Positions 1 to 64,000 of a stretch of 64,000 bases of DNA are shown in pieces. Position numbers and translations under genes: made by a program. Position 1 is the stretch's first letter. Each line of letters starts with the position of its first letter. The notes beneath the pieces are model-generated. The model saw nothing but the letters and a program-made list of their open reading frames with translations, did not search any database and was not told the origin of the DNA. Source of the DNA: Eledone cirrhosa (taxonomy: Eukaryota); contig OZ024743.1 of NCBI GenBank assembly GCA_964016885.1, forward strand, positions 285,076,001 to 285,140,000. The letters run 5' to 3'.

Positions 1-2152
1 GATGTTATATTTTTAATCCAATACCCCTGCACACCATCTGGGCCTGGTGATTTCCAGTTGGTTAGTTTTTTGGTCTGCCCCCTAAGAGTTTCAACTGTGA
101 TACTCAAATCAGTTTGTTGGTGTGCCTGTTCACTAATCTTCCTTTGTACTGTCTCAATCCACACTCCCTGGTCATTATGTTTAACATCCTGCTCCCATAT
201 TCCTCTCCAGAATGTCTTAGTTTGTTCCGCCTCAGGGATCAAGTCGTTGCCTCTTTCTTTCCCTTCAAGCTGTCCAAACAGCATCTTCTGGTTGTTGTCA
301 AACATGCAGTTCTGTCTATACTGACTGACTCTGCTCTCATATCGCCTAATTTTTTCACTCTTTGCTACAATGCGTTGCTTCAGTTCCTCTATGATAATAT
401 TTAGCGTTTTCCTCCTAGTTTTGTACTTTATTTCCAGTCTATTTTTAGTGTGTATGTTTTTTAGTGTCCCATTCAGTAGGGACTCAAGCTTTCCAATGTC
501 ATTTCTCATTTCCCTGATTTGACCATTCAGTCGTTTCTTCCACCAAGTTTCTGATCTTTCTTGTTTGTTGTTTCCTCTCGCTTTTATGCCAAGTAATTTC
601 CTCACCACAATTGCTGTTACTTTGAGGATATTGTTGCACTGGTGAAGGCTCCTCGCCTCGAGGTATGGGATGACTTTGTTTACCTTAGCTGTTGTTTCTT
701 TTAACTTTTTCTTGACTACAAATCTTAGGTTCATAGGTTTCCCACTATCATTGTTCATTTCATCTACCACTAAGTTTAGGATATCAACCAAATCTTGTCC
801 TAGCCCATCAGCATTCATCTCCTCAATGGCTGTATCTTTGTTCCAGGTATTATTTATTTCAGCATTCAGATCATTGTCTCAACCTCTTCACCTTCATTTC
901 CCACTGGCCCGTTTGCCTGGCATACTCCACTCTCCATTTCCAACCTAATCTCTCTGCTCAGTTCCTCCAGTTCCAGCTCGCTTATCCACCCATTAGTTCT
1001 TATTACCCGAGCCTGCCCGGCCAATTTTTGTTCATCTAATTTAAATAGACCAATCTCGTTCCAGATATTATGCATCCGTTTCCTATAGCCTTTTTCCTTG
1101 GGGTTACTCTTCAGGTAACATTGCATAACAGTTCTATTCAATTCTTTCGTCCAGTTGGTTCTGGTCCCTTTCCTTCTTCTTCTTCCTCTGACACCAGCAG
1201 TATTTGGTTGACAGCCAGGTCCCTGCTGCTGAGCCAGGGAGCACCTGCTGGGTGAGAGTCTGTCACATGACATTCCAGTCTCCACTTCACCGTTATTCGA
1301 ACTGTTTAAACACTCTTATCGAGGATTGGTGAATGTATGGTTACATAACCACCGGTGATTTTAGCGTGGCACTATCACGCTGTAGACGAACATAAATAAA
1401 CAAACAAACAAATAGGTAAAAACCCCAAAAAATAAGCATAAGTTTCATTGTAATGTAATGTTTGAATGTCTGACTTAGTTTTTTTGCTTGTCCGTCTGTC
1501 TCTTTGTTTTTCTTTTCTTTTTTCTTTTCTTTACGTTTTTCGATGCTGCTGTGCTGATTTTGATATTTTGATTTTTTGACCGGGTCATCAAATCAGTCTA
1601 TTTATATCTTTTGATGCCTTCCTCATTTAGCAGGAATACTACGATGCCTGTCTTAGCAGGAGGTAGTGGGAGAGAATAGTGGCGGTAGCGATAATGAGGC
1701 AGTGGTGGTGGTGGTGATGTGCTAGTAGTACCTAGCAGGAGGTAGTGGGAGAGAATAGCGGCGGTAGCGATAATGAGGCAGTGGTGGCGGTGATGTGATC
1801 GTAGTACTGTAGTGATGGTGTTGAAGTTGAAGTAGAAATAGAATTTGAGGTAACTTGACTAGATTTTTTGGCGTGGTAGTGGTGATGGTGGCGGTGGTGG
1901 TGTAGGTGGTGAAATTATTTGCCTGTCTGTCTACTTAGCCATTTTTCTCTTTTTAGACTATAACATTTCTGATCCAAAATTAAATATTAAGTATTGGGGC
2001 CCTATGCCGTAATGCGATGCGTTGTCGCTTGCTGAGAGTCAAAACTGTAATCTTATATTTCATTTGTAATAAGAATTATTCTATCAAAGTTGTTTTAAAT
2101 AAGTAAAAATCAAAAGCTTACGGGAGCAATTCCATAACGATATATATCCACC
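1..2152 (-). mobile_element. R4/Dong-clade RLE non-LTR retrotransposon, family 1, copy A: 5' UTR and N-terminal part, continuing beyond the window start
   Basis: Bases 1-1670 are near-identical to 56172-57922 of copy B. ORF 866-1285 has the R4/Dong N-terminal Myb-like motif (RTNWTKELNRTV..CY..GYRKRMHNIW). The 5' boundary at the (TTA)n is inferred. It has a ~30-bp deletion and has lost the copy-B start ATG. Confidence 0.85.
1654..1808. repeat. 79-bp tandem duplication in the Dong 5' region
   Basis: tagcaggaggtagtgggagagaatag...gtgatgtg..gtagtac starts at 1654 and again at 1733. Confidence 0.85.
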
Positions 2153-2200
2153 ATTATTATTATTATTATTATTATTACTATTATTATTATTATTATTATT
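2153..2200. repeat. (TTA)~16 microsatellite between the head-to-head Dong and Tx1 elements
   Basis: Read directly from the sequence. Confidence 0.95.
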
Positions 2201-2414
2201 GGCGACCTACATAGGAAATCGTATTATCGTCAGCTCAGCAAAGGTTTGTTGTTTTCAGTTGTTTCAAATTGCCATTTATGGAAAATTTTTGTTGTTAAGT
2301 GTTAAAAAGTTCACATATATTGCTTTCGGGAAAGGATACTCAAAGAGATTGGAGCCTTGAGCCCAAAATTTAAAATTTTATAATTATCAAACAAAAAATT
2401 TCTTTGAAAAAATC

Positions 2415-4389
2415 ATGGATGACTCACAGCCACACCAGGCTGACAGCCTTCCTCACAAACTAACACCTCACACCAACACCACCATTGTAAATATTACTAC
2501 GTTTGCCAACACTAAAAATATAAGCAGTAGCAATAATTTAAATTTGTCTCATGCAGACATTCATTTCCCGCCATTACCAAAAACTGCAGGTGTTAAAGCC
2601 GCCACCCCACCACCACCATAGCGACAACAGAAACAAAACAAAAAAATTATTATCTCGTGACATCGAAATGGATTCACCCAGAATCGACTCTTCCACACCG
2701 AACACCACTGACGCCACCACCACCACAATTGAAACTAAAAATAACAATAACAAAAATAACAATAACAACAACAGCAACAACAACAATGAGAATAACAACA
2801 AAAACATCAACACCACCGCAAATGTGTCGTTTGCCAAAGCAGCCAAGAAATGCGAAACAATCGAGGTAACTCAGGAGGAATTAAATGAAGCCAAGAGAAT
2901 GGTAAAGAAAGATGGGTACAGTGTCAGCCTCCCCCCCCCCCTAATAAAATGGAACATTGGGGCCTATGCACCGTGTCTTGTCGAACGATTAACGCAAAAT
3001 CGCGCCGAGTGGAATGGGCATCCGAGTCCCAAATCCAAAAAGCTTTGGGACATGTGTGGGTGAAAAAAAGCCACATCAAACGTGGGCAGAAATATGGAAC
3101 CGTGGGCGTGTTCTTTGGAACACCACAGGAGGATAGAGAGCACTCCATGGCCCCGTTAAGAAGCGACGACTTCACACTCGTCCCAAGCTATTGTGGCCAG
3201 AGACTCATGAAGATCAGGGTGACCCACGTTCCACCGGCCATCAAAATTCCCTGGCTAATGGCTGCCGTCTTCGCCGGCATCGAGGCCAACACCAAAATAA
3301 TTGAAATATCAAAAGAAAAGCAGGAGAACTGGTCCGGATTTGGGATGGAGCTCCTGATCCAAGTGGACCAAAAAAGCATTGAGGAAATCCCAGAGGTAAT
3401 AGACCTCACTGACGGCAGCCAGCTCACCATAATCGTCGAGGGTAGAAGGCCTAGGTGTATCGTTTGTGATGAAGGAACCCACCTAAAGGCTTTCTGCCCT
3501 CAGGCTAAAAAGTTGAGGCCACCTCTCTTACCCACCCCAGTGACTCAACCATCAACACCACCAGCAGCAGAAATGGCAGCAACAACTGTAGCAGCAACAA
3601 CAAAAGCAACTGTAGCAGCAACAACCCCAGTAACAGTAACAAAACCAACACCACCACCGCACCAAGACTAGCACCAGCGCCTCCACCATCCACCACGCCA
3701 CAACCAAAACCAACGCCGGTGCAGGATTTTCCACTCCCCGACCTATCGTAACTGGAGACAGATTGTGACGATGGGGAGTGGGAAACTGTATCAGGAAAAA
3801 AGAAAAAAACAAAAAGAAGCCAAAAAAGAAAAAATCTTCTTCCTTCCCCCTCCAAAAATAAAATACAGAGGGAAACAAATAAACTATCAAACAAAAAAGT
3901 TAGGACAGCTATGCCACCATACACACCAGCATTACCAACCCCATCACCACAAACACCAATACCATCACCACAAACACCAACACCATCACCATCATTAACC
4001 CCAACACCACCATCACCCGTCACCACAAAAGTCACCAAAAAGTGAAACAGAAACAAACCCACAACAAATGCAAACAAAATAACTAAAACAATACACACTA
4101 CACAGCATTAAATTTGAACAAAAACCAATTATTACACTACATCCAACACAACACAAGCATCACAGAAAAAGACTACACAACACCCCAAAAGTTCACACCA
4201 CCTCCACACATACAAATCACTCGCATCACACAGAAAACGTACACGACACTAAAACAAAAATTCCCCAAAGACATCGGAGACTTCCGACAAGCACTCTCCA
4301 GGAGGATTTATAAGGACATCCTTCCGGAGGAGGCCACAAGCAGTGAAAAGGATGGAGAAACCATCCTTCTTCTACGCGAAGTAAGGTAA
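2415..4389 (+). pseudogene. Tx1 ORF1 (gag-like), frameshifted: RRM-like region, CCHC knuckle, P/T-rich linker
   Basis: ORF pieces 2415-2621, 2551-3063, 2949-3671 and 4114-4389; CX2CX4HX4C knuckle CIVCDEGTHLKAFC. Confidence 0.85.
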
Positions 4390-4423
4390 GTGGTCTTTCC
4401 CATCTTTTCCACTCCTTTTCAAC

Positions 4424-7400
4424 ATGACCTCAGTCAGAATAGGCAGCACAAATGCGCGTGGCTTGGGGTCGTCATGGAAGCAGGGCCACCTGCTCAACGA
4501 CCTCAGGTTACTAAACATAGATGTAGTGGCCATCAGCGAGACTAGAATCTCCAGAGCACAGGCCTTCGCACCGATCTTCGGCGGCTACGATGTGTACGCA
4601 TCTCCCAGCCGTCCTGAATCGGGGGAGGAGTTGCTGTGCTTTTTGGAGAGGTTTGGATCTCGCCATACGGGCCATCTTCCTGGATCCAGAAGGTAAGTTG
4701 GTGGTGCTGGACGTGACCAGCGGAGATGGGCAAGCTTTCAGGCTAGTGGCCGTCTATGCCCGGGCAGGAGCAGGGCAGCCTGATTTCTTCCGGCGTCTGG
4801 AGACCTTTCTTGGAACGTCCTGCTCTTTAGTGTTAGTGGGTGACTAGAACGGGATCTTAGATGCACGCTGGGACTGTGTGGGATTAGCGGATAGGGGAGG
4901 AGGGTGCAAGAGCCTCACCAGCCTGCTCAGGCGTTTTGAACTGTCTGACAGGTACCAATTGGATTTCCCGAATGTGCCAATGTGGACCTGAACAAACCGC
5001 ATCGGGTCATCCAGATCATATCTAGATAGAGTATTTTGTAGGGAAATAGATAGGTCTAGCATAGGCTGTCCACAATTCAAGATAGTCTGCTACACGGACC
5101 ACAAATTTGTGATCTGTGTGCTTGACTTAGATAGGCTTCATAGACGAGGACCCGGCTACTGGAAGCTAAAAGCGTCCTTACCAGCGCGCAAGGCCTACAG
5201 AGACCGGATTAGCGAACTAGTTAAGCGGGCGTTGACGGGGGCCATCGTCGACAACAAGTGGTGGTTTGCTCTGAAAAGAGCAATTAGAATAGAGTCCATT
5301 AGGTTTAGTAAGGCTTTAGCAATAGAGAAAAATAGAGCAGAGGGAGAACTAGTTAGAAAATTAGACGAGGCGCTTAGCAAAGGCATCGCGACCGACGTAC
5401 TTGCGGCGAAATTGGCCCTTGACCAATTCTTCAATGCAAAGCACGAAGGCTGCGTTATCAGAGCTAGGGTGCGTGCTCTCAGACGCGAGGGGACGAAAGC
5501 CATTCAATGGGCCCGATGGCGGACGTGCGTCGTGGCAACAAAGCCACGATCCGGTCTTTGGTGGACCACGACGGGGACATGCTACTCAATCCCGGGCAAA
5601 TGTGTCAAGCTTTTCAGTGACACTTCGCACAGCTGTCTACCTCGACAGACTGCCACGGCTCTCGGCCACTGAGGCAGAGTGTTGCGAAAAGCCGATAACA
5701 GCCGCTGAAGTACAGGAGGCAATGACTGGCTGCACAAGGGGTAAATCGCCTGGTTTGGATGGTCTGCCCTATGAACTTTACGTACAGATGCCAGACTTGT
5801 TCGGAGGCCTCTTGGCGGACGTCTACAGCAACTAGTAACAGAACGGGAGAATTCCCAGCTCTGTGAGCCGAGGAGCTGTGGCGCTGCTGAGAAAGGATCC
5901 GAACAAGGGGGATAACATAGATAATTTCAGGCCCATAACTCTGCTAAACACAGAGTTCAAGATTTTGGCCAAGGTGCTAGCAAAGAGGTTGGCACTTGTC
6001 GTTGGTGGTCTAGTGGGAGAGGCGCAGACATGCGCCATTCTCGACAGATCGATCCACGACAACCTCCACCTCATGCGATACATCATAGAGAGGGTAGCTA
6101 GGGAACCTGGCACGGGTGGGTCCTTGATCAATTTAGATCAGTCGAAAGCTTTCGATAGGGTCGACCATCGTTACCTAGCGGCAGTCCTGAGGGCGGCTGG
6201 CTTTGGACCCATCTTCAGAGGCTGGATCGCTGCCATGCACAGCGACATCTGCTCTGTGGTGAGAGTGAACGGTCACCTTTCGGAACCGTTCAACATCATT
6301 CGCTCGGTCCGCCAAGGATGTCCCCTCTCGTCCCTCTTGTACGTATTGACTCTCGAGCCATTACTGCACAAACTGGAGACGTTGAGGAGCGTCCCGCGCG
6401 AACTAGGATGCGGAAGATCCGTGTCAGCATATGCGGACGATGTCACCGTAGTGGTGTCGAACGCCAAACACATCGAGGCGATCGGCACTACACTAAGAGA
6501 ATACAAAGCGGTGACAGGAGCAATGATCAACCAGGAAAAGTCAGTGGGCCTGCAGCTCAGCACCTGGAGAGGCAGATCCATGCCGTCCAACAACGTCGTC
6601 GGGTGCTGGACAGACGGACTGGTTAAATTGCTAGGGGTCTGGTTCGGTCCGGACCTCCAGACGGACAAAAGCTGGGACGAGGTGACGAGCAGGGTGGCTT
6701 CTCTCACCCAGAAATGGGCGGAGAGGAAGCTATCCCTGAAAGCTCGAGTGGAGGTGGCTAACGCGTATATCGCGTCCGTCATCTACTACCGCCTGACCGT
6801 CGTACCTTGTCCTAAGCCCCGCCTGACTGCGCTGGAGCGCTTGCTCTTTTGCTTTTTGTGGAAGGAACGCGCTCCGATGGTCAGGCGGTCCATCTGTTGT
6901 CAACACCTGCTAAATGGAGGGCTGGGCATGCCGTGGCTGATGATGCGCAGACACGCGCTCAGGCTACGACATCTCCACCTCTTCCTCGACGGTGATCAGG
7001 TGTGGTCGCCGTTTTTCTAGACGCGTCTTTCCCCAGCTCGTCTCCTTGACAGAGCTGCAGTCCTGCGTCAAGCGAAGACCAAGAGGGAGCGCTTGGAGAC
7101 TGGAATGTCTTCAGGCGCTCACAGCCCTCGACCAATTGGGCAATGTGATCGGTGGAAACTCCACCTTGGCGTTCTATAGAGGATTAGTGGAGGGGAAGAG
7201 CGACGACGTACTTGGAGAAATTCTAGGCGTCGACGAAAATCGACTAGCCAATCTCTTCGGAAGAACTTTCGGGCCGGGGCCTATGGACAACTTCCAGAAA
7301 TCCCTGGCCTGGCAGTGCTACCGAGGAGCTTTGCCAGTTCGGGATAAACTCTACAGGCATGGAGGTGCCGTCAGCCAGGCATGGAGGTGCCGTCAGCCAG

Positions 7401-7769
7401 GCATGTCAGAGATGCGCGCAGAGCGACGAAACCATCCTGCACGCACTCGTCCAGTGTCCGAGCATTGCTGACTTGTGGGTTTATGTCGAACACCTGCTAC
7501 CGCTGAGTCCATCGTGAGGATTGCCCTGCCCTCTTCTTTTAGCCGTAGTGGCTATGGTGAAAGAGATAGTATGGTGGACACGTTTGAAAGGGCTGAAGAC
7601 GAGCACTTACCTCTTCGGTGATGCCCTGATTAACTTTTTCAAATTTCATTTGAAAAGGAAAATCAGGGTAGAGAGGGGAGTGCTCTCTTCCCAGCATTTT
7701 GTTGAAAGATGGGTGAGAGAAGCAAGTATGGCCCGAGTGAATGGGCCTACTCTGAGTATGTGTCTGTAA
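4424..7769 (+). pseudogene. Tx1 ORF2 (APE endonuclease, RT, C-terminal zinc finger), disrupted
   Basis: IGSTNARGL, ISET, LVGD.NG, SYLDR and DH (APE); KSPGLDGL, FRPITLLN, DQSKAFD, RQGCPLS and AYADD (RT); several stops, frameshifts and small deletions. Confidence 0.92.
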
Positions 7770-8039
7770 ATTAAAGGTGGAAAACTGGGAGAGGGCACTT
7801 GCCCTGGTGGTCAGGGTCACTGTGGCCTTTTAATGGGCTTTCTCCACAAATGTCCCTCGGAAGTCTCCCCCCTATTGGGGAATTTTTCATTGTTATTTTT
7901 TTGTTACATCCTCTGTTTTTGGTTTTTTTTACACACAGAAATGCCCATTTGTACCGTCCTGTATTGTCCTTAATGTCTACTTATGTAAACCCTTGTGGTT
8001 AATAAAGAAACCATTATTATTATTATTATTATCCTCCTC

Positions 8040-8690
8040 CTTCTTCTTCTTCTCCTCCTCCTCCTCCTCCCCTACTCATTCCAGAGAGGGCCATAGAGGA
8101 AGAATCCTCAATTAGCCATCCCAAATTATTCTGGCTGGGTCTCCAGTCAACTGGTTTTGACCGTAAATTCTTTCCTGAGACATTCTAACCACGTGTCCAT
8201 AATATCAAAGCTGTGATCACTCAAATTCCAGCTAACTGATCCTACACCACCAGTCTTGATACCACTTCCAGCCCAGCTGTGCATTTCAATCCTGTCCATG
8301 AAGATTATGAACAGAAGAGGTGACATAAATCCCTCTTGGTAGTAGAGTCAGACACCAACATTGAATGGCTTCAACTTAGCACCATTTATCTGAACACAAA
8401 TATTAGGGCAATCGTGTAGAAACATTAGGGTAACAAGAAGCTATCCATCAATTCTATGCTGTTGCAGATCCTTCTTCCAAAGACATTCATAAATACACAC
8501 GGTATAAGAGGAATCGGGGACAGACATCAATAAATGATTTTGTTATTGTCTCTGATCTCTTCAATTCTGTACTAGATGTTTGTATTAAGAGAGGAGGTGA
8601 GCTATCAACAGATCTCCTTCTAGTTATCTGCAATCTATGACTACCTAAAGCCAAGAAAGCCCACAAAACTTGCAGGCCAGCTTGACCTAC
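8040..8690. mobile_element. Decayed RTE/Expander-type LINE fragments: RT and 3' end on the - strand (~8040-8480), endonuclease piece on the + strand (~8485-8650)
   Basis: Minus strand reads CVQINGAKLKPFNVGV..SPLLFIIFMDRI; plus strand reads HKYTRYKRNRGQTSINDFVIVSD..VLDVCIKRGGELSTD. Confidence 0.65.
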
Positions 8691-9807
8691 AGATATCTTT
8701 TTAAATCTTACTTAACCTATATAATAAAAGAAATCTTTTTCATTTCTTTTCTCTTGGATGAAGCAACAGTCCTGAAACATCAGATTCCTGTTCTCTTCAT
8801 GACATACTAATTTATTCAAACACAGAAACTTCATTAATATATAGTTATGTCATTGGCTAATTCCACTAGACCATAGGTGAGCTCTGCTTGAGCAGAGTTA
8901 TGGCATGGGTAGCTGCTTGAATGTTTAGCAAGCAACACCAAGTTCAAACAATATACTATGGCGTAGTGAGAGGTTTCATATGACATATCTATATACTTGC
9001 ATATGACAAAACACAAGCATTTTAAGACTATTTCCGCTGCTAAAGCAGGGGTTGGCCTTTGCCCCCCCCCCCCCCCCCCCCCCTCCATAACAAGCTTCTC
9101 TACCTTGACCTATTGCCTGCATCCCCCTCACCAATCCCCTGGTTTTCATTTCCTCCTCAATCATCCCCAGCTATTTTTTGGGGGGGTCTTTCCCTTCCTC
9201 TACCTCCTTCTACATTTATTTACATCATTCCTCTCACTCAGTCCCTTCCATCTTTCCTCATCACATGACCCAACCATCTCATTCCATTTCTCATTAAAAG
9301 GACCTCTTGATGAGTATAATAACATATACTTGTATATAAATTATATATAATTAGAAAGATATCAAAATCTACTTAACAATCTTACATTGAGAAGTGGCAT
9401 TTATTTATTTCCTACTTATATACTGAGATTGCAATGTTTCAAGTAATTTACATTATTATATTTTTTCAATATATTGTTTTGCTTTCTTCATGTGATTATC
9501 AAAATAACAACTCCATTTAATTTTCTAGATCAGTAGATAGCTTATGTCTCATTTAACTTCATATAGATCATATCTTCAATTTAGACTTATTTATTTGTCT
9601 ATGCCACATTTACTGACCTTTCGTTAAACATTTTTTTAATTGGAGATGGGCCATTTCTATTCTTAGTCTTCTTTTTAAATAGTATTCTGAAATAGGAGAA
9701 AAGATCTTGTCAATCATAAATTTTCCTCAATGCTTGTCATTCACAAAACATTATTGGTGCTAGTTTATAGTTTCTATACTTGCCTGACAGATTTCTTTTG
9801 CTGACAG

Positions 9808-9869
9808 ATGAGAGAGTCCATCTTATGTATGATAAGATCAGTGACAAAGATCAAAAGCTACCAACAACA
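9808..9869 (+). CDS. DCP1: Candidate internal DCP1 exon (xDERVHLMYDKISDKDQKLPTT)
   Basis: ttcttttgctgacag acceptor and ACA|GTAAGA donor; phase-0 end fits the next exon; no sequence motif recognised. Confidence 0.4.
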
Positions 9870-10185
9870 GTAAGATTATTGCACAAAATCATGAGTTTCT
9901 ATTTCCTGCACCTGACTACATCTTGGACACTTCCATCCAGCTGCCATACTTTTAGAGCTTGTTACAGTCAAGTAAAGCTCACTTGGTAAGAGGCTTTTAG
10001 AATAATGAAAATAAAAGCCCACCAGAAAAATGTTTGTAGTCTTTCTAATTCTCCATATCTAACACATTATTCAAGAACTTCAGCATTCATTTACCTTACT
10101 AATAACATGTAGAAGGATGATGAATCCAGTCCTCTGCTCACAATTACCAGCCAGCTGCCAGGAAATCATTCTTGATTTCCTTTAA

Positions 10186-10588
10186 CCCTTTAGCATTTAA
10201 ACTGGCCATATCCGGCCAGAACTCTCTCACCTCTTTCTGTTCAAACCATCTGTAATCAGTTACTTATACACTCATTAAGGTATTGTTCTCAAAATAAATA
10301 ATATCAAAATCTCATAGCTTCGATATTATGTAAGATAATAATTGTTTCTACTTTAGGCACAAGGCCAGCAATTATCCAGTGTATTACTGGTACTTTAGTT
10401 TATCGACCCCGTAAGGATGAAAGGCAAAGTCAACCTCGGCGGGATTTGAACTCAGATCGTAAAGGGACGTAACTATGCTGGAAAGCATGGCGTCCGACCC
10501 TCTACCGATACTGCCAATCCACAATGTGAGGTAAACCTTTACCATGAAAATATAATAGTATATATAGAGTCATGTAAATGCTAAAGGG
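10186..10588. mobile_element. piggyBac-type MITE with TTAA target-site duplication and a nested SINE
   Basis: TTAA-CCCTTTAGCATTTA ... TAAATGCTAAAGGG-TTAA; SINE-free copy at 27816-28002. Confidence 0.8.
10337..10521 (-). mobile_element. tRNA-derived SINE, family A, short subtype
   Basis: A box TGGCAGTATCGG, B box GAGTTCAAATCC, conserved core GCCTTTCATCCTTACGGGGTCGATAAA, tail GGCCTTGTGCCTAAAGTAGAAACAATT; about a dozen copies in the window. Confidence 0.85.
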
Positions 10589-11282
10589 TTAACCCAGTCC
10601 AAGAGTTCAACTATCTCCAAAAATAACAAACCTTTTTTCCCTGCATATGATCACAGCTATTCAACATATAGTGATTTCTGCAAGTACCTTAGCTTCAGTG
10701 TATAACTATGCATGTTTTAGTCTTGACACTCCAAGATCATCTTTGAGTGGTTGTTGGTAATAGATGATCTTTATGTAAAGCAGCAACTGGTCTAGTAATC
10801 CCAATATCTCCTTTTCCTGGAGTGTATTATGATGGCCATGGAAATTGGGATAGAGGAAATTAAATGTCTGGGTGTGATTTAGTGAGCTATATATAACATA
10901 TTTTAGCTGCCTTTTCTGTACATGAAATCTGATTATGTGGAGAAGCAACACCTTATCTCTCTGCTTGTCACTAAATTTTGTAAAGTCTATTGTTCCTAAA
11001 GATTTCTTCCTTATTACAAACAGATAACATTTACATTTATATATATATATATATATACATTATACTTTGGGAGGGTCATGCTGTCATTAAAAACACATGC
11101 ACCTGTTGCTTTTCACTTCAATTTATTATAAATTTCCAGTTGGTTGGTTCAATAACTGGATGGTTGTTTATAATTTGTCAAAGCTCTTTCATCATACATT
11201 CTGTTACCTCCTGAGTGACTGGGTTTTTATTTTGTGTCTCTCCTTTGTTCTGTCCTACACTATCTTGTTTTTATATATATAT

Positions 11283-11700
11283 ACTTGGTCTGGCAATAAA
11301 GTCTTTAGAATAGAAGGCTATGTGGCATATATAGCAGTAAATGTAGTTAATATCAGTTGGAATTTGGAATTTGAACTTTGTTGTACACATGTGATATTCT
11401 GTATGAATGCTGTATTTTATCACAGACCCATGCATAATGTCATTCTTGTGAGTGTATGATACACACATTGAATGGATTTAAGTCAAGAAAATTTTAGAGC
11501 ATATGTTTTCATTGAATGGAAACGAGGCAAATCAGCAACAAATATTATTGCACAATTGAAGGAGAGTGGAATTAACAATGTTCCAGCAAATTCAACCATT
11601 TATCATTGGATGAAACAATTCAAAGATGACAGTTGATCATCACTTATTGATACTCATCATTCTGGCTGCCCTTGCACAACTACTAGAAAAAAGAGGATAA
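11283..11700 (+). mobile_element. Mariner 5' fragment with transposase HTH remnant
   Basis: From ATG 11472: MDLSQENFRAYVFIEWKRGKSATNI..PANSTIYHWMKQFK...HSGCPCT. Confidence 0.7.
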
Positions 11701-12109
11701 GGTGATGGCTGAAATACCTTTGAGCAAATATTTGCTTGATCAGGACAGCAGCAATAACATCATAATTATTGATTGGTCATGGTGATTCTTACTAATCATT
11801 TTCTTTCTCTTGCATTCTCTCTTGTGTCTTCTTTACTATGTGTTATACAAACTTTTTTGTTATGTTAATTTACAAGGTAAATTGTAGTAATATCTTATTA
11901 TGTAGCTTTTCATTATTTCTCTTGCACCAGTGTTTTGTAGATTTATAAATATCATTATGATAAAATGCAAGTAAATTTATCCCACATGCCTCTACCATAA
12001 ATGAAACTTAAGGGTCATTCTGCTTTGTGGTCCTGGCAGACAGGATGGAGAAGACATTACCCCAGAAGATGGTGAGGTACTGTCTCAAAGAGCTTCTAGT
12101 TAAAGAACA

Positions 12110-12220
12110 TTAATTAACCCAGCCCTTTTTGGGGGAAACACTCCAGAAAGCATGCCTATTGGGAACAGCCAGGTCCTTCCAATACATCCTGAATATCTGA
12201 GGCTGCAGCCATTTGATTTC
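12110..12220 (+). mobile_element. Old Dong/R4 3'-end fragment next to the DCP1 acceptor
   Basis: LQKACLLGTARSFQYILNI* followed by ggctgcag, matching the family-1 C-terminus. Confidence 0.75.
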
Positions 12221-12244
12221 TTTCTTTTATTTTTTAATTTTCAG

Positions 12245-12362
12245 TCCACAACTACCACTTTACCTCCACTTACCAATAATAATAATCTTCTCTCTCCAAT
12301 GGCTTTTGTCTTACAACAAACTAAAGAAAAATCAGTTTCAAGTTCATCCAGTAATTCTCCAG
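12245..12362 (+). CDS. DCP1: DCP1 internal exon (STTTTLPPLTNNNNLLSPMAFVLQQTKEKSVSSSSSNSP)
   Basis: Strong polypyrimidine tract ending ttcag, CAG|GTAAAA donor, phase 0 to 1; LLSPMAF resembles the LLSPxxF motif of metazoan DCP1. Confidence 0.75.
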
Positions 12363-14446
12363 GTAAAACTTCTTGACTTCCAATTATTGTTGTTGTCATT
12401 GTTGTCACCGCCACCAGTGGTGATGGTGGTGGTGATGCTGTTGTTGTTGTCATTGAAAATATTGTGTGTCTCTCTTTCTCTTACTTTTGTAACCCACTGA
12501 GCTTGTGCTTAAATTGTGTTTCTGTGACTGTTGTTGATGATAGATGAATCCATCATAGGTAACTTTACCTGCACAGAGAATTGAACACAGCATTGTAAAC
12601 TAAGAAATCACTTGTCACTGCTACTGTTTACAGCAGGGAATTATACCATCCTACAGTAGAAACTATCTTGGTCTCAGATACAACAGAGTACTACTGTACG
12701 GATATGAAATACTAGTCAATTGATACTCTATTATCTGTCATTTACACTTCCCACTCCCTACTTCAGTACCTGAAGTTTTTCTAAGATAATATCTAAGTTA
12801 ACATATACACCACATAATAAGAAACAGATGGTCCATTAACATGAGACCTATGTACAACATATAATCTTCATGGTGTTTAACTTTTGAAGCTAAAGTCTAC
12901 TGGGTAATCAGACTATTGATTTTGGTTGTAAACTATCTACTTTTTTAGGTACTCACTTAAGTGTTGTAACAAAATATCTAAGTAGATATGATATTGAAAT
13001 AACAGTTCTAAGATATTCATTTCAATCTTACTGGAGTTGTTTCATTGTGTATTTAGACTATATGCTACTATATGCCTCACTTCACCTAGCTCTCAAGAAT
13101 TAGTACCAACCAGATTATCTTGGAATGTTAGCTGACATTAACCAGTATGTCTCTTGCTCTCATCTTCCACACCCATACACATTTACATACATAAGGCTCT
13201 TCTGTAATCTCATGCATTCACACCGTAGTCTAATGCACATACACACTGCTTGTAAATTACATACATCATCATCAGCACCATCATTTAATGTCTATTTTCC
13301 ATGTTTGCCTGGATTAAAAAGGATCTCATATTCTGAGGCTACACCAGTCTGATGACCACACCTTGCTCATCCATTCCATTTTTAGAACGGTTACTATGGT
13401 TGGATGCTTTTCCTAGGTTGGATGCATTTCCTAATGCTAACCACTTTGTGGAGTGTACTGGGTACATTATCATGACACCACACTACCACCTTACAGGATG
13501 ACATAGGTGATTTTTATTGGGGCACAGCATAACCACTTTAAAGAGTTGGGTGTATTTTATCATGGCATTCACACCACCCTATTACAACACTAGAGCACTC
13601 ATGTCCTCAGCCTGCCTGGGAAGGTGGTGATGGGAGTAAGAGTGTAAGATGTGAGGGGGTGGTAAGCTACAGTTTACTTGCCAAAGAAGGGGATCATCCC
13701 ACAGTGGGAGTTGGGTAGGTTGAGTAAGTGTCACGAGACCGAGGTGGCCATGAAAAGAGTGAATGACGTTTGGCAGCATATTGTGGGCTGTGAGTTGGGA
13801 AAGACTATGATGGGGGGACTTAGATAGTGATGGTAGGTTAAGATGAGGAAAGGTGGGCAAGGGAATTGGGTAGGGTTAGGGAGCTTATTGGCAAATGAGG
13901 ACCAAAATATTGTTACACCTCTCTGCTTTTTCACTACCATCCCCTTCATGATTGTTTCATGTATTATCATCATCATCATCATCATCATCGTTTAACGTCC
14001 ATCTTCCACGCTTGCATGGGTTTGGACGGACATATATATATATATATATACACCACAAACATCAATGTAATTTACTTATTAAATTTTAAATCAACCTTTC
14101 TTTTGCTTATCAATTTTTATATTCTATTACAATACACACTTTTAGACACTATCAAAACTTAATGTCCTCTACTGTATGAAACCACATTAGCAAGACATTC
14201 TTCAAAAGTACAAATCCACACTATGATTGCATTACATTATAAATTGGAGCTTTACTTTAATTCTACAAATTTTCACAACAATCTATCCACTAGCAAAGAT
14301 AATATAAACATTTGAATAACAAAACTTGTTTTTAGATATTTTCTGCTAGATCAATACAGAATGTTAAGAGCTAATCTAATATATTCCTACAGGACAGTTA
14401 AACTAAATACAATTTTATTAAATACTAATCCATTTTCTTTTACCAG

Positions 14447-14541
14447 TATTCACCAAGACGCTCAGTGATCATCACGGTTTAACTGAAACTGCCCTTATCT
14501 CTAAAGAGCAGCTCCAGGAGACAATGATAAACTTATTAAAG
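14447..14541 (+). CDS. DCP1: DCP1 penultimate exon (VFTKTLSDHHGLTETALISKEQLQETMINLLK)
   Basis: tactaat branch point, ttttcttttaccag acceptor, AAG|GTATAG donor, phase 1 to 0; first half of the DCP1 C-terminal trimerisation domain (cf. human QLQDTLIHLIK). Confidence 0.88.
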
Positions 14542-15725
14542 GTATAGAACTCTTTAGTAAATTGTTTACATGGGTCACCCTTCTTTGTGATATTCTATAT
14601 TTAATAAAGGTATATATAAAGGCATATACAATGTTTATTATATGTAAACATATTGTATATGCCTTTGTATACACTTCTATTCTGAATCACACTATGTTAG
14701 TGCTACTGGTAATTCTATATCTAGTAAAGAGAAAGAATATAACTAATATAGATATCATATATATTTTCTAAAGAACAATAAATTATCATCTATTTTTGTT
14801 GCTGTTATTGTTGTTGTTGTTGTGGCTTAGTCATAGGAGAAAGGGCAGTTTTCATGATCTTTTCAAGTTCCCAAAGATTGGTGGGGGAAAAGGAATAGAA
14901 ACCAAAACTTATCATGTACAGTCCATTTCAGGCTTCTGCATAGTTTCTGTCTCCCAAATTTTACTTACAAGGCTTGTGATTGAACCCAGAACCTTGTGAC
15001 TGTGATGCAAATTTCTTAATCACATGACAATGCTTGTAAGAAAGTAAAAACATTTATACAGTATATACTTATTCAGTGAACATGATATTTTCACTTCTTC
15101 CTCCTATAGATATTGCTTCTTTTATTTTTTTTTACTTTGCCATGTAGATATAAAGCCATTTATTTTGGACTTATTGGCAAGGCACATTACTTTAATTCCT
15201 TTATTCTTGCAGTTATTTTTTGCTTTACCATTTCCAATCAAATTTTCTCTGCTAACATGGAATTCTGACATTTACATATTGTTGGAATAATTGCTTTTAT
15301 AGCTGGTTGCTTTTCTATCAATAGCCACTCAACTGTGGAGTGTGAGTGGAACATGTCAATCGGGCAAACTGAGATCTCCAGAACAATACATCTTACCAAA
15401 TAGTGCAACATGTAAATCATTCAAAGCAGTACCATAGCAGTACTATAGCACGGCAGCGGCTGACTGGATGGCTAGCTGGATGATTGGCTGGATGGCTGGC
15501 GGTCATAGGCAAAATAGTAATCACTCTCTATTTCATTGCATTTAAAGAAAAAGCATATTGCTTGAATAGTACATATATAGATATTAAAATTTACAGAATC
15601 AATTCTACCTATTCTAAAATGGCAAAAAAAGAACAATATCAAATATTTAAAAGAAATAAAATATAAATTAGCTTCATTTTTTGTATAAATCAAAAGCTAA
15701 TTTCTTTTTTCTTTTCTATTCACAG

Positions 15726-15806
15726 AATGACTCTAACTTTCTCAATAAAATACACCAAGCTTATCTACTAAGTCTGAAAATGGAATTATCAAGCCCACGA
15801 ACATAA
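15726..15806 (+). CDS. DCP1: DCP1 last coding exon (NDSNFLNKIHQAYLLSLKMELSSPRT*)
   Basis: Long polypyrimidine tract ending cacag; continues the trimerisation domain (cf. human NDSSFLSTLHEVYL); TAA stop. Confidence 0.9.
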   Translation, partial: NDSNFLNKIHQAYLLSLKMELSSPRT

Positions 15807-15935
15807 GATATATAAATTCTTGTACAGTTCAATGTCTTTCAAGTTGCTAATTTCCCTATCAGCTAAAAACATTGCTAAACTGACCAAAAAATCTTTGGAA
15901 GCCCATCATTGTCTCATTTTCCTTTACCACTTTGG

Positions 15936-15941
15936 AATAAA
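15936..15941 (+). terminator. Possible DCP1 poly(A) signal
   Basis: First AATAAA about 130 nt after the stop codon. Confidence 0.35.
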
Positions 15942-16939
15942 GCACCAACAGCTGCCTAGATATTTTATATTGAATATACCTTGTTTTGTTGGTGTAAAGT
16001 TTGAACAGTCTATTGATAGAGATAATGTTGATAATCTTATACTAATATTGATAATTTTGGTGATAAACCTCTCTGGATAATCACAGTGTAAATGGGGAAC
16101 TTTTATTGATATAGGAAATTTCTAAGTGATAGTATTTTATTGATATTGACAATTATCTGTTAATAATTACAAAGTTGCAATGATATTCATTCCAAGATAA
16201 TCTGACATTGATAATCATCTGTTTATTATGATGATATTACACTGACAGTCTCCTTATAATAGAAGTAATCTTATAGTGACAAATATTTCTACTGATAGTG
16301 ATACATTTTTTAATAATAATTTTCATCAACAAGAATAATCTTATAATGATAATGTTCTAGTAATGATTGTAATCTGACAGTGATCATTTCCAATTGAAGT
16401 TCTTTACAATATATTTCTCACCACTGAGGACCCCTCAGTCATGACAAGGACATGACAGCCTCCTTAGTGTTGAGAGTCTACATGATAAACACACCCAGTA
16501 CACATAAAGTGGTTGGTGATAGAAAGGGCATCCAGTCATAGAAAGCTTGTCAAAGAAAGGATCAGGAGGAACTTTCAGTCATGTCAAGGACATGGCAGCC
16601 TCCCTAGTGTTGGTAATCTACACAATAAACGCACCCAGTACATACTGTAAAATGGTTGAGTTTTGGAAGAGCATCCAGCTGTAGCCAGCTTGCCAATCAA
16701 AGGGTTGGGAGGACCCTAAATTGTGTCAAAGACATGCTAACCTCTCCAGTGCACTCTGTAGAATGTGTAACCATACTTAAGTGAGATGCAGATCCCTGGC
16801 CTGTCTGGGAGATCAATGGCCCCACTTCAGTACTGACTTGGTCTGTTCAACCCTTGCTAGACAGGAAATCAGATGTTAAAATGATGATAATAATGACTGT
16901 CACCACCAGTCCCCACCAGGATATCCAGCCAACACCAAA

Positions 16940-17165
16940 AGAGCAAAAGATGAACAAATGCCAGGCATTAATGAACAGACACCATTTCATGTTGATTGCC
17001 TTTGAAACCTCCCATGTTCTCAGTCCCTGAACTGCCATTTTTCTCTGCCAAATTGGGATGAGAGCATTATGCCTTAAAATGGAACCCCATGAGGTAAAAT
17101 GGTTGATACAGTGGGTATTACTTGCTGTTCTTTGCAGCAATGCTTTTGCTATCTTGTCCCACAGA
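16940..17165 (+). mobile_element. Decayed CRE-clade RLE retrotransposon 3' end; a similar relic lies at ~41350-41470
   Basis: HFMLIAFETSHVLSP..FLCQIG..WLIQWVLLAVLCSNAFAIL resembles the FxPxAxETxG...QRxSxAxQRGNA end of CRE elements. Confidence 0.5.
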
Positions 17166-17495
17166 GTATAGATGAGATATGCTGTCCAGCCAAGGGAGTA
17201 GTGGTAGTGTCCCCCAACCCACCTAAATCAGGTTTTTTTTCTTTTTTTTATCTTACCTTAAATTGTGCTCGATGGATTTTATTTTGAAACTATACAATAG
17301 AATCCAACATAATGCCATATTTGAAAGACAAAGAATGGTTGTTAAATTTGTTTTTAGTTGGTTCTTACATAAAACATATTTATTTATGAGATGCTGCAGT
17401 GATAATATACTACAGATGATTTATTAGTTAAAGACTGCTATCTTATGCTGTATTTCTGTTGGGATAAAGTAATGTTCCAAGTGATTTATGATGCA

Positions 17496-17539
<44 letters not shown>

Positions 17540-17622
17540 ATAATAATAAATTTGAAGACTAAAATCCAAAGAAGGCTCAATAAGGATAAATATATATCAA
17601 ATATATAGGAACCGTAGAGCAA

Positions 17623-17775
17623 ATATTTATTAAAATAACAGATTAAAGTTTAAGCAAAGAATCGCTGCTTTCACCCTTAACGGGATCTTCTGAAACTCAG
17701 AGTTTCAGAAGATCCTGTTAAGGGTGAAAGCAGTGATTCTTTGCTTAAACTTTAATCTGTTATTTTAATAAATAT
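17623..17775. repeat. Near-perfect 153-bp palindrome inside (TA)n; each arm carries a hammerhead-like fold; probable Penelope-like remnant
   Basis: Arms 17623-17698 and 17700-17775 with a 1-nt spacer and 2 mismatches; a single arm recurs at 25355-25441. Confidence 0.9.
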
Positions 17776-17778
17776 ATA

Positions 17779-17814
<36 letters not shown>

Positions 17815-17841
17815 TGTATGTATGTATGTATGTATGTTTAT

Positions 17842-18436
17842 GTCAGGTCACCACTTGGTGCTACTGGTAACATGTATCCCAGTACAACCTGTCTCATGGT
17901 CGGCTAAACTGGCAACCCCACTAAGGTTTCTTGGTGAGGAGGGTGACTTTGGACATCCTACAGGACTAAAAACAAACCTGTCAAAGGGCAGAGGAGCTCT
18001 TAAGAGTCAATGGCCATCCAAAATCACTGGGAGAGATGACCCCTTAGCCTTTGTCAAGGCAGAATTCTAGGAGAAGGAAAACTCTGATATAACACCTGCA
18101 ACCCTGATGGTATCCAATGATGTTGACTTGTTCTTCTTTTTGGGAAATATCATCTTGGTTAAGAGAGTGGGACTGGCTTTGTGCAGTGCCTTTGCTCACT
18201 ATAAAAGCTTCACGGCACAGGCATTGCTTTGTATCTGGAGATCTCTCTGCACTTGTCATCACATGGTACCATGTACACTATGTGTCAATAATTGTCACAA
18301 GTGTAGTGTTTGTGCCAGAGTTTTCAAGTCGCTGGCTGGACTAAAAAGTCACACTCGTTCAGCGCATTGGTAGGGGTTCTCCTACATGGATATAAAGTAG
18401 TGGCCATACTCGAAAACGAGTTGGCAGCCACCATTT
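17842..18436 (+). mobile_element. Internally deleted RTE-derived non-autonomous element (5' UTR joined to 3' end)
   Basis: RTE-like 5' UTR motif CTAGGAGAAGGAAAACTCTGA; C-terminal C2H2 finger CSVCARVFKSLAGLKSHTRSAH*; 3' UTR CTCGAAAACGAG hairpin. Confidence 0.6.
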
Positions 18437-18784
18437 ATCATCATCATCATCATCATCATCATTTTACGTCCGCTTTTCCCTGCTTGCAAGGGTGGGACGG
18501 GAACTGATTCTGGCTTGATTTCTACAGCTGGATGCCCTTCCTAACACCAACCTCATTTACAGTGAGTGCTGGGTGCTTTTTTTCCGTGGCACCTCCACGA
18601 CCACTTTACAGTGGAATGATAGGGACCCCAGTCCCTATCATCTCATTTCTACAGCTGAGTAAACTGCAGCAATGTGAAATAAAGTGTATTGCTCAAGGAA
18701 ACAACACATCACCCGGTCTGAGAATTGAACTCACAACCTTTTGATTGCAAGGCCAATGCTCTAACCACTAAGCCATGTGCCTCC
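18437..18784 (-). mobile_element. tRNA-derived CORE-type SINE with RTE-like 3' tail and (GAT)n end; relics at ~14900-15035, 26110-26260 and 59330-59720
   Basis: TGGCTTAGTGGTTAGAGC (A box), GAGTTCAATTC (B box), CORE-like TCCTTGAGCAATACACTTTATTTCAC; tail shared with the RTE at 20351. Confidence 0.75.
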
Positions 18785-18845
18785 ATTGTATGTATGTATG
18801 TATGTATGTATGTATGTATGTATGTATGTATGTATGTATGTATGT

Positions 18846-20259
18846 TATCTCTTTCTCTTAATTTTGAGTATATTTTTTTTGGACCGACCACCTTCCTGGT
18901 GGCAAGGTTGTAATAGAAAAGAAATTGTCATCCCTTGAATCGCAAGAATGTTTTGCAAATTTTGAAGGTGCCAGCTATCACAGCCATTTGTAGACTATGA
19001 ATTAGGGAGCTGGGCTTTTTGTCCGCAAATCCAAGTTCAGTCATAATTTGGTCCAAGCGGGTTGGTATATAACCCGTAGCTCCAATAATGATGGGTATGA
19101 AGCTAAAGGTTTATCTTGGATACTGGATTTGTAAACTCCTCATCAATGGTCCATAGATGTCCTCCTTCTCTTGTATTTTTCTGACAACGTTTACATCAAG
19201 TGGGCAGCTGATCTCCACAACAGAACACGTTTTCAATGTGTGGTCCCAAACAACAATATCAGGCCGGTTGTGCTTTAATTTGGTGGCAGTTTTTATTTTC
19301 AGGTTCCACCAGTATTCCTTAGTGCCATCTGTCTCAATATATTTTTCCTCGTTTGTTGTTAATTTTGTTTTCCGAAGTGTGTTTCAGATGGTTCTAGCTA
19401 TCCCATCGTGTCTCATGGGGAGGTAGTAGCGAGATGACATTCTTTCGCAGCTGGCAACAATGTGGCTTACATCCTCGATCTTTGTTTTACATAGCCTACA
19501 TTTATTGTCAGCTGCTGGCCCTCCTCTTTTGTGCAGCAGATATTTGGTAGGGAGTTCTTGTTCCTGTATTGCATAGAGATATCCCTCAAGGTGTGATGTC
19601 ATAAACTTGTCGGAACTCCATGCCAGGCTTTTTGAGTGGTTTATCCCCTCTATGGTCTGTATTTTACGTCTCAAGTATCCATGCACAACTTTTTCTGTAA
19701 ATTGGTCAATTTTTTTATCTTGTTTGAACATTGAATAGGATCTTCCGATTTCTCTGGGTGAGAGATTTATATCAGGCTTTATTCCATATCTCTCCTCCAG
19801 ATCAGTCGCTATTCTAATGATATTTTTTTTTTCATGCTCATAAACCTGGGCAAGATGGTTGCCAACCTTTTTCCTCTGTTGAAGGTGTTGCTTCAGTGTT
19901 ACTATCCGGGTCTCATATGTTGTTAATATTGATTTTAGACCCCGGCCACCTTCCTTGCGTGAGAAGTATAGCCTATCCACATCACCAGTGATGTTAAAGT
20001 TCCCAGTAACACTGAGAAGTTTTCGAGTTCTAACATCCATCTCACTTAGTTCTTGCAATGACCAGTTCAGCAGGCCAAATGTTGGTGTTAGAATTGGCAC
20101 AGCATAAGTATTGTGGGCAATGTATTTGTTGTATACTGACAGTTCTGATGACCATATTTTCTTTACTCTTCTGAGGTATTCAGTTCTGGTTCTCTCCTTA
20201 TTTATGGGTCCATCATATCTGACATTCTCATCCTGTCCAAGATATCTGTAGTTGTCACC
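18846..20259 (-). mobile_element. 5'-truncated R4/Dong-type RLE retrotransposon, family 2, flanked by (TATG)n on both sides
   Basis: DVDRLYFSRKEGGRGL, CRLCKTKIEDVSHIVASC, RHD, HNRPDIVVWD..VEISCP; (TATG)n at 18788-18844 and from 20260. Confidence 0.88.
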
Positions 20260-20350
20260 TGTATGTATGTATGTGTGTATGTATGTATGTATGTATGTAT
20301 GTATGTATGTATGTATGTATGTACGTAGGTATGTATGTGTGTATGTATAT

Positions 20351-21831
20351 CATCATCATTCATCATCATCATCGTTTAACGTCCTTGTTCCACGCTTGCA
20401 TGGGTTTGGACGGGAGTTTTCTCACTTGAGGCAAGAATGGTTGTCTTGCTCGCATAGAACTGTCTGGCGGGTTTTCTACAGCTGGATGCCCTTCCTAACA
20501 CCAACCACATTTACAGTGTGGAGCTGGGAGGTTTTTACCGTGTTGCCTACACGGCCACATTACAGCATGGACTGTGTGTTTTTTTGTCGTGACACCTACA
20601 CGATCTCATTTGTTTCGGCCTGGATGTTGTGGCACCAACATAACTTTACATTGAAAGGGGCGGTGTGGATGGGGTGGGGGTGTATTTTGTTAGAGATGCC
20701 TACTGACTGTAGTAGGTTTTACTTTGTAAGGCGAGTCTTCTCTATTACTGAGTACCGTCAAAGATCTCGGTCCAGTGACATTGTCTTGGAGAGATGTAAG
20801 TGTGTGAGGTCGGAATTTATCAGGTCGTCCCAGGTTTTTCTGGGTCTGCCTACTCCGTGGCTACCGTCTATCTTTATTGCCCTGCACTTTTTTATACAGC
20901 TGTCGTCTTTCATGCGCATCACGTGACCATACCAACGTAGCCTTCTCTCGAGTAAACAACATCTGATCCCTCTTATTTCTAATTTTTCCCTTAGTTCGTT
21001 TATGCTTTGCCGTTCACGTATATTACTATTACACATCCAGCGGAGCATGCAAGCTTCATTCCTCTCTAGTCTGCGTATATCCTCTGCACACAATGCCCAG
21101 GTCTCACTGCCATGCAACATTGCTGTTCGTATGCAGGCATCATACAACCTGCCTTTCATTTTTAGGGAGAACCCTTTAGCGGCTAATAGTGGTATAAGCT
21201 CTCTGAACTTTTTCCATCCAGTTCTGACTCTAGCTACTGTACTTTCAGAGCACCCTCCCCCACTGCTGATTTTGTCACCCAGGTAACGGAAGCTGTCCAC
21301 TATTTCTATAGAACCCTCTGCGCAATTGAAAGAGCTAGTATTTTGTGGGCACTTGCTGCTACTTATTGCACCAGAGCACCGGCCACATGTAAAATCTATG
21401 TTCTTAGTTAGCTTACCTGTGATCCCACTACATCTTTTATGCACCCATACTTTGCATTTGGGACATAAAATGAAGTTTCTACCTACACCTTTCCTACACA
21501 CTGAGCATGGCCATTTCCCGGAAGGGACCGGCGCCTTATTTTCTTTCCTACAAACTAGAACTTTAGTCTTAGCCAGGTTAATTTTAAGGCCTTTTGATTC
21601 TAGGCCGTGCTTCCATGTTTGGAATTTCTTCTCTAGCTCGACCATTGATTCAGCTATGAGCGTTAGATCGTCTGCGTATAGGAGTTCCCATGGGCAGCCG
21701 GTCTTGAACTCCACTGTTATAGCCTGAAGGGCAATAATAAATAGTAGGGGGCTAAGAACAGAGCCCTGATGAACACCAACTTTTACGCTAAACTCTTCAC
21801 TATATTCGTTGTTAATTCTGACCTTGCTGAC
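20351..21831 (-). mobile_element. 5'-truncated RTE-clade LINE with a PHD-like finger inside the RT region
   Basis: GVHQGSVLSPLLF, LLYADD, FRYLGD, RRLRWYGHVMR, GRPRKTW; (GAT)n tail; ORF 20758-21714 open. Confidence 0.9.
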
Positions 21832-22009
21832 TATGTATGTATGTATATACTTGTTTTATAGGCTAAATAGTTAAATACACTAAACATGCCCTGAATGAAA
21901 GACTCAGTACTATTTCTAGTTTCTAAATAATATTTATTATTGATAGTGACTGGTTATTTCACAGTTTCACCAATACTGGCTTCTCAAAATATACATAGAA
22001 TTGTACATA

Positions 22010-23244
22010 CAAGGTGGTATGAAAAAGTTCCAGGACTATTTATGTTTAAAAAAAAATAATATATTTACCTAAGTTTTAACATCATCTCAATCGAAATAGT
22101 CACCTTGCACAACAATACACTGGTCTCAGCGTACCTGCCACTTTTGGAATCTGGCCTGGAAGTTGTTTTCTGTAAGTGAGTCAAGGACCTTTTGCGATTC
22201 ACTCTGGATCTTGGCAAAGGTGTTAAAATAGTGACCTTTGAGCTGCATTTTCACCTTGAAGAAGAGATGGAAGGTACTAAATCTGGCAAATAGGGTGGGT
22301 GTAAAAGTCATACAATGTTTTTGGTGAGAAACTCACAAGTGAGGAGAGCTCAGGGACAGGATTCATTGTCATCATGAAGAATCCAATTCTTCTGTGTTCC
22401 ACAGATCCATGCACTTTTGCCAAATGTCCTCCCTCAAATGCCTCAAGACGTTGCAACAGAACTCTCAATTGACAGTCTGGCCCTGGGGAATGAATTCTCG
22501 ATGCCCAATACTGCAAATGTCAAAAAAAACAATGAGCATGCTGTTTTGCCTTCTTGTTGACTGCTGCTTCAACTCAGGGTCGTACCTTAGACCCAACTCT
22601 TGTCACCAGAGATGATCCTTGACATGAAGGATGGGTCATCAGCAGCACACTGACAGATATCTTGACAGACTTCGATGCGATACTCTTTCTACTCAGTGGT
22701 CAGGAGGTAGGGGACAAACTTGGCAGCAACACACTACATGTTCAATTCAGATGTTAGGATTGCTTGTGCAGACCCATACGACAGACCAACGACATCAGCA
22801 ATATCGTTGATTGCTCTCTGACTATTCTCATGCACAAACTGATTAATTTTCTCCCCATTTCTGGGTGTGACACTCGTGGCAGGTCTTCCATATCAATCGT
22901 CATCTTCCAGGGGCATTCTTCCACTTTTGAAGTGCCTATTCCACTCGAAACATTGCGTATGACCCATTGCCTCATCTCTGTAGCAGACTTCCCAAGCTGA
23001 ACACATAATTTCATGTTGACTCTTTGCTCCAACATCCTGTTCATGACAAAATTGCAGGCTACAGGACACGTGATCACAAAAACTTAAATTTCACAACTTG
23101 AGAAGTAAACACAGCAATGTCACTCAACACACTGACGCATAAAGGTCACTGCTAGTTCTCACTGTGCACGCAACCATGTGTTGATGTATTGCCATCTGTT
23201 GGCATGCTACAGAACTAGTCTGGAAACTTTTTGATACCACCTCA
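22010..23244 (-). mobile_element. Full-length decayed mariner transposon
   Basis: ~28-bp TIRs (CAAGGTGGTATGAAAAAGTTCCAGGACTA / TAGTCTGGAAACTTTTTGATACCACCTCA) with TA target duplication; transposase remnants EQRVNMKLCVQLGKSATE and LFFKVKMQLKGHYF...FQKW. Confidence 0.9.
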
Positions 23245-23277
23245 TATATTCACTCAAACTCTTTTGCTCTCTCTCTC

Positions 23278-23538
<261 letters not shown>

Positions 23539-23667
23539 CAAAGTTTTATTTAAATTGTTGGGTTAACAACGAGTAAATATTTATAACTGATATAAAAGCA
23601 CTCAACAAGTATTTGGAGTATATTTACGATATTAAATAAATGGAAACTATATTTATAAAACCATATT

Positions 23668-23733
23668 TATTTCATTATATATATTTCAGGAATATCATAT
23701 TAAAAATATGTTATGCCTTCTTCAGACAAAATA
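23668..23733 (-). ncRNA. Type I minimal hammerhead ribozyme motif (Penelope-like)
   Basis: TATTTTGT-CTGAAGA-[AGG..CCT stem II]-GAA-ATATATAT-A-ATGAAATA; canonical core, and all three stems can pair. Confidence 0.65.
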
Positions 23734-23888
23734 CAATATAAACAGTCTTATAAATAGATAGATTCGACATACCTTTCAACTTCGACTTCTATTTGAAAAG
23801 TTGATTTGGTAGTGAAAAAATATTAGGGACAGTTATAAAAAGAAAGAAAGAAAAACGAAGAAAAAGAAGAAATGCATGCAACTAAATA

Positions 23889-24006
23889 GAGAGAGATAGA
23901 TATAGAGAGATAGATAGAGAGAAGAAATTCATGTAAAGAAACAGAGAGAGATATATAGAGAGAGGAAAAAAACACAGAGGGAGATAGATAGAGAGAGAGA
24001 GAGAAG

Positions 24007-24050
<44 letters not shown>

Positions 24051-24081
24051 AGAGAGATAGATATAGATAGAGATAGAGAGA
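23889..24081. repeat. (GA)n/(GATA)n low-complexity tract
   Basis: Read directly from the sequence. Confidence 0.9.
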
Positions 24082-24326
24082 AAGAAAATAGGTAGTTGGG
24101 CACCAGTTGAATGACGTATCAATGATATATTTATTTATTTATTTATTTATTTAGCTCTAGTATTAATGTAGAGAGAGATATATGTGGTTAAGAGAGAAAA
24201 CAGCCGTTACATAGAGAGAAAAGAAAAATATCCAGACATAAACGAGGCAGATTTAAAACACTATGTTTCATCAATGTAAAAAATATCAATTCGTATAAAA
24301 CAGGCATTATAATGTAAATATCAGTA

Positions 24327-24389
<63 letters not shown>

Positions 24390-24814
24390 GCAGAAGTTAT
24401 ATTTAATTTGTTGGGATTCAACAAGCTTTTTTTCACTATAACTCTGCATGCATATAATAATATTTTCTTTTTCTCTCTTCTTTCTCTTTTCTCTCTCTTT
24501 TTTTCTCTCTCTTCTTCCAACAGTATAATTTAAATAAACGGTTGTTTTTCAATTTTTTCAGACATTCATTTGCATACTCACACAGAACTTTGAATTACCC
24601 TCAATAAAAATTGTTTCCACTATCCAGCGAACCTTCAACCGCCAAGGTTGTTTTTCTACGGGTATGTCAACATTTATAAAACAAATTTTGTATTTTATCT
24701 GATGAAAGCGCACCAAAACTGCCTTGGTTGCCCTTGAAATATATATAATAAAATAATTATGGTTTTATAAATACAGTTTTCATTTATTAATATATTGTAT
24801 ATATATATATATAT

Positions 24815-25190
24815 ATAAATTAATAAAAACAATGAATAAAAACAAAGAAACAGTTCCTTATATTAAAAAATTCATCATTTTACAATCGTTTCTAGGATAT
24901 ATATGTGTGTTGGTATGTATATCATATAGATCTATGTAAAAAAAATGTTTACAAACTATCAGAGGGAATATACATACATTATTTCTGAAGACAGCATATA
25001 TTTGTGTAGGTATGTATATTCCCTCTGATAGTTTGTAAAAATTTGTTTTGTAAAAATTTTTTTTATATAGATCTATATGATATACATACCAACACACACA
25101 TATATATCCTAGAAACGATCGTAAAATGATGAATTTTTTTAATATAAGGAACTGTTTCTTTGTTTTTATTCATTATTTTTATTAATTTAT
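24815..25190. repeat. ~375-bp inverted repeat (arms ~165-180 bp, ~30-bp spacer) next to (TA)n
   Basis: 24815-24979 is the reverse complement of ~25010-25190 with a few indels. Confidence 0.9.
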
Positions 25191-25316
25191 CTTGACTCTG
25201 TTTTCCTGTGATTTTCATCGAAAACATTTTTGAATACATCTTCTCTTTTCATGATATTTGGATTACATTGAGTTCTTTATACGGATTGGACACTACCATA
25301 TATTTTGGTAGATTTG

Positions 25317-25354
<38 letters not shown>

Positions 25355-25361
<7 letters not shown>

Positions 25362-25438
25362 TAAAATAACAGATTAAAGTTTAAGCAAAGAATCGCTGCT
25401 TTCACCCTTAACAGGATCTTCTGAAACTTTATTATTAT

Positions 25439-25441
<3 letters not shown>
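25355..25441 (-). mobile_element. Single copy of the hammerhead-like unit inserted in (TA)n
   Basis: Near-identical to the arms of 17623-17775; (TA)n on both sides. Confidence 0.75.
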
Positions 25442-25472
<31 letters not shown>

Positions 25473-25873
25473 TGCCAGACAGTCCTATGCGAGCAAGACA
25501 ATCACTCTTGCCTCAAGTGGGACTACCCCCGTCCAAACCCATGCAAGCGTGGAACACGGACGTTAAACGTTGATGATGATGATGATGATGATATATAAGT
25601 GTATCAAACTAGACAAACTGAGTTGATGCTAGTACACCAAAATTTCCCACTTGCTCAATGATTTCATGGGACAAGCATTTCGGGAGTACATGTCCTAGTT
25701 CAGAGCGCTCACATTTAGTTATGAGTGGTTAGTTCGAGACTATGTTACAGATGTTAAATGAATCAGTCCCCACCAAATGTAAATCATTGGTTTCTTCTCT
25801 GCATCCTGTGCACTGGGATGTGTATCTGTTCAATATTGCATATTTCATACTGTTTTACAGCTTATACTATTAA

Positions 25874-26097
25874 CCCTTTTGGTACCAACCCACCCAAAAC
25901 TGCCTTAGTTTTATGATACAAATCTACCCGTTTTATAACGTTTATACTTAATATTAAAACCTTTCATCATAATTTTATTTAAGAATTTTTTAAGTAATGT
26001 TCTAAACATCGGCTCATAAATTTCTTCAAATTTTTTTTATTATTTTCCAAATAAATTAAAATACATATACAGTGTATTTCATATGGTTACAAAAGGG
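25874..26097. mobile_element. Second piggyBac-like MITE family; relics at ~32905-33117 and 58886-59070
   Basis: TTAA-CCCTTTTGGTACCA ... TGGTTACAAAAGGG-TTA. Confidence 0.6.
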
Positions 26098-26514
26098 TTA
26101 TTAGTTGCTCATACTATCTACCAATCACAAAGCCTGGCAGAAAGAGCAACATGGAATAAAGTGTCTTTCTCAAGGACATAATATATTGCCTGGTCTGGGA
26201 AACAAACTTGTAACTTCATGATTGCAATCTAAATCTCTAACCACTAAGCCATGCACCTTCACAAAGATAATGTGATTATATATAAAACTATATAAATACA
26301 TAAACTATTTATAATTATATATTACAAATAACCACGACCTATCTCTCTTTCTCTTATGTCAAACTTGCTTACTTGTCTCCGCCACTCCAAAACCTCACCC
26401 TGGATACACCTTGCCTGACTAACCCACACATACATGCACGAAAGCTGGGCTCGCTCAACATCTGATCACCCATAATGCAGTTGTCACAACAACAAGTCCA
26501 CTCTGTATGCTGAT

Positions 26515-26900
26515 CCAGTGCCACAACAACAAAAGCACCCAGTTTATCCTGAAAGGTGGTTGTGTTGGTGACACAAGAAAAAGCTCCCAGTCCACCTTGT
26601 AAGGTGGTCATGCTAGTGATATGACAAAAAGCACCCAGTCCACCTTTTACAGTGGTTGTGCTGGTGACACAACAAAAAGCACCCAGTCCACCCTGTTAGA
26701 TGGTTATTTCAGTGCCACAATAAAAAGCACCCAGTCCACACAGTAACATGGTTGGCATTAGGAAGGGTACTTAAATGTAGAAACCAAGCCAAAATACAGA
26801 TCCATATGAGCATGATGTGGTCTCTGGATCTGATGTCTCATAATGTGACAACCCATCTAACGCATTCAAACATGAAAAAGTAGATGTTAAATGATGATGA
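26515..26900 (+). repeat. RTE/SINE 3'-tail relic with five ~48-bp tandem units
   Basis: Repeated gtg.cacaa.aaaaagcacccagtccac...gtggt, then GGCATTAGGAAGGG and (GAT)n. Confidence 0.75.
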
Positions 26901-27189
26901 TATATATAGCTTCAGAATGTGACAACCTATCTACCCATGAAAGCGTGGAAAATTAAACAGTGTGTGTGTGCACTCTTACATGCATATATATGCAAACATA
27001 GTAATATGAATTAATAAATGTCACCACTTCAAAATGAAATTGAAAAGTATAATTAAAAAATCTACTTTGGTAATCTAAAGACAATCCACCACCACCATAC
27101 ACAACACCAGTTGGAGAAAAGTGTAAGGAGATTGGTAAGAATTTTGAATGAGATGTCACTCATGTAAAAATATCTTTAACTGACAAGGG

Positions 27190-27795
27190 TCATCATCATC
27201 ATCATCATCACCGTTTTACGTCCGTTCTTCCACGCTAGCATGGGTTAGACGGGTTGTCCTGTTGTGGGCAGTGTCTGGTCGGCTGACCATGCCTTGCTCA
27301 TACAGGAACTGATCTGGCTTGATTTCTACAGCTGGATGCCCTTCCTAACACCAACCTCATTTACAGTGAGTGCTGGGTGCTTTTTCGTGGCGCCTACACG
27401 TCCACTTTACAGTGTGGGCTGGGTGCTTTTTTGCCGTGGCACCTCCACGACCACCTTGCGGTGGGGGGGGGGGGGGGCATATTGTTTATATGCTTCAGCA
27501 TGTACCCATGGGAGGTCGGGTACCCTGTATTACTGCGTGACGCCAGAAGTCACGGTCGTGTGTCATTGACTTTGAGAGGTGTAGTTGGGTAAGGTCGGCT
27601 TTTATCACCTCATCCCAAGTCATCTTGGGTCTCCCCACTCCGCGGTTTCCATCAACTTCTAGTGCTCTGCACCTTTTTATGCAGCTGTCATCCTTCATAC
27701 GCATCACATGTCCATACCAGCGTAACCGCCTCTCCTGCACGCAGCATTTGATTCCTCTTATGCTCAGTCTCTCTCTCAATTCATTTATGCTTTGT
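27190..27795 (-). mobile_element. RTE 3' fragment, same family as 20351-21831
   Basis: ERRLRWYGHVMRMKDDSCIKRCRALEVDGNRGVGRPKMTW; (GAT)n tail. Confidence 0.85.
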
Positions 27796-27815
27796 CAAAT
27801 ATTTAAAGTGTTTAA

Positions 27816-28002
27816 CCCTTTAGCATTTAAACCGGCCGTATCCAGTCAGAATTCCCTCACCTCTTTCTGTTCAAACCAACTGTAACAGACATTAAGGTAT
27901 TGTTCCCAAAATAGATAATATCAAAATCTCATAGATTTGATATTATGTGTATATTTGATATTATGTGTATAGTAAATATAGAGTAATGTAAATGCTAAAG
28001 GC
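27816..28002. mobile_element. piggyBac-type MITE, same family as 10186-10588
   Basis: Same TIRs and internal sequence. Confidence 0.75.
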
Positions 28003-28619
28003 CTAAACTTACTGTTTATACTGTGTATCTGTACATGAGCATTGTCGGTTGGGTTGACATACATTACACAACAGTGTCTTTATATAACATACAAGGCTGC
28101 ATAATTTTTATATAGCTGACCCATGTCACATAGACATACCTACACTAACATGTACAAATATATATACACATGGAAAAGTAGGCATAAAAGGATGATTATA
28201 ATACATATACACGTCTTCCCTCAAGCCTGCAGTCAGGCCCTTAAACACAACAAAAACATATATCAACAAATGCATACACTCATGCTAAAAATAATGTCTA
28301 CATGCACATTCCTCCTTTTAAAAATATCATATAAATATACAATCAAACACAGAACATGTACAAATACATGCATTTATACTTACAAATCTGCTTTAAAACA
28401 CTCACAAGGGTTACATTGTTTCATATCTATACAATATGTCTGTGACAAAACTTTATATAAAACAGTGACATTTCAAAACATGATAGCAAATCTCCACCAA
28501 ATAAAATATTTTCAAAATCATGAAAAAGACTTAACATTTCTTTTTATGTTTAATTTTGATTATAATTTGCTTACTCTATTTATATGAAATTATCTGTATA
28601 TGTGTATGTGTGTGTGCAT

Positions 28620-28623
<4 letters not shown>

Positions 28624-28689
<66 letters not shown>
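28624..28689. repeat. (TG)n microsatellite
   Basis: Read directly from the sequence. Confidence 0.95.
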
Positions 28690-28690
<1 letters not shown>

Positions 28691-29594
28691 TATCATTGCA
28701 TGCATCTCCATCACCATCATCATCCTCGTTTAACGTCCATTTTCCATGCTAGCGTGCATGCATGTATATATGTGTGCATGCATGTGTGTATGTATGTGTT
28801 TGCTCCTGTATTTGTTTTGCATTTGACACTGTAACCAGTAACATTTGTCTATGTTATGTCCTGTATAAACAAAAATCCTGCGCTTCAGTGGCTTCACATA
28901 CAAACTTAAATTAACAACTAAGTGCTGACATCAAGAATACCATCTCATCTAACCCATGGTAAGTAGCATGGAAAAGAATAGACATGAAAATGATGATGAT
29001 AATGATGTTGAGCTGCAAAAAGGAAATGATTAGGGAAGACATGGAAATCTGTACATTTGTCCTTGTATTTAAACTTTTGTTTCTATCCATTGTTTTTTAA
29101 TTATTTATTTTTTAACATAAATACCCCCCCCCCCTACACACACACACATACACACACATATATGTGGGTGTGTTGATGCCCATCGTTTTCCGTTCAGTGA
29201 GCTTATACACTGCATTATTAGACTATTTTCTTTATCAAAGTTTCATCAAAATCTTCTAATTCAATTTCCAAATTCCACTTGTTTTCTAAACACAATAAAC
29301 GCACTCAATACATACTGTAAAGTGGTTGGTGAGTTGGTGATAGGAAGAGTATCCAACTATAGAAATCTTGCTGAACAAAGGGTTGGGGGACCCTCAGTTA
29401 TGTCAAAGACATGACAACTTCTTCTGTGCACTCTTTGGAATGTGAAACTGTACATGAATGGGACACAGATCCCTGACATGCCTGGGAGATCAGTGGCTTT
29501 GCTTCAGTACTGACTTAGTTTGTATGGACCCATTCAACTCTTGTTAGTAGAGAAAGCAGATGTTAAAACAATGATGATGATGATGATATGTATC

Positions 29595-29658
<64 letters not shown>

Positions 29659-29994
29659 ATATAATAAACTATGTTCAAAACATTTTATTGCTGACAATCG
29701 TTTCTTCCAAACTTTCGTTTGGAATCATCGGAGCACTAGCAAAATTTAGACATATAATTAACCTCCTATTCCACAGAACAATCGTAAAGATACATAGATG
29801 TTAGTGTTGTCATTAACAGTGTCATATTTAAAGAGTGAAGATGATGGGGTCAGTATCAGTGGATGCGACAAAGATTATAAAAGAATAATACAATATCCCG
29901 GCTCTGTAAAACATCTGATGTATTTACATTGAGCTATTTTTCTTAGTGGTAATAAGGTGGTAATGAGTTACTGACCTTTCCTGTTTATAATTAT

Positions 29995-30892
29995 ATCGGT
30001 GGAAACTCCACCTTGGCGTTCTATAGGGGATTAGTGGAGGGGAAGAGCGATGACGTACTTGGAGAAACTCTAGGCGTCGACAAAAATCAACTAGCCAATC
30101 TCTTCGGAAGGACTTTCGGGCCAGGGCCTATGGACAACTTCCAGAAATCCCTGGCCTGGCAGTGCTACCGAGGAGCTTTGCCAGTTCGGGATAAACTCTA
30201 CAGGCATGGAGGTGCCGTCAGCCGGACATGTCCGAGATGCGTGCAGGGTGATGAAACCGTCCTGCATGCACTCGTCCAGTGTCCGAGCATTGCTGACTTG
30301 TGGGTTTATGTCGAACACCTGCTGTCACGTGTGGGACGGATCCGGCTATCAGCTGAGTCCATTGTGAGGATTGCCCCGCCCTCTTCCTTTAGCCGGGAAG
30401 GGCAGGCAGTTTTTATCTGTCTGGTGGCCATGGCGAAAGTGATAATATGGTGGACACGTTTGAAAGGGCTGAAGACGAGCACTTACCTCTTCGGTGATGC
30501 CCTGATTAACTTTTTCAAATTTCATTTGAAAAGGAAAATCAGGGTAGAGAGGGGAGTGCTCTCTTCCCAGCATTTTGTTGAAAGATGGGTGAGAGAAGCA
30601 AGTATGGCCCGAATGAATGGGCCTACTCTGAGTATGTGTCTGTAAATTAAAGGTGGAAAACTGGGAGCGGGCACTTGCCCTGGTGGTCAGGGTCACTGTG
30701 GCCTTTTAATGGGCTTTCTCCACAAATGTCCCTCGGAAGTCTCCCCCCTATTGGGGAATTTTTCATTGTTATTTTTTTATTACATCCTCTGTTTTTTTTA
30801 CACGCAGAAATGCCCATTTGTACCGTCCTGTATTGTCCTGTACTGTCCTTAATGTCTACTTTATGTAAACCCTTGTGGTTAATAAAGAAAGC
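29995..30892 (+). mobile_element. 5'-truncated Tx1 copy with ATAATTAT target-site duplication
   Basis: Matches the 3' 900 bp of copies A and B; intact CPRC..ETVLHALVQC; ATAATTAT at 29987-29994 and 30893-30900. Confidence 0.92.
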
Positions 30893-30984
30893 ATAATTAT
30901 ATATAGTGTATATATAAGAAAAAATAATATTATTATTATTATTTTATATATATATATATATATATATAAATTGAAGAAAAACCA

Positions 30985-31720
30985 ATGCTGGATTTTGCCA
31001 TCACGTTGCTAGCTGAGGACAGTACGTACCTACAGGAGCTAATAACCTCCATGCAGCTGAATGCTGAGAACGTCCGGTTATGAAGGTGGGAAGCAGCTAC
31101 AGTTAAAGTGAACCAACAGGAGCTGGACTAGGCCGACCACTTCACTTACCTTGGCAGCAGCCTGAGCAACAGTGGACCATTGAGATGAACATCAACTGCA
31201 GGATTGGAAAGGTGACTGTGGTGTTCCAATGGATGCACTCAATTTGGTAAAACACAGCCATCAGCATGTACATCAAGCTGCACTTGTACACCAGCATTGT
31301 ACTTCCCACAGTCATCTACACCAGCAAAATGTGGAAGCACACTGCCAAGACAGATAGGCATCTATATGCTTTCCATCAAATGTAAAATTCTAAAAGTCAC
31401 CTGGTGAGATTGGGTTAGGAATGAAGAGATTCTGTGAAGAGTAGGGTTGTATACACCACAGGAGATTGTCACAGAGCGTTGGTTCCATTTTGCGGGTCAC
31501 ATCCTGCACCTCCCAGATCACTACCCTTCCAAAATAGCAATAATGTGGACTCCCCCAAAAGGCAAGCGGAAAAGAGGCTGACCGAAGATGACCTAGCAGC
31601 AGACATTCCAAAGCGACCTACAAATTGTCAATATCACCTGGCACAGATGTCAACGAGCTGCCATCGACTGACAGCATTGGAGACGATTGGTTGACTTATG
31701 TTCCCGATGGAACAAGCCTG
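30985..31720 (+). mobile_element. Decayed RTE-type LINE 3' fragment, a different family
   Basis: FTYLGS, INCRIGK, VRNEEIL, FAGHILH and KRKRG.PK motifs with stops. Confidence 0.75.
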
Positions 31721-31807
31721 ACTATGAGCTAAGAGCTAAAGATCAGTAAGGCCAATGGTGTACTAGACAACATTATTCTAGTGGCACACTATAAATATAT
31801 CATTATG

Positions 31808-31990
31808 GATTGGCAGTATTGGTAGAGGGTCGGATGCCATACTTTGCAGCACAGTTACATCCCTTTAAGGACTGAGTTCAAATTCCGCCGGGGTTAACTT
31901 TGCCGTTCATTCTTATGAGGTCGATAAAATAAAGTACCAGTAATGTACTGGGTAATTGCTGACCTTGTGCCAAAAGTAGAAACAATTATT
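31808..31990 (+). mobile_element. SINE family A
   Basis: Same A/B boxes, core and tail as 10337-10521. Confidence 0.85.
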
Positions 31991-32091
31991 ATTATCATCA
32001 TCACATTCAATTATTCATCCTCATGAACATTATCATTTATTGTCGTCATCATCATCATCATCATTATTATCATTATCATCATCATCTAAAT

Positions 32092-32565
32092 CAGAGATTC
32101 TCAAACTTTTTGGGCCTCCCTCGCGGCCACGTAACACCCTCAGTGCCCCCCCCCCCAACCCTATATCCAGAGAGACCTACCTATACGCAAATTGTAAATA
32201 ATATATAATAAATAAAATTGTTAATTTATATATGATAAATAATATAATTGTTTCTACTTTTGGCACAAGGCTAACAATTACCCAGTGTATCACTGGTACT
32301 TTATTTTATCGACCCCGTAAGGATGAAAGCCAAAGTTAACCTTATATATGATAAATAATATAATATATACTATGTATAAATGAATATTATATATATTTTA
32401 TTTTACTATATCTATATATAATAAGAATCATTTGATATTTAATATACTATTATATTATCTCTACTGCACCCACCCCCACCCTTTAGGCCCCAGCGCCCCC
32501 TTCGACCTTCTCAATGCCTCCTCCCCCGGATGGGGGGGGGGGAGCATCCACTTTGAGAACCTCTG
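32092..32565. mobile_element. hAT (Charlie-like) MITE with an 8-bp target duplication and a nested SINE 3' piece (~32245-32342)
   Basis: TIRs CAGAGATTCTCAAA / TTTGAGAACCTCTG; duplication atctaaat/gtctaaat; related element at ~60842-61150. Confidence 0.8.
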
Positions 32566-32600
32566 GTCTAAATGGTAGAGTACCATACTAAATTCCTTAC

Positions 32601-32743
32601 TGTGTTTAATTTTTTCCTTCTGAATTTTGAGATCAAATTGTGCAGAGTTTGATTTTGCATTTCAATAAACATTCTTGATCTCATAGCAGTAGTCTCATGC
32701 TCTTTAGTAAGGGACATTACTCTACTTGCATTAATTTCTTTTG
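32601..32743 (-). CDS. Candidate exon of an unidentified gene (KEINASRVMSLTKEHETTAMRSRMFIEMQNQTLHNLISKFRRKKLNT)
   Basis: TCTTTTGTCAG acceptor, ACA|GTAAGG donor, 143 nt open, helical-looking peptide; no homology recognised. Confidence 0.35.
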
Positions 32744-33289
32744 CTGACAAAAGACTAAATTATTTATGCACAACACCGCATGAATTGAATAATCTGAACT
32801 GTTTTAATGTAGGTATTCGTACAATTATCAGCTTGTTTTAATTTTCATAATAAATATTTTTTAAAGCTATTATGATATCAAAATTTTTTTTATATTTGGG
32901 TAGATTAACCCTTTCACAAGTGCATTTCTAATGAAATACACCCTGATGTAATTAATTAATGCAGGATTTCAAGGATTTACTAAAATTATTAATTATTTCA
33001 TTACTAAGATCGTAAGCTTCTTATATAAAACTATATTAGATTTTAATTCAACTTGGAAACCTTTAAAGCGGGTGGTAGAACCAGAGCCGGTTTTAGCCGG
33101 GTTGATAACAAAAATGTTGGTATACTATCATTTTTGTTTTACATCAGTACAAGAGCAATTTCAGAAATCTATGGCTGATAGATTAAATGTTTGTTTAGTT
33201 TTTTTTTATTGAATTAACTGAAGTACAGTCTTATTGAATAAGTAAGACTGCATGGATAGACGTGGGCTCCACAAACTACAAAGAAGGCA

Positions 33290-35050
33290 GCTCATCAAGG
33301 AGAGCAGTCACTCCAAGCAAATAAGATTGCATGGTGTGACCCAAAAGAAGGAGGCCTGGAAATGCTCTTATGAGAGAATTTCATAAATGTGGAGAATGAA
33401 TGGGAGGAAAAGAGACTATTTCCAGCTGACCCAACATAGGGACATATTAATAGTTATAGAGTTAAGGATGTAATCAAGGAGATGAAAAATGGTAAGGCCA
33501 TCAGGCTATCACAAATAGTTTCTGAGATGCTGACATTTTCAGAGGAAATAGGAGTTAAACTAGTCACCACATAATCAATCAGGTAGTACAAGATGGAGTC
33601 ATGCCCAATGACTGGTGTAGTAGTATACTCATTAATTGTTGCAAGGGAAGAGGTGATGTCTAGAAAGGAGCAATTACTGGGGTATATAACTAATGGACCA
33701 GGTAATGAAAGTGATTGAAAGAATTTTAGCACAACTAATTAAAGAAAGAGTCAAATTAGATGAGATGCAGTTTGGTTTTTTGTCAGGGAGAAGTACTACA
33801 GATGCCCTCTTCCTAGTGAGACAACTTCAAGAGAAGTTCCTAGCTAAGAATAAACCACTATATTTAGTTTTTGTTGATCTAAAGAAGGCTTTTGACAGAG
33901 TACTTTGATCTGTCATCTGGTGGTCCTTAAGGAAACTAGGTGTAAAAGAATGGTTTGTAAGAGCTGTGCAAGCTATTTTCAGAGGAACTGTTAGTAAAGT
34001 GAGAGTAAGCAATGAGTCTAGTAAGGAATTCAATGTGCAAATAGATGTTCATCAGGATTCCATCCTTAGTTCACTCATATTTATCATATTTCTGCAGGCC
34101 CTAACAGAGGAGTTTAAGACATGCTGCCCATAAGAACTCCTGTATAGTGACAACCTGGTTCTAATAGCCAAATTTGTAGAAGAGCTACTGAAGAAATTCT
34201 GACTTTGGAAGCAGAACTTAGAATCAAAAGGGCTTAGTGTAAACTTAAGAAAAACTAAAGTTCTGGTAAGCAGGAAAGAAGACCCTGCTCAATGCATAGA
34301 AAAGGAGTAGGTAGTAACACTATATGATGTACAATTTGTTAATCTTGGGTACACAAGAAGTGTAGTGGTATAGTAAGCAGACTAACAGAAAAGGTAAACT
34401 TTGTATGTGGCAGATGCACAGGGATAGTTAGTATTAAGAACACAAGTAAAATAAACATTTTCCAATCCCAAGAAGTCTCCATACAAGTAGTTGATAGCTT
34501 CTGTTTACCTAGGTGATAAAATTAGTTAGGGAGTATAATAGCTAGAGTAAGAACAGAATAGTTAAAATTCAGAGAGCTGCTACTTCTGTTGATGGCAAAA
34601 GGTTTTTCTCTATGAAAGAAAGACCTGCTGTATTGTGTGGGTGTACAATGTATGATGTTACATAGTAGTGAGACATAAGCAGTGAACACAAGATATATAA
34701 AGGCTGGAGAGAAATGAAGCAAGCATGCTTCAGTAGATGTGAAATGTTAATATACATGAAAAGCAAAGCATAGCTGAACTGAGAGAAAGGAATTAGATGT
34801 AGTGTGCAGGAAAGATGACTGCACTGGTATGGCCATGTGATGCATATGGATGATGATCATTGGGTTAGGACATGCCAAGAAACCCTAGTGGAAGGGAGCT
34901 GTGGTAGAGAGAGAGACCAAGGAAAACCTGGGAAGAGGTCAGAGCTGATCTCAAATCATGGAATCTCACAGAGGAGATGACGAAAGACTGAGATGTTTGG
35001 AGAGATGTTGTGCTGGAAAGAACCCATCCAGCCCATGGAATTGGACATAA
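33290..35050 (+). mobile_element. Decayed RTE LINE of the PHD-insert family
   Basis: MQFGFLSGRSTTDALFLVRQLQEK..FVDLKKAFDRV and WVHKKCSG..FVCGRC; many stops. Confidence 0.8.
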
Positions 35051-35777
35051 CATGGTGGTGGTGGGGGGTGACATCTCTTGAGGTGGTTAATTAAATACCA
35101 TGAATGATAAATTAAATACCAGTGATACACTTGATACAATGAAAGGTAGATCTGAAGAGATTGTAAGAATGCTGATGTGAATATGAGTAGATGTATGCTA
35201 TGTAGAAGACATAAGATGAAAGGCAACTTCAATGAAACTTCTTATAAACCAGGAACACAGTAGGAACAAATTCTGGGTGAACAACAGAATAGAATTTGGT
35301 AGAGCAGGCATACTTTTAGCAGAGATAAGAATAGATAATATAACTGAGGCAGGTAGATTGTGTGACAGAATAATGAAGCTTAATCTAATCACAGTTAATA
35401 CAATGTACTTCTCATCATAGACTTGTGATTAGTAACATCAGAGTAAGACCAAGCTGAGCAGTGTGACACAAGACAATCTAGAGAAGGAACGTATGAAAAC
35501 TAAAAGATTGTATAACCAGATCTAAGTTGAAAGAAGTACAATATGGTGTTTATATCAAGAAAGAGGAGAAGATAGAAACAATAACATAGAAGACAACTGA
35601 CAGTTTCTATGGAACAATCTGCTGCAAACAGTCAATCCAGACTGGTCGATGAAACAAGATTTCCACAAGACATAATTTGACTAGGTGGTGGAATGGTATG
35701 ATAGATAGAGTTAAAAGAATCTAATGAAAGTTAATAAAAACTAAAAAAAAGAATAGGAGAAAATTTTGAAGCAAGAA

Positions 35778-36192
35778 ATAATTGTTTCTACAATAGGCTC
35801 AAGACCAACAATTTTGGGGGAGGGTAAAGTTGATTAAATCGACCCCAGTACATTACTGATACTTATTTTACTGTCCCCTGTGAGGATGAAAGGCAAAGCT
35901 AACCTCTACAGGATTTTAACCCAGAACGTAAAGGGCCGTAACTCTATGCCGCTAAGCATGTTGTCCGATGCTCTACTGATACTGTCAATCCAACGCCCTT
36001 GAAGCAAGAAATAATTGTTTCTACTTTTGGCACAAGACCAGCAATTACTCAGTGCATTACTGGTACTTTATTTTATCGACCTCATAAGGATGGAAGGCAA
36101 AGTTAACCTCGGCAGGATTTGAAATCAGACCATAAAGGGCCGTAACTCTTTGCTGCAAAGCATGGCATCCGACCTTCTACCGATACTGCCAA
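35778..36192 (-). mobile_element. Two tandem family-A SINEs: a long subtype inserted at the tail of a short subtype
   Basis: gaagcaagaa(a)taat duplicated at ~35768 and 36001. Confidence 0.8.
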
Positions 36193-36719
36193 ATAATATC
36201 AGGGAGTTATAAGAGAAGCTAAATATAATTTATATTTAGCAAGAATGGAAGTGAAAGTAAAAGGTTTGCCAATATTCTGTAGTATGGGGATCAGAGGTGT
36301 GAGGTGTTCTGGATTATAAAGCAGTGTGTATATGTAAATAAGTATATCAGTTGGGAAAAGTATGTATATAATGATAGTTGTACATTCACTTTCACTGAAG
36401 CTGAAAAGGAAACATAGAATTGCTACTATGGAAGGTTATGTTGGGGGATTCTGGAGTATCAAAGACATGACAACCTCCCTAGTGCTAGTGCCACAATAGA
36501 ATGCACTTGGTAGAGAGTGGGAACATTTTGTAAGTAGTATGTGGGCTCCCAGCTCACCTGAGTAACTGATAGAGTGCGCGAATGTAAGTAAGCAGGATGG
36601 AAGCCCTTGGCCCATCCAAAAGGTCAGTAATTCTGCTTGAGTACTGATTCAGTCTGTAAAGACCCATACAACTCTTGCCAGCATGGAAAGCGAATGTTTA
36701 TGATGTTGAATGAATAGAA

Positions 36720-37745
36720 TGTGTGGAAAAGAGAGGGACTACTCCAATATACCCAACAGAGGGATCAGTTATTGAAATTGACAGTTGTATTGTTGAAATA
36801 GTTACAAGAGATGTTAAACCAAGGAAGCAACCAGACACATCAGTCACTGAGATGCTGAAAATATCTGTCAAAGTGGGACACAGACAAGTCGCTCGTATAG
36901 TCAATCAGGTAACACAGGAAAGGGTCATTCCCACTGCCTGACACAGCAGTATCATAAACTACTACAAGTGTTAAAGAAGGGATCTACAAAGAAACAACTA
37001 TAAAGGCACCAAATTGATCAATGGAATCTGGTGGTTATTAAAAAATTAGGTATAGATGAATAGCTTGTGAGAGCTGTCAACAAATTGAGAATTAGAAGCA
37101 AGTTCAGGAAGGAATTTAATGTGCTGGTAGGTGTCCATTAATATTTGGTCTTCTACCTTACCCTGTTTATTACAGTTCTTCACAGCATAACAAAGGAGTT
37201 TAAAACTGGCTGTCTGAAGGAATTTCTGTATACTTCTCATTATTGAATTGGATTAAGAATTAGAGAAGAAATTCCAAACAGAAATAAAGCCTAGAATTGA
37301 CAGGTCTTAAAATAAAGCTAGCATAAACAAAGGTTTAAGTTAGCATGAAAGAAAACAAGACTGTTGCCGTGTGGAAAGTGGATATGCTTGATATGTAGAT
37401 AGGAATTTGACACAGTGTACTGAATGTAAATTATGGGTGCACTAGAGGGTGCAGTGGAATTATAGACAGACTGATGGTAGTAATAAATGGGCCACAAAAG
37501 ACTGAGCTGGTATGTATATGTTATGCATATGGAGGATGACAGTTAGTTAAAGATGTGCCAACTGATCCAAATGGAAGGAACATACAGAAGAGAAATGCAA
37601 GGAAGATATAGGAAGATGTGGTGAATAGTGATCTCATGAAGAGGGTGATCAAGAATTGCAACTAGTAACACAACACTGTACTGAAGAAAACCAGTTGAAA
37701 CCATTTAATTATGGAAAAACAGACATAGAATTATGATGATGATGA
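36720..37745 (+). mobile_element. Highly decayed RTE LINE
   Basis: Patchy similarity to 33290-35050 (CTECKLWVH.GCSG); (GAT)n end. Confidence 0.55.
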
Positions 37746-38109
37746 TGTATCCAAGAAATATATGGTTTTGCACTAGCATGAGAAATCAATGTTAATATAA
37801 TTGATCATAATCGTGATTATAATTTAAGCATTATTATAATTAAAGAAAGATTTACTTCCCACCAGATTCAATAAAATCAGTAACATGCAAATATTAAAAT
37901 TGTTTCTTTGTGCCAATGTATGAAATTATTATCATTATTATTATTATTATTATTTCTTGAAACTTCCTTTGAATTCTGCTTCTTTCCCAAATCATGCTGA
38001 ATGTCAACCTGACACCTGAGGCAAAATTTGATAAAACACACATTTTACAATCAGTTGTCATATAATTGATGCCAGAAAGGCACAAACATCAGTAAATGTT
38101 TTTGCAATT

Positions 38110-39430
38110 TTTTTTAATTGATAATGACCTTCTCAGGACATGAACACTGCCAGACAGCACTATGTTCTGTATCTTTTGTAGAGATGGCTTTCCAGGTATC
38201 TGGTCCAAATATTTTTCAGTTCCCTTTTTTATCATTCCAAATGAGCCAACTATCATTCGTATTGTACAGTCCTTAAGATGCCACATTTCCTCAATTTCAA
38301 TTGATAGATCTTTATACTTACTGAGCTTTACAAACTCTTTCAAGGAGATGTTACAATCTGATGAAATGCTCATGTCAATTAAGAAACATGTTTTCTCTTT
38401 ATGGTCCCTCACAATTATATCAGATCTGTTGGCTTTAATTGTTCTGTCAGTATTCACAGGGAAATCCCATCAGGTCATCATGTTCTCACCTGCTGTTACT
38501 GCATCTGGGTGATGGTTGTACCATTTTCCCTCCATTTTCAGACCATTAAACCTGCACATTACCCAGTGTAATTACTGCCTCGTTTTATATTCCAGAGGAG
38601 CTAATACTTTGCAGCCCGAAACAAGATGGTCAATGGTCTCAACATGGTCATCACAGAATCAACAGTTTGGGTCAATTCCATTTCTGATCACATTGGCTTG
38701 AAAGTTACACATTGAAAGACACTGGCCTTGTGCAGCCAAAATGAAGCCCTCATTCTCTGCCTTTAGCCCAGAACTCCCTGGCCACGGATGGGTGAGAATT
38801 TGATCTATATCAGGTTCCTTGCTACAGAGTACATATTGCCCATGCAGTGGTCTTTGCTCCTAATTAGTGCCGAGTCTCTATTAACCTTCATGTTTTGCCA
38901 ACACTTTGATATTCTTTCTGGCTTTATTTGCAGAATTTCCATCATTGTCAAACTATATACCCAATTCTTCCACAAACTTCCTTCTTTCTTTTGTGACTGA
39001 CTGTAAACTTTTCTTCCTTTCATGATATGCAACCATTTTCATCATCCAGTCATCTGTGGTTTTAAGGTACTGATTAAGTCCAATGGTTGATATCCTGTAT
39101 GAAAGCTCTAGCTGGATCATACCTTTATCTCCATTTCGTCTAGGGAGATAGAGGCAATCTACATCTGCATTTGGGTTATGTATTCTGTTACAGGTCAAAA
39201 GTTTACTGATTTTGGTGTCCATTCTCTTAATTTTGTTAACATTTGAATTTACGATATTGAAACTGTAGGTGGCAACTAATGGCAGATAATTTATTTTTCA
39301 AGTTAAGCTCAGTTTTCAAGACAGCATGTACTCTCTTCTAGCCATCCTTCCTGATTCTCTCTTTCCTACTGGCGTGGCGAATACCTTGGTCTTCATTGAT
39401 CCCTAAATATTTGTAGGCTTGTTCCTGTTC
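38110..39430 (-). mobile_element. Decayed R4/Dong-type element, family 3
   Basis: DVDCLYLPRRNGDKGMIQL, TDRTIKANRSDIIV..CFLIDMSI, KLSKYKDL, LQKIQNIVLSGSVHVLRRSL. Confidence 0.8.
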
Positions 39431-41799
39431 TTAGTAAAATATAAAAATAAAGCAATTAGATTATTTTTCAGTTTTGTGAAAAAGTGCACCCAATTTCTTT
39501 TTAATAGCCACCCCACTTCAATTCCAGTAAACATGCTTTTACTTTCAAATCCTTGTAGTGACTTGATATTACAATATTTATATTTGTATATCTAAAATAT
39601 GGAAACATTTTCTAAGTCACTGGAATATAAATATTTGGTCAGAATGAAGAAGTATCCACAAAACTTGTATACTAGAAAATATACGGGGACACAGATAAAA
39701 TTGTCTATGTAAGGTAATTAAATATAAGCTAGGCTCGGATTAAAGTATGAAATTAAATAGTCGATGCTGTCCCAGACATTTAGAAATACAAAATCAATGA
39801 AAAAGTTAGTTTGGCATTATGCAAGAATACCAAAATTGCAATATTGGCTGTCCTGGAGCTAAACAACAAGAACCTCTGATAATATAAGGTCAATTAATAT
39901 TGGCCCTATGCTCATTACATTTGTAGCACAGTTTGGGCAGGTTGTGAGGGTGGTGGTGACATAAAATAATATGCTGTATAAACACGTAAGTCCTAATGAA
40001 TCGCAACTATCACAAAACTATTCTTGAACTATTACACTATTGCACTATTGCAGAGGTATCACCAACCACTTTACAGTATGTACTGGGTATGTTTATCATG
40101 TAGATCACCAACACTTGGAGGGGTTGTCATGTCCTTCACATAACTGAAGGGTCCTCTCAACCTTTTGTTTGGCAAGCTTGAGAGAGACAGAAATCATCAT
40201 CATTTAACCTTTATTTTTCCACACTTGTATAATCTAATATAAAGAGAAAAATGAAGAATATATGAAAAAATGGTTTATGTGTATTTTATATATCTAAAAA
40301 TATTTATTTATATCACTTTTACTCTCTATAATTTTATTTTTTGTAACGAAAATGAAACAAAAATGTAAATATTTATTTATTGATTGCAATGAGTTCATTG
40401 AATAAAGATAAGATATTGCTTGACCTATTATAATATAAGGTCAAGCAATATCAGAGGTTCTTGTTGTTTAGCTCCAGGACAGCCCTGATTGAACCGACCA
40501 ATATTCAAAGGCATTCCAGACATGACCATCTCGTCTTTTATTCATACATGAGTGTATCTTTAACTAGATTATCTAAAGTGCCCTTCCTTGTTTCAGATAG
40601 TAAGGTGGGATTTAAAGGAGAACTGGCGATTTTTAACAGATCAAGCGATTATGTTGAGGTTTCTTTGTTGGTGCATTAATTAAAGGTATTTATTAAAGGT
40701 AACTAATCCTACTGAAATTTTTCCCCAAAAGGCTGGTACATATTTTCTATAGCTATATGAATTTAGGTAATGTAGGATAAAATATCTTGTTTAAAATGTC
40801 TTATTTAAACACGTGACCTGTGGGCAGCCAGTTTTTACTACTTAATCTATGGGTCATTTTACCTCTAAATAAATATAGATATGGTCAATTGAGAGAGTTG
40901 ATACTTCTTACTTGCAATGTCATCTTCACATTCTGCAGTTGAAAATAGTTGTTGTTTAATTATTTACTCAGTGAGATGTTAACTACAGTTAAAGGAGGAC
41001 TTGGAAGGGAAATTACAGAGAATATTATCTGGAATGCGATATAAACAAATCTAAAGACCCTAACCTTCAATGATGAAGTGACTCTAATAATTGTTTCTAC
41101 GTTAGGCACAAGGCCTGCAATTACCCAGTGTATTACTGGTACTTTATTTTATCGACTCTAATAATGATATATAATATATAAGTAAAGATATATATATGTG
41201 TGTGTGTGCCATTATCAATGGCAACTACTATTGCTATTCTTATCACCAAAGACTAGAATTTTAGATTTACTTGTACTACAACATTTATTTGTTCTGTCTT
41301 CATTTAACTGTTAAAGCAATGTCAACCAATGTTGATATTTATTACAGATTTACTTTGATTTAAAAAAATCAACAGGTGATGCCTGCGTGGGTGTTTGGAT
41401 ATTACACCATCTTAACCTCACTATTATCTGTGGCAATGCAGCAAAAATTATTAGAGAGAGGCTCTAGTGCCTCTTGTGGTAGGATGTGACTGAGTATGCA
41501 GGTCTTCTCACCACTCTTTTTTTTTTTTTTTTCTTCATTTGGCAATCATCACTTTTTCTCTGGTTTACTATTTAAAGTTTTAAATATATTTTATACTTTT
41601 CATCATAAATTAGTTGCTCCACATTTTACAGGCATTTATATATTAAATAAAATCCACATATTGTGTAATATTTTCTGGAATAAATTTTTACCAATTTTTC
41701 AATAACATCTATTCTAAACGGTATTGTTATACCCTGCATGAGAAAATACAAGATTTCACCTGCAGCCTAACTTCAACTCTGGTCAAAATAACTATACTA

Positions 41800-41999
41800 C
41801 GAGGATAGGCTGAAAAGTTCATAGGCTGATTATGAAGGAGTGATGGTAGAGCTGTGAAATCTTGCAATCATTAATTTCAACTCTTCTTATAAATAACTAC
41901 ATTGTTTTTTTTTCCAGAGACTATTTTGAAAAATAAACCTCATTTGATCATTCCATGAGAGTATCTTGGTCAGATCATGAACTTTTCAGCCAACCCTCA
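41800..41999. mobile_element. ~200-bp mariner-type MITE with TA target duplication
   Basis: TIRs CGAGGATAGGCTGAAAAGTTCAT / ATGAACTTTTCAGCCAACCCTCA; three copies in the window. Confidence 0.8.
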
Positions 42000-43562
42000 T
42001 ATGTCTGGATAACTCATATTATTAGGGACTAAAATATGTTTAAATCTAATGGCAGAAATGTAAACAACATGATTAATTATTTTCATTAAAATATTAACCA
42101 AAAACTGCAAAAGAAAAAATTGTTATACATTTGAATAATTGTAAAATATTTACCTGCAAATCAACCAGTTCTCATTCCTTTCAAAATATGTAGGAAGGTA
42201 AATATCTTTAGGATGTATGGTTAATAATCAGAAGAATAGCCAAATTATAATAGTGCATATATGAACTGCATAATTTCAACTTTAAACTATGCAGTAAACC
42301 TACGCAATATCAGAATAAGACAAATGTATTCTTGCACAATTTCTAATTAATTCTGCTGAAATAAAGATATTAAGAATTAGGAGAAAAATCATATAACAAC
42401 AATCAATAACAAAATTTGATGGAAGTAAAGTGATAGTGTTATTCAAATACTAAAATATTGTCAAAAAAATTCATGATTTAAAAACTAATTACACCTATCT
42501 GGTATTGGGTCTTAGCCAGAAGAGATTACTCTCTTAATTAAAAATTAGATGCAACTAGTATTTCATTGTTGAATTTTAGTCTTTGGAAGAGCTCTCAACA
42601 ATCTAAATGTAAATTTGTATTGAAGATACTTGTTATCAGGGGATGAAGGATAGATTAAAAAGATTAAATTGCTATGTTTTATTATTATGACTTTTCCATC
42701 TTTTACTTTTTTTCTCAGAGTTAAAGATTAATGTAATGACATCTTCTAAATGACTAAAATATGGCTATTACTAATTGTTTTAGCAAAACATCTACAAAAC
42801 TCTTTTCAGGGCATTAGCGTCAGACACCACACTTTGCAGCATAAAGTAATGTCCCTTTACGTTCTGAGTTCAAATTCCACTGAGGTTAGCTTTGCCTTTC
42901 ATCCTTATAAAGCACCGGTAATGCACTGGGGTTGATTTAATAGACTTTCCCCTCTCCTCAAATTGCTGGCCTTGTGCCTATAATAGAAATCATATTATAT
43001 TGATTTCTGGCAAAATGGGGAGGTGGAGTATAGTGGTATAAATTAATTTATGTATTTGAATGATACTTATTTTATCAACTCCTGAGTGATGAAAGTCAAA
43101 CCTGGGGAGTATTCAAGCACAGAATATAATGTAAGTAAATAACACAAAATATTTAATCTGACACTCTACTGATTCTGCTACTCCACCTCCCTTGAGGCAT
43201 CATATCATATTTCAACAACAAATATTGTAATACAAACTTCTTTTATTATAATTCATCATCATCATCATCATCATCATTTTACGTCTGCTTTTCCCTGCTT
43301 GCAAGGGTAAATGTTATTATGTCCTATAAGAACTTTAACTAAACTGATGTACACAACTATCACATAGGACACAAGTCACATTCTCTGTACTCTTTGATAT
43401 TCAGTATTGATTACATCAAGCTTCAAAGGTTCAGAAAAGGTAGTAACTTTCAGTAGGTGATGCACTACACATACAGCCTCTCTCTGTTCAGTGGTCCTCC
43501 CTTATCGGGAAAAAGACATGTTATGATCAAAGCTTAATCCTCTTAGTACCAAGATCATCTCA

Positions 43563-43752
43563 CGAGAGTCAGCTGAAAAGTTCATAGGGTGACCAAGAAT
43601 GGAATGACCAAATGAAGTTTATTTTCAATGTAGTCCCTAGAAAGAAACAATGCATTTATTAATAAGAAGAGTTGAAATTAATGCATGCAAGATTTCACAA
43701 TAATAACATCACTCCTTCAAAGTCTGCCTATGAATTTTTCAGCTAACCCTTA
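43563..43752. mobile_element. Mariner-type MITE, inverted copy
   Basis: Reverse complement of 41800-41999. Confidence 0.75.
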
Positions 43753-44751
43753 TAGTTTAAAACCTCCATGAAGGCAGCCTGTTATGCAAATCTGGGTGAA
43801 CCTTGGGAGATGATCGTTGATAATAATCATAAATGATTTAAGTCTTTAATAGCAGTTCTCCAGTTACTAGCAGATGAAGGCAGGACCTGGTGCACTATGA
43901 GAACTGTGTCAGGTAGATTCCAGTAGTATCCAGCAGCTCACTGCAACTGAATACATCTCTCACTGCCTTAATGCTGTGAGACCAAGATGTTGGAATCAAA
44001 GATGGTTTGAATCTAATCACTGCAATTGATCATCACCTGAAACAACTCATCAATCACATCAATCACTGTCCTTTGAAATGGATTTAACTATTTTCCCTTT
44101 AATTTCCATGATATTACTGTTCAAAGTATCTGTCATTTAATTTTAAACAGTTGTAATTATTTATACATAGCAATAATCTTCTAGCAAGCCAAATCTGTAG
44201 TGCAGGTTTCATTCCTGATAGAGTGATTTGTGTTCACATACTTTCACATCTGTGATTTTTGTCTATATTCAGTCATCTGAAGAGAGATGGTAAGACTGCT
44301 GACTACAATATTTTTCACATACTGCATATAAAATATTTTCATTTCAATGGTTTAAAAATATCAATTTCTTCTGATTAGACACAAAGCTGTATATATCATC
44401 ATTATCATCATTATCATTCAACATATATATATAGTTAATAAATGAAACAAAACCAAACACAGGAGGCAAAGCTACACAATTGTATTAGGTTCATGCTTAT
44501 ATATATATATATCATCATCATCAGCATCATCATCATCATTTAACATGTTTTTTCCATGCTTGCATGGTTTAGACAGGCTGTCACGTTATGAAGCTAGACA
44601 GGTAAGTTGACTCATGTAGACCATTTTGACCTAGTTTTCTGCAGCAGGATGCCCTTCCTAATGTCATCTACCTTATAGGGTGACTGGGTACTTTTTGTCA
44701 TTGCACCAGTATGGCCACATACACATACATTCACACACACACATACACATA

Positions 44752-44815
<64 letters not shown>

Positions 44816-45157
44816 TATGTATATTGACATAGACATATATATACATGCATATATATACATTTATGTATACATACATACATACACACACATGTATATATCA
44901 TCATCATCATCGTTTAACGTCCATTTTCCACGCTAGCATGGATTATATATATGTATGTATATATATATGATATATATATATATATCATCACCGTTTGACA
45001 TCCATTTCTCCGCTAGAGTATACATATAGGTATATAAGAAATGTCTGCTGTACAAAGACCACAAATCAGAGTAGTACTCAATGCATTGAGTTTCAGCTTA
45101 GGATAACAAGCTGAAACTGCGGGCCTTGCAGTTGGACCTTTATATAAATGTATGTAT

Positions 45158-45192
<35 letters not shown>

Positions 45193-45310
45193 CGAGCAAG
45201 TCAACCAATCTTGCCTCAAGTGGGAAAATTCCTGTCCAAACCCATGCAAGCGTGGAAGATGGACGTTAAACAATGATGATGATGATGATATATATATATA
45301 TATATATATA

Positions 45311-45762
45311 GGGGAAAAAAGGATGAAATCGAAAATGCAACTGGAGTCTTTTTTTTTTAAATATATATTTACCAGTTTCCCAGTTCTTGTGCTTTTCAAA
45401 AGTAGAATTGGGATGGAGGGTTTGTGGTTTTTCTCGAGAACCAAATAAATATATATGTTTTTTAAAAAGACTCCAGTTGCATTTTCGATTTCATCCTTTT
45501 TTTCCTTATACTTTCACTTGTGTAGGACATCTCGTTTTTTTTCATTTTGTAAAAATAACCTCACTTTCTAATATATATATATATATATATGAGCTCTGCC
45601 GTCGGGGGTCATACCTTTTCCTATTACCCACTCTACTACCGTAAGTATTGAGTACTCTGGTGCGTTATGGTCCATCTGGTTCCTTACCACAATTCCTTTG
45701 TCATATATATATATATTAGAAAGTGAAATTTTTTTTACAAAATGAAAAAAAACGAGATGTAT
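45311..45762. repeat. Two adjacent inverted-repeat pairs within a (TA)n/(CAT)n mosaic
   Basis: 45311-45370 pairs with 45447-45510; 45527-45575 pairs with 45712-45762. Confidence 0.8.
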
Positions 45763-46451
45763 ATATATATATATATATATATAGGTAAATGAGATATCAT
45801 TTTGGTTTCTCTAGTTCAGGTCTGCTTTGATGGAGATCACCACTCTGTTTTGAAAATTTGCCAGTAACGTTGTAAGATATATTCCTCTGTATTTGAATTT
45901 AATTTTTCACAATTGATAATTGAGAATAGCAATTTCAAGACAGGAAAAAAACACATAGCAGTCAATGAAATGTATGTAAATGCTAGAAATAAATCCTAAA
46001 TTCTACTGTATCACTTATCTGTATTAATCTCTTTATATATATATATTCGTAGATTTGATAAAAAGGGAAACTTAAGTTGCTCATGCCTTTTCTTAGGACC
46101 ATTAACAGAGTTACTGAAATAAAATGAAATAAAATAGATAAGTTTGCATACTGTGGAGCGATGAAGATACTGACATTTCAAATAAAGTCCTTCTTCAAAA
46201 AATGAATTTAAAAAAAAACCTTTATGGAGTGCTTACATCTTCATTGCAATATTGGAATCTTCCTTCAAATTTTTTTATCTCGTTTAACAACTGCGTTTAT
46301 TTTCAATTGGTTTTCTGGTTTTTTTTTTTGTTTGTTTGTTCTTTGTGTTTGTTTATTTTTTTGTGTGTGAATTAATTTTCAATCAAACTGTCAAAATTTG
46401 ACTTAAATAACTTTAATAATCACGAATATTATTATTATTATTATTATTATT

Positions 46452-47715
46452 GTTGTTATTCCTTGAATCTCAGTCATTGATGTTGGTTAACTGGAAAGTC
46501 CGTTGGAATGAATATCAAGCCACTACCTGCAGCCTCAGATATTCAGGACGTATCGGAGGGTTCTTGCTGTTCCAAGCAAGCATGCCTTTTGAAGCGTTCC
46601 AAAAAGCGTGAAGGGGCCGATTTTCTTTAACCATCCCTGGAAACTTTTGGAGATAGTCCCCAGTGCGCCTATGACAATCGGGATCACTTTGACTTCATGG
46701 CAGTTCCAAATCCTTTTCACCTCCCACTTTAGGTCCTGGTATCGGTTAATTTTCTCCCTCTCCTTCTCTTGCACTCTCGTGTCGAAAGGGCAGGCCACAT
46801 CCACAATCAGACACAATCTTTTTTCTTTGTCCACAACCACCAGGTCAGGTCTATTGTGTTCCAGTTTTTTGTCCGTCTGTATCCTAAAATCCCACAGCAC
46901 CTTCACCTGATTGTTCTCCATCACCGCCTCTGGCCTATGCTCATACCATTTCTCAGAATGTGGTAAATTGTTTACTTTGCACAGGTGCCAGTGGATCACC
47001 CTGCCCATCACATCGTGTCTCCAGCCCTTATAGTGGGTCTGGGCTAGGTGTTTACACTCGGACACAATGTGAGCCACAGTCTCCTCTCTCTCTCTCTCCA
47101 CAGATCCTGCATAGTGGGCTAGCCTCCTCCTTGTAAATATGGTGCTTCAACCACTTCGTTTTGAGGGCCTGCTCCTGCGCAGCCATTAGCATTCCTTCTG
47201 TAGCCTTTTTGAGGTCTCCTCTTCTCAACCAGTTCCATGTCTGCGGATCTCTAAATTCAGTTTTCTCAAAGAAGGTACTATGAAGGGATTTTCCCTTAAG
47301 GCTGCTCTTCCTCCTTGATGTTATTTCCTCCTTGGACATCCCCTGGCCTACTGTCCCCTCCTTCAGTACAGTTCTGAGCATTGGCTCCTTACTATAGGTC
47401 ACGTATTTGTATAGGTTGTTTTTCTCCATCTGAACACAGTCCTCTATGCTGATAAGACCTCTTCCACCCTCAGATCTCCTTAGGTAGAGTCTATCGACAT
47501 CACTCCTCTTGTGGAACATGTTGTAGATAGTCAATAGCTTCCTAGTCTTCCTATCCATTTCTTTTTGTTCAGCAACATTCCATCTCAGAATTCCCGCACT
47601 GTACCTAATAATAGACACAGCTCGGGAATTTACTGCGCTTATGGCATTTCTGCTGTTCAGATGTGACTTCAATACGCTCCTTACTCTCCGAATGTATTCA
47701 GTTCTTAACAATTCC

Positions 47716-47717
<2 letters not shown>
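46452..47717 (-). mobile_element. 5'-truncated Dong family-1 copy C in (TTA)n
   Basis: RHD and HNRPDLVVVDKEKRLCLIVDVACP (RLE); (TTA)n at 46427-46451 and 47718-47775. Confidence 0.92.
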
Positions 47718-47775
<58 letters not shown>

Positions 47776-47776
<1 letters not shown>

Positions 47777-48036
47777 TCTGAGTATGTGTCTGTAAATTAA
47801 AGGTGGAAAACTGGGAGAGGGTACTTGCCCTGGTGGTCAGGGTCACTGTGGTCTTTTAATGGGCTTTCTCCACAAATGTCCCTCGGAAGTCTCCCCGCTA
47901 TTGGGGAATTTTTCTTTGTTATTTTATTACATCCTCTGTTTTTTACACGCAGAAATGCCCATTTGTACCGTCCTGTATTGTCCTGTACTGTCCTTAATGT
48001 CTACTTTATGTAAACCCTTGTGGTTAATAAAGAAAA

Positions 48037-48037
<1 letters not shown>
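47776..48037 (+). mobile_element. 262-bp Tx1 3'-end insertion in (TTA)n
   Basis: Matches the Tx1 3' UTR; (TTA)n on both sides. Confidence 0.92.
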
Positions 48038-48082
<45 letters not shown>

Positions 48083-48292
48083 GGCGACCAACGTAGTAAA
48101 TCGTATCATCGTGAGCTCTGCAAAGGTTTGTTATTTCCGTTTGTTAAAAATTGCCATTTATGGAAAATTTTTATTGTTAACTATATATAAGCGCACATAC
48201 ATTGTTTTCCGAAAAGGACACCCAAAAAGATTGGGGCCTTGTGCCCAAAATTTAAACTTTTATGATTATCAAAAAATTTCTTTGAAAAAAAA

Positions 48293-50270
48293 ATGGCTAA
48301 TTCACCACTGCACCAAGCAGCTGAAAGCCTTTCTCACAAATTAACACCTCACACCGACACCACCATTGTAAATGATACTACGTCTGCCAACACACACAAT
48401 TTAAGCACTAGCAATATTTTATATTTGTCTCAGGCAGACATTCATTTCCCGCCATTACCAATGACTGCAGGTGTTAAAGCCGCCACCACCACCACCACCG
48501 CGACAACCACCACCCCCACCACCACCGCGACAACAGAAACAAAAGGAAAAAATAAATCAACTCGTGATGTCGAAATATTTTCAACCAAAATGGACTCTCC
48601 CAAACCGAACTTCACTGACGTCACCACCACCACAACTGAAACTAAAATTAATAATAACAAAAATAACGATAGCAACAACAACAACAATGACATTAAAAAA
48701 ACCACCCTGAGTTTTGCCAGAGTAGCAAAACAGTGCGAAGCATATACGGTAACTCAGGAGGAATTAGAAAATGCCAAACAAATGGTAAAGAAAGATGGGT
48801 ACAGGGTCAGCCTCACCCCCACCCCACCCCCCACCTAATAAAATGGAGCATCGGCGCCTATCCACCGTGTCGTATCGAACAATAAATGTAAAATCGCGCT
48901 GAGTGGAACGGGCATCCGAGTCCCAAATCCAAAAAGCTTTGGGACATGTGTGGGCAAGAAAAACCCACATCAGACGTGGGCAGAAGTATGGAACCGTGGA
49001 CGTGTTCTTTGAAACACCAGAGGAGGCTAGAGAACACTCCATGGCCCCATTAAGAAGTGACGACTTCACACTCGTCCCAAGCTATTGTGGCCAGAGACTC
49101 GTAAAGATCAGGGTGACCCACGTTCCACCGGCCATCGAAATTCCCTGGCTAATAGCGGCCGTCCTCGCCGGCATCGAAGCCAACACAAAGATAATAGCAA
49201 TAGCAAAAGAAAAGCAGGAGAACTGGTCCGGATCTGGGATGGAGCTCCTGATCCAAGCGGACCAAAAAAGCATTGAGGAGATCCCAGAGGTAATAGACCT
49301 CACTGACGGCAGCCAGCTCACCGTAATTGTCTAGGGCAGAAGGCCTAGGTGTGTCGTTTGTGGTGAAGGAACCCACCTAAGGGCTTTCTGCTCTCAGGCT
49401 AAAAGGTTGAGGCCACCTCTCTTACCCACCCCAGTGATACAACCATCAACACCACCAGTAGCAGAGATGGCAGCAACAACTGTAGCAGCAACAACAGAAG
49501 CAACTATAACAGCAACAACCCCAGCAACAGTAGCAAAACCAACACCACCACCACCAGCAAAACCAACACCACCACCACCCAACGCTTCAGAACTAGCACC
49601 AGCGCCTACACCATCCACCACGCCACAACCAAAACTAACGCCTGTGGAGGATTTTCCACTCCCCGGCCTATCACAACTGGAGACAGATTGTGACGACGAG
49701 GAGTGGGAAACGGTATCAGGAAAAAAAAAAGAAACCAAAAAAGAAAAAATTCTCTTCCTTCCCCCTCCAAAAACAAAATACAGAGGGAAACAAATGAATT
49801 AACAAACAAAAAAGTTAGGACAGATATGCCACCATCCACACCAGCATCACCAACCGCATCAACCCAAACACCAACACCATCACCATCATTAACCCCAACA
49901 CCACCATCACCTACACCACAAAAGTCACCAAAATGCGAAACAGAAACAAACCCACAACAAACGCAAACAAAACAAAACAACCAAAACGATACACACTACA
50001 CAGCATTAAATTTGAATAACAAGCAATTATTACACCAACATCACAGAAAAAGACTACACAACAACCCAAAAATTCACACCACCTCCACACATACAAATCA
50101 CTCGCATCACACAGAAAACGTACACGACACTAAAACAAAAATTCCCCAAAGACATCGGAGACTTCCGACAAGCACTCTCCAGGAGGATTTATAAGGACAT
50201 CCTTCCTGAGGAGGCCACAAGCAGTGAAAAGGATGGAAAAACCGTCCTTCCTCTACGAGAAGTAAGGTAA
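48293..50270 (+). pseudogene. Tx1 copy B ORF1, frameshifted and with stops
   Basis: Collinear with 2415-4389; CVVCGEGTHLRAFC knuckle. Confidence 0.85.
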
Positions 50271-50304
50271 GTGGTCTTTCCCATCTTTTCCACTCCTTTT
50301 CAAC

Positions 50305-53300
50305 ATGACCTCACTCAGAATAGGCAGCATAAATGCGCGTGGCTTGGGGTCGTCATGGAAGCAGGGCCACCTGCTCAACGACCTCAGGTCACTAAACATA
50401 GATGTAGTGGCCATCAGCGAGACCAGAATCTCCGAAGCACGGGCCTTCGCACCGATCTTCGGCGGCTACGATGTGTACGCATCTCCCAGCCGTCCGGGAT
50501 CGGGGGGGGAGGAGTTGCTGTGCTTTTTCGGAGAGGTTTGGATATTGCCATACAGGCCATCTTCCTGGACCCAGAAGGTAAGTTGGTGGTGCTGGACGTG
50601 ACCAGCGGAGACGGGCAAGCTTTCAGGTTAGTGGCCGTCTATGCCCCGACAGGAGCAGGGCGGCCTGATTTCTTCCGGCGTCTGGAGACCTTTCTTGGAA
50701 CGTCCCGCTCTTTAGTGTTAGTGGGCGACTGGAACGGGATCTTAGATGCACGCTGGGATTGTGTGGGATTAGTGGATAGTGAAGGAGGGTGCAAGAGTCT
50801 CACCAACCTGCTCAGGCGTTTTGAACTGTCTGACCGGTACCGAATGGATTTCCCCGAATGTACCAATGTGGACTTGGACAAATCGCATAGGGTCATCCAG
50901 ATCATATCTAGATAGAGTATTTTGTAGGGAAATAGATAGGTCTAGCATAGGCTGTCCACAATTCAAGATAGTCAGCTACACGGACCACAAATTCGTGATC
51001 TGTGTGCTTGACTTAGATAGGCTTCATAGACGAGGACCCGGCTACTGGAAGCTAAACGCGTCCTTACCAGCGCGCAAGGCCTACAGAGACCGGATTAGCG
51101 AACTAGTTAAGCGGGCGTTGACGGGGGCGATCGTCAACAACAAAGTGGTGGTTTGCTCTGAAAAGAGTAATTAGAATAGAGTAAGGCTTTAGCAATAGAG
51201 AAAAATAGAGCAGAGGGAGAATTAGTTAGAAAATTAGACGAGGCGCTTAGCAAAGGCATCGCGACCGACGTACTTGCGGCGAAATTGGCCCTTGACCAAT
51301 TCTTCAATGCAAAGCACGAAGGCTGCATTATCAGAGCTAGAGTGCGTGCTCTCAGACACGAGGGGACGAAAGCCGTTCAATAGGCCCGAGTGGCAGAGGC
51401 GCGTCGTGGCAACAAAGCCACGATCCGGTCTTTGGTGGACCACGACGGGCGCATGCTACTCGATCCCGGGCAAATGTGTGAAGCTTTTCAGCGACACTTC
51501 GCTCAACTGTTCGGCGGCAGTGGCGGGCCGGATCGAGGGATGGACTTTAGTGTCTACCTCGACGGACTGCCGCGGCTTTCGGCCACTGAGGCGGAGTGTT
51601 GCGAAAAGCCGATAACAACCGCTGAAGTACGGGATGCAATGACTAGTTGCACAAGGGGTAAATCGCCTGGTTTGGATGGTCTGCCCTATGAACTTTACGT
51701 ACAAATGCCAAACTTGTTCGGAGGCCTCTTGGCGGACGTCTACTGCAACTGGCAACAGAACGGGAGAATTCCCAGCTCTGTGAGCCGAGGAGCGGTGGCG
51801 CTGCTGAGAAAGGATCCGAACAAGGGGGATAACATAGATAATTTTAGGCCCATAACTCTGCTAAACACAGAGTTCAAGATTTTGGCCAAGGTGCTAGCAA
51901 AGAGGTTGGCGCTTGTCGTTGGTGGTCTGGTGGGAGAGGCACAGACATGCGCCATTCCCGACAGATCCATCCACGACAACCTCCACCTCATGCGATACAT
52001 CGTAGAGAGGGTAGCTAGGGAACCTGGCACGGGTGGGTCTTTGATCAATTTAGATCAGTCGAAAGCCTTCGATAGGGTCGACCATCGTTACCTAACGGCA
52101 GTCCTGAGGGCGGCTGGCTTTGGGCCCGTCTTCAGAGGCTGGATCGCTGCCATGCACAGTGACATCTGCTCTGTAGTGAGAGTGAACGGTCACCTTTCGG
52201 AACCGTTCAACATCATGCGCTCGGTCCGCCAAGGATGTCCCCTCTCGTCCCTATTGTACGTATTGACTCTCGAGCCATTACTGCACAAACTGGAGACGTT
52301 GAGGGGGGTCCCGCGCGAACTAGGAAGCGGAAGTTCCGTGTCAGCATATGCCGACGATGTCACCGTAGTGGTGTCGAACGCCAAACACATCGAGGCGATC
52401 GGCACTACACTAAGAGAATACGAAGCGGTGACAGGAGCAATGATCAACCAGGAAAAGTCAGTGGGCCTGCAGCTCGGCACCTGGAGAGGCAGGTCCATGC
52501 CGTCCAACAGCGTCGTCGGGCGCTGGACGGACGGACCGGTTAAATTGCTAGGGGTCTGGTTCGGTCCAGACCTCCAGACGGACAAAAACTGGGACGAGGT
52601 GACGAGCAGGGTGGCTTCTCTCACCCAGAAATGGGCCGAGAGGAAGCTATCCCTGAAAGGTCGAGCGGAGGTGGCGAATGCGTACATCGCATCCGTCATC
52701 TACTACCGCCTGACCGTCGTACCTTGTCCTAAGCCCCGCCTGACTGCGCTGGAGCGTTTGCTCTTTCGCTTCTTGTGGAAGGGACGCACTCCGATGGTCA
52801 GGCGGTCCATCTGCTGTCAACACCCGCTACGTGGAAGGCTGGGCATGCCGTGGCTGATGATGCGCAGACACGCGCTCAGGCTACGACATCTCCACCTCTT
52901 CCTCGACGGTTATCAGGTGTGGTCGCCGTTTGCAAGACACGTTTTTCCCCAGCTCGTCTCCTTGACAGAGCTGCAGTCCTGGGTCAAGCGAAGACCGAGA
53001 GGGAGCGCTTGGAGACTGGAATGTCTTCAGGCGCTCACAGCCCTCGACCAATCGGGCAATGTGATCGGTGGAAACTCCACCTTGGCGTTCTATAGGGGAT
53101 TAGTGGAGGGGAAGAGCGACGACGTACTTGGAGAAACTCTAGGCGTCGACGAAAATCAACTAGCCAATCTCTTCGGAAGGACTTTCGGGCCGGGGCCTAT
53201 GGACAACTTCCAGAAATCCCTGGCCTGGCAGTGCTACCGAGGAGCTTTGCCAGTTCGGGATAAACTCTACAGGCATGGAGGTGCCGTCAGCCGGGCTTGT

Positions 53301-53714
53301 CCGAGATGCGCGCAGGGCGACGAAACCGTCCTGCACGCACTCGTCCAGTGTCCGAGCATTGCTGACTTGTGGGTTTATGTCGAACACCTGCTGTCACGTG
53401 TATGACGGATCCAGCTATCAGCTGAGTCCATCGTGAGGATTGCCCCGCCCCCTTCCTTTAGCCTGGAAGGGCAGGCAGTTTTTATCTGTCTGGTGGCCAT
53501 GGCGAAAGAGATAGTATGGTGGACACGTTTGAAAGGGCTGAAGACGAGCACTTACCTCTTCGGTGATGCCCTGATTAACTTTTTCAAATTTCATTTGAAA
53601 AGGAAAATCAGGGTAGAGAGGGAAGTGCTCTCTTCCCAGCATTTTGTTGAAAGATGGGTGAGAGAAGCAAGTATGGCCCGAATGAATGGGCCTTCTCTGA
53701 GTATGTGTCTGTAA
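50305..53714 (+). pseudogene. Tx1 copy B ORF2 (APE-RT-zinc finger); RT region open for 671 codons
   Basis: IGSINARGL, GDWNG, SYTDH, AYADD, CPRC..HALVQC; frameshifts in the APE domain and a TGA at 53403. Confidence 0.92.
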
Positions 53715-53956
53715 ATTAAAGGTGGAAAACTGGGAGAGGGCACTTGCCCTGGTGGTCAGGGCCACTGTGGTCTTTTAATGGGCTTTCTCCATAAATGTCC
53801 CTTGGAAGTCTCCCCCCTATTGGGGAATTTTTCTTTGTTATTTTATTTCAACCTCTGTTTTTTTACACGCAGAAATGCCCATTTGTACCGTCCTGTATTG
53901 TCCTGTACTGTCCTTAATGTCTACTTTATGTGAACCCTTGTGGTTAATAAAGAAAA

Positions 53957-54014
<58 letters not shown>

Positions 54015-57000
54015 GTTCTTTGAGTCTCAGTCATTGATGTTAGTTAACTGGAAAGTTTGTTGAAATGAATATCAAACCACTACCTGCAGCCTCAGATATT
54101 CAGGACGTATCGGAGGGTTCTTGCTGTTCCCAGCAAGCATGCCTTTTGAAGTGTTCCAAAAAGCGGGGCGAGGCCAATTTTCTTTAACCATCCCTGGAAA
54201 GTTTTTGAGATAGTACCTAGTGCGCCTATGACAATCAGGACCACTTTGACTTCATGGCAGTTCCAAATCCTTTTTACCTCCCACTTTAAGTCCTGGTATC
54301 GGTTAATTTTCTCCCTCTCCTTCTCTTGCACTCTCGTGTCGAATGGGTAGGCCACATCCACAATCAGGCACGATCTTTTTTCCTTGTCCAAAACCACCAG
54401 GTCAGGTCTATTGTGTTCCAGTTTTTTGTCCGTCTGTATCCTAAAATCCCACAGCACCTTCACCTGATCGTTTTCTATCACCGACTCTGGCTTATGCTCA
54501 TACCACTTCTCAGAATGTGGTAAATTGTTTACTTTGCATAGGTGCCAGTGGATCACCCTGTCCATCAGATCATCTCTCCAGCCATTATACTGAGTCTGGG
54601 CTAGGTGTTTACACTCGGATACAATGTGAGCCACAGTCTCCTCTCTCTCTCCACAGATCCTGCATAGTGGGCTAGCCTCCTCCTTGTAAATATGGTGTTT
54701 CAGCCACTTCATTTTGAGGGCCTGCTCTTGCGCAGCCATTAGCATTCCTTCTGTAGCCTTTTTAAGGTCTCCTCTTTTCAACCAGTTCCATATCTGTGGA
54801 TCTCTGAATTCAGTTTTCTCAAAGAAGGTACTATGAAGGGATTTTTCATGAAGGCTGCTCTTTCTCCTTGTTGTTATTTCCTCCTTGGACACCCCTGGTC
54901 TATTGTCCTCTCCTTCAGTACAATTCTGAGCATTGGCTCCTTACTATCAGTCACGTATTTGTGTAGGTTGTTTTTCTCCATCTGAACACAGTCCTCTATG
55001 CTGATAAGACCTCTTCCACCTTCAGATCTCCTTAAGTAGAGTCTATCGACATCACTCCTTTTGTGGAATATGCTGTAGATAGTCAATAGCTTCCTAGTCT
55101 TCCTATCCATTTCTTTTTGTTCAGCAATATTCCATCTCAGAATTCCCGCACTGTACCTAATAATAGACACAGCTCGGGAATTTACTGCACTTATGGCATT
55201 CCTACTGTTCAGATGTGACTTTAATACGCTCCTTACTCTCCGAATGTATTCAGATCTTATCAATTCCTTCATTTTTTTGTTCTTGATGTCATCAGCCTCC
55301 AGAACACCCAAATACTTGTATCCTTCTTCAGTGTCAATTTCCTTTATCATCTCACCTGTTGGTACTTGGATTCCATTGCTTCTGCTCAATTTACCCCTCT
55401 TCATCACAAGGACTCCACACTTACTAATACCAAATTGCATACATATATCATTGCTGAAAATACGGACAGTGTCAACAAGCACATCCAACTCCTTCTCATT
55501 CTTCCCGAAGGGCTTAAGATCGTCCTTGAAGAGAAGGTGATTGATGGTAAGCTCCCCCTTTCCCAACTTGTATCCTGCTCTCACTTTTCGCAGTATAATG
55601 GTCAGGGGCATCACGTGAAGGACAAACAACAGAGGGGACAGACTATCTCCCTGGAAGATACCTCTCTTGATCTTCACGCCTCCCAAGGATTCTCCAGCTG
55701 ATGTTAACTCTGTTTTCCAGGACTTCATACTTTTGCTCAACAACTGTCTGATGTTATCTGCCACCTTGACGATCTCTAGGCTTTTGGTGATCCAAGAATG
55801 AGGCACCATGCCAAATGCTTTTTTGTAGTCTATCCATCCCATGGCAAGACCAGTGTGTCTCCTCTTGCAAATCCTCATTACCATCTTATCAATAAGTAAC
55901 TGGTCCTTTGTACCACGGGACTTCTTTCGGCATCCTTTCTGTTCGTCCGGTAGCAAGTTGTTTGTGTGGAGGTGATGGTAGATTTCCTCAGACACAATGC
56001 TTGTCAACAGTTTCCACATTACGGACAGACATGTGATAGGTCTATAGTTGGTAACATCATTACCCTTGATTCGGTCTTTCATTACCAGAACTGTGGTACC
56101 TTTTGTCAACCACTCTGGTACCTCACCTGACATCAAGCCATCATTGAACATGGTTGTCAGTTTCGGGTGGAGGGATGTTATATGTTTAATCCAATACCCC
56201 TGCACACCATCTGGGCCTGGTGATTTCCAGTTGGTTAGTTTTTTGGCCTGTCCCTTAAGAGTTTCAACTGTGATACTCAAATCAGTTTGTTGGTGTGCCT
56301 GTTCACTAATCTCTTTTTGTACTGTCTCAATCCACACTGCCTGGTCATTATGTTTAACATCCTGCTCCCATATTCCTCTCCAGAATGTCTTAGTTTGTTC
56401 CGCCTCAGGGATCAAGTCGTTGCCTCTTTCTTTCCCTTCAAGCTGTCCAAACAACATCTTCTGGTTGTTGTCAAACATGCGGTTCTGTCTATACTGACTG
56501 ACTCTGCTCTCGTATCGCCTAATTTTTGCACTCTTTGCTACAATGCGTTGCTTCAGTTCCTCTATGATAATATTTAGCTTTTTCCTCCTAGTTTTGTACT
56601 TTATTTCCATTCTATTTTTAGTGTCTGTGTTTTTTAGTGTCCCATTCAGTAGGGACTCAAGCTTTCCTTTCCAATGTCATTTCTCATTTCCTTGATTTGA
56701 CCCTTTAGTCGTTTCTTCCACCAAGGTTCTGATCTTTCTTGTTTGTTGTTCCCTCTCACTTTTATGCCAAGTAATTTCCTCACCGCATTTGCTGTTGTTT
56801 TGAGGATATTGTTGCACTGGTGAAGGCTCCTCGCCTCAAGGTATGGGATGACTTTGTTTACCTTAGCTGTTGTTTCTTTTAACTTTTTCCTGTCTACAAA
56901 TCTTAGGTTCATAGATTTCCCACTATCATTGTTCATTTCATCTACCACTAAGTTTAGAATATCAACCAAATCTTGTCCTAGCTCGTCAGCATTCATCTCC

Positions 57001-57921
57001 TCAATGGCCGTATCTCTGTTCCAGGTATTATTTATTTCAGCATTCAGATCATTGTCTGCTTCGGATGGTTCTTCCGTTCTCTGAACCTCTTCACCCTCAT
57101 TTCCCACTGGCTCGTTTGCCTGGCATACTCCACTCTCCATTTCCAACCTAATCTCTCTGCTCAGTTCCTCCAGTTCCAGCTCGCTTATCCACCCATTAGT
57201 TCTTATTACTCGAGCCTGCCCGGCCAATTTTTGTTCATCTAATTTAAATAGACCAATCTCGTTCCAGATGTTATGCATCCGTTTCCTATAGCCTTTTTCC
57301 TTGGGGTTACTCTTCAGGTAACATTGTATAACAGTTCTATTCAATTCTTTCGTCCAGTTGGTTCTGGTCCCTTTCCTTCTTCTTCTTCCTCCGACACCAG
57401 CAGTATTTGGTTGACAGCCAGGTCCCTGCTGCTGAGCCAGGGAGCACCTGCTGGGTGAGAGTCTGTCACATGACATTCCAGTCTCCACTTCACCGTTATT
57501 CGAACTGTTTAGGTTCGACATTGAAACACTCTTATCGAGGATTGGTGAATGTATGGTTACATAACCACCGTTGATTTCATCACCTCCGGTGATTTGATCA
57601 CCCCCTGTGATTTTAGGGTGGCACTATCACGTTGTAGACGAACATAAATAAACAAACAAATAGGTAAAAACCCCAAAAAATAAGCAAAAGTTTCATTGTA
57701 ATGTAATGTTTGAATGTCTGACTTAGTTTTTATGCTTGTCTGTCTGTTTGTTTTTCTTTTCTTTTTTCTTTACTTTACGTTTTTCGTTGCTGCTGTGCGG
57801 TTTTGATTTTGATTTTTGTTTTTGATTTTTTGACGGGGTCATTAAATCAGTCTATTTATATCTTTTCATGCCTTCCTCATTTAGTGGGAATACTACGATG
57901 CCTGTCTTAGCAGGAGGTAGT

Positions 57922-57922
<1 letters not shown>
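54015..57922 (-). mobile_element. Near full-length Dong family-1 copy B; single ORF 57521-54092 broken by two frameshifts
   Basis: Myb-like N-terminus; KSPGPDG, YRPITCL, DYKKAF, GIFQGDSLSPLLF, HLLFKDD; CRICGEREETVAHIVSEC; PD..D RLE motif; (TTA)n at 57923-57981. Confidence 0.94.
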
Positions 57923-57984
<62 letters not shown>

Positions 57985-58015
57985 ATAACGTTGTTGTTGC
58001 TGTTATTTCACTCAG

Positions 58016-58402
58016 CTACCAGAAGGTTTTCTAGCAGTTCCCATGGATTCAAAAATATTAAAATGGTAATTAAATACCTTTTGGGCTTTACTATTTGCTT
58101 TTCACGAAAATTACAATTCTCAACAAGTTTCAGATAACTGTTACAAAAGATATCATCATCATCGTCTTCCTTATTACCAATAGTAGTGCTGTTATTGCCA
58201 CAGTCATTGTGTTGCTTTCCATTTTTAATATAATTCCTATGTTTGTGAATGTTGTTTAATAAATGTGAAATTCCAAAAGAACTACAGAACATATTGCAAT
58301 TATGAGTATGGTGATTAAAGAAGAATATTTTAATACTTAATATGTAGACATGCATATGCACACATAGACACGCACACACACGAACACGCACACGCACACA
58401 CC

Positions 58403-58445
<43 letters not shown>

Positions 58446-61400
58446 ACACACACACACACACATACACACACACGCTCACATACACACACACAAACTAATG
58501 AATTCAGAAGATGAAAGTTAAGTTGTAGGACCCTTAAGTGTGATGGCAGAAATGATTAACATCCCAAGATGAGTCAGGTTAAAAGCACACACGCACACAC
58601 ACACACGTGCACACACAGACACACACACATGCATACACACGTGTGCACACAGACACACACAGACACAGGCACACACACACACATGCATACACACTTGTGC
58701 ACACATACACACACACACACACACACATACACACACATATCCAGTAACCCACTCAGCCAACCAATTAGATTGCACTCAAAAGGTTTTTGTTGTTTGTTTT
58801 TTTTTTCCATTGAACACTACAGCATGTGATCACTAGTGTGGAGTAATGAATCTGGTTCATAGGTCATTCTTTTATTCAACAATTATCCTTTTTGATACCA
58901 GCCTGCCTGAAACCTGAAACCACCTCTGCTTCTATAAAACAGAACCACCCATTTTAAAGAGTTTCCTATTTAAATTAAAATCTTCCAACATAATAGCGGA
59001 AGAGCGTTGATACAAATGCTATCTTAACAAAATAATTAGTAATTTTAGTAAATCCTGAGAATCTTCATATAAAAGTAGTCTGGTTGCCATGGAAGATGGG
59101 CTCTGGATGGCACTCTCCCCACCCTCCTACTTTTCAATGGTGCACCTTTAAATTTAGAAAAAAATTATTGCAAATTAGAGTGAATCATATCTGACATTGT
59201 CATCAGTTGTACAATCAAATGTCTACTTTACACAGACACGTGTATCCTTAACATAATTCTCAGAGTGATTCAGCATGATACAGTATGTGAGCAGGCTGAC
59301 CCCTTAAATTACAGGTACAGTCTATCCAACTGGCTTCCAAACAATTTCCACCACCCCTTCCCAATTTCACTCACAAAGAATAGATCGACCTGGGGTAAAT
59401 AATTGTTTCTACTTTAGGCACAAGGCCAGCAATTTGAAGGGGAGTGAAAGTCGATTAAATTGACCCCAGTACTTACTAGTACCTTATTTTATCGACCCCG
59501 TAAGGATGAAAGGTAAAGCTGACCTCAGCGGGATTTGAACTCAGAACGTAAAAGGCCGTAACTCTATGCCGTGAAGCATGGTGTCCGACCTTCAACCGAT
59601 ACTGCCAATCCACAGCCCTATAGTAAATATATAGTCAATAATACTTACCCAAGGTGCCAGGCAGTTGGATTGAACCAGAGACCTATTGATTGCAAAGTAA
59701 ACCTATTAACCAGTCAACCATATTACATCCACAATATGATTGTGTAACTATTTATAGCTTGTTAGCATTAACTATTTAGAGTTAAGTGGGTTGGCTTTTC
59801 TAACCTAGGATAAGGTACAAAGCCATGTTAAGGTATATAGTTGTTAGCTGTCAGGACACTGTATCCTTCAAAACTTCCATTCTTCCCCAAATTTGCCAAC
59901 ACTACACCTGATATTCACCCTCCATACATACGCACACATGTATCTGTATGTATATCACTGTTCACTTTCCTGACATTTGTACTATACATGCACATTTAAT
60001 GAGTTGTAGTGCACCTGAGCACTGTACACAATAATTTTCATTATTATTATTATATATATATAAATGACACCTATGAACTCTTTCACTTGTAATGACTCTG
60101 AAGGTAGAATCTTTTGAAAAATAAGCAATATTGATTTCTAATTTAGGCACAAGACCAGAAAATCTGGGGGAAGAGAAAATTTGACTAAATCAAAACCAAT
60201 ATGCCACTAGTATTTTATTTTATTGACCCTGGAAGGTGAAAAGCAAAGTTGACCTCAGCATGATTTGAGCTCAGAATGTAAAGAGCCAGAAGACATACTG
60301 TAATGGCATTTTTATCTGATACTCTACCAATTCTGCCAATCCAGGGCCCTTAAAAAGTAAGTAATATTACCTTGCCAATAATCTGTTGTATGCAAAGTTC
60401 ATTTCCTGTAAAAATTTAAATTTATAATCAAATTAATCCTCACAGCAAAACTAAGTGGATGACAGTATATTTAGTGCCTGATATATTAAAATAGTTTGGC
60501 AGAATTAGGATGTGCAGTGGGAGAAATATATTTGTCAATGATATTTTCAACAAGTATGGGAGTTAACTCCAAACATTTTTCTGCTTGATTGAATAACATC
60601 AACTTGTCAAAGTGTTAGCAAACAAAAAGAAAACTATTTAAAACTTAAATAAATCAATAGATTTCCATATGATACATTGTAAAATGTACAATTAGCCTTT
60701 GTTGATTTTTGTAAAAAAAATCACATCTTTTATATGATAAAATCTTTATAAGGTGTCTACACCTAAATCACAGAGCACATGGTTCAGGTACACTGAACCC
60801 AAGGAGAGTTTTATGAGACTGAACATCTTGATAGTGTAGATCAAAGTTTCCAAACGTTTTTGGACAGCCAACCTCTTTTTACAAAATATATATCATCAGT
60901 AAAGTTGATAAAAAATTATACATTAAATATTGAATTTTAATTATTATTTTAAAATTATATTTAAGCATTTATTGAATAACTAAAGATGACAGTTTTATGA
61001 CTAACTACTAATTTATATTATATATCCCTTTCTTCCCTCAACACTCCTTGCTTTCTAATGACTCCTTCATCACCCTTTGCTTTCCAGTGCCTCGTTTGAG
61101 TCTCCCAGCACCACCAAGAGGGGTGGTAGTGCCCATTTTGAGAATCACTAGTCTAGTTCTTAAATATAGGTTTTTTCATCAACTTGGCTTTTAACCAAAT
61201 CATTCTAACAATTTTCATAGATATTTATATACATGTGAGAGATTATATCATATGGTAGGTGATTTTTGTGAACAAAGATAAAGATCACATGCGGATCTCC
61301 ATGTAATGTAACAATGAGGTGAGGATGGTTGGTTTAGAAGAAATAGTAAACTTATGATTGATAATACCATAAATGACACTTTTAAATAATTATCTATATA

Positions 61401-63988
61401 TGTCTATGAATGGACATCAGCAAAGAAGAAATACTTTGGCAAATTATCCATAATACTATGAGTGGGCATAATGCTATAGATGGACATTACTAGAGACAAG
61501 AATTATCTTGGCAAATTATCCATAATGCACTTATGATATGGTGATCCTTAACAGAAAACGAGATATTTTGACAAATTACCAAATGTATTTATGTCACAGA
61601 CAACTGTCAGCAGAGAATTATATCTACCCAACTGACATTATTGATAAATTAAACATACATGGTAGAGTTGTTATAACATTGGAGAAAATGGTTTGTGCTA
61701 TTTAGTCAGGTATCTTTACATTCTGAGTTCAAATCTTGTTGAAACCAACTCTTTAGCCTCCATTCTTTTGCGGTTGACAAAATAAAGTACCAGTTGTGTT
61801 CTAAGGTTGATTTATGAGGGTTGGCTGAAAAATTCATAGGCTGACTGTGAAGTATTGATGCTAGATCTATGAAATATCGTATGCATTAACTTCAACTCTT
61901 CCTATTAATAACTGCATTGTTTCTTTCCAGGGACTATGTTGAAAAATAAACCTCATTTGATCATTCCCTGAGAGTATCTTGGAACTTTTCAGCCTATGAA
62001 TTTTTTAGTCAATCCTTGTAATTGTCTCCAGCCTCCTCCAAAATGTGTGGTCTTCTCCTACTTCTAGAAAACAATTATAGAGTCACCTCATTTCTAGTGG
62101 TAAGCTGTAAATAGGTCTGGGATGAAATATATTTTACTCACTTATCTACAGTACCTGTAGTGGAGAGAGCCATTTGAGAATGAATGATGCAGATGACAGC
62201 ACTTGTGGTGTTTGAGTCTTCAAATGGGAGATCAACATTCCTCTGATTATGCCATCTGTAACATATATAGAGATATTTATAAGACAAAACACAGGTTTAA
62301 CGTCAGTTTAAAAAAATAGAATCTAAAAACTAGATGATTGAGTGAAAAATGAAGATTCTTGCCATTTAGTGATGGTGGATTTTGATGTAAACAAAACAGA
62401 TTGAAAAGCTGTTTTAAAACATTGTCAAAATATGTTTTCTTTTATTTGTGTTTATTATTTTCTATTTTGTTTATTGTTAGATATTTTTTTCATTTTATTT
62501 ATTTTTTTATATATTTTCCTTTTATTTACAATGTTTTGCTTCTGTATTCCATTGTCAATGGCAGAAACTATACTGGATATTTCTCAGTACTTAGTTATGA
62601 CTCTCTGTGTTCTAGGATAAAATTCCTCTTGAGTTGTCTTTACCTTTCAGTCTTCTTAAATTGATAAAATAAGTGCCAGCAATATACTGAGACTATTGGA
62701 TAACATCTATGAGCTTGGCTGGTCATGCTTGGGAATCCAGCCAGATCTTTTGGCAATGGTTGCTTCTGACAAGACCCACTGGAAGGAGTGTTTGAGGACT
62801 CTTCCCCCCAAGACCCTCTCAGGAATAAGTGGACGAAGAAGATACCCTACCGTCTCCAATTTTATCAATTTTTTTTATATTTTATATTCTCACTTTTTTA
62901 ATATTCTTCATTAATTTCATTTAATTTCTTATATCGTTTTTCTTTTCATTTGCTTTATTATTTTTTTTTTGTTTGCGTAGTGATTTTTTGTGTTGTCTTT
63001 TGTGTTGTTTGCTTGCCCCTTGGAGAAGTATTTTCCAGATGCAAACTCATGGTCAGTCATGACCAAAAGGGGCCTCTAATTATGTAGGCAGGTAAAATTG
63101 GGAATTGATGTCTCTTTAGTTTAAAGGATAACATTGTTTCACTGGCAATCAAATCTGTTCTTGGTATGAAAACTAAATTTCGTTTATGACTGACAGAATG
63201 TATACTAGCAAGATGGTAATGATCATATAGTTATCGATTAGTTGTAAAATGTCATTATTTAATTTGATAATTTGATAGGGCGGGTGATTGGCAGTATCGG
63301 TAGAGAGTCGAACACCATGCTTTGAAGCATAGAGTTATGTCCCTTTATGATCTGAGTTCAAATCCCGCCAAGGTTAACTTTGCCTTTCATCCTTACGGGG
63401 TCGATAAAATAAAGTACCAGTAATGTACTGGTTAATTGCTGGCCTTGTGCCTAAAATAGAAACAATTATTTAATTTGATAATATTTTTATTTTTTGAAGT
63501 TAATACAACTCAGTTTGATACTTCATTGATTTGTTGCTTATTTACAAGATCTGTGATGCTGAACACTTCTACAGGATCTGTGATGCTGCACACTTCTTTA
63601 CTGATATCTTCACATGCAATCAATTCTTCAAGTCCCAAATTTTCAATATGCTCAGAGGAACAATTACCAATAGCCACAAAGAGCAGTGGATTGGCGGTAT
63701 CAGTAGAACATTGGACAACCTGGTTTATGGCATAGAATTATGCCCCTTTACAATCTGAGTTCAAATCCTGCCAAGGTTGGCTTTGCCTTTCATCGTTATG
63801 AGGTCAATAAAATAAAGTACCAGCAGCAATGCAGTGGAGTTGATTTAATCGACTTGCCCCTCCCCCAAAATTGTTTACCTTGTGCTTAAATCAGAAACCA
63901 ATATTCAGTAGCTATCTGTTGAACACATTTTGTTCTTCAGTTCTCAGGTACTCATTTAACTACATTACTTGAATGTGTTACCAGACAG
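58016..63988 (+). CDS. Candidate + strand exon chain of an unidentified gene: 58016-58065, 60509-60553, 61221-61254, 63941-63988
   Basis: Phase-compatible join [59 protein letters not shown]; exons 1, 3 and 4 have good splice sites, exon 2 is weak. Confidence 0.3.
58078..62255 (-). CDS. Candidate - strand exon chain of an unidentified gene: 62255-62155, 60405-60371, 58281-58078
   Basis: Phase-compatible join [57 protein letters not shown]...KQIVKPK; AG/GT sites of moderate strength. Confidence 0.3.
58360..58740. repeat. (CA)n-rich microsatellites, two blocks
   Basis: Read directly from the sequence. Confidence 0.9.
59400..59617 (-). mobile_element. SINE family A, long subtype, inserted in a CORE-SINE relic; another copy at ~60128-60345
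   Basis: A/B boxes, core and tail as in other copies. Confidence 0.8.
61815..62018. mobile_element. Mariner-type MITE inserted at a TA inside a family-A SINE (~61670-62077)
   Basis: TIRs as at 41800; the SINE core precedes the MITE and the SINE tail follows it. Confidence 0.75.
63278..63900 (+). mobile_element. Two family-A SINEs (63278-63470 short, 63688-63900 long)
   Basis: A/B boxes, core and tail. Confidence 0.85.
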
Positions 63989-64000
63989 GTAAGAATTTGG

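Follow-up and report, generated by a model that had tools for sequence, protein, structure and literature searches.

The two types of LINE considered here are stacked on opposite strands within one (ATT/TTA)n microsatellite, at positions 46427..57981 of the 64-kb stretch of Eledone cirrhosa DNA that was analysed (the window). The features of this array, preceded by those of two other sites in the window, are as follows.

1..8032, no single strand: second mixed array, consisting of a Dong-like 5′ part (minus strand, 1-2152), (ATT)16, a full-length Tx-A (plus strand, 2201-8012) and (ATT)6
29987..30900 (element 29995-30892), plus strand: truncated Tx-A at a non-microsatellite site with an 8-10-bp target duplication, ATAATTAT, and no added tail
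46427..46460, no strand: (ATT)n tract with GTT units, which represent the AAC AAC tail inherited within the adjoining Dong subfamily
46461..47716, minus strand: R4/Dong-like 3′ fragment of subfamily b, 5′-truncated, 1,256 bp, with the end of the RT region, CCHC knuckle, RLE motif and 3′ UTR
47717..47775, no strand: (TTA)19 / (ATT)19 tract with 5′-truncation points on both sides
47776..48037, plus strand: Tx-A 3′ fragment, 5′-truncated, 262 bp, consisting of 3′ UTR only
48038..48082, no strand: (ATT)15 tract between two Tx-A copies
48083..53957, plus strand: full-length Tx-A, 5,875 bp, L1 group and Tx1-like, with a broken ORF1 and a frameshifted ORF2 from 50305
50478-50756, 51825-52556 and 53214-53372, plus strand: APE, RT and zf-RVT domains (Pfam), respectively, of ORF2 in the same copy
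53946-53951, plus strand: AATAAA signal of this copy, 6 nt before the element end
53958..54014, no strand: (ATT)19 tract at which the Tx and Dong 3′ ends meet tail to tail
54015..57922, minus strand: R4/Dong-like copy of subfamily a, 3,908 bp, truncated in the 5′ UTR, with a single frameshifted ORF (RT 56058-55303, C-terminal RLE)
57923..57981, no strand: (ATT)19-20 / (TAT)19-20 tract, the right border of the array

Every junction of the array at 46427..57981 is microsatellite, and the ORFs of the window's elements are disrupted by frameshifts or stops. The layout described in an earlier note on this DNA is correct in order, strands and sizes, except that the 3.9-kb Dong-like copy is itself 5′-truncated. 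In 29 of the 30 best genome matches of this copy, the sequence upstream of 57922 is further element (mostly 5′ UTR with ∼70-bp tandem units) rather than tract, which rules out 57922 as the Dong 5′ end. Since the matches run on upstream, the copy lacks ∼500 nt at its 5′ end.

The two Dong-like copies of the array are 93.6% identical and the two Tx-A copies 96.6%, hence they represent separate insertions and not a duplicated assembly unit. With copies 3–6% apart, tandem duplication and mis-assembly are ruled out as the origin of the array. Microsatellites are natural points for contigs to be wrongly joined, and the contigs of one sample and the RAD reads of two others yielded no piece spanning the array and no empty allele. 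However, the same Dong/Tx adjacencies recur on many contigs, and mis-joins at (TTA)n would yield neither a polarity rule nor target-site duplications (TSDs) at unique sites, which, together with the divergence of the copies, makes an assembly artefact extremely improbable.

Tx-A contains two ORFs, the second of which encodes an N-terminal APE, an RT and a C-terminal zinc knuckle (Pfam Exo_endo_phos, RVT_1 and zf-RVT). An intact natural ORF2 of 1,131 aa is found in copy L251, and ORF1-sized frames lie upstream in Tx-A copies. Internal deletions and chimeras are frequent among Tx copies. The RT is nearer to L1 than to the R2 group (PDB human L1 ORF2, E 6e-50, versus R2 proteins, E 8e-20). As judged from its protein sequence, Tx-A belongs to the L1 group and is Tx1-like, placement being to group level only; no named Tx1 members were among its protein homologue or Atlas matches. 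Among APE clades, site-specific LINEs are reported in one source only for Tx1 and R1 (PMC6007223). The minus-strand elements have a single ORF with an RT, a CCHC knuckle and a C-terminal PD-(D/E)xK RLE (1,141 aa in copy L180). R2 proteins are the best PDB matches of this protein, the alignment of the RLE motif being weak; Pfam RVT_1 is found and APE is absent. These features point to membership of the R2 group, with R4/Dong as a likeness and placement again to group level, and none of 114 homologues carries a clade name. There are at least two well-sampled Dong-like families, ∼40% identical in the C-terminal region, with traces of more. Some HERO families are described as likewise targeting microsatellites (PMC4640811).

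Genome-wide, exact-pattern matches place ATTATT directly before 2,196 of 2,296 full-length Tx-A 5′ ends (95.6%), compared with a chance level, measured in 600 kb of position-chosen sequence, of 0.10% of all positions. Therefore (ATT)n is more than a 3′ tail of Tx-A, and a tail-only origin of the repeat is ruled out. The 5′-flank check that the earlier note had proposed accordingly gave flanks of full-length copies that are not mostly non-microsatellite. By Kojima's rule, a target preference corresponds to >20% of flanks (PMC4494074), a value that the 5′ flanks of Tx-A exceed. The T preceding the first Tx-A base is missing in only 11 full-length 5′ ends, all of which lie in tracts with a mutated last unit. 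A 5′ tract was present at 23/23 full-length Tx copies from 40 loci picked along contig C1, and 11 of these carry a different 5′ end and ORF1 yet have the same tract phase. Some locus samples consist of best matches, which lean young, and others, including one of full-length 5′ ends, come entirely from contig C1.

These flanks bear on the possibility that neither family targets the repeat, the tracts being slippage-grown 3′ tails and the arrays the outcome of recombination, or of copies gathering passively, in tolerant regions. Such passive accumulation is one proposal for Waldo-A/B, which lie near CA repeats (PMC3812793), and it would agree with the common internal deletions and chimeras and with truncated copies, in which the 5′ tract is often missing. 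However, the full-length 5′-end flanks largely refute this explanation, and the TSDs that start with ATT or ATA, the strict polarity and a sister family with ATT flanks in 0/30 cases also stand against it, leaving it very unlikely.

Only 6 of 15 sampled truncated Tx-A copies have ATT at the 5′ junction; of the other nine, two lie at (CTT)n, three adjoin a truncated reverse Dong, three adjoin other sequence and one lies at the (AAT)n of a Dong on the same strand. Head-to-head, tract-free fusions of truncated Dong and truncated Tx recur. Dong-like copies also show 5′ truncation, and AAT is found at the 5′ junction of 18/22 full-length and 26/39 truncated rows, with ATT in none and a variable phase. 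Microsatellite at each 5′-truncation point, as claimed previously, thus applies to this array but does not extend to truncated copies in general. No TSD and no nick position were found for Dong, the search for off-target TSDs meeting instead a subfamily whose AAC tail is inherited.

For Tx-A, 13 target duplications at imperfect sites, read by eye, range from 6 to 19 bp and start with ATT (10) or ATA (3). Because the 5′ copy of the TSD includes it, the first triplet at the Tx-A junction is target, and because the TSDs start with ATT or ATA, the primer nick is probably on the AAT strand. TSDs and 5′ truncation are both marks of target-primed insertion. Four full-length copies with a non-tract 3′ flank (L244, L252, L254 and L272) still have a pure (ATT)n 5′ joint, which lacks the unique part of the TSD. 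At Tx-A 3′ ends, ATTATT was counted in 6,451 cases, against 402 in which the second triplet is broken, the two patterns together covering part of all flanks.

Tx-A might instead be a weak ATTAT-motif inserter whose RNA supplies the (ATT)n found at either end, with only Dong a true microsatellite targeter that colonises the delivered tracts. The fixed 5′ phase of Tx-A and its insertions at unique ATTAT sites are consistent with this, as are tracts that far exceed paralogous short tails (8 + 19 units at L231, against 2-6 in that repeat family) and a SINE-like repeat with an identical signature that is nevertheless tract-poor. We consider it quite unlikely, however, since none of the 23 full-length copies along C1 has a unique TSD that encloses the two tracts, and a search for a solitary copy of this type among 14 (3′ end recovered for 7/14) gave none that was decisive. 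In addition, the 402 imperfect-site insertions without added units are few beside the 6,451, and another LINE lies directly past the 5′ tract in 21/30 copies.

The 3′ flank of R4-type elements is AAT in 152 of 158 matches and ATT in 0, with 6 having none, whereas that of Tx at ≥85% identity is ATT in 115, AAT in 3 (all begin ATTATAA), (AT)n in 3 and none in 14; these counts are over collected loci, with overlapping loci counted separately. Thousands of elements of either kind lie in this one type of microsatellite, ATT/AAT, and the two kinds nearly always have opposite orientations. A LINE lies past the 5′ tract at 21/30 Tx loci compared with 6/33 position-chosen tracts (p 4e-5), and an R4-type element at 11/30 compared with 3/33 (p 0.014), where the mixed-adjacency figures are 30-locus samples and the control comprises few tracts (33), with the 3 left-side R4 cases in it stemming from 2 loci. 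The tracts flanking full-length Tx-A have medians of 46 + 39 bp (sum 85 bp), against 20 bp for position-chosen tracts. Hence the common target, the fixed opposite polarity and the target left on both sides, all put forward in the earlier note, are borne out, and mixed neighbours occur often.

A sister Tx1-like family lies in (ATCT)n/(AT)n and has an endonuclease loop near-identical to that of Tx-A. The sister families, which are young and intact, share 51-63% identity in APE, differ little in the loop and use different repeats. One intact natural copy, L322, has a 3′ end of the ATCT type and itself lies in a satellite. A tree of Tx families (16 rows, 201 columns) places the ATT and ATCT families in an open fork from which the ancestral target is not readable, several of its small clusters being degraded Tx-A copies or wrongly flank-labelled. 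The proposed convergence of Tx on the target of Dong is plausible. An abundant SINE-like repeat has the ATT signature of Tx-A, its TSDs starting with ATTAT. It resembles Tx-A loosely at the 3′ end and shares its polarity, and chimeras occur; no Rfam match for a small-RNA head was found at E 1. Because this repeat, with the same TSD signature, sits mostly at short ATTAT motifs and not in tracts, recognition by the nuclease may extend over only ∼5 bp, and another source may underlie the tract bias. SINE tails have a median of 2 units (n=29), and 15 units when ahead of full-length Tx (n=7).

A more far-reaching reading, rather unlikely as a whole and offered tentatively, is that repeat of target origin, present at the two ends of the RNA, largely determines the Tx target in place of the endonuclease, so that the repeat in the transcript would direct sister families either to (ATT)n or to (ATCT)n/(AT)n. 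Full-length insertions would write tracts on both sides, Tx would make the tracts that Dong colonises, and the tract-free head-to-head fusions would reflect two-clade twin priming at one tract.

We propose, with a probability of roughly 0.7, that the APE-encoding L1-group Tx-A and several RLE-encoding R2-group families share (ATT/AAT)n in opposite polarity, and that the arrays arose by repeated target-primed insertion, Tx-A nicking the AAT strand and Dong probably the ATT strand. The observed basis of this shared-target model is the polarity, the flanks, the neighbours, the Tx-A TSDs and the long tracts on both sides. The two elements face in opposite directions probably because their nicks fall on different strands of the repeat; such opposite-strand priming is suggested by the polarity and, on the Tx side, by TSD geometry. 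The Tx-A endonuclease would nick the AAT strand 3′ of ATAAT/ATTAT, and the primer would pair with a short AUU stretch that closely follows the AATAAA signal at the RNA 3′ end. Second-strand cleavage 6-19 nt away would generate the TSD. Full-length RNA would begin with repeat resembling the target, so that the finished cDNA would always meet the tract upstream in the same phase. One tract would then become two long ones through TSDs, copied repeat and slippage, and these would offer either clade, as well as the SINE-like repeat, the most favourable landing sites. The clades share a resource, and nothing observed requires cooperation.

R1 and R2, an APE clade and an RLE clade, share 28S rDNA as one multicopy target. 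Similarly, Keno (Tx1, APE) and Utopia (NeSL, RLE) are both described as targeting U2 snRNA genes (PMC4494074, PMC4640811). Those are fixed gene sites disrupted by insertion, whereas here a 3-bp repeat is renewed on both sides. SART and TRAS are reported in opposite orientation in one silkworm telomeric repeat, where they form arrays (PMC10088271). Both, however, are R1-clade APE elements of chromosome ends, in contrast to the unrelated nucleases and interstitial genome-wide sites seen here. Thus, the earlier suggestion that a shared two-clade system is undescribed is overstated, both for sharing by two clades (Keno/Utopia) and for sharing in opposite orientation (SART/TRAS), although our literature search met neither an (ATT)n Tx1 family nor mixed arrays of this kind.

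Dong elements of the R4 clade (Bombyx mori, Anopheles DongAg and snail DongBg) are reported to target TAA microsatellites (PMC3812793). The elements described here resemble Dong in the single ORF with RT and C-terminal RLE and in having the sense strand in AAT of a TAA repeat, but differ in that at least two families share tracts with an APE element, the likeness being at the level of the R2 group. Kibi, Koshi and crocodilian Tx1 families insert in (TC)n, (TTC)n and (TTCC)n/(TTTC)n, according to PMC4494074, and Tx1-1_ACar has a telomeric-repeat target (PMC10088271). Like these, Tx-A is an L1-group APE element in a simple repeat. It differs from them in its (ATT)n target, its thousands of copies, the sharing of this target with an RLE clade and a sister in (ATCT)n/(AT)n. 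SINEU is described as sharing the Tx1-Mar target in crocodilians with weaker specificity and tandem insertion (PMC4494074), while the link of the SINE-like repeat here lies in chimeras, in polarity and TSD signature, and in a loose resemblance at the 3′ end.

These findings extend the range of Tx1-like targets by (ATT)n and (ATCT)n/(AT)n and show APE and RLE lineages partitioning one microsatellite by strand on a genome scale. The sister Tx families provide a natural test of the shares of endonuclease and RNA-primer pairing in LINE site choice. In genomes of this kind, retrotransposons largely account for the long ATT tracts, which also serve as landing sites, with consequences for microsatellite markers and for the assembly of these loci.

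The array at window 46427..57981 has the layout claimed for it, with five (ATT)n tracts separating and bounding two minus-strand and two plus-strand copies, and this feature proved to be real, genome-wide and largely as the earlier note proposed. The minus-strand pair are fragments of one family (Dong1), and the plus-strand pair are copies of another (Tx-A). Same-family copies are 93.6% (Dong-like pair) and 96.6% (Tx pair) identical and are therefore separate insertions. The window is G000:C4:285076001-285140000 in a 3.0-Gb assembly. Genome comparison places the truncation of the 3.9-kb minus-strand copy inside the 5′ UTR; upstream of its end, 29 of the 30 best genome matches run on as element sequence with no tract. 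The ORFs of the window copies are all broken. The arrays of the window are:

46427..57981, both strands: Dong-like (minus) and Tx (plus) copies stacked in (ATT)n
from 1: second array of like kind, with a Dong-like copy (1-2152) that extends almost to the true 5′ end

An intact natural Tx-A ORF2 is present at locus L251 (protein P0001, 1,131 amino acids), its nearest solved structure being human L1 ORF2 (E 6e-50), and the window copy has matches to APE, RT and zf-RVT. The intact ORF of the minus-strand family (locus L180, protein P0002, 1,141 amino acids) is nearest to the solved structures of R2 proteins; the alignment of its C-terminal motif to their RLE is weak. On these matches Tx-A is placed in the L1 group and Dong1 in the R2 group, and Tx1 and R4/Dong, respectively, are the likely clades. 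A Tx-A variant (loci L180, L241, L249, L253 and L277) has another 5′ UTR and ORF1, the same ORF2 from element position 2141, and the ATT/G 5′ phase of standard Tx-A. A splice-donor-like motif lies directly upstream of the Tx-A ORF2 start (window 50260-50305) in both full-length window copies, and the Dong1 5′ UTR carries a variable number of ∼70-bp tandem units (window 1668-1810; loci L092-L120).

That (ATT)n is more than a 3′ tail was borne out for full-length Tx-A copies. Exact-pattern matching over the whole assembly gave 2,296 full-length 5′ ends, 2,196 of them directly preceded by ATTATT, a hexamer found at 0.10% of positions across 60 stretches of 10 kb chosen by position. Only 11 ends lacked a T at the junction, all within a tract with a mutated last unit. 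At 3′ ends ATTATT followed in 6,451 cases and a broken second triplet in 402, the two patterns covering part of all flanks. A contig C1 sample (40 of the first 100 listed Tx-A 3′ ends, close neighbours skipped) showed a 5′ tract in 23/23 full-length copies, 11 of which are the variant with the other 5′ end and ORF1, in equal phase. In contrast, only 6 of 15 truncated copies in this sample had ATT at the 5′ junction, two other-ORF1 chimeras being left out (Fisher p 3e-5 for full-length versus truncated). Thus, the claim of microsatellite at every 5′-truncation point describes the window array and fails as a general rule. Tracts of (CTT/AAG)n often adjoin the ATT tract or a truncated Tx-A 5′ junction (loci L376, L377, L370, L062, L071 and L081).

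The two families have a fixed opposite orientation relative to the repeat strand, as had been proposed. Among the loci sampled, with overlapping loci counted separately, R4-type 3′ ends had AAT next to them in 152/158 cases and ATT in none. Tx 3′ ends of at least 85% identity led into ATT in 115/135, into AAT in 3 (each starting ATTATAA) and into (AT)n in 3, the other 14 lacking a scored tract. Dong 5′ junctions, judged by eye, were AAT in 18/22 full-length and 26/39 truncated rows, with variable phase. Exceptions are locus L373, where the (AAT)n of a same-strand Dong precedes a truncated Tx-A, and locus L370, where a SINE-like repeat is reversed.

TSDs were surveyed at 62 broken-triplet sites, the 40 C1-sample loci and the window copy at 29995. 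Readable Tx-A TSDs (13 sites, 6-19 bp) begin directly at the element end with ATT (10) or ATA (3), and the first triplet is also within the 5′ copy. Read by the standard target-primed model, these features assign the likely Tx-A primer nick to the AAT strand, at the 3′ side of ATAAT or ATTAT. At ∼16 of the 62 sites hardly anything beyond ATT lies between the Tx-A end and a truncated copy of either a SINE-like repeat or Tx, which may be read as template jumping or as very short TSDs. No TSD or nick was located among the Dong loci examined. Polyadenylation cleavage usually occurs 10-30 nt from its signal; since AATAAA lies only 6 nt before the Tx-A end, cleavage at the usual distance would keep a few AUU units at the RNA 3′ end. 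Four full-length copies have a 3′ flank that is not a tract, yet their 5′ ends join pure (ATT)n, which together with the fixed 5′ phase suggests that the Tx-A RNA 5′ end would carry target-like repeat. Co-transcription of flanking target is cited in PMC4494074 as a factor that strengthens R2 targeting. In one Dong subfamily AAC AAC is inherited within the tail in most of 100 listed among 1,807 pattern matches, and its RNA therefore includes several tail triplets.

Mixed neighbours are enriched. The first 30 Tx-A copies on C1, taken by 5′ end, have an R4-type element beyond the 5′ tract in 11/30 cases and a Tx-type element in 10/30, versus 3/33 each on the same side of a small control of 33 position-chosen tracts (p 0.014 for R4, 4e-5 for any LINE). 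On the 3′ side, 12 of 30 Tx-A tracts led to an R4-type end and 13 of 30 Dong tracts to a Tx-type end, the present array being one of these 13. A shared resource explains this adjacency without attraction between the clades. Around full-length Tx-A copies the combined length of both tracts has a median of 85 bp, the figure for position-chosen tracts being 20 bp. The median tail of the SINE-like repeat is 2 units long (n=29), rising to 15 units ahead of a full-length Tx (n=7). These lengths fit growth at or after insertion; preference for long tracts with slippage could instead produce them. A homotypic array of at least 25 kb contains five same-strand Tx-A 3′ ends 6-7 kb apart (G000:C1:55423672-55449634), and Tx-A and Dong also land in the (ATT)2-6 tails of another short repeat family (loci L006, L136, L157, L230, L231 and L403).

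The SINE-like repeat, which is very abundant (∼190 bp; 99 matches in 600 kb; loci L121-L180, L243:6475-6655), lies mostly outside tracts, with many TSDs of ∼12-19 bp starting ATTAT. Its polarity is that of Tx-A and its 3′ end is loosely similar, and it is possibly mobilised by Tx-A. A second Dong family (C-terminal region ∼40% identical) also has AAT at its 3′ end, and older, diverged R4-like families likewise end in (AAT)n (window 37925-39430, minus; loci L031 and L084). One more RLE-type family, the third, shares 31% identity with Dong1 (window 18846-20259, minus; loci L174 and L371); it has (ACAT)n on both sides in 4/4 copies seen and is a possible (TACA)n-targeting element. Seven tract-free head-to-head fusions of truncated Dong (minus) and truncated Tx-A (plus) (loci L041, L052, L308, L312, L367, L384 and L400) may reflect later deletion, target deletion at insertion or two-clade twin priming.

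A sister Tx1-like family (3,511 3′ ends by pattern count) has (ATCT)n/(AT)n flanks, with ATCT at the 3′ flank in 27/30 loci and (ATT)2 in 0/30, and builds arrays of its own kind (locus L325). The APE loop determines specificity in L1-type nucleases; sister-type and Tx-A APE domains are 51-63% identical and differ by 1-3 residues in the loop region. Its loci are:

L322, L323, L325-L327 and L332-L361: sister Tx family

In the portions of the sources covered, microsatellite targets are described for Dong (TAA), Kibi (TC) and Koshi (TTC) (PMC3812793) and for crocodilian Tx1 families (TTCC/TTTC), with Keno in U2 genes and SINEU riding Tx1-Mar (PMC4494074). U2 genes are also targeted by the RLE lineage Utopia (PMC4640811), SART and TRAS occupy the same telomeric repeats facing opposite ways (PMC10088271), and RNA 3′ repeats have been suggested to guide where RTE elements insert (PMC6007223). 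For octopus, published work describes Dong-R4 and L1-Tx1 elements as abundant or as active in the recent past, and no target analysis for them was found in the same portions (PMC13282606, PMC8967140), nor anything on an ATT-tract Tx1/Dong system in those of PMC8869645, PMC4758252 and PMC4824008. No published (ATT)n Tx1 family or mixed Tx1/Dong array was found in the literature portions covered, outside Repbase Reports, figures and supplements; target labels in Fig. 3 of PMC4494074, and its supplements, may hold relevant information. Each ingredient has precedent; what appears not to have been described before is their combination, along with the new targets, and the contrast between the sister families is the most testable part of the finding.
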